Below are positions 1 through 64,000 of a stretch of 64,000 nucleotides of DNA, one piece after another; the first letter of the stretch is position 1; each line of letters begins with the position of its first letter. Made by a program: the position numbers and the translations under genes. The notes beneath the pieces are model-generated. The model was not told the DNA's origin, did not search any database, and saw only the letters and a program-made list of their open reading frames with translations. Source of the DNA: Macrostomum lignano (taxonomy: Eukaryota); NCBI GenBank assembly GCA_002269645.1, contig NIVC01002343.1, positions 1 to 64,000 of the forward strand. Direction: 5' to 3'.

Positions 1-1142
1 CACAGCCAACCCTACACCTTGACCTTCAAATGACACTTTCCAATGACAGGAATGTGAGCTCCTCCAAAAGCCATCAACACAGTGTGAGTTTTTAGCAACA
101 GCTCACTGACTAGGAAATAATCTGCTGGCAACACGCTCATCTCTGCTCCGGTGTCTAGCTTGCATTGCAGCTTTTTACCATCTGGAAGCTGAACTTCTGC
201 TAACCAACTGGAACAATTATCAGTCTGCAGTGTTCCAATAAAATACACCTCTTCACCAGCACTAGCATCCTCACCTTCAGCTGCTGTTACAGTCATAACC
301 CTCCGGTTATTGTTGCTTTGACATTGACTGCGAAAGTGGTTCAGACGGCCACAGGACAGACACCGCTTACCAAAAGCCGGACACTTGCCATCACGATGAC
401 TGTAACCGCAGTTGTGACAGCGACTTTCTCCAGGAAGGTGTCCCTGAAGTTGACTCGGGTTTGAACTTTGGCCAGGTTGGCCCTGCGCTGTCGACTGGGC
501 CGCTGTACTCGACACTGGGCGCCCTGAGTTGCAGATTTGTTGCTGCCGAGGCACTGCCGGAGCAGGTGACAACCTTACAATGTTTAGGCCTTTCTCGACT
601 TCCTTTAGCTGATGTCGTGCGGACTCTGCAGCTCTGCACATGTCAATTGCCGTTCTCAGGTCCAAGTCCGGTTCTCAAAGTAGCCGCTCTCGCATTCGTG
701 AGTCGTTGCACCCCAGGACGATCTTGTCTCGAATCATTTTCTCTTTTTGTGTTTCGAAATTGCACGTTCCAGCCAGACGTTTCAAATCAGTCACAAACAG
801 GTCAACTGGCTCAGACTCCTTCTGGTCGCGTTCCCAGAACTTAAAATGCTCAAAGACTTCGCTTGTACGCGGACTGAAGTGCTCATCGAATAGCTCCAGC
901 AACTTGTCAAAAGCTATTAGTCGCCTTGCTGTTGCACCCTCTGCTGTTTCCTCTTCTATTTCTGTCTCCAGGGTGTTATAAATGTCAAGGCCATTGTCAC
1001 CGATCAGATGCAAAAACAAATTTATTCGACGCTCTTCGCCAACAATTCCAGTTGCCTTGAGGTATATAAAAAATCTTTGTCACCAGCGTTTCCAAGACTC
1101 GTTGGAGTCCGTCTCCAACTCTTCGGGTGGCTTCAGGTCCAT
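1..1142 (-). pseudogene. gag-protease ORF broken by in-frame stops
   Basis: One frame from ATG 1142 (MDLKPPEEL..SWKRW*QRFFIYL) with TGA at 1082-1080, TGA at 677-675 and TAG at 14-12; ORF-track pieces 675..1019 and 12..665 are in the same frame. Confidence 0.85.
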
Positions 1143-1171
1143 GCTTTGAGTCTAGCTAGCTTGCAACGCCA

Positions 1172-1331
1172 TGTAATGAATGCGCAACCGAGAGAAACTT
1201 GTATTATTCAAGAGTGCCAAAAAGCATATTATATAGAGGGGCGAGGGGGGCTGAGCAATTGATAGCAACATACATGATTGGGGGATGGGGCGGCTGGGGT
1301 GCAGATGTGCGTACAATAAATTATAGTTACA
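1172..1331 (-). repeat. 5' LTR (160 bp) followed by PBS-like TGGCGTTGC (1171-1163)
   Basis: Minus strand begins TGTAA (1331) and ends TTACA (1172), a perfect 5-bp terminal inverted repeat; internal TATATAAT; TGG starts immediately after the terminal CA. Confidence 0.75.
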
Positions 1332-2099
1332 AGTGCATCACTGACAAAGGTCTCAAACAATTGTATAATACATGATATGCAGCTAGAAGTTTATTAAGAT
1401 GTTAGCATTATAAAAGTCTAAATTATAACAATTTTTAGACTTCATTTATTAAGCCTAGCCCTATATAGCTTTAATAATAATAATAATAAACAATAATTAG
1501 TTATTAAGATAGGCCTAGGGAGAGCTACATATAAGATATAGTTATTGATTGCATAATGTGATTCTATCTATTTTCAGTTTATCTATTAGCATGTAACTTG
1601 TAGCTCCCTCCTTCTTGGTCTATATTAGTACTTAGTATTAAATATAAATAATTAAAATTTAGCTATTTTAAGATATGCTTAATTTTTTGTAGCAATATCT
1701 AGATTATATTGCATATATTCAAATTGTATATTATTCCTATATGCCTAAGTATATGCCAATTTTGCAAATGGCTTTTGTATACTAGACTAGATTACCATAA
1801 TTTATAGGGTACTCACTGACTAGAAGTTATAATCCCTGGAAAAACTATGTGTATAGTATTCAATTTTTGCTTTTGTGCATGTAACATTATGTATATCCTT
1901 TTTATTTAACCATTTTAGAACACTTGTCATCAATGCCTGTGCAATTCTCAACTTTAAATTGTAAGTTTTGAACTTTTGTTTTTCTGTATAATAAATAGAA
2001 AGCAAAAAATGATACAATATTTGTGATGTATTTGAATATTGGCTAATTTTCGACAAAAAAATCACCCCCAACATTTATTGACTAGTTCTCTAAGCACAT

Positions 2100-2935
2100 C
2101 CTATTCACACTGCTGGCACTTCAATAAATCCACCCAACTCACTGCTGGTGCTCCAATGCCACCCAACTCACTGCTGGCACTTCAATAATGCCACCCAACT
2201 CACTGCTGGCACTTCAATAATGCCACCCAACTCACTGCTGGCACTTCAATAATGCCACCCAACTCACTGCTGGTGCTCCAATGCCACCCAACTCACACTG
2301 CTGGTGCTCCAATGCCACCCAACTCACACTGCTGGTGCTCCAATGCCACCCAACTCACACTGCTGGTGCTCCAATGCCACCCAACTCACTGCTGGCACTT
2401 CAATAATGCCACCCAACTCACTGCTGGCACTTCAATAATGCCACCCAACTCACTGCTGGTGCTCCAATGCCACCCAACTCACACTGCTGGTGCTCCAATG
2501 CCACCCAACTCACACTGCTGGTGCTCCAATGCCACCCAACTCACACTGCTGGTGCTCCAATGCCACCCAACTCACACTGCTGGTGCTCCAATGCCACCCA
2601 ACTCACACTGCTGGTGCTCCAATGCCACCCAACTCACACTGCTGGTGCTCCAATGCCACCCAACTCACTGCTGGTGCTCCAATGCCACCCAACTCACACT
2701 GCTGGTGCTCCAATGCCACCCAACTCACACTGCTGGTGCTCCAATGCCACCCAACTCACACTGCTGGTGCTCCAACGCCACCCAACTCACTGCTGGTACT
2801 CCAATGCCACCCAACTCCCACTGCTGGTGCTCCAATGCCACCCAACTCCCACTGCTGGTGCTCCAATGCCACCCAACTCACACTGCTGGTGCTCCAATGC
2901 CACCCAACTCACACTGCTGGTACTCCAACACCACA
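2100..2935 (+). repeat. 29/31-bp C-rich minisatellite (AATGCCACCCAACTCACACTGCTGGTGCTCC), intronic
   Basis: About 28 tandem units, ending roughly 30 bp before the SMIM7 acceptor. Confidence 0.95.
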
Positions 2936-2962
2936 CTGCTCAAACCCACTCTCGAACCCCAG

Positions 2963-3125
2963 GAGAGACGAGAAGCAGCACCAATTCGAGTTTGAGGACG
3001 CCAGCCGCGCCTCCTTCGGGGACAAAACGCGAGAGTTTCTGCGCAGCCTTCGCTACTTTCGCGTGTTTATCGGCCTGTGGAACATCTTTGTCATACTACT
3101 CATGCTGACAGTGTTCAGCAGTTAG
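2963..3125 (+). CDS. SMIM7: Small integral membrane protein 7, terminal coding exon (first exon not in the window)
   Basis: RDEK..SFGDKTREFLRSLRYFRVFIGLWNIFVILLMLTVFSS* matches the SMIM7 C-terminal motif ([24 protein letters not shown]); acceptor CCCCAG|G at 2962, phase 2. Confidence 0.88.
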
Positions 3126-4188
3126 CAGTGTGCAAGTTGCTGGCTAGTGGAAGATTTTTATACTCACATTATTGTGTTAATCAGTAAATCTCTGTTTCTT
3201 AATACCCAACAGTTTGCTGTAGGCGGTGCCTGGTTTTCAATTCACCCTGAATGTCATTTGATAGAGTAACTAATAGGATTTCACTGATTGCACTGTTAAC
3301 TCATTCAGTAGAAGCTGTAATATCGTAAATGCGTTAAATTTAAGCATTAACAAATTATGACAGCTGTTAACTTGTGTTATGGTTAGGGTTCCTGCCGGTA
3401 CAGCTTTCCTGTTTTTTGCTGTGTACATATTCTGATAATACATTGAGAAAGCCATTGTGCTTATTTTGTCTGCTGAACTAATTTTGAACTCATTTCATTG
3501 CCTTGCTAATATTGAAAATGTTCTGTTCGTTTCGATGCTCTCTTATTTCGCTAATTTCAGTGAGAAGTTTGTTAGACAAAACTGTCACCATAAAGTGGCT
3601 ATCAATTAATTCTTAATTTATTAACGATTATCGAGTGTTTGTAAAGCTTTGGGGGTCACAACTTGACGTAGATAGGTTAGTTACCTTATGGACCCTGGGC
3701 TTAATTTCTTAATTAGCTAGTCGCATGGGCTTCTAAGTGATGATTTTGACACTATTTTCAGCGATTCTGGCATGTACGATCTTTGGAGAGTACTGTGCAT
3801 GTATTGTGGTTATGCTAGTAACAAATTGAATGGTGATTTAACAGAGAACTACTTAATGTGCAATGCAGATAGACAGAGTTAGCCTATAAAAGGACAGGAT
3901 TTTTCACTTGTATTTGTGTGATTCAAATTGTTATTTAACTTCTGCTGGTAACTGGAATACAGGGGAGTACATGAGCACTAATTTGATCGGAGATGGCTCA
4001 GAAAAATAGCACTCAAATACCCACCTTTTTCTGCGAAAATTTTCTCATATTGCCCCGTACTTGAAAATGAAACCGGACATTCTGGCATAAACCAATTATT
4101 ATCGGGAAAAGCTCCATTTTGTTTATTGAGATCCTCCAGCTCGATCGGATCAGTCCGAGCTGCTTTGTGTTGCCATTCGATTGCAGAT

Positions 4189-5635
4189 TCACGGCGAGTT
4201 GCAGAGGTTCCGCAGTTCGTCGAACTGGCTCGTGTCGAGGTTGCCAGTCAGCAGGGCCCAGCACTGCAGCCAGCCGTCAAACGGTTCGATTCCGTTTCTC
4301 ATGCAGTTTCCAATCAGCAGGGTGTCGTGGATGGTGTACAGGCTGCCACTCGACTTCCTGGGACTGCCGCCCCAAGTCTGGCGCGCCACCGTGGCTCCGT
4401 TAAGGTGAGTAGCGAAGTCCAGGCCATCAAAGTTGATTCCGACGCTCTCCACTCTCTGAACCGAGCCGACATCCAGAGCGTTGTTGCTAGTGTAATGGCG
4501 GAAAAGCACATCTCCGGTTGGGAAAAACACTTTGGTAGAAATTCTTCCCTGGATGTCGGCATGGAAAGTGCTTGAGTACATGTCGTTTCTCGTGACATCG
4601 ACGAATGCACCGAAGCATTTGGATCTGAAAGTTTCATCGGCAGCTTGCTTACAGTTGCATAATTCTAAGAGTGCTGTAGAGGCCTGTCATCTTAATATCA
4701 TAGAGTGGAGCCCAAGTAACCTGGTACACAAATAATACGCCATTCTGCTCTGACACCAAGGAAGCTGTTTTTAGCAAAATGCGACGAAAATTGGACTTGG
4801 GATAGGGGAAGGCAAGCAAGAGGATAATTTGGGAATCCACATACAATGAGCTTAAATTGACATAATGGTCCCTAATTTTCCCCTTGCTCGTTCTTCTCTA
4901 TCCCCAGTCAGGTTTTGGTCGCTTTTTGCCAAACCCTGCTTTACTGTGAGCAGAATAGCGTATCATTTGTGTACATACAATGTAGGTTACTCTGGCTCCA
5001 GTTTAGAGCTTAAGGCTTTATCTTGCATTAGTAAATGCGCGTAATACATATACATGTACTTACGAGAAGTTCATTCCAAATTTTCCCTGGAAGAACAGGC
5101 TGAACTTCTGTCCGTAGTTGAAGTATTTGTAGAATCCGGGAGTTGAGACCTTCACGTGGGAGCTGCTCGAGCCCTGCAGGCGGACTCCGTCAATCGAGTT
5201 CTGCTCGGCGATGCCCACCGGCTCAGCTGGGAATTCGCACGAGTTGGCCAGATTTTTGTAGCTCTTTCGAAAGTTGTACAGCAGAACAATTTGCATGGAA
5301 AACGAGAGCGACAGCAGGGCGGGATCTGCTGATTTCAGAGACAGCTTCCTTCTAGCGATCATTCCAGGACTGCAGGCTGCAGCTGCAGCCGTATGCGGCA
5401 GGCTATAGCAGACACGGCTGTCTGTCAGGTACACGGACTGCCGGCACCCGCTGCTCAGGGTGCAGCGGAGCACGCACTCGGACTCGCTGGGCGCGGGCAC
5501 CGCCTCCACGCCAAACGGTTCAGCGGGACAGATGCTTTTGGGCTGGAACAGGGCGGAGCTGTCATCGCACTCTGCGTTGACGGCAATACAACTGGCCATC
5601 AGCAGCAGGCAGATGCGGCCTGCGGCGAATTCCAT
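4189..5635 (-). CDS. Secreted PAN/apple-like + concanavalin-A/LamG/pentraxin-like protein, copy A (at least 2 exons)
   Basis: Signal peptide MEFAAGRICLLLMASCIAVNA; PAN-like Cys spacing (SECVLRC..GCRQSVY..CY); donor TC|GTAAGT at 5064/5063; last exon ends FDGWLQCWALLTGNLDTSQFDELRNLC, like a LamG/pentraxin C-terminus. Start of the second exon (about 4570-4683) is unresolved. Confidence 0.65.
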
Positions 5636-7518
5636 GCTTTCTAAGAAACGTTTAAAATAGGGTTATCTGGTTTCAGAAAGCTCCAAAGTTGTGGATTTCT
5701 GCAAGTAAAATTGTAGTCAGTCGCCACAGATGCTTTGGTTTTAAAGTTTTAAATGCTGGCTGACTAAAAGTAGTTACCTGGCTGGCTGCGGGTTGTGGGC
5801 TTCTTGTCTCGTAGCGGTTTTTATGCTGAGGGCCGGCCTGACAGCTGCAGAGGGACGCTGCTTTCCCACACTTCCTCGATCGTAGGCGTTCTCAGTTTTT
5901 TGTCTTTCTAAACGCAGGAAGTTCAAAAGTTCTAAACGCAGGAAGCCTGCTAGTTCTTCGCTTAGCAAGTCCAACGTGCTAAGCGGAACACCTCTTGAGC
6001 ACTCCTTTCATTGTGACATCCTACTATGGCAGGATGAAAGCTCTCTGCTCAGAACAATTGCATTTTCCCTTCTTTGGGGAATTTCTTGTCAGCTTCAGAC
6101 ACTACAAGCAGTAACGAAAAATCGAATCTTCTTGAAGCTTTTTCCTATCTTTTCTCCAGAGCTGTGCTTTCAACGCCTTCATCAGACTCCCGACTGATGC
6201 TACTAATGCTGCCCCCGCGTTGAGTTCGTCTCTAGATGGGCCTCAGGGTTTTCGAGACCCTATAGATTAGTTATAAAGCTGGTAGCAAAAAGTGGATAAC
6301 TTTTAAAAAGATGAGATACGAGTATAGTGGGCATAATGGTATCGCATTCAATGTCATTCTGCTCTATTTTAAGAAAAATACATGTATTTTGAATAGAGAA
6401 TGAATGAAGTAATTCTCAAGTTTGACGAGGATCTGAATTGAAATGTTCAAAATCCGCGAGTTTCAACAGCTTACTGCTTGGATAATATTGAAAGTGTGTT
6501 CTTTTCATTTTTGATGCTCTGTCTTCTTGCAAGTTTCAGTTAATCAATTAATGCTTTCAGCACAAGTGCAGTGTTTTTTCGTTCTACTACCGCTGCTTCG
6601 TCCAGTACAGAATAGTGAACATTATTAGCGGCAGTCTGAACACATTTTAGTTTGGCGAAAGTTGCAGCTGTTAATAACAGCAATTTATAAAATAAATGAG
6701 ATGCCGAATTTCAAGCTCCAGAGTGGAACTCGAAGGAAAGCTCTGGACGGAACCGACTATGCGAGCTCGTACATTCGATAACTTTCCTTATCGTTTGAAT
6801 GAGACGCTGAACTAGATATCCCGTCCGAGTTCTCCCTGGGCTTCCAGGGATATAAAATAAAATAAGCCATTTTTCCTCTCGTCGGCCACATGTACGCTCG
6901 TACCAAAGGGGATTCCATATTTTACTGAGCCGAAGCGGAGCAACGCAGGCACATGAAATTAAAAAACACGGGCTGACCTTTCGTTGCGCACCTTCTCAAA
7001 CAAGAATCAAGTCGCCAGCCCTCCGGACCGTCAAGATATTCGACGATTCTGCCAGAATCAATTATCGACGTATTCAATTCACCCCCTGTGTGCCAATCAA
7101 CACTGCGCCTCAGTGCAGCCTTGCCAAACCTCCAAATTTCATCAGCACGTCGACCAACATGAGCCTGCATCAGCTCTCACTTTGTTGGTCACTGGCTTTT
7201 ACCCAGGTGGAGCTTCTGGAACCTTCAACAGATGGCACCAGGTGACTATGGATACCCTGATGCAAATTCTTCTCGTTTTGCTGATCAAGCCTCGACAGTG
7301 AGAAATCACAACAGCTGGACACTCTCAGCTAGTCTCTCAGGTATTCAAGTCAACACTGTTCAAAGAAAGATGAGTCAATTATCTAAGAACGGACAAAATC
7401 CTAGCGATTGTTTCTCTAATTCCCAATTTAGGCATCTATAAGTTGACCTGAAATCTCCATATCATCCACTTTATGCCCTGGTAGCCTCGCCTGTCATGGC
7501 AAGAGCATAGCTCTGGTC

Positions 7519-7559
7519 CAAGGACCACTAGAAGTTACGGTAACTTCTAGTGGTCCTTG
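7519..7559. repeat. Perfect 41-bp palindrome (20-bp stem, 1-nt loop)
   Basis: CAAGGACCACTAGAAGTTAC-G-GTAACTTCTAGTGGTCCTTG. Confidence 0.97.
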
Positions 7560-7830
7560 TTCTGACCATGTACGATATTTGGATTTAGCTGCATACATGT
7601 GCATTGTGCTGCAGCTCGTGCCAAATTGAATGGTGATTTAACAGAAGGCTGATCAATATGCAATGCAGATAGACAGATCTAGCCTACTAAGGACAGACAT
7701 TTTCACTTTTATTTGTGTGATTCACTGCATACGGGGAGACGGATATTCGGGTGGCTAATTTGATCGGGAACAACTCAGAAAAAACACTTAAGAATGCGAG
7801 CCTTTCTGTGAAATTCTGGATCTTACTCGT

Positions 7831-8259
7831 ACCAAGGACCACGATCAGTAGAAGGACGAGAAGCCTCGTTTCTTAGAAAAATTTCAGGTGGCATGCAGGT
7901 TTTTCCAAAAGCTACACTTACGGAGATTGAGACCGTTCATCTTTTGATATGCTGTGCCTTTCTTATAGTTCACTTGATACGAGTATTCATAAAGCTTTTC
8001 GTTCAGAAAATTAGGATTGGAATCCTTATTCCAGAATCCTTATTTTCTGAAAGAAAAGCTTTATGAATATCAAGTGAACTATAAGAAAGGCACAGCATAT
8101 CAAAAGATGAACATTGGGTCTGCTTCCTATCGAAAGCAATAACAATTCTGGTGCTGAAAAATGAAAACTTCCTAGTGTACTTTTTTGAGAAACCTGCATG
8201 CCTCCTAGAATTTTTCCTAGAAACGAGGTTCCCAGACCTTCTACTTGAGTGGTCCTTCG
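7831..8259. mobile_element. Foldback/MITE-like insertion, largely palindromic
   Basis: Imperfect ~90-bp terminal inverted repeats starting CCAAGGACCAC / ending GTGGTCCTTCG; inner 7935-8112 hairpin with a perfect 45-bp stem; absent from the paralogous position in copy A; possible CTCGT target duplication. Confidence 0.75.
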
Positions 8260-8417
8260 CTCGTCCGAGCTACTATACCACGTAGTTGAAAATTGAAAAA
8301 ATTAATATCAGGAAAAATGAAGCTCAGTTTAAAAAATTTCCAATCGTTTGTTTATTGAGATCCTCCAGCTCGATCGGATCAGTCCGAGCTGCTTTGTGTT
8401 GCCATTCGATTGCAGAT

Positions 8418-9861
8418 TCACGGCGAGTTGCAGAGGTTCCGCAGTTCGTCGAACTGGCTCGTGTCGAGGTTGCCTGTCAGCAGAGCCCAGCACTGCAGCC
8501 AGCCGTCAAACGGTTCGATTCCGTTTCTCATGCAGTTTCCAATCAGCAGGGTGTCGTGGATGGTGTACAGGCTGCCACCCGAGTTCCTGGGACCGCCGCC
8601 CCAAGTCTGGCGCGCCACCGTGGCTCCGTTAAGGTGAGTAGCGAAGTCCAGGCCATCAAAGTTGATTCCGACGCTCTCCACTCTCTGAACCGAGCCGACA
8701 TCCAGAGCGTTGTTGCTAGTGTAATGGCGGAAAAGCACATCTCCGGTTGGGAAAAACACTTTGGTAGAAATTCTTCCCTGGATGTCGGCATGGAAAGTGC
8801 TTGAGTACATGTCGTTTCTCGTGACATCGACGAATGCACCGAAGCATTTGGATCTGAAAGTTTCATCGGCAGCTTGCTTACAGTTGCATAATTCTAAGAG
8901 TGCTGTAGAGGCCTGTCATCTTAATATCATAGAGTGGAGCCCAAGTAACCTGGTACACAAATAATACGCCATTCTGCTCTGACACCAAGGAAGCTGTTTT
9001 TAGCAAAATGCGACGAAAATTGGACTTGGGATAGGGGAAGGCAAGCAAGAGGATAATTTGGGAATCCACATACAATGAGCTTAAATTGACATAATGGTCC
9101 CTAATTTTCCCCTTGCTCGTTCTTCTCTATCCCCAGTCAGGTTTTGGTCGCTTTTTGCCAAACCCTGCTTTACTGTGAGCAGAATAGCGTATCATTTGTG
9201 TACATACAATGTAGGTTACTCTGGCTCCAGTTTAGAGCTTAAGGCTTTATCTTGCATTAGTAAATGCGCGTAATACATATACATGTACTTACGAGAAGTT
9301 CATTCCAAATTTTCCCTGGAAGAACAGGCTGAACTTCTGTCCGTAGTTGAAGTATTTGTAGAATCCGGGAGTTGAGACCTTCACGTGGGAGCTGCTCGAG
9401 CCCTGCAGGCGGACTCCGTCAATCGAGTTCTGCTCGGCGATGCCCACCGGCTCAGCTGGGAATTCGCACGAGTTGGCCAGATTTTTGTAGCTCTTTCGAA
9501 AGTTGTACAGCAGGACAATTTGCATGGAAAACGAGAGCGACAGCAGGTCGGGGGGTGTCGCCGGAGACAGCTTCCCTCTAGCGATCATTCCAGGACTGCA
9601 GGCTGCAGCTACAGCCGCATGTGGCAGGCTGTAGCAGGCACGGCTGTCTGTCAGGTACACGGACTGCCGGCACCCGCTGCTCAGGGTGCAGCGGAGCACG
9701 CACTCGGACTCGCTGGGCGCGGGCACCGCCTCCACGCCGAACGGTTCAGCGGGACAGATGCTTTTGGGCTGGAACAGGGCGGAGCTGTCATCGCACTCTG
9801 CGTTGACGGCAATACAACTGGCCATCAGCAGCAGGCAGATGCGGCCTGCGGCGAATTCCAT
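8418..9861 (-). CDS. Secreted PAN/apple-like + ConA/LamG-like protein, copy B
   Basis: Near-identical to copy A (offset about 4229 bp); differs mainly in the interdomain linker. Confidence 0.65.
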
Positions 9862-11659
9862 GCTTTCTAAGAAATGTTTATAGGGTTATGTGGTTTCAGA
9901 AGGCAGTTTTTCAGGCTCCAAAGTTGTCGATTTCTGCAAGTAAAATTGTAGCCAGCCGCCACAGATGCTTTGGTTTAAATTCTTTCAATTCTGGCCGACA
10001 ATGGAAATTGTGGGGAGTTTGTCTCTGCTACAAGCAGGAAGACTTTCTCCCCCCCCCCAATATTTCCGGAGCAAAACATTTCCCGTAAACGTGCTTCGCG
10101 GCATGGATGCCAGTTTCCGTTATTTTCTTTTTGTTGCCAGCGCAACTGCGCTCAATAGTTCCCGCATCTGCTGCTCTGCGATCTGCCCCCTTTCCTTCTC
10201 ACGTTTGCATTGCCCCCGCTCTACCCCCCCCCACCGTGTTTACCGTCAAGTTTCTGTCGCTTCTGGTCTGTGCTACACTTTGCCATCACCTGCACCATGC
10301 ATGCACATCCGCTTTGCTCCTGCAGCCGAGTCAGCCTGCCGCGGTTTGAAGGCAGTCAGGCAGGACACCAGGCTTTTCCAATTCTCCCGTCTTAACCAAG
10401 GTAATCATTGTTTAATCCCATATAGAAGCCCGATCACGTGAGCTGAATTACATGTAGGATCAGGTATCCACTCCGATGTATTTCTGTTGAAATTCTCGCG
10501 CCTCTACCTGTACACGTAGCTTTTAGTCTGGTTTGGAATTTCTATAATTGCTTTCATTTTAAGCAAAACATCCAACAAGTTTTAATAATTTTGATTTCGA
10601 TTTTTAAGCGACGTTGTCACAACCGCAGAGAGGCATTGCTGTCCATTCCGCCGACTCCCCTGAGCAGGCACACAAGCGCGCGGATACGTACGCAGTCAAA
10701 CGCACAGGCACACGCTCACACGGGAGTGTACAGCGGCCCTAACTATATTTATCGTTAGGCGTGTACACTTCACTGCGCCTTGGCGTTAATTGAGCTCAAA
10801 ATTGATGTGACTACAACTAAGAATCGAGCCTGGGCCGCTGGCACATAAGAGCGTTGCACTTTTAGACCACTAGTCTGGGCTGTGGCGCTTAAATGGACGG
10901 CAGGCTGGACTCCCCTCAGTGATCCCAAAAATTCATTTCCGAATACCGTTGTACGAATTCACAGAGAAGCGGATTTTCACTGATTGAATTTGTTGAAATT
11001 AAGTTGCCACAAACAGACAAGCGGAACTGGAGTGGAGAACCAAAACCCAGCCAAAGTGTCAGATGCGCTGAACACTGAAAACTCGTGTATGTTAGCAATG
11101 AATGAAGCATGCTACAGACAGTATAAAGCTGACACAGAGGCCATGGTGAGATGCAAAAAGATTGTAAAAAACGGGGAACAACAAATATTGCCAGACAGAG
11201 TGAAATAATTTGCTATTCAGACAGTTGATTTGGTCGCATAAGAATGTTGCAGAGGCCAGGGGATCTTCAAGCTTCAGTGCAGCTCACTGTAAAACTGGGG
11301 CAAAATGACATCAGATTTGACTAGACTGAGCGGCCAGGCTGCATGCTGACAAGGATGGAGATTCCGCCAGAATCAGCCCTGCCCACTCGCTGATAAATGA
11401 TTACAATAAAAAAGACAAAGAAGTCAATCAGAAACGCGTGTCGGAAAAGTCAATCTTTACTAATAAAAGTAGTCAGCACAACATTTGCGTAACAATAAAA
11501 GCGAGAGGGAATAAAAGTTGCGGGTAAATGTAGACTATTTACAGGAATACAAGCGGATAACAAGCAGATTGCATAATAGGCTAATAAAACTTGATCTAGA
11601 TCCTCAGATCCAGGGATTCTAAGCAAAACAGATAGGGGATTCTCAATGCTGACTGATTA

Positions 11660-13382
11660 GGGAGCAGCTGCTTGCAACAAACACAAGTGAGCAGCTGCTT
11701 GCAACAAACACAAGTGAGCAGCTGCTTGCAACAAACACAAGTGAGCAGCTGCTTGCAACAAACACAAGTGAGCAGCTGCTTGCAACAAACACAACAGTGA
11801 GCAGCTGATTGCAACAAACACAAGTGAGCAGCTGCTTGCAACAAACACAACAGTGAGCAGCTGCTTGCAACAAACACAAGTGAGCAGCTGCTTGCAACAA
11901 ACACAACAGTGAGCAGCTGCTTGCAACAAACACAAGTGAGCAGCTGCTTGCAACAAACACAACAGTGAGCAGCTGCTTGCAACAAACACAAGTGAGCAGC
12001 TGCTTGCAACAAACACAACAGTGAGCAGCTGCTTGCAACAAACACAAGTGAGCAGCTGCTTGCAACAAACACAACAGTGAGCAGCTGCTTGCAACAAACA
12101 CAAGTGAGCAGCTGCTTGCAACAAACACAACAGTGAGCAGCTGCTTGCAACAAACACAAGTGAGCAGCTGCTTGCAACAAACACAAGTGAGCAGCTGCTT
12201 GCAACAAACACAAGTGAGCAGCTGCTTGCAACAAACACAAGTGAGCAGCTGCTTGCAACAAACACAAGTGAGCAGCTGCTTGCAACAAACACAAGTGAGC
12301 AGCTGCTTGCAACAAACACAACAGTGAGCAGCTGCTTGCAACAAACACAAGTGAGCAGCTGCTTGCAACAAACACAAGTGAGCAGCTGCTTGCAACAAAC
12401 ACAAGTGAGCAGCTGCTTGCAACAAACACAAGTGAGCAGCTGCTTGCAACAAACACAAGTGAGCAGCTGCTTGCAACAAACACAAGTGAGCAGCTGCTTG
12501 CAACAAACACAAGTGAGCAGCTGCTTGCAACAAACACAACAGTGAGCAGCTGATTGCAACAAACACAAGTGAGCAGCTGCTTGCAACAAACACAACAGTG
12601 AGCAGCTGCTTGCAACAAACACAAGTGAGCAGCTGCTTGCAACAAACACAACAGTGAGCAGCTGCTTGCAACAAACACAAGTGAGCAGCTGCTTGCAACA
12701 AACACAACAGTGAGCAGCTGCTTGCAACAAACACAAGTGAGCAGCTGCTTGCAACAAACACAACAGTGAGCAGCTGCTTGCAACAAACACAAGTGAGCAG
12801 CTGCTTGCAACAAACACAACAGTGAGCAGCTGCTTGCAACAAACACAAGTGAGCAGCTGCTTGCAACAAACACAACAGTGAGCAGCTGCTTGCAACAAAC
12901 ACAAGTGAGCAGCTGCTTGCAACAAACACAAGTGAGCAGCTGCTTGCAACAAACACAAGTGAGCAGCTGCTTGCAACAAACACAAGTGAGCAGCTGCTTG
13001 CAACAAACACAAGTGAGCAGCTGCTTGCAACAAACACAAGTGAGCAGCTGCTTGCAACAAACACAACAGTGAGCAGCTGCTTGCAACAAACACAAGTGAG
13101 CAGCTGCTTGCAACAAACACAAGTGAGCAGCTGCTTGCAACAAACACAAGTGAGCAGCTGCTTGCAACAAACACAAGTGAGCAGCTGCTTGCAACAAACA
13201 CAAGTGAGCAGCTGCTTGCAACAAACACAAGTGAGCAGCTGCTTGCAACAAACACAAGTGAGCAGCTGCTTGCAACAAACACAAGTGAGCAGCTGCTTGC
13301 AACAAACACAAGTGAGCAGCTGCTTGCAACAAACACAAGTGAGCAGCTGCTTGCAACAAACACAAGTGAGCAGCTGCTTGCA
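11660..13382. repeat. 22/25-bp satellite GAGCAGCTGCTTGCAACAAACACAA(CA)GT with a 745-bp higher-order duplication
   Basis: About 75 units; the rare variant GCAGCTGATT occurs at 11801 and 12546, 745 bp apart. Confidence 0.95.
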
Positions 13383-13450
13383 GCCCAACAGCGAGCAGCA
13401 CGCAGTCACAGATCGGACCCCAACAGGCTGTGCAGCCGAAAGCTGCTGGC

Positions 13451-14632
13451 TCAGGCGGCGGTGTCCCCAGTTTCCGCCGCGGCCGCGGGCGAAGCGGATT
13501 CAGCAGCGGGTGCGGCAGCAGCGACGGTTTCGGCTGCGGCGGCCTCTTCGGCGATGCCTGTGGAGGCGGCAGTTGGAGGAGCTTCTTCAGCCGCGCTGAC
13601 CGCGGCGTCGACCGGATCGACAGGCACAGCGGCGGCGTCGGGGACGTCGGCGGCAGCGACCTGCGAGTCTGCGGCGGCAGCTTCAACGGCAGCAGCAAAT
13701 CCCCCCGCTTCAGCATCCTCGGGCTGCTGCGCGATAACCGGCTTCACGTCCATCACCAGGGCGTCGGAGTCCACGGCGGCGGCCGCCTGCGGCTCCTCCA
13801 GCTGCTGCAGCTGCTGCGAGTCCTGCGGCAGCTCCTGGCCGGCGCTGGTGAGAATACCGGCCGCCGCCGCCTCCTCCGAGCTGTTGAAGAAGATCTGCAC
13901 CGCCTGCTGCTGCCCATTGGCGGATACGGCGGGCCCACCCGCAGCGCTGACAGGCAGCTGGATGACGTACTGCACCGGCGCCGCCACCGCTGCCTCCTGC
14001 ACCGCATCCTGCGACAGCTGCACCGCCTGCTGCTGCTGATGGTCCGCGGCCGACACTGCAGCACCCTGTGCGGCCTGCGGGGGCGGGATGGTTGGGTCGG
14101 GACGGACTGAAGATGGTACTGCGGGGGCGGGGATGGTTATGTCACCCATTCTCACCCACCCACTCACCCACTCACTCACTCACCCAACTCATTCATTCAC
14201 TCACCTGCTTGCCAGTCTCGGTTTGCCCGGCAGGCCGCATCTCCTCCCTTGGCACGATGTCGATGAGGAAGTCGAACTGGTCGGTGTCGGGGTCGCCGAC
14301 GCTCATGGCGATGTCGTTACGCTGCAGAGTCCGCCGCCTGGCCCGCTCGGTGTGCGCCCAGGCCCGGATGGTGAGCTCCCGGATGAAGATCTCAGCGGCC
14401 TTGGAGAACAGCAGCGGCGCCTCGGCGGCTATCATCATGCCCTTGACGTCATCGTCCAGCTTCATGATCTTCTTGATGCGCGCCAGCGGCAGCTCGGCGT
14501 TCTTGAAGGCGGACAGCTCGGGGGCATGGACTCGATGGCCCGCAGCTCGTGGTTCCAGAACAGCAGTACGCGGGCCTCGATTTCGTTGCGGGCGACGTCG
14601 CCGGCGCGGGCGCCTGAGTTCTGCTGGTGCTG
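13451..14632 (-). CDS. NFYC: Nuclear transcription factor Y subunit gamma; exons 14632-14205 and 14074-13451; apparent 1-nt deletion at 14520-14524; no own upstream ATG
   Basis: [65 protein letters not shown] histone fold; [11 protein letters not shown]-terminal helix lies in an adjacent frame; phase-0 intron CAG|GTGAGT..CCCCCGCAG|GCC; Gln/Ala-rich tail. Confidence 0.92.
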
Positions 14633-14663
14633 CTGCAGTGTGCGGGCAGGGCAGCTGCGGCTG

Positions 14664-14945
14664 ACTGCTCACAGTGGGATGAGCTGGGGATCTGACTGCT
14701 CACAGTGGGATGAGCTGGGGATCTGACTGCTCACAGTGGGTGAGCTGGGGATCTGACTGCTCACAGTGGGATGAGCTGGGGATCTGACTGCTCACAGTGG
14801 GATGAGCTGGGGATCTGACTGCTCACAGTGGGTGAGCTGGGGATCTGACTGCTCACAGTAGGATGAGCTGGGGATCTGACTGCTCAGTGGGGTCAGGTGA
14901 GGGCATCTGACTGCTCAGTGGGGTCAGCTGGGGGGGCATCTGACT
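14664..14945 (-). repeat. 31-bp minisatellite between LYRM7 and NF-YC
   Basis: Plus-strand unit GATGAGCTGGGGATCTGACTGCTCACAGTGG, about 8 copies. Confidence 0.9.
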
Positions 14946-15229
14946 CTCATCGGCCTAATGACCAATATGTATTGATAAAAAACAATCAGAGAAGCCGCCA
15001 ACATGACTAACAAAACGGAGCACGCGAAGCGGCCGTGATGCAGTGTAATTAGTGAACTGCCAGCCAGTGACAGACTGGCTGACTGCAAATGCGAAATCAA
15101 TCTAAGGCAGGCAGATCAATGGGAAGCCTCTACAGCTAAATGAATGACAAAAACAATTAGTCGAATACAAAAGCATTAGCAGATAGGGCTCTGCAGTCTG
15201 CAGCAATTCCAATGCGAGCATCTCCTCCC

Positions 15230-15592
15230 CTATCGGGACGAAGCCGCCCCGCCGCAGCCGCCAACCGAAGGCGCCTCCGTTGCCGGCGTTGCCGAAGGCG
15301 TCGGCGAGTCCTCCAGGTAGGTGTCCTCGCCCAGCTGCACACGGAAAGCGTCGCCCTCGGACTCCCTGGTTGCCCTGACAACGTGCGTCCTCAGCATTGC
15401 AGCGCAGTCCCTGGCAATCAGCAGCTGCTTGGCCACCGCCGCCGGGTCAGTCAGGGCTGCCTGCTCGCGGAAGCCAGTCCGGATGCGGTCGCCAACAATG
15501 CCAAGAGCGTAGGAGTCCCCAGCGAAGGTGACCTGGGCTGCCCGGTGCAGCGCCTTGTAGGCCTGCAGCACCGCCCTGCTTTGGCTGGCCAT
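15230..15592 (-). CDS. LYRM7: Complex III assembly factor LYRM7/MZM1-like
   Basis: VLQAYKALHRAAQVTFAGDSYAL..RIRTGF..MLRTHVV fits the LYRM7 pattern (VLQLFKTLHR..VFKND..AL..KI..EF..LLRTSV); ATG at 15592. Confidence 0.8.
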   Translation of the reverse strand: MASQSRAVLQAYKALHRAAQVTFAGDSYALGIVGDRIRTGFREQAALTDPAAVAKQLLIARDCAAMLRTHVVRATRESEGDAFRVQLGEDTYLEDSPTPSATPATEAPSVGGCGGAASSR

Positions 15593-16510
15593 TGGCTGCA
15601 GTGGTGCAGGCAGGGTAGCATGTGTGCCAGACAAAAAGTCTGTATGCATTCCATTGTATGTTTAACTCCTGTCCAACTTCCTATATTTCGATTATCTCTG
15701 GTCAGCTCAAAGTTGCTTGTCAATCTATTGGAAGCAACTGCAGAAACCACTCATAAATCTCAAAGGTACAAAAATATCTATAGGACTATTTAGGGATTCT
15801 TAATAGCATTGGATGCATCTAAAAAAGCATAGTTTCGGTATAGTCTAGTTAACTCTGCTTCTATTCAACATGTTGAACTCTTTTAATATGCATGCCTAGA
15901 AGTTACTAATTAGTGCTACATTTGCATTGTGTGCTTATCATTATTAATATTAGCAGCATCTATTCCACCTTTGTCTTGAATTGAAAAGTCATGTAGAAGC
16001 CATTTCTTAGACTATGAATACTGACTAAAGATAAATAACCATTGTATGTAAAATCAGTATTTGACCTAAAAATTGTTTCATTCTGGTTTTTATGCCTAGG
16101 AACTCTAACTTCAAGACTTTAATAGCATTGTCATTATTTAAAATTGAGTTTTTACAGAAAATTAAGTAGTAATTTTTGTTAAACTAAAAATTCCTATGGC
16201 TAGATCAGGGAATATATCCTAAAAAGCAATCTAGGTTATGTTTCTTAATAAAAAGAGCCATATATATATCACAACAAATTTTGATATTTTTTATCAAAGA
16301 TAGCTTTAAGACTACTTGGTTAAGATAGAATTCTTAGAGCAACATGCAAATGTGCATATTAGTTAAAAATAGAATGTGAACATTAGAACATATATAACCA
16401 TGTTGTATCATTTGCATACATTTAAAAATCAAAGCTAGGGATTTTGACTATGGCAAATAGCTTTTTTTTCACTCCTAAATCTTCTTGCCAATTGTATTCT
16501 ATTAAGACTA

Positions 16511-16822
16511 GGCCTAGCATACATGCGCAACCTCCAAAATTCAGTCGGCCATGCGACTTAGTTTTAACAAAAATGCGACGTAGTTTTTGGCCAAAATGCG
16601 ACTTACATGTAATTAAAAAAACCATACGCAAAATTAACGCAACTTTGGGTAAACGGCAGGAGTAACTATGACTGTCTTATTAGGTCAAAATGCCTCGTCA
16701 GCTACTTAGTAATACTACTTTGGTATTTTTTCGGATGGGCATTTTTGCGACTTCCTTGATTGGCTGCCAAATCGGTCGGCCGGATCGGCCGACTCGGCCG
16801 ACTGTTGCGCATGTATGAGGCC
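16511..16822. mobile_element. MITE-like element (about 310 bp)
   Basis: Perfect 14-bp inverted repeat CATACATGCGCAAC (16518-16531) / GTTGCGCATGTATG (16804-16817), each flanked by GGCC. Confidence 0.55.
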
Positions 16823-17448
16823 TAGGCCCTAGTTATTTGATCTAAGCAGTGCAAGCATGCAACTTTTTGCAAAGGTATATAATATAAGCATATATATACC
16901 TTTAAGAGTATATAAGCAAGCCTCTTTTCAATTGACTATATGCAAAAATGTGCAAAAACTTAACAAGTGCACACAAATGAATGATGATTTTTGTATAAGT
17001 TAATTATATCCCAATAAGACTATTGTTATACTATATTAGCGAAAAATGAATGAATATGATAGGTATAGACTAAATATCAGTTGCCTTCTATGAACATTTC
17101 TAAATCAAATAAAAAGCCATCAAGTTTAAATATAGTTTACAAACTAATTAGGACTTCAGAGCAACACTAATAATAATGTTAATAATAAAGATTTGTTTTA
17201 ATTGGCACTTGCAATTCTTAAAGCATTCTAGGCAATAATGAGTGTTAACATACATTGCACATTACTACACATGTTATTCTGCACATTATTCCACATATTC
17301 TATATGTTGTTCCGCATGTTATTTTGAACATTATTCCACATGTTTTTCCGCATGTTACTCAAAGTTACTGATCTATACTTTATTCTGCACATCTAATTTA
17401 TTTCTTTATTTATTATGCAATACTTGGTTTCCTCACTTATGTTTGATA

Positions 17449-18797
17449 CGAGGGTTGTCAGAAAAGTTCTATGTATATTGTAATAACTTGAGAACGATAA
17501 ACAGTAGAAACATGAAAAGTTACAAATGTCTTCCTTAACATCTATTCACTCAAAGTATGAGCCCTCAGCTTCAATGCACTTCTCCCAACGCCGCACCAGC
17601 CCGTCAATGCCTGTAGTCATGCAATTGTTCGTCACGGCGGCAATGCCAGCCTTGTAGGCCTGATTCACGTCTTCCTCTGTGCTGAAACGCTGACCTCGCA
17701 TCGACTCCTTGATGTGAGGGAAGAGGAAAAAGTCGCATGGACTTAAGTCCGGGGAATAAAGCGGATGCGGAAGAATTTCCCACCCCCACGACTCAATTGT
17801 AGCCAGCACGCTTTGCTTTCGGTGCGGGGCTGCGTTGTCGTGAAGCAGAATCGGGCCAGCTGCGTGAAGTGCAGGTCTTTTGTCCCGAATGGCATGCCGA
17901 ACTTTCACCAAAACCGACAGGTAGAAATCACCATTGACCGTCTGCCCCACTGGCACAGGCTGATCGAACAACAGACCCTCCCGGTCGAAGAAAGTCACGT
18001 GCATGACCTTCAGCTGGCCGATGCTCCGGATGGCCTTTTGAGGTCGCGGAGAACCTGGCCTGCACCAAGTGGCACTCTGCCGCTTCAACTCCGCCTCCCA
18101 AGAATGTGCCCAGGTTTTGTCATAGGCAACAATCCTTTGCAAGAACGCCATGCCCTCCCGCCGACACCGCTGCAGGTTGGATGCGCACATGGCGACCCGC
18201 CGAGCCCGCTGATCGTCAGTGAGCAGATGCGGCACCCACTTGGCACAGACCTTGCGCATCCCAAGGTCCTCAGTCAGGATCTTGTGGACTGAGTCGTGGG
18301 ACACCCCTATGGCATCAGTCAGCTGCCTGGTGGTCAGTCTCCGGTCCTGCAACACGGCTGCCTCCACCTGACTCACCAGGCTATCAGTCCGAGCACTTGT
18401 TGGTTGTCCACTACGTGGCTTGTCGTCGAGGTCTTCTTTACCGTTGTGAATGGCAATAGCCCAGCAGCGAATCGTCTTGTAAGATGGGCAAAAGTCTCCT
18501 ATGGTCTGCCGCATTTCTTCAAAAATCTCAGTTGCTGAACGCCCCTGAAGGACATGAAACTTGATGATCGCTCGATTGTTGCATTTAGAAAAACTCTCTC
18601 ATGGGACGGAATGTGCCATGGGTGTGGTTGAAAAATTACTGTCATTTTGGCTAGAAATGGTATGGTGCTCTAAAACTGAAGCTAGGCAGCTAGCGACTCT
18701 TTATATATGTATATATCTATGACTAAAACCCCAACTCTTCAGCTATTCATAGAGCTGAGCTATTCTCTAATACACAGAACTTTTCTGACAACCCTAG
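17449..18797 (-). mobile_element. Full-length mariner (DD34D) transposon, 1349 bp
   Basis: 28-bp TIRs CGAGGGTTGTCAGAAAAGTTCTATGTAT with 2 mismatches; TA duplications at 17447-48 and 18798-99. Confidence 0.95.
17546..18602 (-). CDS. Mariner transposase (about 350 aa), with one extra base just after the ATG at 18602
   Basis: WVPHLL, YDKTW, LHDNAAPH, YSPDLSPCD with exactly 34 residues between the 2nd and 3rd Asp; open frame from 18598 (ESFSKCNNRAIIKFHVLQGRSATEIF). Confidence 0.9.
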
Positions 18798-18883
18798 TAC
18801 TCAAAACCACCAAAGTATTGAAAATAAATAATATCCACCAAATCCCATATACTAAATGGTATGTTGGTATCCATCTATCAAAT

Positions 18884-19101
18884 ACCTGTATAACTTTCGC
18901 TGACACATTTTCAGACAGATCTTCCAACAATTTTTTACGACACTTAAAATATTGCAAAAAGTGTTGCAAAGTGTCAAAAAAGTGTCATAACAGGTGACAT
19001 TTGCCAACACATATTTTCCGACACTTTTTGCGACATTTTAAGTGTTGTAAAAAAGTGTCGGAAGATCTGTCTGAAAATGTGTTGGCGAAAGTTATACAGG
19101 T
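18884..19101. mobile_element. Mutator-like MITE (218 bp)
   Basis: About 67-bp TIRs (ACCTGTATAACTTTCGC.. / ..GCGAAAGTTATACAGGT) and a 9-bp direct repeat CTATCAAAT at 18875-18883 and 19102-19110. Confidence 0.85.
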
Positions 19102-21429
19102 CTATCAAATACCAGTTCTCTTAATTCAACTTACTAACTGCTTTGTTTATTTGATTTAACTTTGCTCATTTATGCATTTTTTTCATTTTTCGCTAGTTTA
19201 ACCAATATGGGTTTTTCTAATATTATAGTAGGGGGCCTATTTTTGTTCAAGTTTTGTTCGTTAAGCCTACTTTCTATTTCTATAAATTATTTACTATCTA
19301 TACTAAACACATCAAGACAATGACATTAAATACCTACTACTACAATCACAATAGGACAATTACTAGGACGAAGTACGAATTACGAAGTAATCAATTCTTT
19401 TCTCTTCCTCTGTAAAAAATAAAAAAGCAACTGTCGATCGATCGTGACAAATTATTAATATGAAAAATTTTAAACTTTTTAACTATTTAAAAATGTTTGT
19501 TTACTGTTTTTAGCAAAACTACAAACTATCTTAGGTAAAAAAGCAATTAATAATGATTTGTTACTTACAAAATAACGAATTAAAACAATTATTTATTAAT
19601 TGATAATTGAACTTAACGCAACTACCTCTTATAAATTTATCAGAAAAATAGACAATCGTAACCGAGAGCCTCTTCTCATGGCAATCGATTCCAGAACCAG
19701 AATCGGTTCGGATTTCCAAGAAAAAAAGCAATATAATTATTTACCTTTGTTGAATGTTTGACTGCCTTAACAGCCTCACTTTGCACAATTTTTCACTTTT
19801 TTCTTGGCTATTGCCATTCAATAAGAATAATCACAATTTTAAAGCACTAATATCCCTATAGTTTAGGAAACAAAAAGTTATACTTTACAAATTGGTGTGT
19901 TCTGGTCTGGTTCTAAAACTTGAACAAGCAATATGAAGAGCCTCACTAGTGTCATGTTAAATTATCAAGAATCTATGGAGACAAAAGGAATCTGAACTCA
20001 TAATGTATATTATCAATTGTTGGATTCAGATTTACAAAATAAAAAAGTACATATTCTTAGCTTTTGGCTTATAGCAATGAATAATGGTTTTGTTTGGGCC
20101 TAGCCATTGGCATCAGGCCATCGGGCTCAGCCCCCAGTCTGCCATGACTTGCCCCTCTCGGTTGTTCTGCAAATGTGTCCATGCAAAGACTAGGCCTAGG
20201 TGGTAGGCCCCTAGGCCCCTAGCTAAATCTCTTTGTCTGTGCAATATAGGCCTATAGCCTAACCACTTTGTAAAATAAAAAAACTTCTTGAACTGAAAAA
20301 TTTAGGCCTACTGTTGATGTATGTTAGTATGTAGGGCCTAATAATTTCATCTTATTATTGACAGGTATACAGTGCCTAGGCCTATCTATGCTTAAGTCTA
20401 TTATGGAAATGAATTTGAAGTTTCAATGTGTATGATCAGACTCAGTCACTTCTAGTCAAACAAAATAAAAATAAAAATGCCAATTGTGTGATAAATTTCA
20501 ACTTGGGTCTAGACTCTGTTGTGTCTACTGTACTAATTTTACCTATACTAGGCCTAGGGCCTATATAGGCCTCATAGTCGTAGTCTATTTATACTAAATA
20601 GAAAAAGCATAGGCCTAATTAAATAGCCTAGGGCCTAATAACTACTTTATTTAGAAGTTTAGAGCCTTTACTTCCTTTAATTCCTTGTAATGGGACCCAT
20701 TAAATGGGTTGCTTTCACAAGACCAAAATTTAATAACACTGATTATTAAAACCAAAAGACACCTACTAGCCTACCTGCCTTCATAAGACTAGTTTTATAG
20801 GACCAAAATTTTACAATGCCAAAAACTATAGCATGGTCTCTCATAGGAGTAGGGCCTAAGAGGCTAAGACCAATATTTTATAGGCCTAAGCCTAAAATTT
20901 CCTAAGACTAAAATTTTTGACATTCTAATTATATATTTGTATTTTGTAGCTTTGTAATTTGAGTTTTTGGCATTGTGAAATTTTGGTTAGGTCTAATTTT
21001 GGCATTCATTACCATTGGTTTTACAATCACTATGCAAAGTGAAAGTGATAATCACCAATATAAAGAATAAGAGAATCATTGAAAATAGCAACAATTTCTA
21101 GGCCAAATCTAGAATTTATGGTAGCATTTATATTATATCTATGTTCATAGATATTCAATTCCATATATTTTCTATAGGCACCTACAAGAAGGCAAAGCAA
21201 TTTCTATAAAGAGGCATTTATAGCTAATGTGTTCTTATTTTTAACCCTTCTTACCTTTAGTATACAATCATTCACATATAGTTTTCCCAATTAAATAATC
21301 AACCAAGCTGGGTAGCTACCCAGCTTCAGTTTAGAATCATCTGAAAAGGTGACAAACAATTAAAATGATCATTAATGAAAGCTGATATATATATGATCTA
21401 AGCAGGTTGTTTCTAACTTTTCTATACTT

Positions 21430-21820
21430 ACCTTTGCTTTATCAAGCAAGTAACTAGTAGCTATGCCAACTATGTCCATGGGGTTTAGTTTTGATTCTTC
21501 AAAGAAAGACTACTTTATTATTAGTAGTCACATGCTTTTCAAAAACCCCCAATAGAGATAATGCTGACTTTTTGCATCTAAAGACATATCTATCTGACTT
21601 TTACAAGCCTCATTTTTGAGCCACAGGTAGGACATAGAATGGTGTTGGCCAATAATCCCTCTAATTGCAAGAGGTTGATCCAATTCTCTTTATTAATGCA
21701 TTGCCAGGCCATTGAAGACACCAAATCTGTGATGGCAATAAGTCTTTTTTTGAGGAGAGAAAATTCCAGGCTTTCATTTTTACAATCCCCCTTTTTAGAT
21801 GCTTGCTTGGAATATGCCAT
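21430..21820 (-). pseudogene. Decayed Merlin/IS1595-like transposase N-terminal fragment
   Basis: LLQLEGLLANTILCPTCGSKMRLVK, then SDRYVFRCKK and SFFEESKL in shifted frames, matching the CPxCGxxM..WRC..SFFExSKL pattern. Confidence 0.55.
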
Positions 21821-22084
21821 TTTAATGTTTTTAATGATTTAATGTTTTCATGTTTTTAACTATTTTTAATGTTGAGATTCAGTAATTTTGTATGGTGACC
21901 ATAAACCAAAATCCAAATTTTGAAATGATTGTAAACCAAAGGAATGCTGAAATTTTGATCTTATTAGGGGCCTTGTATATTGATTTTTCTATTATATAAA
22001 ATTTCAGTCTTATGAAGTTTTAATTTTATTCAAAATGATGTTTTGAATTGTGAAATTTTGGTGTTCTTACTTGTAGTACCTCTG

Positions 22085-22548
22085 ATAAAGTGTAGCAGTT
22101 CCCATTGCTCATAAAAGCAACAGGAAAGTGTAGCAGTTCCCATTGCTCATAAGTGACAGGAAAGTGTAGCAGTTCCCATTGCTCATAAGTGACAGGAAAG
22201 TGTAGCAGTTCCCATTGCTCATAAGTGACAGGAAAGTGTAGCAGTTCCCATTGCTCATAAGTGACAGGAAAGTGTAGCAGTTCCCATTGCTCATAAGTGA
22301 CAGGAAAGTGTAGCAGTTCCCATTGCTCATAAGTGACAGGAAAGTGTAGCAGTTCCCATTGCTCATAAGTGACAGGAAAGTGTAGCAGTTCCCATTGCTC
22401 ATAAGCGACAGAAAAGTGTAGCAGTTCCCATTGCTCATAAAAGCTACAGAAAAGTGTAGCAGTTCCCATTGCTCATAAAAGCTACAGAAAAGTGTAGCAG
22501 TCCCCATTGCTCATAAAAGCCACAGGAAAGTGTAGCAGTTCCCATTGC
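22085..22548 (+). repeat. 36-bp minisatellite directly upstream of the DnaJ gene
   Basis: GTGACAGGAAAGTGTAGCAGTTCCCATTGCTCATAA, about 13 copies. Confidence 0.95.
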
Positions 22549-22574
22549 TCAAATCTTTGCATGCAGAAGCAGCA

Positions 22575-25243
22575 ATGGCCAGCAGCGGCAGCAATGGGGG
22601 CGGCAAGCGGAAGGATTACTACGAGCTGCTGGGCGTGGAGAAGTCCGCCAGCGCAGCCGAAATCAAGAACGCCTACAGGAAGCTGGCCATCCGGCTTCAT
22701 CCGGACAAAAACCCTGGCGACGCCGCCGCGGCCGAGAAGTTCAAGGAGGTGAGCATCGCCTACGCGGTGCTCAGCGACCCCAACAAGCGGCACCAGTACG
22801 ACCGCGGCCGCCAGCTCGGCGAGGGCGCCAACCTCATGGACTTCGAAGGCGTCAACATGGATGAGGTGGGAGGCCTTGGCCGTGTGTTCGGCGCCCTGTT
22901 CAGCAGCCTGGGAGTGCCGATTCCCACCCAGATTGCGCCCAAGGTGCTGTCCCAGGCCTGCCAGCTCGTCACCGGCGAGACGCCAGCCGACACCGTCGCC
23001 ACTCTGGTGCCGGGAAGGTGCGATTGAATTGCTTGACAGCCTGCTTGGGCTTCCCGGATTTTATGGCTGACCTCCCTGTCAGATCCCCTGGTTGACCTCC
23101 CTGTCAGATTTCCTTGCTGACTTCCCTGTCAGATCCCCTGGCTGACCTCCCTGTCAGATCTCCTGGCTGACCTCCCTGTCAGATCTCCTGGCTGACCTCC
23201 CTGTCAGATCTGGCTGACCTCCCTGTCAGATCTACTGGCTGACCTCCCTGTCAGATCTCCTGGCTGACCTCCCTGTCAGATCCCCTGGTTGACCTCTCTG
23301 TCAGATCCCCTGGCTGACCTCCCTGTCAGATCTGGCTGACCTCTCTGTCAGATCCCCTGGTTGACCTCTCTGTCAGATCCCCTGGCTGACCTCCCTGTCA
23401 GATCCCCTGGCTGACCTCCCTGTCAGATCCCCTGGCTGACCTCCCTCCCAGATCCTCTGGCTGACCTCCCTCCCAGATCCTCTGGCTGACCTCCCTCCCA
23501 AATCCTCTGGCTGACCTCCCAGGTCCGCACACTGGACCGCAATCCTGTAAACCCATGCCTGTCACTCATTCGTCAGCACTACTGCAAGTAGAGCTGGCAG
23601 TTTGTGCCCGCAATTTGAATTTCCAACCCGCCAACCAACAGGCAGGTGGAGGACCGCGTGGAGCGGCAGGCGGCCCGCTTCTACTGGCTCAATGTGGACG
23701 AGGCGGCCGCAGCCAGCGGGGTGCTGCTGCTGGCGCACAGCTCCTCCTCCTCCAAGTTCAAGCTGGTGCTGTTCGACAAGGAGGGCGGGGTGCGCACCAT
23801 CGAGGAGTCCTGCCGTAGCAGCGCTGGTCGGCCGTCCGGGACACACGCGGACATGTTCCTGGTGCCCTTCGACCGCATGCACCTCTCAGAGCTCTTCCCG
23901 CTGCGCTTCCTGCAGGTAACTTTGCCTTTGCTGCTCACGGCATCCTTTGCCTGACATCCATTTACCCTGACCCCCATTTACCCTGACCCCCATTCACCCT
24001 AACCCCATTCACCCTGACCCCCATTCACCCTGACCCCCATTCACCCTAACCCCCATTCACCCTGACCCCCATTCACCCTGACCCCCATTCACCCTGACCC
24101 CCATTCACCCTGACCCCCATTCACCCTAACCCCATTCACCCTGACCCCCATTTACTTTGACCCCCATTCACCCTGACCCCCATTCACCCTAACCCCCATT
24201 CACCCTGACCCCCATTCACCCTGACCACCATTTACCCTGACCCCCATTCACCCTGACCCCCATTTACCCTGACCCCCATTCACCCTGACCCCCATTCACC
24301 CTAACCCCCATTCACCCTGACCACCATTTACCCTGACCACCATTTACCCTGACCCCCATTCACCCTGACCCCCATTCACCCTAACCCCCATTCACCCTGA
24401 CCCCCATTCACCCTAACCACCATTTACCCTGACCCCCATTTACCCTGACCCCCTTTCACACTGACCCCCTTTCACACTGACCCCCATTCACCCTGACCCC
24501 CATTTACTCTGACCCACATTCACCACATGCCCACCCTGACCCCCATTCACCACATGCCCACCTTGACCCCCATTCACCACATGCCCACCTTGACCCCCAT
24601 TCACCGCATCCTAACCTGACCCCCATTCACCACATGTCCACCCTGACCCCCATTCACCGCATGCCCACCCTGACCCCCATTCACCGCATGCCCACCCTGA
24701 CCCCTATTCACCGCATGCCCACCCTGACCCCCATTCACTGCATCCCACCCTGACCCCCATTCACTGCATCCCACCCTGACCCCGGTTCCGCAGGAGGACA
24801 AGGACACGCCCATCAGCTTCTACCTGCTGCACATGTATGAGCCGGCGCACAGCATCTCCCTGAACCCCGGCAAGCACCTGGTGTGCCTGTACGGAGACAA
24901 CTGGCTGCAGGACGTGAAGTACACCTTGCGCATGGTGGTGGGCGAGCCCTCAAACTGCCAGCAGGTGCAGCAGATCAAGTCAGTGGAGGCCAGCCTGCGA
25001 ACCAAGAAGGACGAGCTGGCCAAGTTCAAGGACGAGTACATGGAGGCCGCCAGGCGCTACCAGGAGGCCTGCCAGCGGCTTGAGGAGGAGACCAAGGAGG
25101 TGCAGGAGCTGATCAAGCAGCGGGAGGCCAGCTATCAGGAGTACATCGCGGCCGCCCAAGCCAAACACGGCCCCGTCACCAGCGTCAGCAACTCGCCCAA
25201 GAAAACTGGACTGGGGGGACTTTTTGGCGACTTTTTCAAGTAG
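22575..25243 (+). CDS. DnaJ/Hsp40 protein, ARG1/dnj-16-like; exons 22575-23017, 23642-23915, 24794-25243
   Basis: J-domain ([35 protein letters not shown]), middle beta-rich domain, C-terminal coiled coil; GT-AG junctions join in frame (phase 2, then phase 0). Confidence 0.9.
23067..23522 (+). repeat. 25-bp intronic minisatellite GGCTGACCTCCCTGTCAGATCCCCT
   Basis: About 18 units in DnaJ intron 1. Confidence 0.95.
23955..24782 (+). repeat. 16-bp (then ~27-bp) intronic minisatellite CACCCTGACCCCCATT
   Basis: Fills DnaJ intron 2 up to about 10 bp before the acceptor. Confidence 0.95.
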
Positions 25244-25399
25244 TTTGTCGGGTTGTCCAAGTGGTACTGGGAGCCTCTTGATTTTGTACTTTCCATCCGC
25301 TGGGCCTCTGCCGTTCCAAGCTTGCATAAAGCTTTTGAAAAAGTAATATCAACTGCATAGAGAGTTTTATTTATAGCAGATTAAGATTTTTTATGACCA

Positions 25400-25890
25400 C
25401 TGGACTGGGTCATAGACACCAAAGTTTATGAGCATCGAGCTAAGTCATAGATACCAGTTTATTATCATCGAGCTGGGTCATAGACACCAAAGTTTATGAG
25501 CATCGAGCTGGATCATAGACACCAAAGTTTATGAGCATCGAGCTAAGTCATAGATACCAGTTTATTATCATCGAGCTGGGTCATAGACACCAAAGTTTAT
25601 GAGCATCGAGCTGGGTCATAGACACCAAAGTTTATGAGCATCGAGCTGGGTCATAGACACCACAGTTTATGAGCATCGAGCTGGGTCATAGACACCACAG
25701 TTTATTAGCATCGAGCTGGGTCATAGACACCGAAGTTTATGAGCATCGAGCTGGGTCATAGACACCACAGTTTATGAGCATCAAGCTGGGTCATAGACAC
25801 TAAAAAGTTTATGAGCATCGAGCTGGGTCATAGACACCACAGTTTATGAGCATCGAGCTGTGTCATAGATACCATAGTTTATGAGCATCG
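25400..25890. repeat. 35-bp minisatellite
   Basis: CATCGAGCTGGGTCATAGACACCAAAGTTTATGAG, about 14 copies, followed by AATAAA near 25913. Confidence 0.92.
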
Positions 25891-26351
25891 GCCAGTGGAA
25901 CTATGAGCTTCAATAAAACACCACCTTGAACCCAAAGTTACAAGGCAGGTAGGCGTCAGTCACTAGGATCTAGTCTTAATAATTTTCGGTAAGAAATATA
26001 TAGATAAATTCTATATTAATCATATTATATTATCATTATTGTTATTGGTGTTGTAATCCCACAGCAGATACGCTACACATATAATCTTTCTAATGCGCAT
26101 AATGTTCAGCAAACATTTACTTACTAGTTTATTAATGCTATTAAAGCGTTATTTGTTTATTGTGAATTAACCATCAAGCACATTTCCAACCGCCTGTCTA
26201 TTTTGAGGCTAACCTGACAATTCCCCACCTGCCCTTTAGCCCTATTGATCTGCGCATTTTCTCTCTGTTTTGCCGCTCACATCTCACTGATTTTGCCTCC
26301 GCTGCTGCTGGGCCCACGGCTGCAAATGTTGCCTGAAATCCCTCTTGGGCG

Positions 26352-27235
26352 AGTAGTAGCTGGCAGTGACAGCATCCGTGATAGTCTACTACTAGTAGCT
26401 GGAAGTGACAGCATCCGTGATAGTCTACTACTAGTAGCTGGCAGTGACAGCATCCGTGATAGTCTACTACTAGTAGCTGGCAGTGACAGCATCCGTGATA
26501 GTCTACTACTAGTAGCTGGCAGTGACAGCATCCGTGATAGTCTACTACTAGTAGCTGGAAGTGACAGCATCCGTGATTGTCTACTACTAGTAGCTGGCAG
26601 TGACAGCATCCGTGATTGTCTACTACTAGTAGCTGGCAGTGACAGCATCCGTGATTGTCTACTACTAGTAGCTGGCAGTGACAGCATCCGTGATAGTCTA
26701 CTACTAGTAGCTGGAAGTGACAGCATCCGTGATTGTCTACTACTAGTAGCTGGCAGTGACAGCATCCGTGATTGTCTACTACTAGTAGCTGGAAGTGACA
26801 GCATCCGTGATTGTCTACTACTAGTAGCTGGCAGTGACAGCATCCGTGGTAGTCTACTACTAGTAGCTGGCAGTGACAGCATCCGTGATAGTCTACTACT
26901 AGTAGCTGGCAGTGACAGCATCCGTGATTGTCTACTACTAGTAGCTGGCAGTGACAGCATCCGTGGTAGTCTACTACTAGTAGCTGGCAGTGACAGCATC
27001 CGTGATAGTCTACTACTAGTAGCTGGCAGTGACAGCATCCGTGATAGTCTACTACTAGTAGCTGGAAGTGACAGCATCCGTGATTGTCTACTACTAGTAG
27101 CTGGCAGTGACAGCATCCGTGATAGTCTACTACCAGTAGCTGGCAGTGACAGCATCCGTGATTGTCTACTTACTACTACTAGTAGCTGGCAGTGACAGCA
27201 TCCGTGATTGTCTACTTACTACTACTAGTAGCTGG
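26352..27235. repeat. 39-bp minisatellite
   Basis: AGTAGCTGGCAGTGACAGCATCCGTGATAGTCTACTACT, about 22 copies. Confidence 0.95.
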
Positions 27236-27769
27236 TAGAGGTCATCGGATCGGGTCAGAGGTCGCCTTTCCGCACATTTGCTGTCGGCGGGTTCATCTTT
27301 GGAGTTGCATAGCAGGCTTAGCAAAAATATTTTGTCCTACGAATAGTTTTTCCTCATTCGCAAATTGCACCCAGCCTATTAGATGTTGCTTCCCTCGACT
27401 GTGTTATATTTGTCTTATATTTGTTATATTTGTTATATCTGTGTTACGTAGACCAGTTTTCGTTCTCACAGGTTTCCCAATTGCCTATGCGCTCGTAGTA
27501 GCGTTTCCTGCATGAAATGCGTTGTGATTATTAAATCTGTTTAATTCGCTTTTTAAGCCTATGAGGTTGTGTACACACTTCTGTTTGATATCAACTTTGC
27601 AGTCCCTTTCATGAACTGCTGTGTCTAGAATTCAATATTATAATTTATTTAAATACATTCTTGCTTATCCAGAGATACTTAATGAGCTTTGCCTTGCTGT
27701 TTTGCCAATGTGAGACCTCAGATTCCACTGCCCCTGATCATCTCAGTCACCCGCTCTGACACCCCCACT

Positions 27770-28190
27770 ACCTCCCCTGACCGATCTTCAATCCTACCAC
27801 TCTCCCCTGACCGATTTCTCAATCCTACTACCCTCCCCTGACCGATTTCTCAATCCTACTACCCTCCCCTGACCGATTTCTCAATCCTACCACTCTCCCC
27901 TGACCGATTTCTCAATCCTACTACCCTCCCCTGACCGATTTCTCAATCCTACTACCCTCCCCTGACCGATTTCTCAATCCTACTACCCTCCCCTGACCGA
28001 TTTCTCAATCCTACTACCCTCCCCTGACCGATTTCTCAATCCTACTACCCTCCCCTGACCGATTTCTCAACTACCCCCTGACACCCTACTACCCTCCCCT
28101 GACCGATTTCTCTATCACCCATGACTCCCTACTACCCTCCCCTGACCGATTTCTCTATCATCCCCTGACACCCTAGTACCCTCCTGACAT
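27770..28190 (+). repeat. 31-bp pyrimidine-rich minisatellite upstream of BLOC1S6
   Basis: CCTCCCCTGACCGATTTCTCAATCCTACTAC, about 11 copies. Confidence 0.92.
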
Positions 28191-28271
28191 ATTGCTCGTT
28201 CGTCCCCTCTGACGCCCCTACATAAACAATTTCCGCATCATCCGCCCTGACGCCCCACCGTGTCACCGCAG

Positions 28272-28751
28272 TCGGATCCTCAGCTCGCTGCCGACCCCGC
28301 TGAGGCGCCCTCACTGGAGGCCGCGGCAACTTCCGCCAGCATCGCCGCGCTGTCCGCCGGCGCTCTCGCCTTTCACCGGCCCAGCTTGGCTGCCCGCGAG
28401 GCGGCGCTAGCGGAGCTGCTCACCTGCCAGCAGTCGTTCCTGGAAAGCGTGCAGCACGAGAGGGCGCACCTGGCGGACTGCTCAGGCCTGCAGGAGATGG
28501 AGTGCCGGCTTGAGCAGGTGCGCGAGTACCAGCAGCGGCTGGCCCGGCTGCGCAAGGAGATGCACAGGCAGGCGGAGCGGCTGCAGCGGCTGAAGAAGCG
28601 GGCGATCCAGCTGCAGCAGGCCAAGCAGACCGAGCTGCTCAAGCGTCAGGCCGAGCGGGAGCGCGAGCTCGAGGCCGAACGGCAGCTCATCGCCCGGCCT
28701 GCTGAGCCGCCGCCGGCTGCTCAGGCGGCCAAACCTTCAGGCTCCTCCTAG
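28272..28751 (+). CDS. BLOC1S6: BLOC-1 subunit 6 (pallidin); no own ATG near the start
   Basis: LAELLTCQQSFLESVQHE..YQQRLARLRKEM..LKKRAIQLQQAKQ..ERQLIARPA aligns with the pallidin C-terminal half (LQELTQNQ..YHAKLVNIRKEM..LKKRALKLQQ..EKQLTARPA). Confidence 0.88.
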   Translation, partial: SDPQLAADPAEAPSLEAAATSASIAALSAGALAFHRPSLAAREAALAELLTCQQSFLESVQHERAHLADCSGLQEMECRLEQVREYQQRLARLRKEMHRQAERLQRLKKRAIQLQQAKQTELLKRQAERERELEAERQLIARPAEPPPAAQAAKPSGSS

Positions 28752-28904
28752 GAGCAGAAATTGCCAAGCAGGCCTGCTAGTGAAGCTTCTTTGGCTCCGC
28801 TCTATGGAATGCCCACCGCCCGTCTCTTCCATCTTTTCCTGCTGTCAACTGCTCGCTGTCAATCTTGGGGAAAGGGACTTACTCAAGCCAGCAGTCTCAG
28901 GGGA

Positions 28905-29410
28905 ATTGCTCAGATGGCCAATCCAGCAGGCTCAGGGGGAATTGCTCAGATGGCCAATCAAGCAGGCTCAGGGGGAATTGCTCAGATGGCCAATCAAGCA
29001 GGCTCAGGGGGAATTGCTCAGATGGCCAATCAAGCAGGCTCAGGGGAATTGCTCAGATGGCCAATCAAGCAGGCTCAGGGGGAATTGCTCAGATGGCCAA
29101 TCAAGCAGGCTCAGGGGGAATTGCTCAGATGGCCAATCAAGCAGGCTCAGGGGAATTGCTCAGATGGCCAGTCAGCAGGCTCAGAGGGAATTGCTCAGAT
29201 GGCCAGTCAGCAGGCTCAGGGGGAATTGCTCAGATGGCCAATCAAGCAGGCTCAGGGGGAATTGCTCAGATGGCCAATCAAGCAGGCTCAGGGGAATTGC
29301 TCAGATGGCCAGGGAAATTGCTCAGATGGCCAATCAAGCAGGCTCAGGGGGAATTGCTCAGATGGCCAGTTAGCAGGCTCAGAGGGAATTGCTCAGATAA
29401 CCAGTCAGCA
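28905..29410. repeat. 35/36-bp minisatellite containing GGCCAATCA
   Basis: GGGGAATTGCTCAGATGGCCAATCAAGCAGGCTCAG, about 14 copies. Confidence 0.93.
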
Positions 29411-29896
29411 GGCTTCGGGTCCGATCTTTTCCCAGATCCCTACTTGTTTCCTAGAAATATTATGCTTTATTAATTCCGCATCCTGTAGATCCAATAGTTG
29501 CATGAGTCTAACAAATCTCCATGTTGATTAATGGCATTATGAATAATGAATGCCAGTAAGAAGCAGGTGTCCAATAATATGTCCAGTAACTTCTTTTGGT
29601 GTATGTTTTTGTTGGAAATCCAAAAAAAATTTGTGTAAATAAACGAGCCATACTACTTCCAGCTACTTCAGTAGTATTTTATGATTCTTTTTATTAAACG
29701 TTTCTTCCCTAAATTTCTTTATTAATTTTTGCAGCTCGCTAGACAGTCCTGGCCAAGTCCTTAGGCTGGGAGGGCAGAGCACTCCGCCGTGACCCCTGCT
29801 TCGATTCTGTGCACTAAATATGGTAGTGGGGTTGTCGTGTGATTTCACACCCATGACACCCCCCAAGACTGAGTGTACATGCCTGACAACTGGAAA

Positions 29897-30110
29897 CAGT
29901 CCGTGAGTCCGCTGCTGAGTGCTCAGGCCAAGTTCCCCATATTAAACAGTCCGCAAGTCCGCTGCTGAGTGCTCAGGCCAAGTTCCCCATATTAAACAGT
30001 CCGTAAGTCCGCTGCTGAGTGCTCAGGCCAAGTTCCCCATATTAAACAGTCCGTAAGTCCGCTGCTGAGTGCTCAGGCCAAGTTCCCCATATTAAACAGT
30101 CCGCAAGTCC
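29897..30110. repeat. 50-bp tandem repeat, about 4 copies
   Basis: ACAGTCCGTAAGTCCGCTGCTGAGTGCTCAGGCCAAGTTCCCCATATTAA. Confidence 0.9.
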
Positions 30111-30564
30111 GGTCCGGTGCCTAAGGTGGGATGCAGTTCCCCGTTCAAGTGCTCACCTTCATTCTCCATCCCACCGGATTAACTTCTCCCCACCCTGTTT
30201 TACTTTCTTTATTGCTGACATTGGGTGCACCTTGGAGCAGAGGGGGTCTCAAGCCGATCTCGATTTCTCCTTGAGATTATTAATCCGCTGGCGCTGCTCG
30301 GAGGCCTGATCTGCGCTTCTTCCTGCTACTAGAAGTCGGTCAGGCGGGTGTCAAATCACCGGGCTGGCTGGCTGATTCGGGAGTGCCCGGCTGCCTGCAC
30401 TTTCATTACCGCGACTGTTTATTAGATTTGTCGTTGTTGCGGCCTCGGGCTCTGCCTGCCTGCCTGCCGTGCAACTGTGTGCGATGGGGAGAACTTTTCT
30501 ATGCACTGCCGTGGCACGGTTGGCCAGGTCTCTGATCCTGGACTTGGGCTAATTTTACTCCGAG

Positions 30565-31110
30565 TTAGGGGTCACTGAACATGGAGTTAGGGAGTCATTG
30601 AACAGGAGTTAGGGGTCATTGAACAGGAGTTAGGGGGTCATTGAACAGGAGTTAGGGGGTCATTGAACAGGAGTTAGGGGGTCATTGAACAGGAGTTAGG
30701 GGGTCATTGAACAGGAGTTAGGGGGTCATTGAACAGGAGTTAGGGGGTCATTGAACAGGAGTTAGGGGGTCATTGAACAGGAGTTAGGGGGTCACTGAAC
30801 AGGGAGTCTGGGGGTCACTGAACAGGGAGTTAGGAGGTCACTGAACAGGGAGTCTGGGGGTCACTGAACAGGGAGCTAGGGGGTCACTGAACAGGGAGTC
30901 TGGGGGTCACTGAACAGGGAGTCTGGGGGTCACTGAACAGGGAGTCTGGGGGTCACTGAACAGGGAGTCTGGGGGTCACTGAACAGGGAGTTAGGGGGTC
31001 ACTAGATTGGGAGCTTGTGGGTCACTGAACTGGGAGTCTGGGGGGGGGTCACTGAACAGTGAGTTAGGGGTCACTGGGAGTTTGGAGGTCACTGAATTGG
31101 GAGTCAGCGA
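30565..31110 (+). repeat. 22/23-bp G-rich minisatellite upstream of IDI1
   Basis: CATTGAACAGGAGTTAGGGGGT grading into CACTGAACAGGGAGTCTGGGGGT. Confidence 0.92.
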
Positions 31111-31182
31111 ACTGGGAGTAATCAGGAGAAATACAGGTGTCATTGAATTCAGGCTCTAATTAAAACTTGCCTGATAAACTTC

Positions 31183-31908
31183 ATGCCTCCTCTCCCAGCC
31201 CCATCGCTTGCCGGCCGGTTGGCTGGCCGCCTGCTGTGTGGCAGCGCGGCTCCGCCGTCCCCTCCGACATCAGGCACGGTGCACCCGTCGCAGGCGGCCC
31301 TCTTGTCGGAGCAGTGCATCCTGGTGGACACCTCAGACCGGGTGCTGGGCGCCGCCTCCAAGGAGTTCTGCCACCGGGCCGACAATGTCCGCGCCGGCCG
31401 GGCGCTGCACCGAGCCTTCAGCCTCTTCCTGCTGGACAGCGGCGGCCGCCTGCTGCTGCAGCGGAGGTCGCTGCTGAAGCTGACCTTCCCCGGCAGGTGG
31501 ACCAACACTTGCTGCTCTCACCCGCTGCACACGGCCGATGAGCTGCAGCCCGGCCTGGGCGTGAAGCTGGCCGCGGCCCGGCGCACCCGGCTGGAGCTCG
31601 GCCTGCGGCTGCCGCCCGGCCAGATGGAGCACCTGGCGACCATCGTCTACCAGGCCGACTGCGACTCCACCGGCCAGTGGGCCGAACACGAGGTCGATCA
31701 CGTGCTGCGCCTGCGGCTGCCGGCCGGCGCGAACGAGGATGTGCAACGGAAGCTGTGGCCGGATCCCAACGAGGTGGCCGCCACGGCTTGGCTGGCCGAC
31801 GCTGAGCTGGACGACTTTGTGGCCGAGCGGCGAGCTGCGGGCGAACCGCCCACGCCCTGGTTTGAGCTGGTCCTGAGCTCGCATCGGCACCTGCTGTTTG
31901 ACGGCTAG
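31183..31908 (+). CDS. IDI1: Isopentenyl-diphosphate delta-isomerase (type 1), intronless
   Basis: LLSEQCILVD, LHRAFSLFL, LLLQRRS..KLTFPGRWTNTCCSHPL, WAEHEVDHV, PNEV, TPWF. Confidence 0.96.
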   Translation: MPPLPAPSLAGRLAGRLLCGSAAPPSPPTSGTVHPSQAALLSEQCILVDTSDRVLGAASKEFCHRADNVRAGRALHRAFSLFLLDSGGRLLLQRRSLLKLTFPGRWTNTCCSHPLHTADELQPGLGVKLAAARRTRLELGLRLPPGQMEHLATIVYQADCDSTGQWAEHEVDHVLRLRLPAGANEDVQRKLWPDPNEVAATAWLADAELDDFVAERRAAGEPPTPWFELVLSSHRHLLFDG

Positions 31909-32944
31909 CCGCTTGTCCTGAGCCGCTTGAGTCTGCTGCGTTTCTTGGGATGGGATCCGGGATTAGGCTTGGCCGCCTCCAGTTCTCACCTGAATGCGCA
32001 TTTCTGAAAAGCTGAAGCTTTCATAGAAACCGCCTCTGCCATTATTAGATCTGCTCTTTTAGAAAGCTTTCCACTTCATAGAAACACTTAAAAGAGTTTA
32101 GAAAGAGAAGAGCCCCTGTTCCTGGACCAGCATTTCTAAGAATTTGTCTATTTCCTAGAAATGTCAAAACGTTTCTTAGAAGCAGTCATTGCCGTTCCTG
32201 GATCTGCTTTTCTAACCGTGGTTTTATCGTTTCGAATCGGCGAAAAGATTCATACAAAAACTGTTCGTGCCATTTCTAAGAATATTTGGCACCGACATCG
32301 AGCCGTTTCTCAGATTCTGAAATAGTCAAATCCGGTAAAATAGTCAAATCCGGTAAAATAGTCAAATCCGTTGCGCCCAAATCTTGCCGTGTTCCAGAAA
32401 ATTCAAACAAAAATTTCTGCTTCTATTTCTGCTAGTATTTGAACTTTGCCGAACGCAAAACTGAAAATCATTTTGAAATATTTTCAATATTTCTTAGAAT
32501 TGCAGCATGACTCAATTGTTGCCACGCAATCGCCCTCTGAGATTTAATAGTTTGCTGTTCAGATCGCTTAACAATGTTGAATCCGGTTAAACAGGTGACC
32601 TGTCTGTCTGGCTATCTGTAAATGCATTCATTAACTGTCATTTGTTCAATATTTCCTCTGTGAAGCTGTGCGCAGGTGTCTGACTTTGACTTCCTTTTTT
32701 ACTTCAATGAAAAATATCTACCACGCACCACTTCCTTCCTGCTTAATGACGATTTTTAATTACTTTTTGTTAAAGGTTTCCTGACTTGCTTTTGTTTTGA
32801 ACACGGAAGTTGATATTTTAATTATACTAAGCGATTCATATTTCCATTTTCAAATGATTTCGTGAAGGTTATTTGGAGTTTATTTCTTCTGGTACTTTCC
32901 CCAGATAACCCTGTTTGCTCAGATCTCAATCATCGGATGTGACC

Positions 32945-33470
32945 GCTCATTTCACAGATGCTCAGGTGTGACCGCTCAGTTCCCAGATCCTCAGGTGTGA
33001 CCGCTCAGCTCCCAGATCCTCAGGTGTGACCGCTCAGCTCCCAGATCCTCATGTGTGACCGCTCAGTTCCCAGATCCTCAGGTGTGACCGTTCAGCTCCC
33101 AGATCCTCAGGTGTGACCGTTCAGCTCCCAGATCCTCAGGTGTGACCGCTCAGCTCCCAGATCCTCATGTGTGACCGCTCAGTTCCCAGATCCTCAGGTG
33201 TGACCGTTCAGCTCCCAGATCCTCAGGTGTGACCGTTCAGCTCCCAGATCCTCAGGTGTGACCGCTCAGCTCCCAGATCCTCATGTGTGACCGTTCAGCT
33301 CCCAGATCCTCAGGTGTGACCGCTCAGCTCCCAGATCCTCAGGTGTGACCGCTCAGTTCCCAGATCCTCAGGTGTGACTGCTCAGTTCCCAGATCCTCAG
33401 GTACCAGGGTATGACCGCTCAGCTCCCAGATCCTCAGGTATTACCGCTCAGCTCCCAGATCCTCAGGTGT
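32945..33470 (+). repeat. 29-bp minisatellite GTGTGACCGCTCAGCTCCCAGATCCTCAG
   Basis: About 18 copies; most junctions read CAG|GT. Confidence 0.95.
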
Positions 33471-33579
33471 GACCGTGGCCACCTCAAAATCACTGCACAC
33501 TGAAACTCGAACCCACACACCAACCTGTCGCAATTGCTGCCCCCTGGCCTCAACCCCATCAGCAACCGAACTAGCCGCC

Positions 33580-35043
33580 ATGTCGAACCGCGCCCTCGAC
33601 CTGGAGCACCTGGACTCCGAGGAGCGCGAGAAGATGCTGAAGCTGCTCCGCGAGAAGTACAGCTCGGACGGGCAGCAGCGGGTGGAGTTTCTCTACAACG
33701 AGGACATGAGCCGGCCCAGCGCAGAGGACTACTTGCGCGGCAAGCGGATCACGGATGTCTCTAAACTGTCCGCCATCGATGACTCCGCGCAGCTGCAGGG
33801 CGTCAGCAAGGAGCTGGACTCCGGCATCATCGAGCGGCGGGCCGTGCTGGACATGCAGGCCAAGATGCGCGAGGACCCACTGTTCCTCATCAGGCAGCAG
33901 GAGGCTGAGCGGCTGCGCCGGCTGCAGCAGAACCCGGTGAAGATGCGCAAGCTGACCCAGGCTTTGCAGGAGAAGGAGAAGACCAAGAAGAGGAAGAGAA
34001 ACAAGAAAGCGTCGTCTTCATCGGGCTCGGATTCCGAAGAGTCCAGCGGGGACGAGCTGCTCAACCAGTACCTGGCCATCGTGAACAAGGAACCGGGGAA
34101 GTCCGGTGATCACCGGGACCCGTCGGGCAGGCCTCAGCCCAGTCACAAAGACCGGTACAGCAGATCGCCTCCCCGGCACAAAGACCAGATGAAGTCCGGT
34201 GATCACCGGGACCCGTCGGGCAGGCCTCAGCCCAGTCACAAAGACCGGTACAGCAGATCGCCTCCCCGGCACAAAGACCAGATGAAGAGGTCGCCTCCCA
34301 GGCACCAAGGCCAACCAGACAGGTCGCCTCCCAGACACAGAGGCCGGGTGGACAGTTCGCCTCTCAGACACAAAGACCGACCAGACAGGTCGCCTCCCAG
34401 ACACAAAGACCGGGTGGAGAAATCGCCTCCCAGACACAGAGGCCGGGTGGACAGGTCGCCTCTCAGGCACCAAGACCGGATGGACAGGTCGCCTCCCAGA
34501 CACAAAGACCGGGTGGAGAAGTCGCCTCTCAGGCAGCAAGGCCGGGTGGACAAGTCGCCTCGCAGGCACCAAGACCGACCAGACAGGTCGCCTCGCAGGC
34601 ACCAAGACCGACCAGACAGGTCGCCTCCCAGACACAGAGGCCGGGTGGACAGGTCGCCTCCCAGACACAGAGGCCGGGTGGACAGGTCGCCTCCTAGGCA
34701 CACAGACCAGTCAGGCAGCTCATCTAGTCACAAGGACCGGTCGGACAGATCGTCATCCGGAACGAAGCCGGATGATGAGCGGGCGCGGCGGCTGGCCGAG
34801 ATGATGCAGGACGCTCGCGATCGCGAGGCGGACAGACGGGCCCGGCTGGAGGCCCGAGTGGCGGCGGCTGCGGCCGCTGTGGCCAACGGCGGAGGCGGCG
34901 GCGAGGGCCCGGGCGGCGAGTTCATCCGCGGCCTGGCGAACAAGTCAGCAGAGTGCAGCCTGGAGGAGGCGGTGAGGCGGCGGGCCAATCAGGTGCAGCG
35001 GCGGCACGACGACATGGAGAAGCAAGCGTTCCGCAAGGCTTAG
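33580..35043 (+). CDS. CWC25: Pre-mRNA splicing factor CWC25-like protein with RSPPRH repeats
   Basis: LDMQAKMREDPLFLIRQQE..QNPVKMRKL and DERARRLAEMMQDA; ATG in GCCGCCATG context at 33580; about 15 copies of an 11-aa RSPPRHxDRxD repeat. Confidence 0.85.
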   Translation: MSNRALDLEHLDSEEREKMLKLLREKYSSDGQQRVEFLYNEDMSRPSAEDYLRGKRITDVSKLSAIDDSAQLQGVSKELDSGIIERRAVLDMQAKMREDPLFLIRQQEAERLRRLQQNPVKMRKLTQALQEKEKTKKRKRNKKASSSSGSDSEESSGDELLNQYLAIVNKEPGKSGDHRDPSGRPQPSHKDRYSRSPPRHKDQMKSGDHRDPSGRPQPSHKDRYSRSPPRHKDQMKRSPPRHQGQPDRSPPRHRGRVDSSPLRHKDRPDRSPPRHKDRVEKSPPRHRGRVDRSPLRHQDRMDRSPPRHKDRVEKSPLRQQGRVDKSPRRHQDRPDRSPRRHQDRPDRSPPRHRGRVDRSPPRHRGRVDRSPPRHTDQSGSSSSHKDRSDRSSSGTKPDDERARRLAEMMQDARDREADRRARLEARVAAAAAAVANGGGGGEGPGGEFIRGLANKSAECSLEEAVRRRANQVQRRHDDMEKQAFRKA

Positions 35044-35174
35044 AGGGCCGGTGTCTGAACTGCTGGGCCCTGCTCTGCATTCAGCCATGGTCGCGATGTG
35101 AACCGTCCGGTTCTGATAACCGCTCAGTTTTTTTAATTAGGCTGATTTTAAACTCATAATAATCATTTGATGAT

Positions 35175-35645
35175 CGCTCTCAAACCCCACCCTTGGAATC
35201 GCCCTCAGCCCCACCCTCAGAATCGCCCTCAGCCCCTCCCTCAGCCCCATCCTCAGAATCTGCCTCAGCCCCACCCTCAGAATCGCCCTCAGCCTCACCC
35301 TCAGAATCGCCCTCAGCCCCACCCTCAGAATCTCCCTCAGCCCTACCCTCAGAATCGCCCTCAGCCCCACCCTCAGAATCTGCCTCAGCCCCGCCATTAG
35401 AATCTGCCTCAGCCCCACCCTCAGAATCTGCCTCAGCCCGCCCTTAGAATCTCCCTCAGCCCCACCCTCAGAATCTCCCTCAGCCCGCCCTTAGAATCTC
35501 CCTCAGCCCCACCCTCAGAATCTGCCTCAGCCCCACCCTCAAAATCGCCCTCAGCCCCACCCTCAGAATCTCCCTCAGCCCGCCCTTAGAATCTCCCTCA
35601 GCCCGCCCTTAGAATCTCCCTCAGCCCCACCCTCAGAATCGCCCC
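35175..35645 (+). repeat. 24-bp C-rich minisatellite
   Basis: CAGCCCCACCCTCAGAATCGCCCT, about 19 copies. Confidence 0.93.
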
Positions 35646-36309
35646 AAGCCGCCAGTAAATGCCTTAAGCAGGCGCAGGGATCAGTGAGAATGGCGGGGGA
35701 TTCGAGCGGCAAGGCAGGCAGCTTCAGTGGGGAATTCAGCCGGTGTCAAATTGCCGCTGAAAGCCACTGAGCCGCAACGGTGCCGAGTCGCAAACCCGGG
35801 GATTTTCATTGAGCTCTGTTTGCCCTGGCGCAGCGCCCCATTGTTCCGCATCCTGGCGGATGTTTGCCCCCAGTTCAACTCGGCAGCCTTCGGCGCCGCT
35901 TCCCCAAGTCCCGGAGATTGTCAATATGCCATTTTATTGGTGGCAATTGGCTCCCAGTGGGTGCGGCAACTGCCAGCCAGGTATTCAGCTGCGACTGCAG
36001 GCTGGGATAGCTTTCAGCTCCCGCGTGTCCCCTGTGTGCTCGGTAATTTAATGCTGCAAATATTGTGCTCTGTAATGCCTGTAGCTGAAGCTGTCATTTG
36101 TAAATAAAATTTAAGCCTTGCCAGCTCTGCTTGTCAAACTGACACGCGGTGAGTGAGATCAGTCTCTGTTTTGCTGTTTATTTAAATTACTGCTGATAGG
36201 GGATTCAAGTGTTAATTATGCACTAATTATTGATTATCAATGAGTTCTACCTGACTCAACACTGCTCTGTTTGTGCGTTTCTGCTGCCAAGTGACCTGCA
36301 TTGTCTGGA

Positions 36310-36424
36310 GAGTGACAATCCAGCGTCTACCGAGTGACATCCAGCGTCTGCCGAGTGACATCCAGCGTCTGCCGAGTGACACTCCAGCGTCTACCGAGTG
36401 ACACTCCAGCATCTACCGAGTGAC
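36310..36424 (+). repeat. Short 20-22-bp repeat abutting the NUP58 ATG
   Basis: TCCAGCGTCTACCGAGTGACA(C), about 5 copies. Confidence 0.85.
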
Positions 36425-38245
36425 ATGTCCGCCTTCTCATTCGGCGCCAGTCCGGCTGCCTCGGCGGGCCCGAAGCTGGCCACGGTGGCCCCCCTGGCGG
36501 CGGGCAGCTCCAGCACCCTGGGCGGCCTCAACCTGTCGCTGACGCCGCAACAGCCGCCCGCATTCGGGGCCGCGGCGTCAACGGGCGGCTCCTTGGCAGC
36601 GGCCGGGGCGGCCGGCGGTACGCCTGGAGCGGCTGGCGGCCCAGCGGCGGCCGGGCAGTCTTCAACCATCGTGGGCCTCAACTTGTCCTCCACCACGCCC
36701 CTCAGCTCCCTCGCCTCCGCGCCCTCGGCGCCGCCAGCAGCCGGCCAGCCGGCGCCCTTTGGCTTTGGCGCCTCAGCCACTGGCGCCAAGCCCGCCACCG
36801 CCGCCGCTCCGTCTGGCGCCCCAGCGCCGGCTTTTGGCAGCTTTTTTGGCGCTGCCTCGGCATCGACGACCGGCGCACCTGCTGCTGCGGCACCTGGGGC
36901 CGCCCTTAAGGGCCTCGGAGGCGCTGGGGCCTCCACTCAGTCGTCCACCATCGTAGGGCTCAACCTGTCCACCGCGCCGCTGTCTCTGGCAGCCCCGGCT
37001 GCTGCCTCAGCTGCAGCCAAGCCGGCACTCAGCCTGACGCTCGGAGCCGCTCCGACCGCTGCGGCCGCTCCAGCGCCAGGAGGCTTCTCGTTCGGCACCT
37101 CGGCTCCGGCGCCTGGCGCTTCCACTTTGGCGGCTGCGGCAACATCAGCGCCAGCAGCTGCGGCGCCAGCCTTTCGTGGCCTCGGCGGCGTCCCGGGTTC
37201 GAGTCTCGCCAGCGGCTCCGCGGCTGCTGGCAGCGGCGGCGCGGGAATCGGCGGTTTTGGCGCCGGCAGCTCAAGCGGCAGCGGTGGCGCCGGCGCTAGC
37301 GGCTCCACGACGGAGGCGAAGAGCGTGCTGGAGTCGGAGATCCCGCATGAGGTCCTGGTGACTGTGGAGGCCTTCCGCCGCCACGTCGCTTCCCAGCGGG
37401 AGCTGCGGCTGCGCATGGAGGCGGACAGGGCGGGGCTGGCGCAGGAGCTCGGCAGGGTGGCGGAAGAGGCGGAGTCGGTGGCGCAGGCCGTTAGGCGGTT
37501 GGCCACCGGCCGGGCCGCCAGCGTCAGCGCCGCCGTGAGGCTTCGCAGCGACCTGGCGGAGCTCGGCAGGCAGCTGTCGGTGGCCCGTCGGAGCTTCGAG
37601 CAGCCGGCCTGGCAGCAGGCGGACAGCCAGGAGGCGCTGGACCTGCTGGGCCAGCTGGTGACCGAGGCGGCCGGCAAAATTCGCCTGCTGAGGGCGGAGA
37701 TCGAGGACCTCGAGGCTGCGCTCTGTCTAGACGGCAGCAGCGGCCGGGTCAGCGGCCAGGAGCTGCTCAACGCGCTGCGGCAGGCGCGTGAGGCGCTGGT
37801 TGCCTGCGCCGCCGAGCTGGGCGCCGCTAGCGCCACCTGCGACCGCCTGCGCGCCGACTTCCTCGCCTACCGGCGCTCCAGCGGCGACTTCCGCAACCCG
37901 TTCGCCGCCTCCGCCTCGCCGCGCGCCGCCTCCGCTACCTCCCCGTTTTCCGGCCGCGGCCGCCACTCGAACTTCGGGCCGCCGCCTTGCGACGACTCGC
38001 TGGCTGCTGCTTCTGCGGCCGCCACCGCCGCCGCAGCCGCCGCCTCCGTGGCCACCCAGCCTGCGGCGGCCGCTCCGTCCCTCTTCGGCGGCGCCGGCGG
38101 CTTCGGTGGATTTTCCGCTGCTGGACAGGCGGCGCCGGCGTTCGGCGCCACTGCGGCCTCAGCGCCTTTCGCCGGCTTCGGCGCCGCGGCTGGCGGCCCC
38201 GGCGGCGGCCTCTTTGGCTTCTCGGCCGCTAAGCGGAAGCCGTGA
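36425..38245 (+). CDS. NUP58: Nucleoporin p58/p45 (NUPL1)-like, intronless
   Basis: FG/FSFG-rich N-terminus, central coiled coil (EIPHEVLVTVEAFRRHV..; FLAYRR..GDFRNPF..FGPPP), second FG region at the C-terminus. Confidence 0.8.
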   Translation: MSAFSFGASPAASAGPKLATVAPLAAGSSSTLGGLNLSLTPQQPPAFGAAASTGGSLAAAGAAGGTPGAAGGPAAAGQSSTIVGLNLSSTTPLSSLASAPSAPPAAGQPAPFGFGASATGAKPATAAAPSGAPAPAFGSFFGAASASTTGAPAAAAPGAALKGLGGAGASTQSSTIVGLNLSTAPLSLAAPAAASAAAKPALSLTLGAAPTAAAAPAPGGFSFGTSAPAPGASTLAAAATSAPAAAAPAFRGLGGVPGSSLASGSAAAGSGGAGIGGFGAGSSSGSGGAGASGSTTEAKSVLESEIPHEVLVTVEAFRRHVASQRELRLRMEADRAGLAQELGRVAEEAESVAQAVRRLATGRAASVSAAVRLRSDLAELGRQLSVARRSFEQPAWQQADSQEALDLLGQLVTEAAGKIRLLRAEIEDLEAALCLDGSSGRVSGQELLNALRQAREALVACAAELGAASATCDRLRADFLAYRRSSGDFRNPFAASASPRAASATSPFSGRGRHSNFGPPPCDDSLAAASAAATAAAAAASVATQPAAAAPSLFGGAGGFGGFSAAGQAAPAFGATAASAPFAGFGAAAGGPGGGLFGFSAAKRKP

Positions 38246-38761
38246 ATTCTCGGGCCCGAGCTCGAACCTGGTGCTCCTGACTCCGCCCCCTCCCAGCTGC
38301 AATAATTTTTGTCTCCGAACTGCTCCGCTCGGCCAGCCTGCAGGCCGCATTTACTCGATAAAGCAAAATAAACCAGCCGCAATTTGCTCTGATTTGGCTG
38401 TCGCTTCTCATTCACAACTGCCCGTCTTTGCCCTTGTTTTCTTGGGGATGCTCTGGGATTAGTAACAGGCTCGTCATCCCCTGCTTGACCCGCTAGCTAA
38501 TCCCCCTGCTTCCGGCTCTCAGCCTCTTTAATCTCTGCATCTTCCCTGCTCAGCCAGTCCGTTTCAGCTTTGAAAGCGCTGCGGAGCTCTCCTGCTTTTA
38601 GAAGCAGCAACGCTTAGGGGACTGCTTGGCCAAGCATTGATGGCTGGGGCTTGATCTGAATATGATAGTTTAATGCTGCCCTGTAGCTCTGCGACCTCCT
38701 GCTTACCTGCCACGGCTTCTACGGTTGCCATTCTCATTCATTCTCACCGCTTTTATGGTTC

Positions 38762-39170
38762 CCTAGCAATTCCCCAGCCCATACCCCGCCTCCGCGATTC
38801 CCCAGCCCATACCCCGCCTCCGCGATTCCCCAGCCCATACCCCGCCTCCGCGATTCCCCAGCCCATACCCCGCCTCCGCAATTCCCCAGCCCATACCCCG
38901 CCTCCGCAATTCCCCAGCCCATACCCCGCCTCCGCAATTCCCCAGCCCATACCCCGCCTCCGCAATTCCCCAGCCCATACCCCGCCTCCGCAATTCCCCA
39001 GCCCATACCCCGCCTCCGCAATTCCCCAGCCCATACCCCGCCTCCGCAATTCCCCAGCCCATACCCCGCCTCCGCAATTCCCCAGCCCATACCCCGCTCC
39101 GCAATTCCCCAGCCCATACCCCGCTCCGCAATTCCCCATCCCATACCCCGCCTCCGCAATTCCCCAGCCC
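38762..39170 (+). repeat. 28-bp C-rich minisatellite upstream of TAF10
   Basis: CCCCAGCCCATACCCCGCCTCCGCAATT, about 14 copies. Confidence 0.95.
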
Positions 39171-39207
39171 ATGTCAGCAGCAGCGAAGCCGCCCCCGACG
39201 CTTGCAG

Positions 39208-39699
39208 AACGGTGACGAGAGCCTCTCCCCGGCTGAGCAGCAGCCGCAGCAGCAGCAGAGGCCGCAGTTCCAGCAGCCGGTGTCCCTGTCGGACTTCTTC
39301 CTGCAGCTGGACGAATACCAGCCCACCATCCCGGACCGGGTCACTCAGTACTACCTGGAGCGCAGCGGCCTGGAGGTGGCCGACCAGCGCCTGCTCCGCC
39401 TGGTGTCCCTAGCCGGCCAGAAGTTCATTTCAGACATCGTGAGCGACGCCATGCACCACTGCCGGGCCAGGCAGGGCGGCCCCGCGGCCAAGCGGGCCAG
39501 CGGCGGCACCCCGGGAGCCGCGGCCGCCGGCACCGCCTCCGCCGCCCCCGGAGCTGCCGGGGCTGCCGGCTCGGCTGCCGCTGGCGGCGGCGGCTCCTCC
39601 GGCCAGCCCGGCAAGCGCCTGACACTGACAATGGAGGACCTCGGCCCGGCCTTCCAGGAGTGCGGCATCAACGTGCAGCGGCCGCCGTATTTTACCTGA
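39208..39699 (+). CDS. TAF10: TFIID subunit 10; start codon not in frame in the genomic sequence
   Basis: LSDFFLQLDEYQPTIPDRVTQYYLERSG..RLVSLAGQKFISDIVSDA..LTLTMEDLGPA..GINVQRPPYFT. Confidence 0.95.
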   Translation, partial: NGDESLSPAEQQPQQQQRPQFQQPVSLSDFFLQLDEYQPTIPDRVTQYYLERSGLEVADQRLLRLVSLAGQKFISDIVSDAMHHCRARQGGPAAKRASGGTPGAAAAGTASAAPGAAGAAGSAAAGGGGSSGQPGKRLTLTMEDLGPAFQECGINVQRPPYFT

Positions 39700-39879
39700 G
39701 CGGCCTCTTGCTGAGTACTCCGGGCCGGTGTACAGAGCTGCGGCCGCTGCTGGCTTGCAATCGGGGCTTCGATGCTCATCATGCTGCTCACGGATTTCTG
39801 CCTGTGCTGTTTTTGCTGTACTTGGCTGTATATTGTTGTTCTTTTGGTGCCTCCTGCACCCTATCTTCCCCTCATCTCT

Positions 39880-40372
39880 TTCCCTCCCCTTCTCTCCCCT
39901 CTCCCATTCTATCCCCTCACCCTTCTATCCCCTCTCCTATGCTATCCCCTCACCCTTCTATCCCCTCTCCCATTCTATCCCCTCTCATATTCTATCCCCT
40001 CTCCCATTCTATCCCCTCTCCCTTCTATCCCCTCTCCCATTCTATCCCCTCTCCCATTCTATCCCCTCTCCCATTCTATCCCCTCTCCCATTCTATCCCC
40101 TCTCTCTTCTATCCCCTCTCCCATTCTATCCCCTATCCCTTCTATCCCCTCTCCCATTCTATCCCCTATCCCTTCTATCCCCTCTCCCTTCTATCCCCTC
40201 TCCCATTCTATCCCCTCTCCCATTCTATCCCATCCCTTCTATCCCCTCTCCCTTCTATCCCCTCTCCCATTCTATCCCCTATCCCATTCTATCCCCTATC
40301 CCATTCTTTCCCCTATCCCATTCTTTCCCCTCTCCCTTCTATCCCCCTCCCATTCTATCCCCTCTCCCCAAT
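39880..40372 (+). repeat. 17-bp polypyrimidine minisatellite CTATCCCCTCTCCCATT
   Basis: About 29 copies. Confidence 0.95.
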
Positions 40373-40789
40373 TCTCGGGCCCTGGTTCGTTCTCGGCCTG
40401 TGCATATTTTTACTCATGCGCTGCAGTCTCAGCTCGCAGCCAGAAATACACGAGACCGCCTTGACCTGCTGCTTGCTTTGGGGAGTCGCAGCGGCAGCTG
40501 CTGTTGAAGTATCTGCACTGTTATCGCTGATCACTGAATGGCGGAGTGCTGACTCGCCTCTCTTTTGACTCGGACTCAGTTTAAACCCCCTGGCAACTGG
40601 CTGCAGGCCTTGCCAACCCGCTGGGCAGTGAGCAGCTGAGTCTGACAAGCCTAGCCAATGGCGGCTGAGCTGCCCCAGCCTGCTGCCGCACTCAAAAGCC
40701 TGAGCAGCCCTCCTCCCGCGCTCCCCTCGCTCGGGTTTCTGTTAATTTTCCCAAACACCCGCTTGGAGCAGCTCGAAATTCAACTCGGA

Positions 40790-43700
40790 ATGCCTCGACT
40801 CGCCCTGCTGACCTGCCTGCTGGCCGCCCTGTGCGCCTGTGAGTTCCACTGCTCAAATTCTCTGAGTAGCCTTTCACGATTCACCGACTTAACCGTCTCG
40901 CCGATTGCAGCCACCCTTTTGGCGCTGCCGCCTGCCCGTGCACTGCCCGCTGAGTCAGCTGAGCCCTGGATGCAGGGGTGAGCGTTTGCGAGCCGACATG
41001 TATCGCTAACAGCTTTGATGATAAGGGTTTAATTGGGCCTGTGGGTAGAACAATATCACTGATTGAAATGCATCAATTGGGTTCTACATATAGGCTGTAG
41101 CCGGTTTTGGGTTCTACATATAGATCGACACCGGGTGTTGGGTTTTACATGTAGATCGGCACATCGGGTGTTGGGTTTTACATGTAGATCGGCCCCGGGT
41201 GTTGGGTTCTACATGTAGATCGGCACCGGGTGTTGGGTTCTACATGTAGATCGGCACCGGGTGTTGGGTTCTACATGTAGATCGGCCCCGGGTGTTGGGT
41301 TCTACATGTAGATCGGCCCCGGGTGTTGGGCTCTACATGTAGATCGGCACCGGGTGTTGGATTCTACATGTAGATCGGCCCCGGGTGTTGGGTTTGGTCA
41401 GTACTGGAACACAGTACGAACTTTTTCAGACTACATATGTAGGTGACTTGTACAAGCGGCTTAATACAGAGAAGTTCGGGATTTTTAATTTTTGCCAAAG
41501 TCCAAGGCTGAGAGTTTTCTCCCGCGCTTCAAATAGCCGCAGATTCTGGCGAACCGGAAATGTCCGGCTTCTAAAATCACCTGCAGGGGCTTTGGGTGGG
41601 GATTAGAGCAGAAAGTGTTCAAAGCTCAAAGAGCCAGCGGGTCCCGTGCGCTCGCCGCGGGATCAAAGGCCAGCTCCTTTTGTGGTCGGAATTTTCCTGA
41701 TTTCACAGGTGACGCCCCTGACTGACAGGTGAGGTCCCTGACTGACAGGTGATGTCCCTGACTGACAGGTGATGTCCTGTCCTGACTGACAGGTGATGTC
41801 CCTGACTGACAGCTGATGTCCTGACTGACAGGTGATGTCCCTGACTGACAGCTGATGTCCTGACTGACAGGTGATGTTCCTGACTGACAGGTGATGTCCC
41901 TGACTGACAGGTGATGTCCCTGACTGACAGGTGATGTCCTGACTGACAGGTGATGTCTCTGACTGGACAGGTGATGTCCCTGACTGACAGCTGATGTCCT
42001 GACTGACAGGTGATGTCCCTGACTGACAGCTGATGTCCTGACTGACAGGTGATTTCCCTGACTGACAGGTGATGTCCTGACTGACAGGTGATGTCCCTGA
42101 CTGACAGGTGATGTCCCTGACTGGACAGATGACGCCCCTGACTGACAGGTGATGTCCCTGACTGACAGGTGATGTCCCTGACTGACAGGTGATGTCCCTG
42201 ACTGACGGATGATGTCCCTGACTGGACAGATGACGCCCCTGACTGACAGGTGATGTCCCTGACTGACAGGTGATGTCCCTGACTGACAGGTGATGTCCCT
42301 GACTGACAGGTGATGTCCCTGACTGACAGGTGATGTCCTGACTGACAGGTGATGTCCCTGACTGACAGGTGATGTCCCTGACTGACAGGTGATGTCCTGT
42401 CCTGACTGACAGGTGATGTCCCTGACTGACAGCTGATGTCCTGACTGACAGGTGATGTCCCTGACTGACAGCTGATGTCCTGACTGACAGGTGATGTCCC
42501 TGACTGACAGGTGATGTCCCTGACTGACGGATGATGTCCCTGACTGGACAGATGACGCCCCTGACTGACAGGTGATGTCCCTGACTGACAGGTGATGTCC
42601 CTGACTGACAGGTGATGTCCCTGACTGACAGGTGATGTCCCTGACTGACAGGTGATGTCCCTGACTGACAGGTGATGTCCCTGACTGACAGGTGATGTCT
42701 CTGACTGGACAGGTGATGTCCCTGACTGACAGGTGATGTCTCTGACTGGACAGGTGATGTCCCTGACTGACAGGTGATGTCCCTGACTGACAAGTGAAAG
42801 TCCCTGACTATCAGGCGATAATACCTGAGTAACAGGTGGCTTCCTTAACCCTAGTCACTGACCCGTGGAGCAATTTTCTGATTTTTCCCCAAAATCCGGC
42901 GGCGCCCTCAGAGGTCTCGCAGCGAAGCATCCGCGCGGATGAGCTCTCACTCTGCAGCTCTCGGAACTTTGCCTTCAGCGAAAGCAGCAGAAACTGCAGT
43001 TAAAACTCGAAATCAAAGAGCTCACAGCCTGCAAACACAGCAGTCTGATGGGGTGTATGCTTATTTCTCTTGGAGGGGTGCTGCAGATCCAGACACAGCT
43101 AACTGCGCAGGCAGGTGGGCAGCATGCTGCGAGCTGCCCTTCTCCACTATCAAGGGAGATGGGGTTGGATAAAAACTGCAATTTTCGCGAGTTGTTTATC
43201 TGCTCACTGCAAACTGCAGTTCCTTGAGCTGCACCATTCAGTCCCTTTCTGCCCAAATCTGCAATAACTTGAATGCGCTCTCATATTTCAATTCCTATCT
43301 TGATCCTCCTTCCCCAACTTCCCCTTCTCCTAATTCCCTTGTCTAGATTCAATTTCTTTCCTAGCTAGCTCTCTAAGTCTTCCCTAATTTTCCCTTTCCA
43401 AAGTTCCTCTCCTAATTCCCTTCTCTTCCCCATTCACGATTCCAATCCCCGGACAAAACTTTCTTGATTTTCCTTATTATTATTTCTTTATTATTATCAT
43501 ACTCGCAAACTACCCCTCTCCCGTCTCCCCTCTCCCGTCTCCCCTCTCCTGACTCCCCTCTCCCGTCTCCCCTCTCCCGTCTCCCCTCTCCCGATTCCCC
43601 TCTCCTGATTCCCCTCTCCCGTCTCCCCTCTCCTGACTCCCCTCTCCCGTCTCCCCTCTCCCGACTCCCCTCTCCCGTCTCCCCTCTCCTGACTCCCCTC

Positions 43701-45137
43701 TCCTGACTCCCCTCTCCCGTCTCCCCTCTCCCGACTCCCCTCTCCCGTCTCCCCTCTCCTGACTCCCCTCTCCCGACTCCCTCCCTCCCGATTCCCCTCT
43801 CCCGATTCCCCTCTCCCGTCTCCCCTCTCCCGTCTCCCCTCTCCTGACTCCCCTCTCCCGTCTCCCCTCTCCTGACTCCCCTCTCCCGTCTCCCCTCTCC
43901 CGACTCCCCTCTCCCGTCTCCCCTCTCCTGACTCCCCTCTCCTGACTCCCCTCTCCCGTCTCCCCTCTCCCGACTCCCCTCTCCCGTCTCCCCTCTCCTG
44001 ACTCCCCTCTCCTGACTCCCCTCTCCCGTCTCCCCTCTCCCGACTCCCCTCTCCCGTCTCCCCTCTCCTGACTCCCCTCTCCCGACTCCCTCCCTCCCGA
44101 TTCCCCTCTCCCGATTCCCCTCTCCCGTCTCCCCTCTCCCGTCTCCCCTCTCCTGACTCCCCTCTCCCGTCTCCCCTCTCCCGACTCCCCTCTCCCGACT
44201 CCCTCCCTCCCGATTCCCCTCTCCCGACTCCCCTCTCCCGTCTCCCCTCTCCCGATTCCCCTCTCCCGACTCCCCTCTCCCGTCTCCCCTCTCCCGATTC
44301 CCCTCTCCCGTCTCCCCTCTCCCGTCTCCCCTCTCCTGACTCCCCTCTCCCGTCTCCCCTCTCCCGACTCCCCTCTCCCGACTCCCTCCCTCCCGATTCC
44401 CCTCTCCCGACTCCCCTCTCCCGTCTCCCCTCTCCCGACTCCCCTCTCCCGTCTCCCCTCTCCCGACTCCCCTCTCCCGACTCCCCTCTCCCGACTCCCC
44501 TCTCCCGACTCCCCTCTCCCGACTCCCCTCTCCCGACTCCCCTCTCCCGTCTCCCCTCTCCCGACTCCCCTCTCCCGACTCGCCTCTCCCGATTCCCCTC
44601 TCCCGACTCCCCTCTCCCGATTCCCCTCTTCCGACTCCCCTCTCCCGATTCCCCTCTCCCGATTCCCCTCTCCCGATTCCCCTCTCCCGACTCCCCTCTC
44701 CCGATTAACCTCTCCCGATTCCCCTCTCCCGACTCCCCTCTCCCGATTAACCTCTCCCGATTCCCCTCTCCCGACTCCCCTCTCCCGACTCCCCTCTCCC
44801 GACTCCCCTCTCCCGATTCCCTTCTCACGACTCCCCTTTCCTGATTATCTGGTTTTATCCCCTTCTCGCACTTCCCAGTTCCCTATCTTCCTAGTCATAT
44901 CTAAACCAGCCCCATCTATCTCCCAGTTTCCACTTTTCACTTCACCATCCGCCCCGTTCCCTGTGCAGCTGCACGCACACGCGACACCTCAGCACCCCAC
45001 CCACCCGCAGCAAGCGCTGGTGGCCGGTGAAGTACACCTTTGAGGAGGCCGACCAGCCCAAGGAGCCGCCGTTCCGCAACGGCGACGGCGGCCGGGAGAC
45101 CAGGGGCGGCCGGCTCCGCTGGGAGGACTTGGAATGA
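40790..45137 (+). CDS. Candidate small secreted orphan protein; putative exons 40790-40838, 40911-40977, 41402-41442, 45011-45137
   Basis: Signal-like MPRLALLTCLLAALCA with donor GTGAGT; last exon KRWWPVKYTFEEADQPKEPPFRNGDGGRETRGGRLRWEDLE* has G/C at 39 of 41 third positions after a CCCGCAG acceptor; the exon 2/3 join needs one extra G. Confidence 0.5.
41125..41395. repeat. 31-bp minisatellite with internal palindrome TCTACATGTAGA
   Basis: CGGCACCGGGTGTTGGGTTCTACATGTAGAT, about 8 copies. Confidence 0.92.
41705..42792 (+). repeat. 20-bp minisatellite CTGACTGACAGGTGATGTCC
   Basis: About 54 copies with 19-bp variants. Confidence 0.96.
43510..44830 (+). repeat. 14-bp polypyrimidine minisatellite CCCCTCTCCCGACT
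   Basis: About 90 copies. Confidence 0.96.
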
Positions 45138-45324
45138 CACCAACTGGGGCCGGAGCTGACCCGACAGGGTGACTCTGACACTTGCTGACATTTGCTGACA
45201 CTTGACTTTGGAGTTTCTGACAAATATATTGGAGCCGTGCTGAGCGGGCGCCGCAGCAGCTCTGCGTCCTGCATCGAAAATTCTGCTAATATTTGTGATC
45301 TTTTTGCCAATGCGACTGGCCCAC

Positions 45325-45757
45325 CCTGTCTACCTCACCCTGACTACCCCACCCTGACTACCCCACCCTGTCTACCCCACCCTGACTTACCCCACCCTGT
45401 CTACCCAACCCTGTCTACCCCACCCTGACTTACCCCACCCTGTCTACCCCACCCTGTCTACCCCACCCTGACTTACCCCACCCTGTCTACCCCACCCTGT
45501 CTACCCCACCCTGACTTACCCCACCCTGTCTACCCAACCCTGTCTACCCCACCCTGACTTACCCCACCCTGTCTACCCAACCCTGTCTACCCCACCCTGA
45601 CTTACCCCACCCTGTCTACCCCACCCTGTCTACCCCACCCTGACTTACCCCACCCTGTCTACCCCACCCTGTCTACCCCACCCTGACTTACCCCACCCTG
45701 ACTTACCCCACCCTGTCTACTCCACCCTGACTGTCCCACCCTGTCTACCCCACCTAC
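45325..45757. repeat. 14/15-bp C-rich minisatellite CCCCACCCTGTCTA / CCCCACCCTGACTTA
   Basis: About 30 copies. Confidence 0.93.
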
Positions 45758-46300
45758 ATGCAGAATACGAATCTATTCGACTGCATCTGCCGTATCTACC
45801 CCACACTGTACGGTACATCCATACAGCATCAGCTCAACCTAATTAAGTACCTACCTACCCCATCAATTATCCACTCAAATCCCATTGTCAGAAATGGGCA
45901 TTTCCAATTTCAGGCATCCACTTACGACGCCTTTATCCTATCCATTTTATCCCGGCAACTGGCCGCGGCCAAAAATCCAAACCCACCTGCTGCGGGGACT
46001 GCAGCTGCGATCTAACAGGCTTTGGATGGCCGCACTGAGGTGTCAATTAACTCACCTTCCCTTCCAGCCACACTTTCTATTCGTCTCTTTTTCCCCATTT
46101 CCCTCTTCAACTCCCTCCAGCTCTGCGACCCTTTTATCCCCCCTCGGCGCGGCCTGAAAGGCGGTGGCGGCTGCGGTCCGAATTCCGGGCGTGGCGAAAA
46201 TTGAATTGAGGGGCTCAGCGGCCCGGTCTGCGGGCCCCGCTGAAATCCAATGGCGCTCGGATATGAACTCAATTTGGCTGCAGCTTGCCGCCTTTGCCTT

Positions 46301-47525
<1,225 letters not shown>

Positions 47526-47984
47526 GTCTAACTACATAAAGAAGCTGTGAGCAGTCGTACAGAGATTTCTTGGTAACCCCAAGGTATCCAACCATAAGCA
47601 ACTCATTGAGGACCTGCTCAAATCATACAGAAGAAAAGCAGTGAGCTCTCACCGAGGCTACAAAATGGGTGACTACTCAGAAGAGCACGGATGCCATCAG
47701 AACATCAAGGGCTTTGAGCAGGGGTAACAAAGGCCAAGAACATTGCTTTCTGCAGCCTTTGTTCTACAAAGAGCAACTTCTGATTAAATGCCGATGAAGT
47801 AAGAAGCTGTTGGGAAAGAATAATAAAATAATTTTACTAAGCTGAAGTTTTGTTGCAAACTGAAATCAGGAGGTGGAGCAACATTTTTTGCTACAGGCTG
47901 CGTGCTTTTTCCGAATTGTCACTCCTGCATTGAAGCCGACATACGGCTACACGGTGAAAGCATTCCCTGTGAATTCACTGGCAC

Positions 47985-48210
47985 ATTCCCAATTCCCTGT
48001 GAATTCACCGTCACATTCCCAATTCCCTGTGAATTCACCGTCACATTCCCAATTCCCTGTGAATTCACCGTCACATTCCCAATTCCCTGTGAATTCACCG
48101 TCACATTCCCAATTCCCTGTGAATTCACCGTCACATTCCCAATTCCCTGTGAATTCACCGTCACATTCCCAATTCCCTGTGAATTCACCGTCACATTCCC
48201 AATTCCCTGT
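47985..48210. repeat. 30-bp minisatellite
   Basis: ATTCCCTGTGAATTCACCGTCACATTCCCA, about 7 copies. Confidence 0.93.
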
Positions 48211-48683
48211 CTCAGGCCCGGTTTATCCTCCCCTTCAAGGCTTTAAGCTGCCTGCAGGGGTCTGTCCAGCACTTCTTGTTGATTGGCACTTGCCACCGGC
48301 TCCAAAGCAGGCCGCTAATCTGCCGGATTTCTGGCGGCACAATTTTCCCCTTCCCCTTTGAGCGCTTTGGATCTCCCTGATTACCGCGCTGTACATCAGT
48401 GGACTCAGCACAAGATGAGGTGAGCAGTGAGGAAGGGATTAGTGAGCTCAGGCTGCACTCAGCAGAATTAGTCTGGCAGTCACCACCCGGTGGTTAAAAA
48501 TAGCCGCAGATCTGGCGACTGTCTATGGCCGGGAGGGCCTCGGGCCCGCGGTGTACAGTCAGCTCTAGTGAGCGATCTATTCCTAGGCAGCTAACACAGC
48601 TAGCAGCGAGAGCAGTGGTTGGAAAGCACAGATTGGGAGCCCGAGCGGATTCTAAAGTGCACTCAGGCCAGCCAGTCGCCAGC

Positions 48684-50950
48684 ATGACCGGCAGCTCCAG
48701 CATCGTCACCCGCAAGCTCGTGCCGGCACCGGCCGCGCCCGAGTCCCGCAACCTCAACAACCTGGCCAACGTGAACAACAGCTCGCACTACCCGCCGGTG
48801 CCCTACCCCCCACTGGCGGACTCCAGCGACTATGAGGTGCAGGTGCACGTGAACTTCCAGACCAGGGAGATGCGCCTGCTGCGCGTGCAGGGCGTCGCCG
48901 ACACCGAGGGCGCCGACGTGCTGCTGTTCACCAGGCAGAAATGCCGCGCGGACTGCGCGGACAGTGCCTGCCAGGCCTGTCGCACGCAGAAGCTGTACCA
49001 GGACCGCGCTGGCGACCCGCAGGGCTCCGTGCCCTTCACGCCGCACCAGGAGTATCTGTACTGCCTGCGCTTCGACAAGCAGCCCGTCACCGCGCTGCTG
49101 GCGCTGACACCGCGAGAGCAAGACGTTGAAGTGCAGGAGAAGGGCGTCCTGGCCTACTGGTTCATGAAGTGGCTGGAACGGGCCAAGATCCTCAACCCCA
49201 CTGGCGCGGTGGACGAGATCGGCAGCAGGCCGCTCGGCATCAAACCGGTCGCCTCCGCCCCGGCCGAGCCCGCGCCGGTGCAGCAGGCGGAGCCGCAACC
49301 GCCGCCCCGCCGCCGCCGCCCCCGCCAACATCGCTGCCGCCCCCACCGCCACCGCCGCCGCCGCCGTCGGAGGTCGAGGACCCGTACGACCAGCTTAAGG
49401 AGGAGGCACCGCAAGCGGAGGACCAGGCACCGCAAGCAGAGGACCAGGCACCGCAAGCGGAGGACCAGGCACCGCAAGCAGAGGACCAGGCACCGCAAGC
49501 GGAGGACCAGGCACCCGCCACCGAGGAGTGCCCGCACAAGCAGACCAGCGACTACCTGCCCAACATGCAGGTGATCTACCAGGTGAAGAAGGACCAGCTG
49601 GGCGTCGTGCTGCCCAAGCCGGAGCAGCTCACCCGGCCCATCGACATCATTCTGATCTCGCACGAAGAGGGCAACAGCAAGGTGCAGTCGGTCACGATGG
49701 AGCCGGGCGCGGTGAAGAGCGGCAGCAACCTGGTGGCGCTGCGCAATATGGCGTACACCCTGCGGGTGCAGCTGCACGGCCTGGGCCGCCCCGTGGACTT
49801 GCTCGACTTCATCACCGAGCAGAAGATTTTGCGCGTCCAGGAATCAAAGGATGCCCCCAAGCAGCTCAACTTCCTGATGGAGCGCCTCATCGAGCAGCGC
49901 GGCACCTTCGTGCTGCACATCACTTTCGACGAGAAAATCGTGGAGGTCGGCACGAAGCCGCTCGGCGAGTTCTACCTGGACGTCGATGTTGACGCGCACC
50001 GGATGCTGATCGGCACCATCAAGTCGCACGTAGCCAAGCACTACCGCGTGGAGAAGGTGCTCAAGGAGACCAACTCGAACATCCTGCTGGCCGACAAGCA
50101 GCTCGTGTTCGAGGGCGGCGTGGACCCCGACAGCCTGACAATCCGGGAGAGCATCCCCATCGAGCGGATGTCCGACTATCTCATCACGGTGGTGGACCCC
50201 GCCACCAAGCAGACGCTGCCCACCAGCGTGCTGGCCTTCCAGCGCAACGCCCTGTACGTCAAGGAAATCAAAAACAGCGACGTCCGCCTGCACGTGACGG
50301 TGCAGCGGCAGCCCACCATGGTGTCGCAGTCCTCCAACGCCAACAACCGGCGCTCCGCCGCCTCGCCGCTGATCTCCGTGGACCGGCAGGACCCAAGCGA
50401 CCCCAGCTCGGCCTTCCACTGCCCGTTCCGCAGCGGCTGGAACTGCTTCCGCATTCACCACAGCGCCTGCGCCGAGGGCGACCGCCCGCCGCTGTCTTCT
50501 GTCGGCTCCGCCTCGCCCGCCGAGTCCGTCCGAGACGCCGAGACGGCCACCGCGGCCACCGGCCAACTGGCGACATCCTCAACGTCCGAGCCAGTCAGCG
50601 GGCGGCGCAGCTCGACCGCCAAGTCCGCCAGCTTCAGCCTCGACGTCGACCTGCCGGCGCTGAAGGCCCGCCTGCTGCCCTGCGGCGAGGCGGCCGCTGC
50701 CCAGCCTCCCAGATCGGCGCTCTTCATCATCTACGAGGAGAGCTACGACGGCAAACTGCGCTCTACGCCCTGCCACCTGGGCCAGGCCTTCAAGGTGAAG
50801 CACTGGTGCAAGTACACCGTCAAGTGCGTGGAGTCCGACTGCCTGAACCCTCTGCTGACCTTCTGCATCACCGACAAGGAAGTCGCCGACGTCCGCGCCT
50901 GCAGCTCCTCTGTGCGGCTCAGCAAGAGGTTCGTCCACGAGGTCGTCTGA
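48684..50950 (+). CDS. Unrecognised intronless protein of about 755 aa (joins ORFs 48525..49574 and 49169..50950 across a 1-nt deletion near 49305-49308)
   Basis: Strong GC3 bias in the first frame up to QAEPQPPP and in the second frame from the polyproline run onward; ATG in GCCAGCATG context; AATAAA near 51074. Confidence 0.8.
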
Positions 50951-51249
50951 CCCCAGCCGACCCCGCCTGTGTTGCGCCGATTCTGCGACCTATTTTTGAA
51001 TTTGACCGCACAGCATTTGTTTGCCAGTCAGTTTTCTGTTCCTCCAGGTCCCCCCATTATTTTGAACGAAAACAATAAAAACCTCCGCACTTTGCTCTGC
51101 TGGCGAGAATTTTGCGGTTAAATTGGCAGCGCAGTTTATAAAATGTCAATTCTTCTGAAGCCGACAAAATGACCCTCCTGCTCTCGTGTCCCTTGCATGC
51201 CATTTTCAATTTGCTTGGTGGCTTCTTGCAGTCTAATACTTAAAGTCAC

Positions 51250-51662
51250 TCACTCAGTGCGCGATCCGATCCTCAAGTCACTCTACTCAGTGTGCGATCT
51301 GATCCTCAAGTCACTCTACTCAGTGTGCGATCTGATCCTCAAGTCACTCTACTCAGTGTGCGATCTGATCCTCAAGTCACTTTACTCAGTGTGCGATCTG
51401 ATCCTCAAGTCACTCTACTCAGTGTGCGATCTGATCCTCAAGTCACTTTACTCAGTGTGCGATCTGATCCTCAAGTCACTTTACTCAGTGTGCGATCTGA
51501 TCCTCAAGTCACTCTAATCAGTGTGCGATCTGATCCTCAAGTCACTCTACTCAGTGTGCGATCTGATCCTCAAGTCACTCTACTCAGTGTGCGATCCGAT
51601 CCTCAAGTCACTCTACTCAGTGTGCGATCTGATCCTCAAGTCACTCTACTCAGTGTGCGATT
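51250..51662. repeat. 33-bp minisatellite
   Basis: GATCTGATCCTCAAGTCACTCTACTCAGTGTGC, about 12 copies. Confidence 0.94.
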
Positions 51663-52337
51663 TGATCATTGAGTCACCAGCCGTTAGTTGCATGGCAGGA
51701 TCTGATGAATTCAGTTCAGCTGGTGATTCGCTCCCAATGCAGTCCTACTGCCTCATCAAGTGCAGTGTACCAGATAGAACACGGGAACATGTAGGAGTTG
51801 AAGGCTGAGCTGCATCATCACACTCTCTTTCATTATCTCATCAGAAGTAATTGATTCATTATTACAGAGAGCTTTTTTATTACAATTTATTTCCCACGTT
51901 TACAATGCCGTCAGTTTAAAGGCTTTTTTCTGCTTTTACTGCCCTAGATAGGGCCGGGCTTAACTAAAAGCAAGATTTCTATAACCGCTCTTCTAAATTA
52001 ATCGAGTTTAGCACTTTTGTACGCTCCAATATCATGTTTACCGATTGGCAGTCCCCTATGCGGCTTCAATTCCTGGAAAACTTCATTAACCGTTGGCTGG
52101 TTGAACATGCTCCTGTCGGAGAAGCGGTTTGAAGTGGTGTGCAGCGGTTCCGCAGCCCCCCCCCCGTAGCCGCTCCAGTTCCGCTTCTCTATCGATGCCA
52201 ATGGAAACCACGATGTTGTGAAGAGTTTAAGAGAGGTGATCAGTCACTCGAAAACTCCCACTTCTAGACACTGGACAACAAGTGCCTATAGGTATATGCA
52301 AAATCAAACAACTCTCACTGCGGCGGATCCTCTTGTC

Positions 52338-52900
52338 CCTGAATGGGACAGGGACAGCCCACTGAATGGGACAGGGACAGCCCACTGAATGGGACAGGGA
52401 CAGCCCACTGAATGGGACAGGGACAGCCCACTGAATGGGACAGGGACAGCCCTACACTGAATGAATGTGACAGGGACAGCCCTACACTGAATGGGACAGG
52501 GACAGCCCACTGAATGGGACAGGGACAGCCCACTGAATGGGACAGGGACAGCCCACTGAATGGGACAGGGACAGCCCTACACTGAATGAATGTGACAGGG
52601 ACAGCCCTACACTGAATGGGACAGGGACAGCCCACTGAATGGGACAGGGACAGCCCACTGAATGGGACAGGGACAGCCCACTGAATGGGACAGGGACAGC
52701 ACACTGAATGGGACAGGGACAGCACACTGAATGGGACAGGGACAGCACACTGAATGGGACAGGGACAGCCCACTGAATGGGACAGGGACAGCACACTGAA
52801 TGGGACAGGGACAGCCCACTGAATGGGACAGGGACAGCCCACTGAATGGGACAGGGACAGCCCACTGAATGGGACAGGGACAGCCCACTGAATGGGACAG
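52338..52900. repeat. 23-bp minisatellite GGGACAGGGACAGCCCACTGAAT
   Basis: About 23 copies. Confidence 0.94.
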
Positions 52901-52984
52901 CTGGCTCACATCCAATATGTCTTTTCAGCAGGCTCGCATCTCTAGGCAAAAACGAAGACTCCGAATATCCGTCCAGAATCAAAG

Positions 52985-55655
52985 TCCTATATACTAAAAA
53001 TGTGATGTCTATATATATATATGTGATCGATTAGAGAAAAAATGGCTGGACCGATTTTGTTCGAACTTGCACTGTTCGATCAGAAATTTTCCCGTGACGG
53101 TACATGCATCGTGGCTAAGAAATTGCTCGATGCTAAAGGCATTAAATATTCGAAAAACATGCTTTTTTGCAAAGGTCAAGCAAACTTTTTGACTTGAAAT
53201 GCATTGTAAGAATGCTAGAGAAAAAACTGACTGGTTGAATTCTGACTCTGAAATAGATTGCATCATAACTGAATTGTAACTCCGACTTGAATTGAAAATG
53301 CAGTGTGGAAGCGTAGCACCAGACTTGATTTAAATTGCGTAACCATATTGTTAACTGATACTGACTGACTGAGAAACTGATTATGTCATAACTGCTTCGT
53401 GTGATTTACTCTATGCTTGGATTTAAAAGTGTTGAGTTATATAAGTGCAAAAGTTGATGTTATCAAAACGATGAGAGCTAGCCTAAAGGTGAACAAACTG
53501 AACTGCTAAATGCAGTGACGATGGTTTGAATTTTCGATGGTTTGAATTTGAGTATAATTTTTTTAATTAAAGCTTTTCAACGTCAGGAAAACTAAAAGAC
53601 TTTTTAAAAAGAAGCGTCATATAAAAATCGTAGAAGCGTCATGTAAACAATCATAGAAGCGTCATGTAAAAAATCGTAGAAGCGTCATGTAAAAAATCTT
53701 AGAAGCGTCATGTAAACAATCATAGAAGCGTCATGTAAACAATCATAGAAGCGTCATGTAAAAAATCGTAGAAGCGTCATGTAAAAAATCTTAGAAGCGT
53801 CATGTAAACAATCATAGAAGCATCATGTAAACAATCATAGAAGCGTCATGTAAACAATCATAGAAGCGTAAACAATCATAGAAGCGTCATGTTAACAATC
53901 ATAGAAGCGTCATGTAAACAATCATAGAAGCGTCATGTAAACAATCATAGAAGCGTCATGTAAAAAATCATAGAAGCGTCATATAAAAATCGTAGAGGCG
54001 TCATTTAAAAAACCATAGAAGCGTCATGTAAACAATCATAGAAGCGTCATGTAAACAATCATAGAAGCGTCATGTTAACAATCATAGAAGCGTCATGTAA
54101 AAAATCATAGAAGCGTCATATAAAAATCGTAGAAGCGTCATGTAAACAATCATAAAAGCGTCATGTAAAAAATCGTAGAAGCGTCATGTAAAAAATCTTA
54201 GAAGCGTCATGTAAAAAATCTTAGAAGCGTCATGTAAACAATCATAGAAGCGTTATGTAAACAATCATAGAAGCGTCATGTAAACAATCATAGAAGCGTC
54301 ATGTTAACAATCATAGAAGCGTCATGTAAACAATCATAGAAGCGTCATGTTAACAATCATAGAAGCGTCATGTAAACAATCATAGAAGCGTCATGTAAAA
54401 AATCATAGAAGCGTCATATAAAAATCTTAGAAGCGTCATGTAAACAATCATAAAAGCATCATGTAAAAAATCGTAGAAGCGTCATGTAAAAAATCTTAGA
54501 AGCGTCATGTAAAAAATCTTAGAAGCGTCATGTAAACAATCATAGAAGCGTCATGTAAACAATCATAGAAGCGTCATGTAAACAATCATAGAAGCGTCAT
54601 GTTAACAATCATAGAAGCGTCATGTAAACAATCATAGAAGCGTCATTTAAAAAATCATAGAAGCGTCATATAAACAATCATAGAAGCGTCATATAAAAAT
54701 CGTAGAAGCGTCATGTAAACAATCATAGAAGCGTCATGTAAACAATCATAGAAGCGTCATGTAAAAAATCATAGAAGCGTCATGTAAACAATCATAGAAG
54801 CGTCATGTTAACAATCATAGAAGCGTCATGTAAAAAATCTTAGAAGCGTCATGTAAACAATCATAGAAGCGTTATGTAAACAATCATAGAAGCGTCATGT
54901 AAACAATCATAGAAGCGTCATGTTAACAATCATAGAAGCGTCATGTAAACAATCATAGAAGCGTCATGTAAACAATCATAGAAGCGTCATGTAAAAAATC
55001 ATAGAAGCGTCATATAAAAATCGTAGAAGCGTCATGTAAACAATCATAAAAGCATCATGTAAAAAATCGTAGAAGCGTCATGTAAAAAATCTTAGAAGCG
55101 TCATGTAAAAAATCTTAGAAGCGTCATGTAAACAATCATAGAAGCGTCATGTAAACAATCATAGAAGCGTCATGTAAACAATCATAGAAGCGTCATGTTA
55201 ACAATCATAGAAGCGTCATGTAAACAATCATAGAAGCGTCATGTAAAAAATCATAGAAGCGTCATATAAAAATCGTAGAAGCGTCATATAAAAATCGTAG
55301 AAGCGTCATGTAAACAATCATAGAAGCGTCATGTAAACAATCATAGAAGCGTCATGTAAACAATCATAGAAGCGTCATGTAAACAATCATAGAAGCGTCA
55401 TGTTAACAATCATAGAAGCGTCATGTAAACAATCATAGAAGCGTCATGTAAAAAATCATAGAAGCGTCATGTAAACAATCATAGAAGCGTCATGTAAAAA
55501 ATCATAGAAGCGTCATGTAAAAAATCATAGAAGCGTCATATAAAAATCGTAGAAGCGTCATGTAAACAATCATAAAAGCGTCATGTAAAAAATCGTAGAA
55601 GCGTCATGTAAACAATCATAGAGTATAATTTTTTTAATTAAAGCTTTTCAACGTA
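52985..55655 (+). mobile_element. Helitron-like non-autonomous element, copy 1 (3'-truncated)
   Basis: Starts TCCTATATACTAAAAA..GGCTGGACCGATTTT; about 630-bp head near-identical to copy 2; internal 23-bp satellite; no CTAG end found. Confidence 0.65.
53610..55620. repeat. 23-bp satellite AGAAGCGTCATGTAAACAATCAT, array 1
   Basis: About 87 units. Confidence 0.97.
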
Positions 55656-55843
55656 GACGGTAGAAAAGTAGACGGGCAATGTTTGCCAGAAAATGATGAA
55701 GGATGCTGGACCTATTCGGAATTATAGAGTAACTCCCCCCCCCCCAAGAAACTCCACTCATAGCCCAACTGTTTGCTTGCGCTTTTCAAGTAGGGAGCTG
55801 AAGCTGCCCTCTTTGTTGGGCAGCTGAGACAGTCTGCAGCAAA

Positions 55844-55887
55844 TCTATCTATCTATCCATCTATCTATCTATCTATCTGTCTATCTG

Positions 55888-55926
<39 letters not shown>

Positions 55927-55958
55927 GTCTATCTATCTGTCTATCTATCTATCTATCC

Positions 55959-56038
<80 letters not shown>

Positions 56039-56039
56039 G

Positions 56040-56087
<48 letters not shown>

Positions 56088-56088
56088 C

Positions 56089-56135
<47 letters not shown>

Positions 56136-56160
56136 CTATCTATCTATCTGTCTATCTATC
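55844..56160. repeat. (CTAT)n / GATA microsatellite
   Basis: About 79 units directly preceding Helitron-like copy 2. Confidence 0.97.
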
Positions 56161-56781
56161 CTATATACTAAAAATGTGATGTCTATATATATATATGTGA
56201 TCGATTAGAGAAAAAATGGCTGGACCGATTTTGTTCGAACTTGCACTGTTCGATCAGAAATTTTCCCGTGACGGTACATGCATCGTGGCTAAGAAATTGC
56301 TCGATGCTAAAGGCATTAAATATTCGAAAAACATGCTTTTTGCAAAGGTCAAGCAAACTTTTTGACTTGAAATGCATTGTAAGAATGCTAGAGAAAAAAC
56401 TGACTGGTTGAATTCTGACTCTGAAATAGATTGCATCATAACTGAATTGTAACTCCGACTTGAATTGAAAATGCAGTGTGGAAGCGTAGCACCAGACTTG
56501 ATTTAAATTGCGTAACCATATTGTTAACTGATACTGACTGACTGAGAAACTGATTATGTCATAACTGCTTCGTGTGATTTACTCTATGCTTGGATTTAAA
56601 AGTGTTGAGTTATATAAGTGCAAAAGTTGATGTTATCAAAACGATGAGAGCTAGCCTAAAGGTGAACAAACTGAACTGCTAAATGCAGTGACGATGGTTT
56701 GAATTTTCGATGGTTTGAATTTGAGTATAATTTTTTTAATTAAAGCTTTTCAACGTCAGGAAAACTAAAAGACTTTTTAAA

Positions 56782-59700
56782 AAGAAGCGTCATATAAAAA
56801 TCGTAGAAGCGTCATGTAAACAATCATAAAAGCGTCATGTAAAAAATCGTAGAAGCGTCATGTAAAAAATCTTAGAAGCGTCATGTAAACAATCATAGAA
56901 GCGTCATGTAAACAATCATAGAAGCGTCATGTAAAAAATCGTAGAAGCGTCATGTAAAAAATCTTAGAAGCGTACTGTAAACAATCATAGAAGCGTCATG
57001 TAAACAATCATAGAAGCGTAAACAATCATAGAAGCGTCATGTTAACAATCATAGAAGCGTCATGTAAACAATCATAGAAGCGTCATGTAAACAATCATAG
57101 AAGCGTCATGTAAAAAATCATAGAAGCGTCATATAAAAATCGTAGAAGCGTCATTTAAAAAATCATAGAAGCGTCATGTAAACAATCATAGAAGCGTCAT
57201 GTAAACAATCATAGAAGCGTCATGTTAACAATCATAGAAGCGTCATGTAAAAAATCATAGAAGCGTCATGTAAACAATCATAGAAGCGCCATGTAAAAAA
57301 TTGTAGAAGCGTCATGTAAACAATCATAGAAGCGTCATGTAAAAAGTCATAAAAGCGTCATAAAATCATAGAAGCGTCATGTAAAAAATCATAGAAGCGT
57401 CATGTAAAAAATCATAGAAGCGTCATGTAAACAATCATAGAAGCGTCATGTAAACAATCATAGAAGCGTCATGTAAAAAAATCATAGAAGCGTCATGTAA
57501 ACAATCATAGAAGCGTTATGTAAAAAATCGTAGAAGCGTCATGTAAAAAATCATAGAAGCGTCATGTATAAAGCATAGAAGCGTTATGTAAAAAATCATA
57601 GAATCGTCATGAAAAAATCATAGAAGCGTCATGTAAACAATCATAGAAGCGTCATGTAAAAAATCATAGAAGCGTCATATAAAAATCGTAGAAGCGTCAT
57701 GTAAACAATCATAAAAGCATCATGTAAAAAATCGTAGAAGCGTCATGTAAAAAATCTTAGAAGCGTCATGTAAAAATCTTAGAAGCGTCATGTAAACAAT
57801 CATAGAAGCGTCATGTAAACAATCATAGAAGCGTCATGTAAACAATCATAGAAGCGTCATGTAAACAATCATAGAAGCGTCATGTAAACAATCATAGAAG
57901 CGTCATGTAAAAAATCATAGAAGCGTCATGTAAAAAATCATAGAAGCGTCATATAAAATCGTAGAAGCGTCATGTAAACAATCATAGAAGCGTCATGTAA
58001 ACAATCATAGAAGCGTCATGTAAACAATCATAGAAGCGTCATGTAAACAATCATAGAAGCGTCAGGTTAACAATCATAGAAGCGTCATGTAAACAATCAT
58101 AGAAGCGTCATGTAAAAAATCACAGAAGCGTCATGTAAAAAATCATAGAAGCGTCATATAAAAATCGTAGAAGCGTCATGTAAAAAATCTTAGAAGCGTC
58201 ATGTAAACAATCATAGAAGCGTTATGTAAACAATCATAGAAGCGTCATGTAAACAATCATAGAAGCGTCATGTTAACAATCATAGAAGCGTCATGTAAAC
58301 AATCATAGAAGCGTTATGTAAACAATCATAGAAGCGTCATGTAAAAAATCATAGAAGCGTCATATAAAAATCGTAGAAGCGTCATGTAAACAATCATAAA
58401 AGCATCATGTAAAAAATCGTAGAAGCGTCATGTAAAAAATCTTAGAAGCGTCATGTAAAAATCTTAGAAGCGTCATGTAAACAATCATAGAAGCGTCATG
58501 TAAACAATCATAGAAGCGTCATGTAAACAATCATAGAAGCGTCATGTTAACAATCATAGAAGCGTCATGTAAACAATCATAGAAGCGTCATGTAAAAAAT
58601 CATAGAAGCGTCATGTAAAAAATCATAGAAGCGTCATATAAAAATCGTAGAAGCGTCATGTAAACAATCATAGAAGCGTCATGTAAACAATCATAGAAGC
58701 GTCATGTAAACAATCATAGAAGCGTCATGTAAACAATCATAGAAGCGTCATGTTAACAATCATAGAAGCGTCATGTAAACAATCATAGAAGCGTCATGTT
58801 AACAATCATAGAAGCGTCATGTAAAAAATCATAGAAGCGTCATATAAAAATCGTAGAAGCGTCATGTAAACAATCATAAAGCGTCATGTAAAAAATCGTA
58901 GAAGCGTCATGTAAAAAATCTTAGAAGCGTCATGTAAACAATCATAGAAGCGTCATGTAAACAATCATAGAAGCGTCATGTAAACAATCATAGAAGCGCC
59001 ATGTAAAAAATCATAGAAGCGTCATGTAAACAATCATAGAAGCGTCATGTAAAAAATCATAGAAGCGTCATGTAAAAAAACATAGAAGCGTCATATAAAA
59101 ATCGTAGAAGCGTCATGTAAACAATCATAAAAGCGTCATGTAAAAAATCGTAGAAGCGTCATGTAAAAAATCTTAGAAGCGTCATGTAAACAATCATAGA
59201 AGCGTCATGAAAACAATCATAGAAGCGTCATGTAAAAAATCGTAGAAGCGTCATGTAAAAATCTTAGAAGCGTCATGTAAACAATCATAGAAGCGTCATG
59301 TAAACAATCATAGAAGCGTCATGTAAACAATCATACAAGCGCATGTAAAAAATCGTAGAAGCGTCATGTAAAAAATCGTAGAGCGTCATGTAAACAATCA
59401 TAGAAGCGTCATGTAAAAAATCTTAGAAGCGTCATGTAAAAATCTTAGAAGCGTCATGTAAAAAATCGTAGAAGCGTCATGTAAAAAATCTAGAAGCGTC
59501 ATGTAAACAATCATAGAAGCGTCATGTTAACAATCATAGAAGCGTCATGTAAACAATCATAGAAGCGTCATGTAAACAATCATAGAAGCGTCATGTAAAC
59601 AATCATAGAAGCGTCATGTAAAAATCATTGAAGCGTCATGTAAACAATCATGAAGCGTACTGTAAAAATCATAGAAGCGTCATGTAAACAATCATAGAAG

Positions 59701-62010
59701 CGTCATGTAAACAATCATAGAAACGTCATATAAAAATCATAGAAGCGTCATGTAAAGAATCATAGAAGCGTCATGTAAAAAAATCATAGAAGCGTCATGT
59801 AAAAATCATAGAAGCGTCAAGAAAAAATCATAGAAGCCTCATTTAAAAACTAATGAAAGTGTCATTTAAAAAATCATAGAAGCGTCATGTAAACAATCAT
59901 AGAAGCGTCATGTAAACAATCATAGAAGCGTCATGTAAAAATCATAGAAGCGTCATGTAAACAATCATAGAAGCGTCATGTAAACAATCATAGAAGCGTC
60001 ATGTAAACAATCATAGAAGCGTCATATAAAAATCATAGAAGCGTCATGTAAGCAATCATAGAAGCGTCATGTAAAAAATCATAGAAGCGTCATGTAAAAA
60101 TCATAGAAGCGTCATATAAAAATCATAGAAGCGTCATGTAAAGAATCATAGAAGCGTCATGTAAAAAAATCATAGAAGCGTCATGTAAAAATCATAGAAG
60201 CGTCAAGAAAAATCATAGAAGCCTCATTAAACTAATGAAGCGTCATTAAAAATCATAGAAGCGTCATGTAAACAATCATAGAAGCGTCATGTAAACAATC
60301 ATAGAAGCGTCATGTAAACAATCATAGAAGCGTCATGTAAACAATCATAGAAGCGTCATGTAAACAATCATAGAAGCGTCATGTAAACAATCATAGAAGC
60401 GTCATGTTAACAATCATAGAAGCGTCATGTAAACAATCATAGAAGCGTCATGTAACAATCATAGAAGCGTCATGTAAAAAATCATAGAAGCGTCATATAA
60501 AAATCGTAGAAGCGTCATGTAAACAATCATAGAAGCGTCATGTAAAAATCATAGAAGCGTCATGTAAAAATCTAGAAGCGTCATGTAAACAATCATAGAA
60601 GCGTCATGTAAACAATCATAGAAGCGTCATGTAAACAATCATAGAAGCGTCATGTAAAAAATCATAGAAGCGTCATGTAAAAATCATAGAAGCGTCATGT
60701 AAAAATCATAGAAGCGTCATGTAAAAAATCATAGAAGCGTCATATAAAAATCGTAGAAGCGTCATGTAAACAATCATAGAAGCGTCATGTAAAAAATCGT
60801 AGAAGCGTCATGTAAAAAATCTAGAAGCGTCATGTAAACAATCATAGAAGCGTCATGTAAACAATCATAGAAGCGTCATGTAAAAATCATAGAAGCGTCA
60901 TGTAAAAATCTAGAAGCGTCATGTAAACAATCATAGAAGCGTCATGTAAACAATCATAGAAGCGTCATGTAAACAATCATAGAAGCGTCATGTAAAAAAT
61001 CGTAGAAGCGTCATGTAAAAAATCGTAGAAGCGTCATGTAAACAATCATAGAAGCGTCATGTAAACAATCATAGAAGCGTCATGTAAAAATCTAGAAGCG
61101 TCATGTAAACAATCATAGAAGCGTCATGTAAACAATCATAAAGCGTCATGTAAACAATCATAGAAGCGTCATGTAAAAATCATAGAAGCGTCATGTAAAC
61201 AATCATAGAAGCGTCATGTAAACAATCATAGAAGCGTCATGTAAACAATCATAGAAGCGTCATGTAAAAATCATAAGCGTCATGTAAACAATCATAGAAG
61301 CGTCATGTAAAAAATCATAGAAGCGTCATGTAAACAATCATAGAAGCGTCATGTAAACAATCATAGAAACGTCATATAAAAATCATAGAAGCGTCATGTA
61401 AAAATCATAGAAGCGTCATGTAAAAAAATCATAGAAGCGTCATGTAAAAATCATAGAAGCGTCAAGAAAAAATCATAGAAGCGTCATTTAAACAATCATA
61501 GAAGCGTCATGTAAAAAATCATAGAAGCGTCATGTAAACAATCATAGAAGCGTCATGTAAACAATCATAGAAGCGTCATGTAAAAATCATAGAAGCGTCA
61601 TGTAAACAATCATAGAAGCGTCATGTAAACAATCATAGAAGCGTCATGTAAACAATCATAGAAGCGTCATATAAAAATCATAGAAGCGTCATGTAAGCAA
61701 TCATAGAAGCGTCATGTAAAAAATCATAGAAGCGTCATGTAAACAATCATAGAAGCGTCATGTAAACAATCATAGAAGCGTCATGTAAAAATCATAGAAG
61801 CGTCATGTAAACAATCATAGAAGCGTCATGTAAACAATCATAGAAGCGTCATATAAAAATCGTAGAAGCGTCATGTAAAAAATCATAGAAGCGTCATGTA
61901 AACAATCATAGAAGCGTCATGTAAAAAATCATAGAAGCGTCAAGAAAAATCATAGAAGCCTCATTTAAAAACTAATGAAAGTGTCATTTAAAAAATTAAG
62001 AAGCGTCACG
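56782..62010. repeat. 23-bp satellite AGAAGCGTCATGTAAACAATCAT, array 2
   Basis: About 225 units. Confidence 0.97.
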
Positions 62011-62868
62011 GTAGAATAAAAGAAACGTCATGTCAGACATGAAGGGTTCATGTAAAAATTAAATGCAACTATAATGCTGTGCTGGGGAGAAAAACTGAGA
62101 CGTCAAGGCTCTCAGAGAATAACTGAGATTACGGGGGGGGGGGGTTTCTGAGATGTCAAAGCAAAAGTCAGAAGCTACTTCAAAGTTCGTGTACTTTACT
62201 CCATTTTTTATTGCATTCTTTGTTGGCTCGTCACGGGGGGGGGGGCGCTGATAGAAGAAAAGTCATGTAAAAAATAAAAGTAGCACTATGTATACATAAA
62301 AGAAAAGTCATGTCGAAGTTAAAAGATTCATTTGGGAATTGCTACGATGTCAAAGCTTGGTGGAAATCGTTATAGTGCTGTGATTCTTAAAGAAAGAATC
62401 ACTAAAATGTTAAGGCTTAGGGGAGAAGAATTGCTGAGATTTCAAGGCTTTAGGTTGGGTTAAAGTTAGGTTTAGGTCAGGTATGGGTTGAGGGTTATAT
62501 TTTATCGGGTTTCAAGGTTAACAGGGGATTTTTTAGATTTCAAGGTTTATGGGGGCCATTGCTGACATGTCAAGGCTTACGGGGGAATAGCTGAGATGTC
62601 AAGGCTCACGGGGGTATAAATGAGATTTCAAGGCTAAAGTCAGAAGCTACATGTAGTTTATTGAAAACTTTTTATTACATTATTTGATGCCTCCTCAGGG
62701 GAGGGATCGCTGATAAAAAAGCGTAATGTAAAAAATAAAAGAAGCTTCATGTCGAAGTTAAGAGATTCATTTGGGAATCCCTACGATGTTGAGGCTTGCA
62801 AGGAATCGCTATAATGCTGTAGTAGTGCTATAATGACTCTTAGGGAGAATTACTGAAATTTCAATGCT

Positions 62869-62930
62869 TTAGGGTTAGGTTAGGGTTAGGGTTAGGGTTA
62901 GGGTTAGGGTTAGGCTAGGGTTAGGGTTAG
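62869..62930 (+). repeat. Interstitial telomeric (TTAGGG)n tract
   Basis: About 10 units, most of them perfect. Confidence 0.93.
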
Positions 62931-63822
62931 AAGGTTGACAGATATTTTTAGATTTCCAAGGCTTATTGGGGGCATTGCTGAGATGTCAAGGGGGGAAGTT
63001 GATATGTTAAAGCTTGTGGGGGGGATAACTGACATGTCAAGGCTTACAAGGTTTGACAGGAGATTTTTTAAGATTTCAAGGATACATGTAGCTTATTAAA
63101 AAAACGTGTATTGCATTTCTTTGGCTCCCCAACGGGGGGCGTAGATTGCTAGTATAAAACTAAACTCTACCTACTAAACAGATGACCAATGTACAAAAAC
63201 TGCTCTTACAACACTTGGCCAACCTCAGCCACCGCTAAAAATAGCGACACCTGCTGAAATTCCCTTGTGGATGCGTGCAAGTGACATGGTGCGGTAGGCA
63301 GGCAGGCTATCAGCAGTGCACGAGGGACTGAAGTTGAAGATAACAAATTTTGCACAAAGCCAGGCAGTGCAGAAACTGCTTTGACATCACCTGCAGTTTT
63401 ACACGCGTGTTTAGCGAATGCCCGATTTAATCGCTTAGTCTTGAATAGCTGCAGTCAGTCCAGTAAGCCAAGGCCAGCATGACTAAACTCATAAAGTACT
63501 GCGGACGCGAATAAAAACTATTAAAAAATCGTCAGCGTCACATCTACGAATACGGAGATAACGCAGATAAGCTGCGACCTCATCCAAACTGCATAAAAGT
63601 AGCGCAGCTGCCGGGCATGTGGAGCATCGCCGGCATTTGCAGCTGCAGTGGAAGCCTCTCAATCTGAAGAGCAACACAGACAAGGTAAGTCTCCGTGCAG
63701 TGTCGCTGAATTCGAACGGTTTCAAGCATAGTCAGGTGTTTATGGCGTACTGGCGCTGCTGCCCCGCATAAACTCTTGTCCGTGTTTGATATCGTTGCTT
63801 CAGGAAGCCTCAATAGCATGCA

Positions 63823-64000
63823 GACCAGCGGTTCCAACGGGGATCTGGGAGACCAGCGGTTCCAACGGGGATATGGGAGACCAGCGGTTCCAACGGGGAT
63901 CTGGGAGACCAGCGGTTCCAACGGGGATCTGGGAGACCAGCGGTTCCAACGGGGATCTGGGAGACCAGCGGTTCCAACGGGGATCTGGGAGACCAGCGGT
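63823..64000. repeat. 28-bp minisatellite running off the window end
   Basis: GACCAGCGGTTCCAACGGGGATCTGGGA, at least 6 copies. Confidence 0.93.

What the first reader, a model, noticed from the sequence alone, without database searches (positions are those of the whole stretch)
28240..28500. Start-codon-less genes whose ORF opens in phase 0 after a 3' splice AG: candidate spliced-leader-supplied AUG (BLOC1S6 is the clearest case)
Seen: the BLOC1S6 frame has no ATG until 75 codons in (28497), well inside the conserved region, and no usable ATG upstream. It opens after CTGAC (branch-like A at 28250) ..TCACCGCAG|TCG GAT CCT CAG, in phase 0. NF-YC shows the same pattern (CTGCAG|CAG CAC at 14632; first ATG 35 codons later, past the conserved LLFW helix), as does TAF10 (TTGCAG|AAC GGT GAC at 39208; first in-frame ATG 81 codons later). 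Candidate acceptors of LYRM7 (15595), NUP58 (36410) and IDI1 (31153) are also in frame. Established: flatworm spliced leaders end in AUG, and this AUG can act as initiator (shown in Schistosoma). Inference: these genes depend on trans-splicing for their start codon, giving MSDPQL.., MQHQQN.. and MNGDES.. The SL RNA gene is not in the window.
Basis: partly seen in the sequence, partly recalled or inferred. Interest (0 to 1): 0.85.

Follow-up and report, generated by a model that had tools for sequence, protein, structure and literature searches.

The report
Genes that borrow the spliced-leader AUG
In this piece of the flatworm Macrostomum lignano genome, three conserved genes (BLOC1S6, TAF10, NF-YC) have no start codon of their own and most likely take it from the AUG that ends the trans-spliced leader RNA, a mechanism already documented in other flatworms.

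Summary
The window is Macrostomum lignano scaffold NIVC01002343.1, positions 1-64000 (assembly Mlig_3_7). The sequence facts hold. BLOC1S6, TAF10 and the N-terminal exon of NF-YC are each open from an in-frame stop into the conserved domain with no ATG. The first ATG lies 75, 81 and 35 codons in. The M. lignano spliced leader (SL) ends in ...TTGCATG. GenBank's RNA-seq-guided models call BLOC1S6 and TAF10 5'-partial in all three homeologous scaffolds. None has an upstream exon. The other two junctions are less certain. NF-YC may use 14632 or 14620. All of these sites are in frame. The "phase 0" argument carries little weight, because 59-84% of AGs inside these GC3-rich ORFs are phase 0 anyway. 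LYRM7, NUP58 and IDI1 have their own ATGs. NF-YC is frameshifted in this copy at a C5 run that is C6 in a homeolog. An SL-donated initiator AUG is established in Schistosoma and Echinococcus, so these are new examples of a known mechanism. No SL-containing reads could be examined.

The parts
28248..28250 (+). In-frame TGA that closes the BLOC1S6 frame upstream. No upstream ATG can be read through into the ORF.
28266..28271 (+). It matches 2 of 3 specified positions of the M. lignano [T/C]TNCAG motif. The AG is TG in homeolog NIVC01002440.1.
   Evidence: motif from PMC8629364
28278..28283 (+). CCTCAG, a second in-frame candidate acceptor (exon+1 = 28284, would give M-LAADPAE). It is conserved in all three homeologs and overlaps the first codon of the GenBank CDS.
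28281..28751 (+). BLOC1S6 (pallidin) CDS as annotated in GenBank: 5'-partial, 156 aa. The open frame starts at 28251. Snapin_Pallidin domain at 28347-28616. First in-frame ATG at 28497.
27767..28184 (+). Minisatellite array (31/44-nt units containing CCCCTGAC) that fills the spacer directly upstream of BLOC1S6. Presumed outron or intercistronic spacer.
39202..39207 (+). TTGCAG, a perfect [T/C]TNCAG acceptor in front of TAF10 (exon+1 = 39208, phase 0). It is TTGCTG in homeolog NIVC01002284.1.
39208..39699 (+). TAF10 CDS as annotated on this scaffold (PAA58699.1, 'Mlig011002g5, partial', begins NGDESLSPAEQ). TAF10 domain at 39286-39693. First in-frame ATG at 39451. The model has an 87-nt non-canonical gap in the Ala/Gly-rich stretch.
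38766..39172 (+). 28-nt minisatellite between NUP58 and TAF10. The TAF10 frame runs through it without a stop or an ATG.
14205..14668 (-). NF-YC first coding exon. The N-terminal frame opens at 14668 after a TGA. CTGCAG acceptor at 14638-14633 (exon+1 = 14632). Further in-frame CAGs follow down to CAG|AAC at 14621|14620, which is the annotated transcript start deduced from two copies. First ATG at 14527. The C5 run at 14520-14524 breaks the frame in this copy. The histone fold runs from 14519 to the GTGAG donor after 14205.
15230..15601 (-). LYRM7. It has its own ATG at 15592. A perfect CTGCAG acceptor at 15601-15596 (exon+1 = 15595, in frame) would give M-P-MASQ. The GenBank CDS here is truncated to 15583.
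31147..31908 (+). IDI1-like NUDIX gene. It has its own ATG at 31183. ATTCAG| candidate acceptor at 31152|31153. The GenBank CDS starts at 31186, immediately after the ATG. In homeolog NIVC01002440.1 the ATG is CAG (TTCCAG|CCT).
36404..38245 (+). NUP58-like gene. CTCCAG| at 36409|36410 (in frame). Its own ATG at 36425 is annotated as a complete CDS. It shares the transcriptional-unit name Mlig011002 with TAF10.

Best explanation
The window is part of a same-strand cluster of compact, GC3-rich housekeeping genes of Macrostomum lignano: DnaJ, BLOC1S6, IDI1, CWC25, NUP58 and TAF10 on the plus strand, and LYRM7 and NF-YC on the minus strand. The genes are separated by minisatellite-filled spacers. 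This is the layout described for SL-resolved transcriptional units in this species.

BLOC1S6, TAF10 and NF-YC have lost, or never had, a genomic start codon. Their pre-mRNAs are trans-spliced to the 35-nt spliced leader at an AG a few codons into the open frame. The leader's terminal AUG then becomes the first codon, in frame.

Which steps are shown and which are inferred:
- Shown by sequence: the lack of an ATG, the upstream in-frame stop, and in-frame candidate acceptors.
- Shown by the literature: the species' SL ends in AUG, and such an AUG is used as initiator in Schistosoma and Echinococcus.
- Inferred from GenBank models: the mRNA bodies start inside the ATG-less frame and have no upstream exon.
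- Not shown: the SL junctions themselves, and initiation at the SL AUG in M. lignano.

Most likely junctions:
- TAF10: 39207|39208.
- BLOC1S6: 28271|28272 and/or 28283|28284.
- NF-YC: 14633|14632 and/or 14621|14620.
Every one of these is in frame.
For: Organism and locus:
- The BLOC1S6 ORF is 99% identical to the M. lignano protein PAA59237.1, labelled 'partial'.
- Window coordinates equal NIVC01002343.1 coordinates.

Spliced leader:
- The SL ends in ATG (PMC8629364; PMC5173321). PMC10468722 calls it a 'translation start codon'.
- Flatworm precedent is documented in PMC9851317, PMC12582326 and PMC3510090.

No genomic ATG before the conserved domains:
-.

GenBank models:
- They were built from RNA-seq with SL-read-guided boundaries (PMC5730564).
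- They are 5'-partial and single-block at the 5' end in three homeologous scaffolds: BLOC1S6 and TAF10.
- The TAF10 start at 39208 coincides with a perfect TTGCAG|.
- The NF-YC transcript start deduced from two copies is 14620, directly after an AG.
- NUP58 and TAF10 carry the same transcriptional-unit name (Mlig011002 g1/g2, g7, g5), so TAF10 is a downstream cistron that needs an SL cap.

No cis first exon:
- No ATG...GT[AG]AG first exon in phase 0 exists between any of the three genes and the preceding same-strand gene.

Robustness of the frame:
- The alternative AGs are 12 nt apart (BLOC1S6, NF-YC). Loss of one AG, as in the homeologs, keeps the frame.
Against: - No SL-containing read, cDNA or peptide was available. 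The protein databases hold no M-initiated version of these proteins.
- The annotated BLOC1S6 CDS start (28281) is not adjacent to any AG in any copy.
- Annotated 5' ends are demonstrably imprecise. The LYRM7 model here lacks its own ATG. The three TAF10 copies start at three different positions.
- AG-adjacency of annotated starts is only weakly above background (3 of 6 against 0.19; p about 0.09).
- Phase 0 is expected for most AGs inside these ORFs.
- The window's NF-YC copy is frameshifted, so that copy may be non-functional or mis-assembled.
Confidence: 0.8

Rival explanations
1. Each gene has an unannotated cis-spliced 5' exon that carries a normal ATG. The AGs are ordinary intron acceptors.
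For: M. lignano genes average about 5 introns (PMC5730564). The cis and trans acceptor motifs both end in CAG. The annotated 5' ends are imprecise.
Against: RNA-seq-based models in three homeologous scaffolds show no upstream exon. No phase-0 ATG...GT[AG]AG exon exists in the spacers, which are mostly minisatellites. TAF10 is gene 2 of a unit shared with NUP58.
Confidence: 0.07
2. Translation starts without the SL AUG. Either a near-cognate codon is used (for example in-frame GTG 28260 or CTG 28314 in BLOC1S6), or the first internal ATG is used and gives N-terminally truncated proteins.
For: In-frame GTG/CTG codons exist. Internal ATGs exist at 28497, 39451 and 14527.
Against: The internal ATGs would remove about 50 conserved residues of the pallidin domain and half of the TAF10 histone fold. 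GTG 28260 lies upstream of both candidate acceptors and of the annotated transcript start. A cap-proximal AUG is supplied by the SL, and such an AUG is shown to be used in other flatworms.
Confidence: 0.05
3. The ATG-less state is an artefact. The window copies would be decaying duplicates or mis-assembled, and a functional copy elsewhere has a genomic ATG.
For: M. lignano DV1 carries duplicated chromosomes. The window's NF-YC has a C5/C6 frameshift. Another homopolymer difference lies at about 48806. The IDI1 copy in NIVC01002440.1 is pseudogene-like.
Against: All three assembled copies of BLOC1S6 and TAF10, and both available NF-YC copies, lack an ATG in the same way. Their ORFs keep high GC3 and intact domains. 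No fourth copy appears in the protein databases.
Confidence: 0.05

Closest known systems
Schistosoma mansoni / S. japonicum mRNAs that use the SL 3'-terminal AUG as initiator methionine (Cheng, Cohen, Ndegwa & Davis 2006, J Biol Chem 281:733; cited in PMC9851317 and PMC12582326)
   Same: The flatworm SL ends in AUG. Some conserved genes have no genomic AUG, and the SL AUG is in frame with the orthologous N-terminus.
   Different: That work is in parasitic Neodermata and has experimental proof of initiation. Here the host is the free-living, early-branching Macrostomum, and the evidence is only genomic and from annotation.
Echinococcus granulosus SL-bearing transcripts (PMC3510090)
   Same: 143 of 187 SL clusters are full-length only when the SL ATG is counted as the start. 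Some need it in order to match conserved N-termini. Use of the SL AUG is conserved between species.
   Different: That evidence is EST-based, with the SL physically present on the cDNAs. Here no SL-bearing cDNA could be inspected.
slORFs: ORFs created by SL addition in nematodes, tunicates and kinetoplastids (slORFfinder, PMC9851317)
   Same: The start codon is contributed by the leader rather than by the gene.
   Different: Those mostly involve near-cognate NUG codons within the leader and often give alternative or overlapping ORFs. Here a canonical AUG would start the main conserved ORF.
M. lignano SL-resolved operons with repeat-rich spacers (Ustyantsev & Berezikov 2021, PMC8629364)
   Same: Same-strand conserved genes, spacers made largely of tandem repeats, and [T/C]TNCAG at the trans-splice sites. 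NUP58 and TAF10 share one transcriptional unit.
   Different: That paper does not analyse the reading frame of the SL AUG or start-codon-less genes.

Membership tests
Flatworm mRNAs initiated at the spliced-leader AUG | The organism trans-splices an SL whose last three bases are AUG | tested here: met
   The window is M. lignano NIVC01002343.1. The SL is ...TTATTGCATG (PMC8629364; PMC5173321).
Flatworm mRNAs initiated at the spliced-leader AUG | No genome-encoded in-frame AUG between the upstream in-frame stop and the conserved domain | tested here: met
   Met for BLOC1S6, TAF10 and the NF-YC N-terminal frame. Not met for LYRM7, NUP58, IDI1, CWC25 and DnaJ.
Flatworm mRNAs initiated at the spliced-leader AUG | The SL AUG is in frame with the conserved ORF at the acceptor used, with no stop in between | tested here: met
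   All plausible acceptors are phase 0 and stop-free: 28272 and 28284; 39208; 14632 to 14620. One exception: GAGAG|C (exon+1 = 39222), the site suggested by the NIVC01002284.1 model, is out of frame.
Flatworm mRNAs initiated at the spliced-leader AUG | The mRNA actually carries the SL at that acceptor | tested here: inconclusive
   No reads were available. Indirect support: GenBank 5'-partial models begin at 39208 (exact), 14620 (after an AG) and 28281 (not at an AG). TAF10 is the second gene of unit Mlig011002.
Flatworm mRNAs initiated at the spliced-leader AUG | Ribosomes initiate at the SL AUG | not testable with these tools
   This needs Ribo-seq, N-terminal proteomics or a reporter assay.
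M. lignano SL-resolved operon (Ustyantsev & Berezikov 2021) | Adjacent same-strand genes with a repeat-adjusted intergenic distance below 1 kb | tested here: met
   NUP58 to TAF10: 962 nt, of which 407 are minisatellite. CWC25 to NUP58: about 1.37 kb with about 0.6 kb of repeats. The other spacers adjust to about 1.0-1.2 kb, which is borderline.
M. lignano SL-resolved operon (Ustyantsev & Berezikov 2021) | Downstream genes are SL trans-spliced out of one precursor | tested here: inconclusive
   The shared unit name Mlig011002 for NUP58 (g1, g7) and TAF10 (g2, g5) implies one assembled precursor. The SL reads themselves were not seen.

The most novel reading that the evidence does not exclude
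Genomic start codons and SL acceptors may be interconvertible at the same nucleotide position in M. lignano.

The evidence comes from the three IDI1 homeologs, which carry TTCATG|CCT, TGCATG|CCT and TTCCAG|CCT at the identical site.
- The last of these is a perfect trans-splice acceptor. Using it would put the SL AUG exactly where the other copies have their own ATG.
- TGCATG equals the last 6 nt of the SL.
- The GenBank CDSs of the two ATG-bearing copies start precisely after this position, as if SL-trimmed reads mapped there.

This would show one of two things. Either it is the route by which genes become start-codon-less (ATG to AAG/CAG, buffered at once by the SL AUG). Or it is the reverse: the SL AUG written back into the genome by cDNA-mediated conversion.
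Probability: 0.15. Interest if true: 0.6.

Novelty: new member of a known kind. Interest (0 to 1): 0.3.

Why it matters
- Annotation: these proteins are deposited as 'partial' and lack their true N-terminus. Any pipeline that ignores the SL AUG will mis-call or drop such genes in Macrostomum.
- Biology: obligate dependence on the SL AUG would extend from parasitic flatworms to an early-branching free-living one. That argues the trait is old in Platyhelminthes.
- Scale: three of about nine neighbouring conserved genes show it. This hints that it could be common, which is testable genome-wide with existing public RNA-seq.
- Mechanism: the mechanism itself is not new.

Tried and rejected
1. SL RNA gene or SL relics in the window. 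The best ungapped match is 20/35. The 13/18 match upstream of DnaJ (22563) is one of six such hits and is consistent with chance. No SL-donor match and no Rfam family were found. The idea that these intronless genes are retrocopies carrying SL relics is dropped.

2. Direct transcript evidence. The protein databases hold no Met-initiated BLOC1S6 or TAF10 from RNA assemblies. Exact look-ups of guessed LYRM7 and BLOC1S6 products failed. No M. lignano NF-YC protein surfaced in the homology search, although one is called on the scaffold.

3. Supplementary tables of PMC5816591, PMC5730564 and PMC5173321. The stored text has no entry for these genes, so their TRANSSPLICED flags could not be read.

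4. Reading exact SL junctions from GenBank CDS starts. I considered several rules: the start equals exon+1; an exon+1 minus 3 overlay of the ATG; mapped overhang; coverage-trimmed StringTie ends. No single rule fits all eight boundaries. Two readings remain open.

5. Phase 0 as evidence. Rejected.

6. A start-codon difference in the 693-aa gene at about 48870. This was only a coordinate shift caused by a C-run indel.

Full report
**What the window is.** The BLOC1S6-like ORF is 99% identical to GenBank PAA59237.1, 'hypothetical protein BOX15_Mlig020879g1, partial [Macrostomum lignano]'. An exact-product look-up places the window's IDI1 gene on NIVC01002343.1 at the same coordinates as in the window. 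The window is therefore positions 1-64000 of that Mlig_3_7 scaffold. Two homeologous scaffolds carry the same gene order at about 92-99% identity:
- NIVC01002284.1 (loci L001, L003, L007)
- NIVC01002440.1 (loci L002, L005, L008)

**Checking the observation.**
- BLOC1S6:
  - The frame opens at 28251, right after TGA 28248-50, and runs to 28751.
  - Its only in-frame ATGs are at 28497 and 28560.
  - The Pfam domain spans 28347-28616.
  - 172 representative homologues align from about residue 18-26 of the ORF counted from 28272, and the first Met is residue 76.
- TAF10:
  - The frame is open from 38767, through a 28-nt minisatellite.
  - TTGCAG|AAC lies at 39207|39208. The first in-frame ATG, at 39451, is inside the histone-fold domain.
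  - Animal TAF10s start 20-35 residues before the conserved LxDFxxQLxxYxPTIPD motif.
- NF-YC (minus strand): CTGCAG|CAG lies at 14633|14632. The conserved LLFW helix follows, and the first ATG is at 14527.

These statements are correct. Three points need qualifying.
1. The 'phase 0' feature is expected. In the window's coding regions 59% of all AG dinucleotides are followed by codon position 1. The figure is 84% in BLOC1S6, 70% in TAF10 and 82% in the NF-YC histone fold, because of CAG/GAG/AAG codons.
2. In this scaffold the NF-YC N-terminal frame and the histone-fold frame differ by one base, at a C5 run (14520-14524). NIVC01002440.1 has C6 and one continuous frame.
3. LYRM7, NUP58, IDI1, CWC25 and DnaJ all have their own ATG at the expected N-terminus.

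**What bears on the mechanism.**
- The M. lignano SL is CGGTCTCTTACTGCGAAGACTCAATTTATTGCATG. About 30% of genes receive it, the junction motif is [T/C]TNCAG, and operon spacers are repeat-rich (PMC8629364; PMC5173321).
- The Macrostomum genome paper of 2023 explicitly calls the terminal ATG a 'translation start codon' (PMC10468722).
- In Schistosoma the SL AUG was shown to act as initiator. More than 40 cDNAs need it (Cheng et al. 2006, as summarised in PMC9851317; also PMC12582326).
- In Echinococcus, 143 of 187 SL-bearing clusters are full-length only with the SL ATG (PMC3510090).
- The SL gene is not in the window.

**Evidence from the deposited annotation.** The GenBank models were built from RNA-seq. 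Transcriptional units were cut at mapped SL-read peaks, and ORFs were called on the genome-derived transcripts, so an SL ATG cannot appear in them (PMC5730564).
- BLOC1S6 is a 5'-partial, single-block CDS of 156 aa in all three scaffolds. It starts at the CAG that corresponds to 28281.
- TAF10 is 5'-partial in all three scaffolds:
- On this scaffold it starts at 39208 ('NGDESLSPAEQ', PAA58699.1).
  - The other two copies start 15 and 18 nt further in.
- NF-YC:
  - It is called from 14618 in the shifted frame here, and from the AAC equivalent to 14620 in NIVC01002440.1.
  - The only transcript start compatible with both is 14620, directly after CAGCAG|.
- NUP58 and TAF10 share the unit name Mlig011002 (g1/g2, g7, g5). 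TAF10 is therefore a downstream cistron of a common precursor. The NUP58-TAF10 spacer is 962 nt, of which 407 nt are minisatellite.
- None of the models has an upstream exon.
- A scan of the spacers finds no phase-0 ATG...GT[AG]AG first exon for any of the three genes.

**How precise are the junctions?** They are not fully resolved.
- The annotated 5' ends are not reliable to the base:
  - The LYRM7 model here begins at 15583, downstream of its own ATG.
  - BLOC1S6's 28281, CWC25's 33541 and one TAF10 start are not next to any AG.
  - Overall AG-adjacency is 3 of 6 on this scaffold against a background of 0.19 (p about 0.09).
- Two readings fit:
  - Several boundaries are true, partly alternative, SL sites (39208; 14620; GAGAG|C in the copy that lost TTGCAG).
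- Homeolog comparison adds two facts:
  - TAF10's TTGCAG is TTGCTG in NIVC01002284.1.
- For BLOC1S6 and NF-YC the alternative AGs are 12 nt apart, so every candidate keeps the SL AUG in frame. The predicted N-termini are:
  - BLOC1S6: M-SDPQLAADP or M-LAADP
  - NF-YC: [10 protein letters not shown] or M-NSGAR
  - TAF10: M-NGDESL
- The conclusion that the SL AUG is in frame does not depend on which AG is used. The exact N-termini do.

**Verdict.**
- The rivals are each at about 0.05-0.07: a hidden cis exon, non-AUG or internal initiation, and decayed or mis-assembled copies.
- The mechanism is established in flatworms and is already assumed by Macrostomum annotators. This is therefore a new set of members of a known kind, not a new kind.
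- The claim of extra in-frame acceptors in LYRM7, NUP58 and IDI1 adds little. Those genes have their own ATG. With so few genes and reader-selected sites, an excess of in-frame sites cannot be shown.

**The most unusual thing seen.**
- The IDI1 start site reads TTCATG|CCT here, TGCATG|CCT in NIVC01002284.1 and TTCCAG|CCT in NIVC01002440.1.
- TTCCAG is a perfect acceptor at exactly the position where SL addition would recreate the same Met-Pro-Pro N-terminus.
- TGCATG equals the last six bases of the SL.
- Both ATG-bearing copies are annotated as 5'-partial from the very next base.
- The CAG copy is otherwise pseudogene-like, with a 54-nt deletion and a premature stop. This may therefore be decay plus coincidence. 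It deserves a look with copy-specific SL reads.

Noticed in passing
window 31180-31188; L002 2246-2254 (NIVC01002440.1); L001 14745-14753 (NIVC01002284.1): The IDI1 start codon differs between homeologs: TTCATG|CCT (window), TGCATG|CCT (the last 6 nt of the SL) and TTCCAG|CCT (a perfect trans-splice acceptor at the same position). The GenBank CDSs of the two ATG-bearing copies start exactly after the ATG. The CAG copy also has a 54-nt in-frame deletion in the NUDIX core and a premature stop, and it is not annotated.
   Followed up: partly
window 14661-14933, 22087-22551, 27767-28184, 30562-31076, 32917-33475, 36284-36426, 38766-39172: Every gene of the cluster is immediately preceded by its own minisatellite array (periods 22-36 nt, each a different sequence). 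Many units contain a CTGAC or GTGAC core and CAG. The arrays make up much of each spacer, from about 40% to just under 60%. Whether they serve as outron signals or are neutral filler is unknown.
   Followed up: partly
window 14520-14524 (minus strand); L008 365-370: NF-YC has a C5 run here and C6 in NIVC01002440.1. The window copy is therefore frameshifted between the N-terminal helix and the histone fold. GenBank translates the N-terminal part of this copy in the wrong frame (CDS from 14618). This is either an assembly homopolymer error or a dead copy.
   Followed up: partly
window 28279-28281: The GenBank BLOC1S6 CDS starts at CAG 28281 in all three homeologous scaffolds, yet no AG precedes 28279-28281 in any copy. 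No rule I tried for how the boundary was set explains this start.
   Followed up: partly
window 15583-15592 (minus strand): The LYRM7 model on this scaffold (117 aa, 'QSRAV...') begins downstream of the gene's own ATG (15592), directly after GGCCAG|. The NIVC01002440.1 copy is annotated complete (120 aa). This is either a truncated model or an out-of-frame internal SL site.
   Followed up: no
window about 39490-39580: The TAF10 model on this scaffold has an 87-nt gap with no GT..AG ends in the Ala/Gly-rich linker (134 aa, against 157 aa for the uninterrupted frame). This looks like an in-frame length polymorphism between copies rather than an intron.
   Followed up: no
window 48806 and 48870-50950: There is a C6 versus C5 difference from NIVC01002440.1 just upstream of the 693-aa gene's ATG (48870). 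At least one further indel splits that gene into two overlapping frames here (ORFs 48504-49574 and 49130-50950). The gene has no Pfam match.
   Followed up: partly
window 17546-18598 (minus), 12-1079 (minus), 4130-4408 / 8359-8637 and 5060-5662 / 9289-9885: Three further features: a mariner/Mos1-type transposase ORF (HTH_48 plus DDE); a weak retrotransposon gag-like ORF at the left edge; and a direct duplication of about 4.2 kb that carries a PAN-domain ORF.
   Followed up: no
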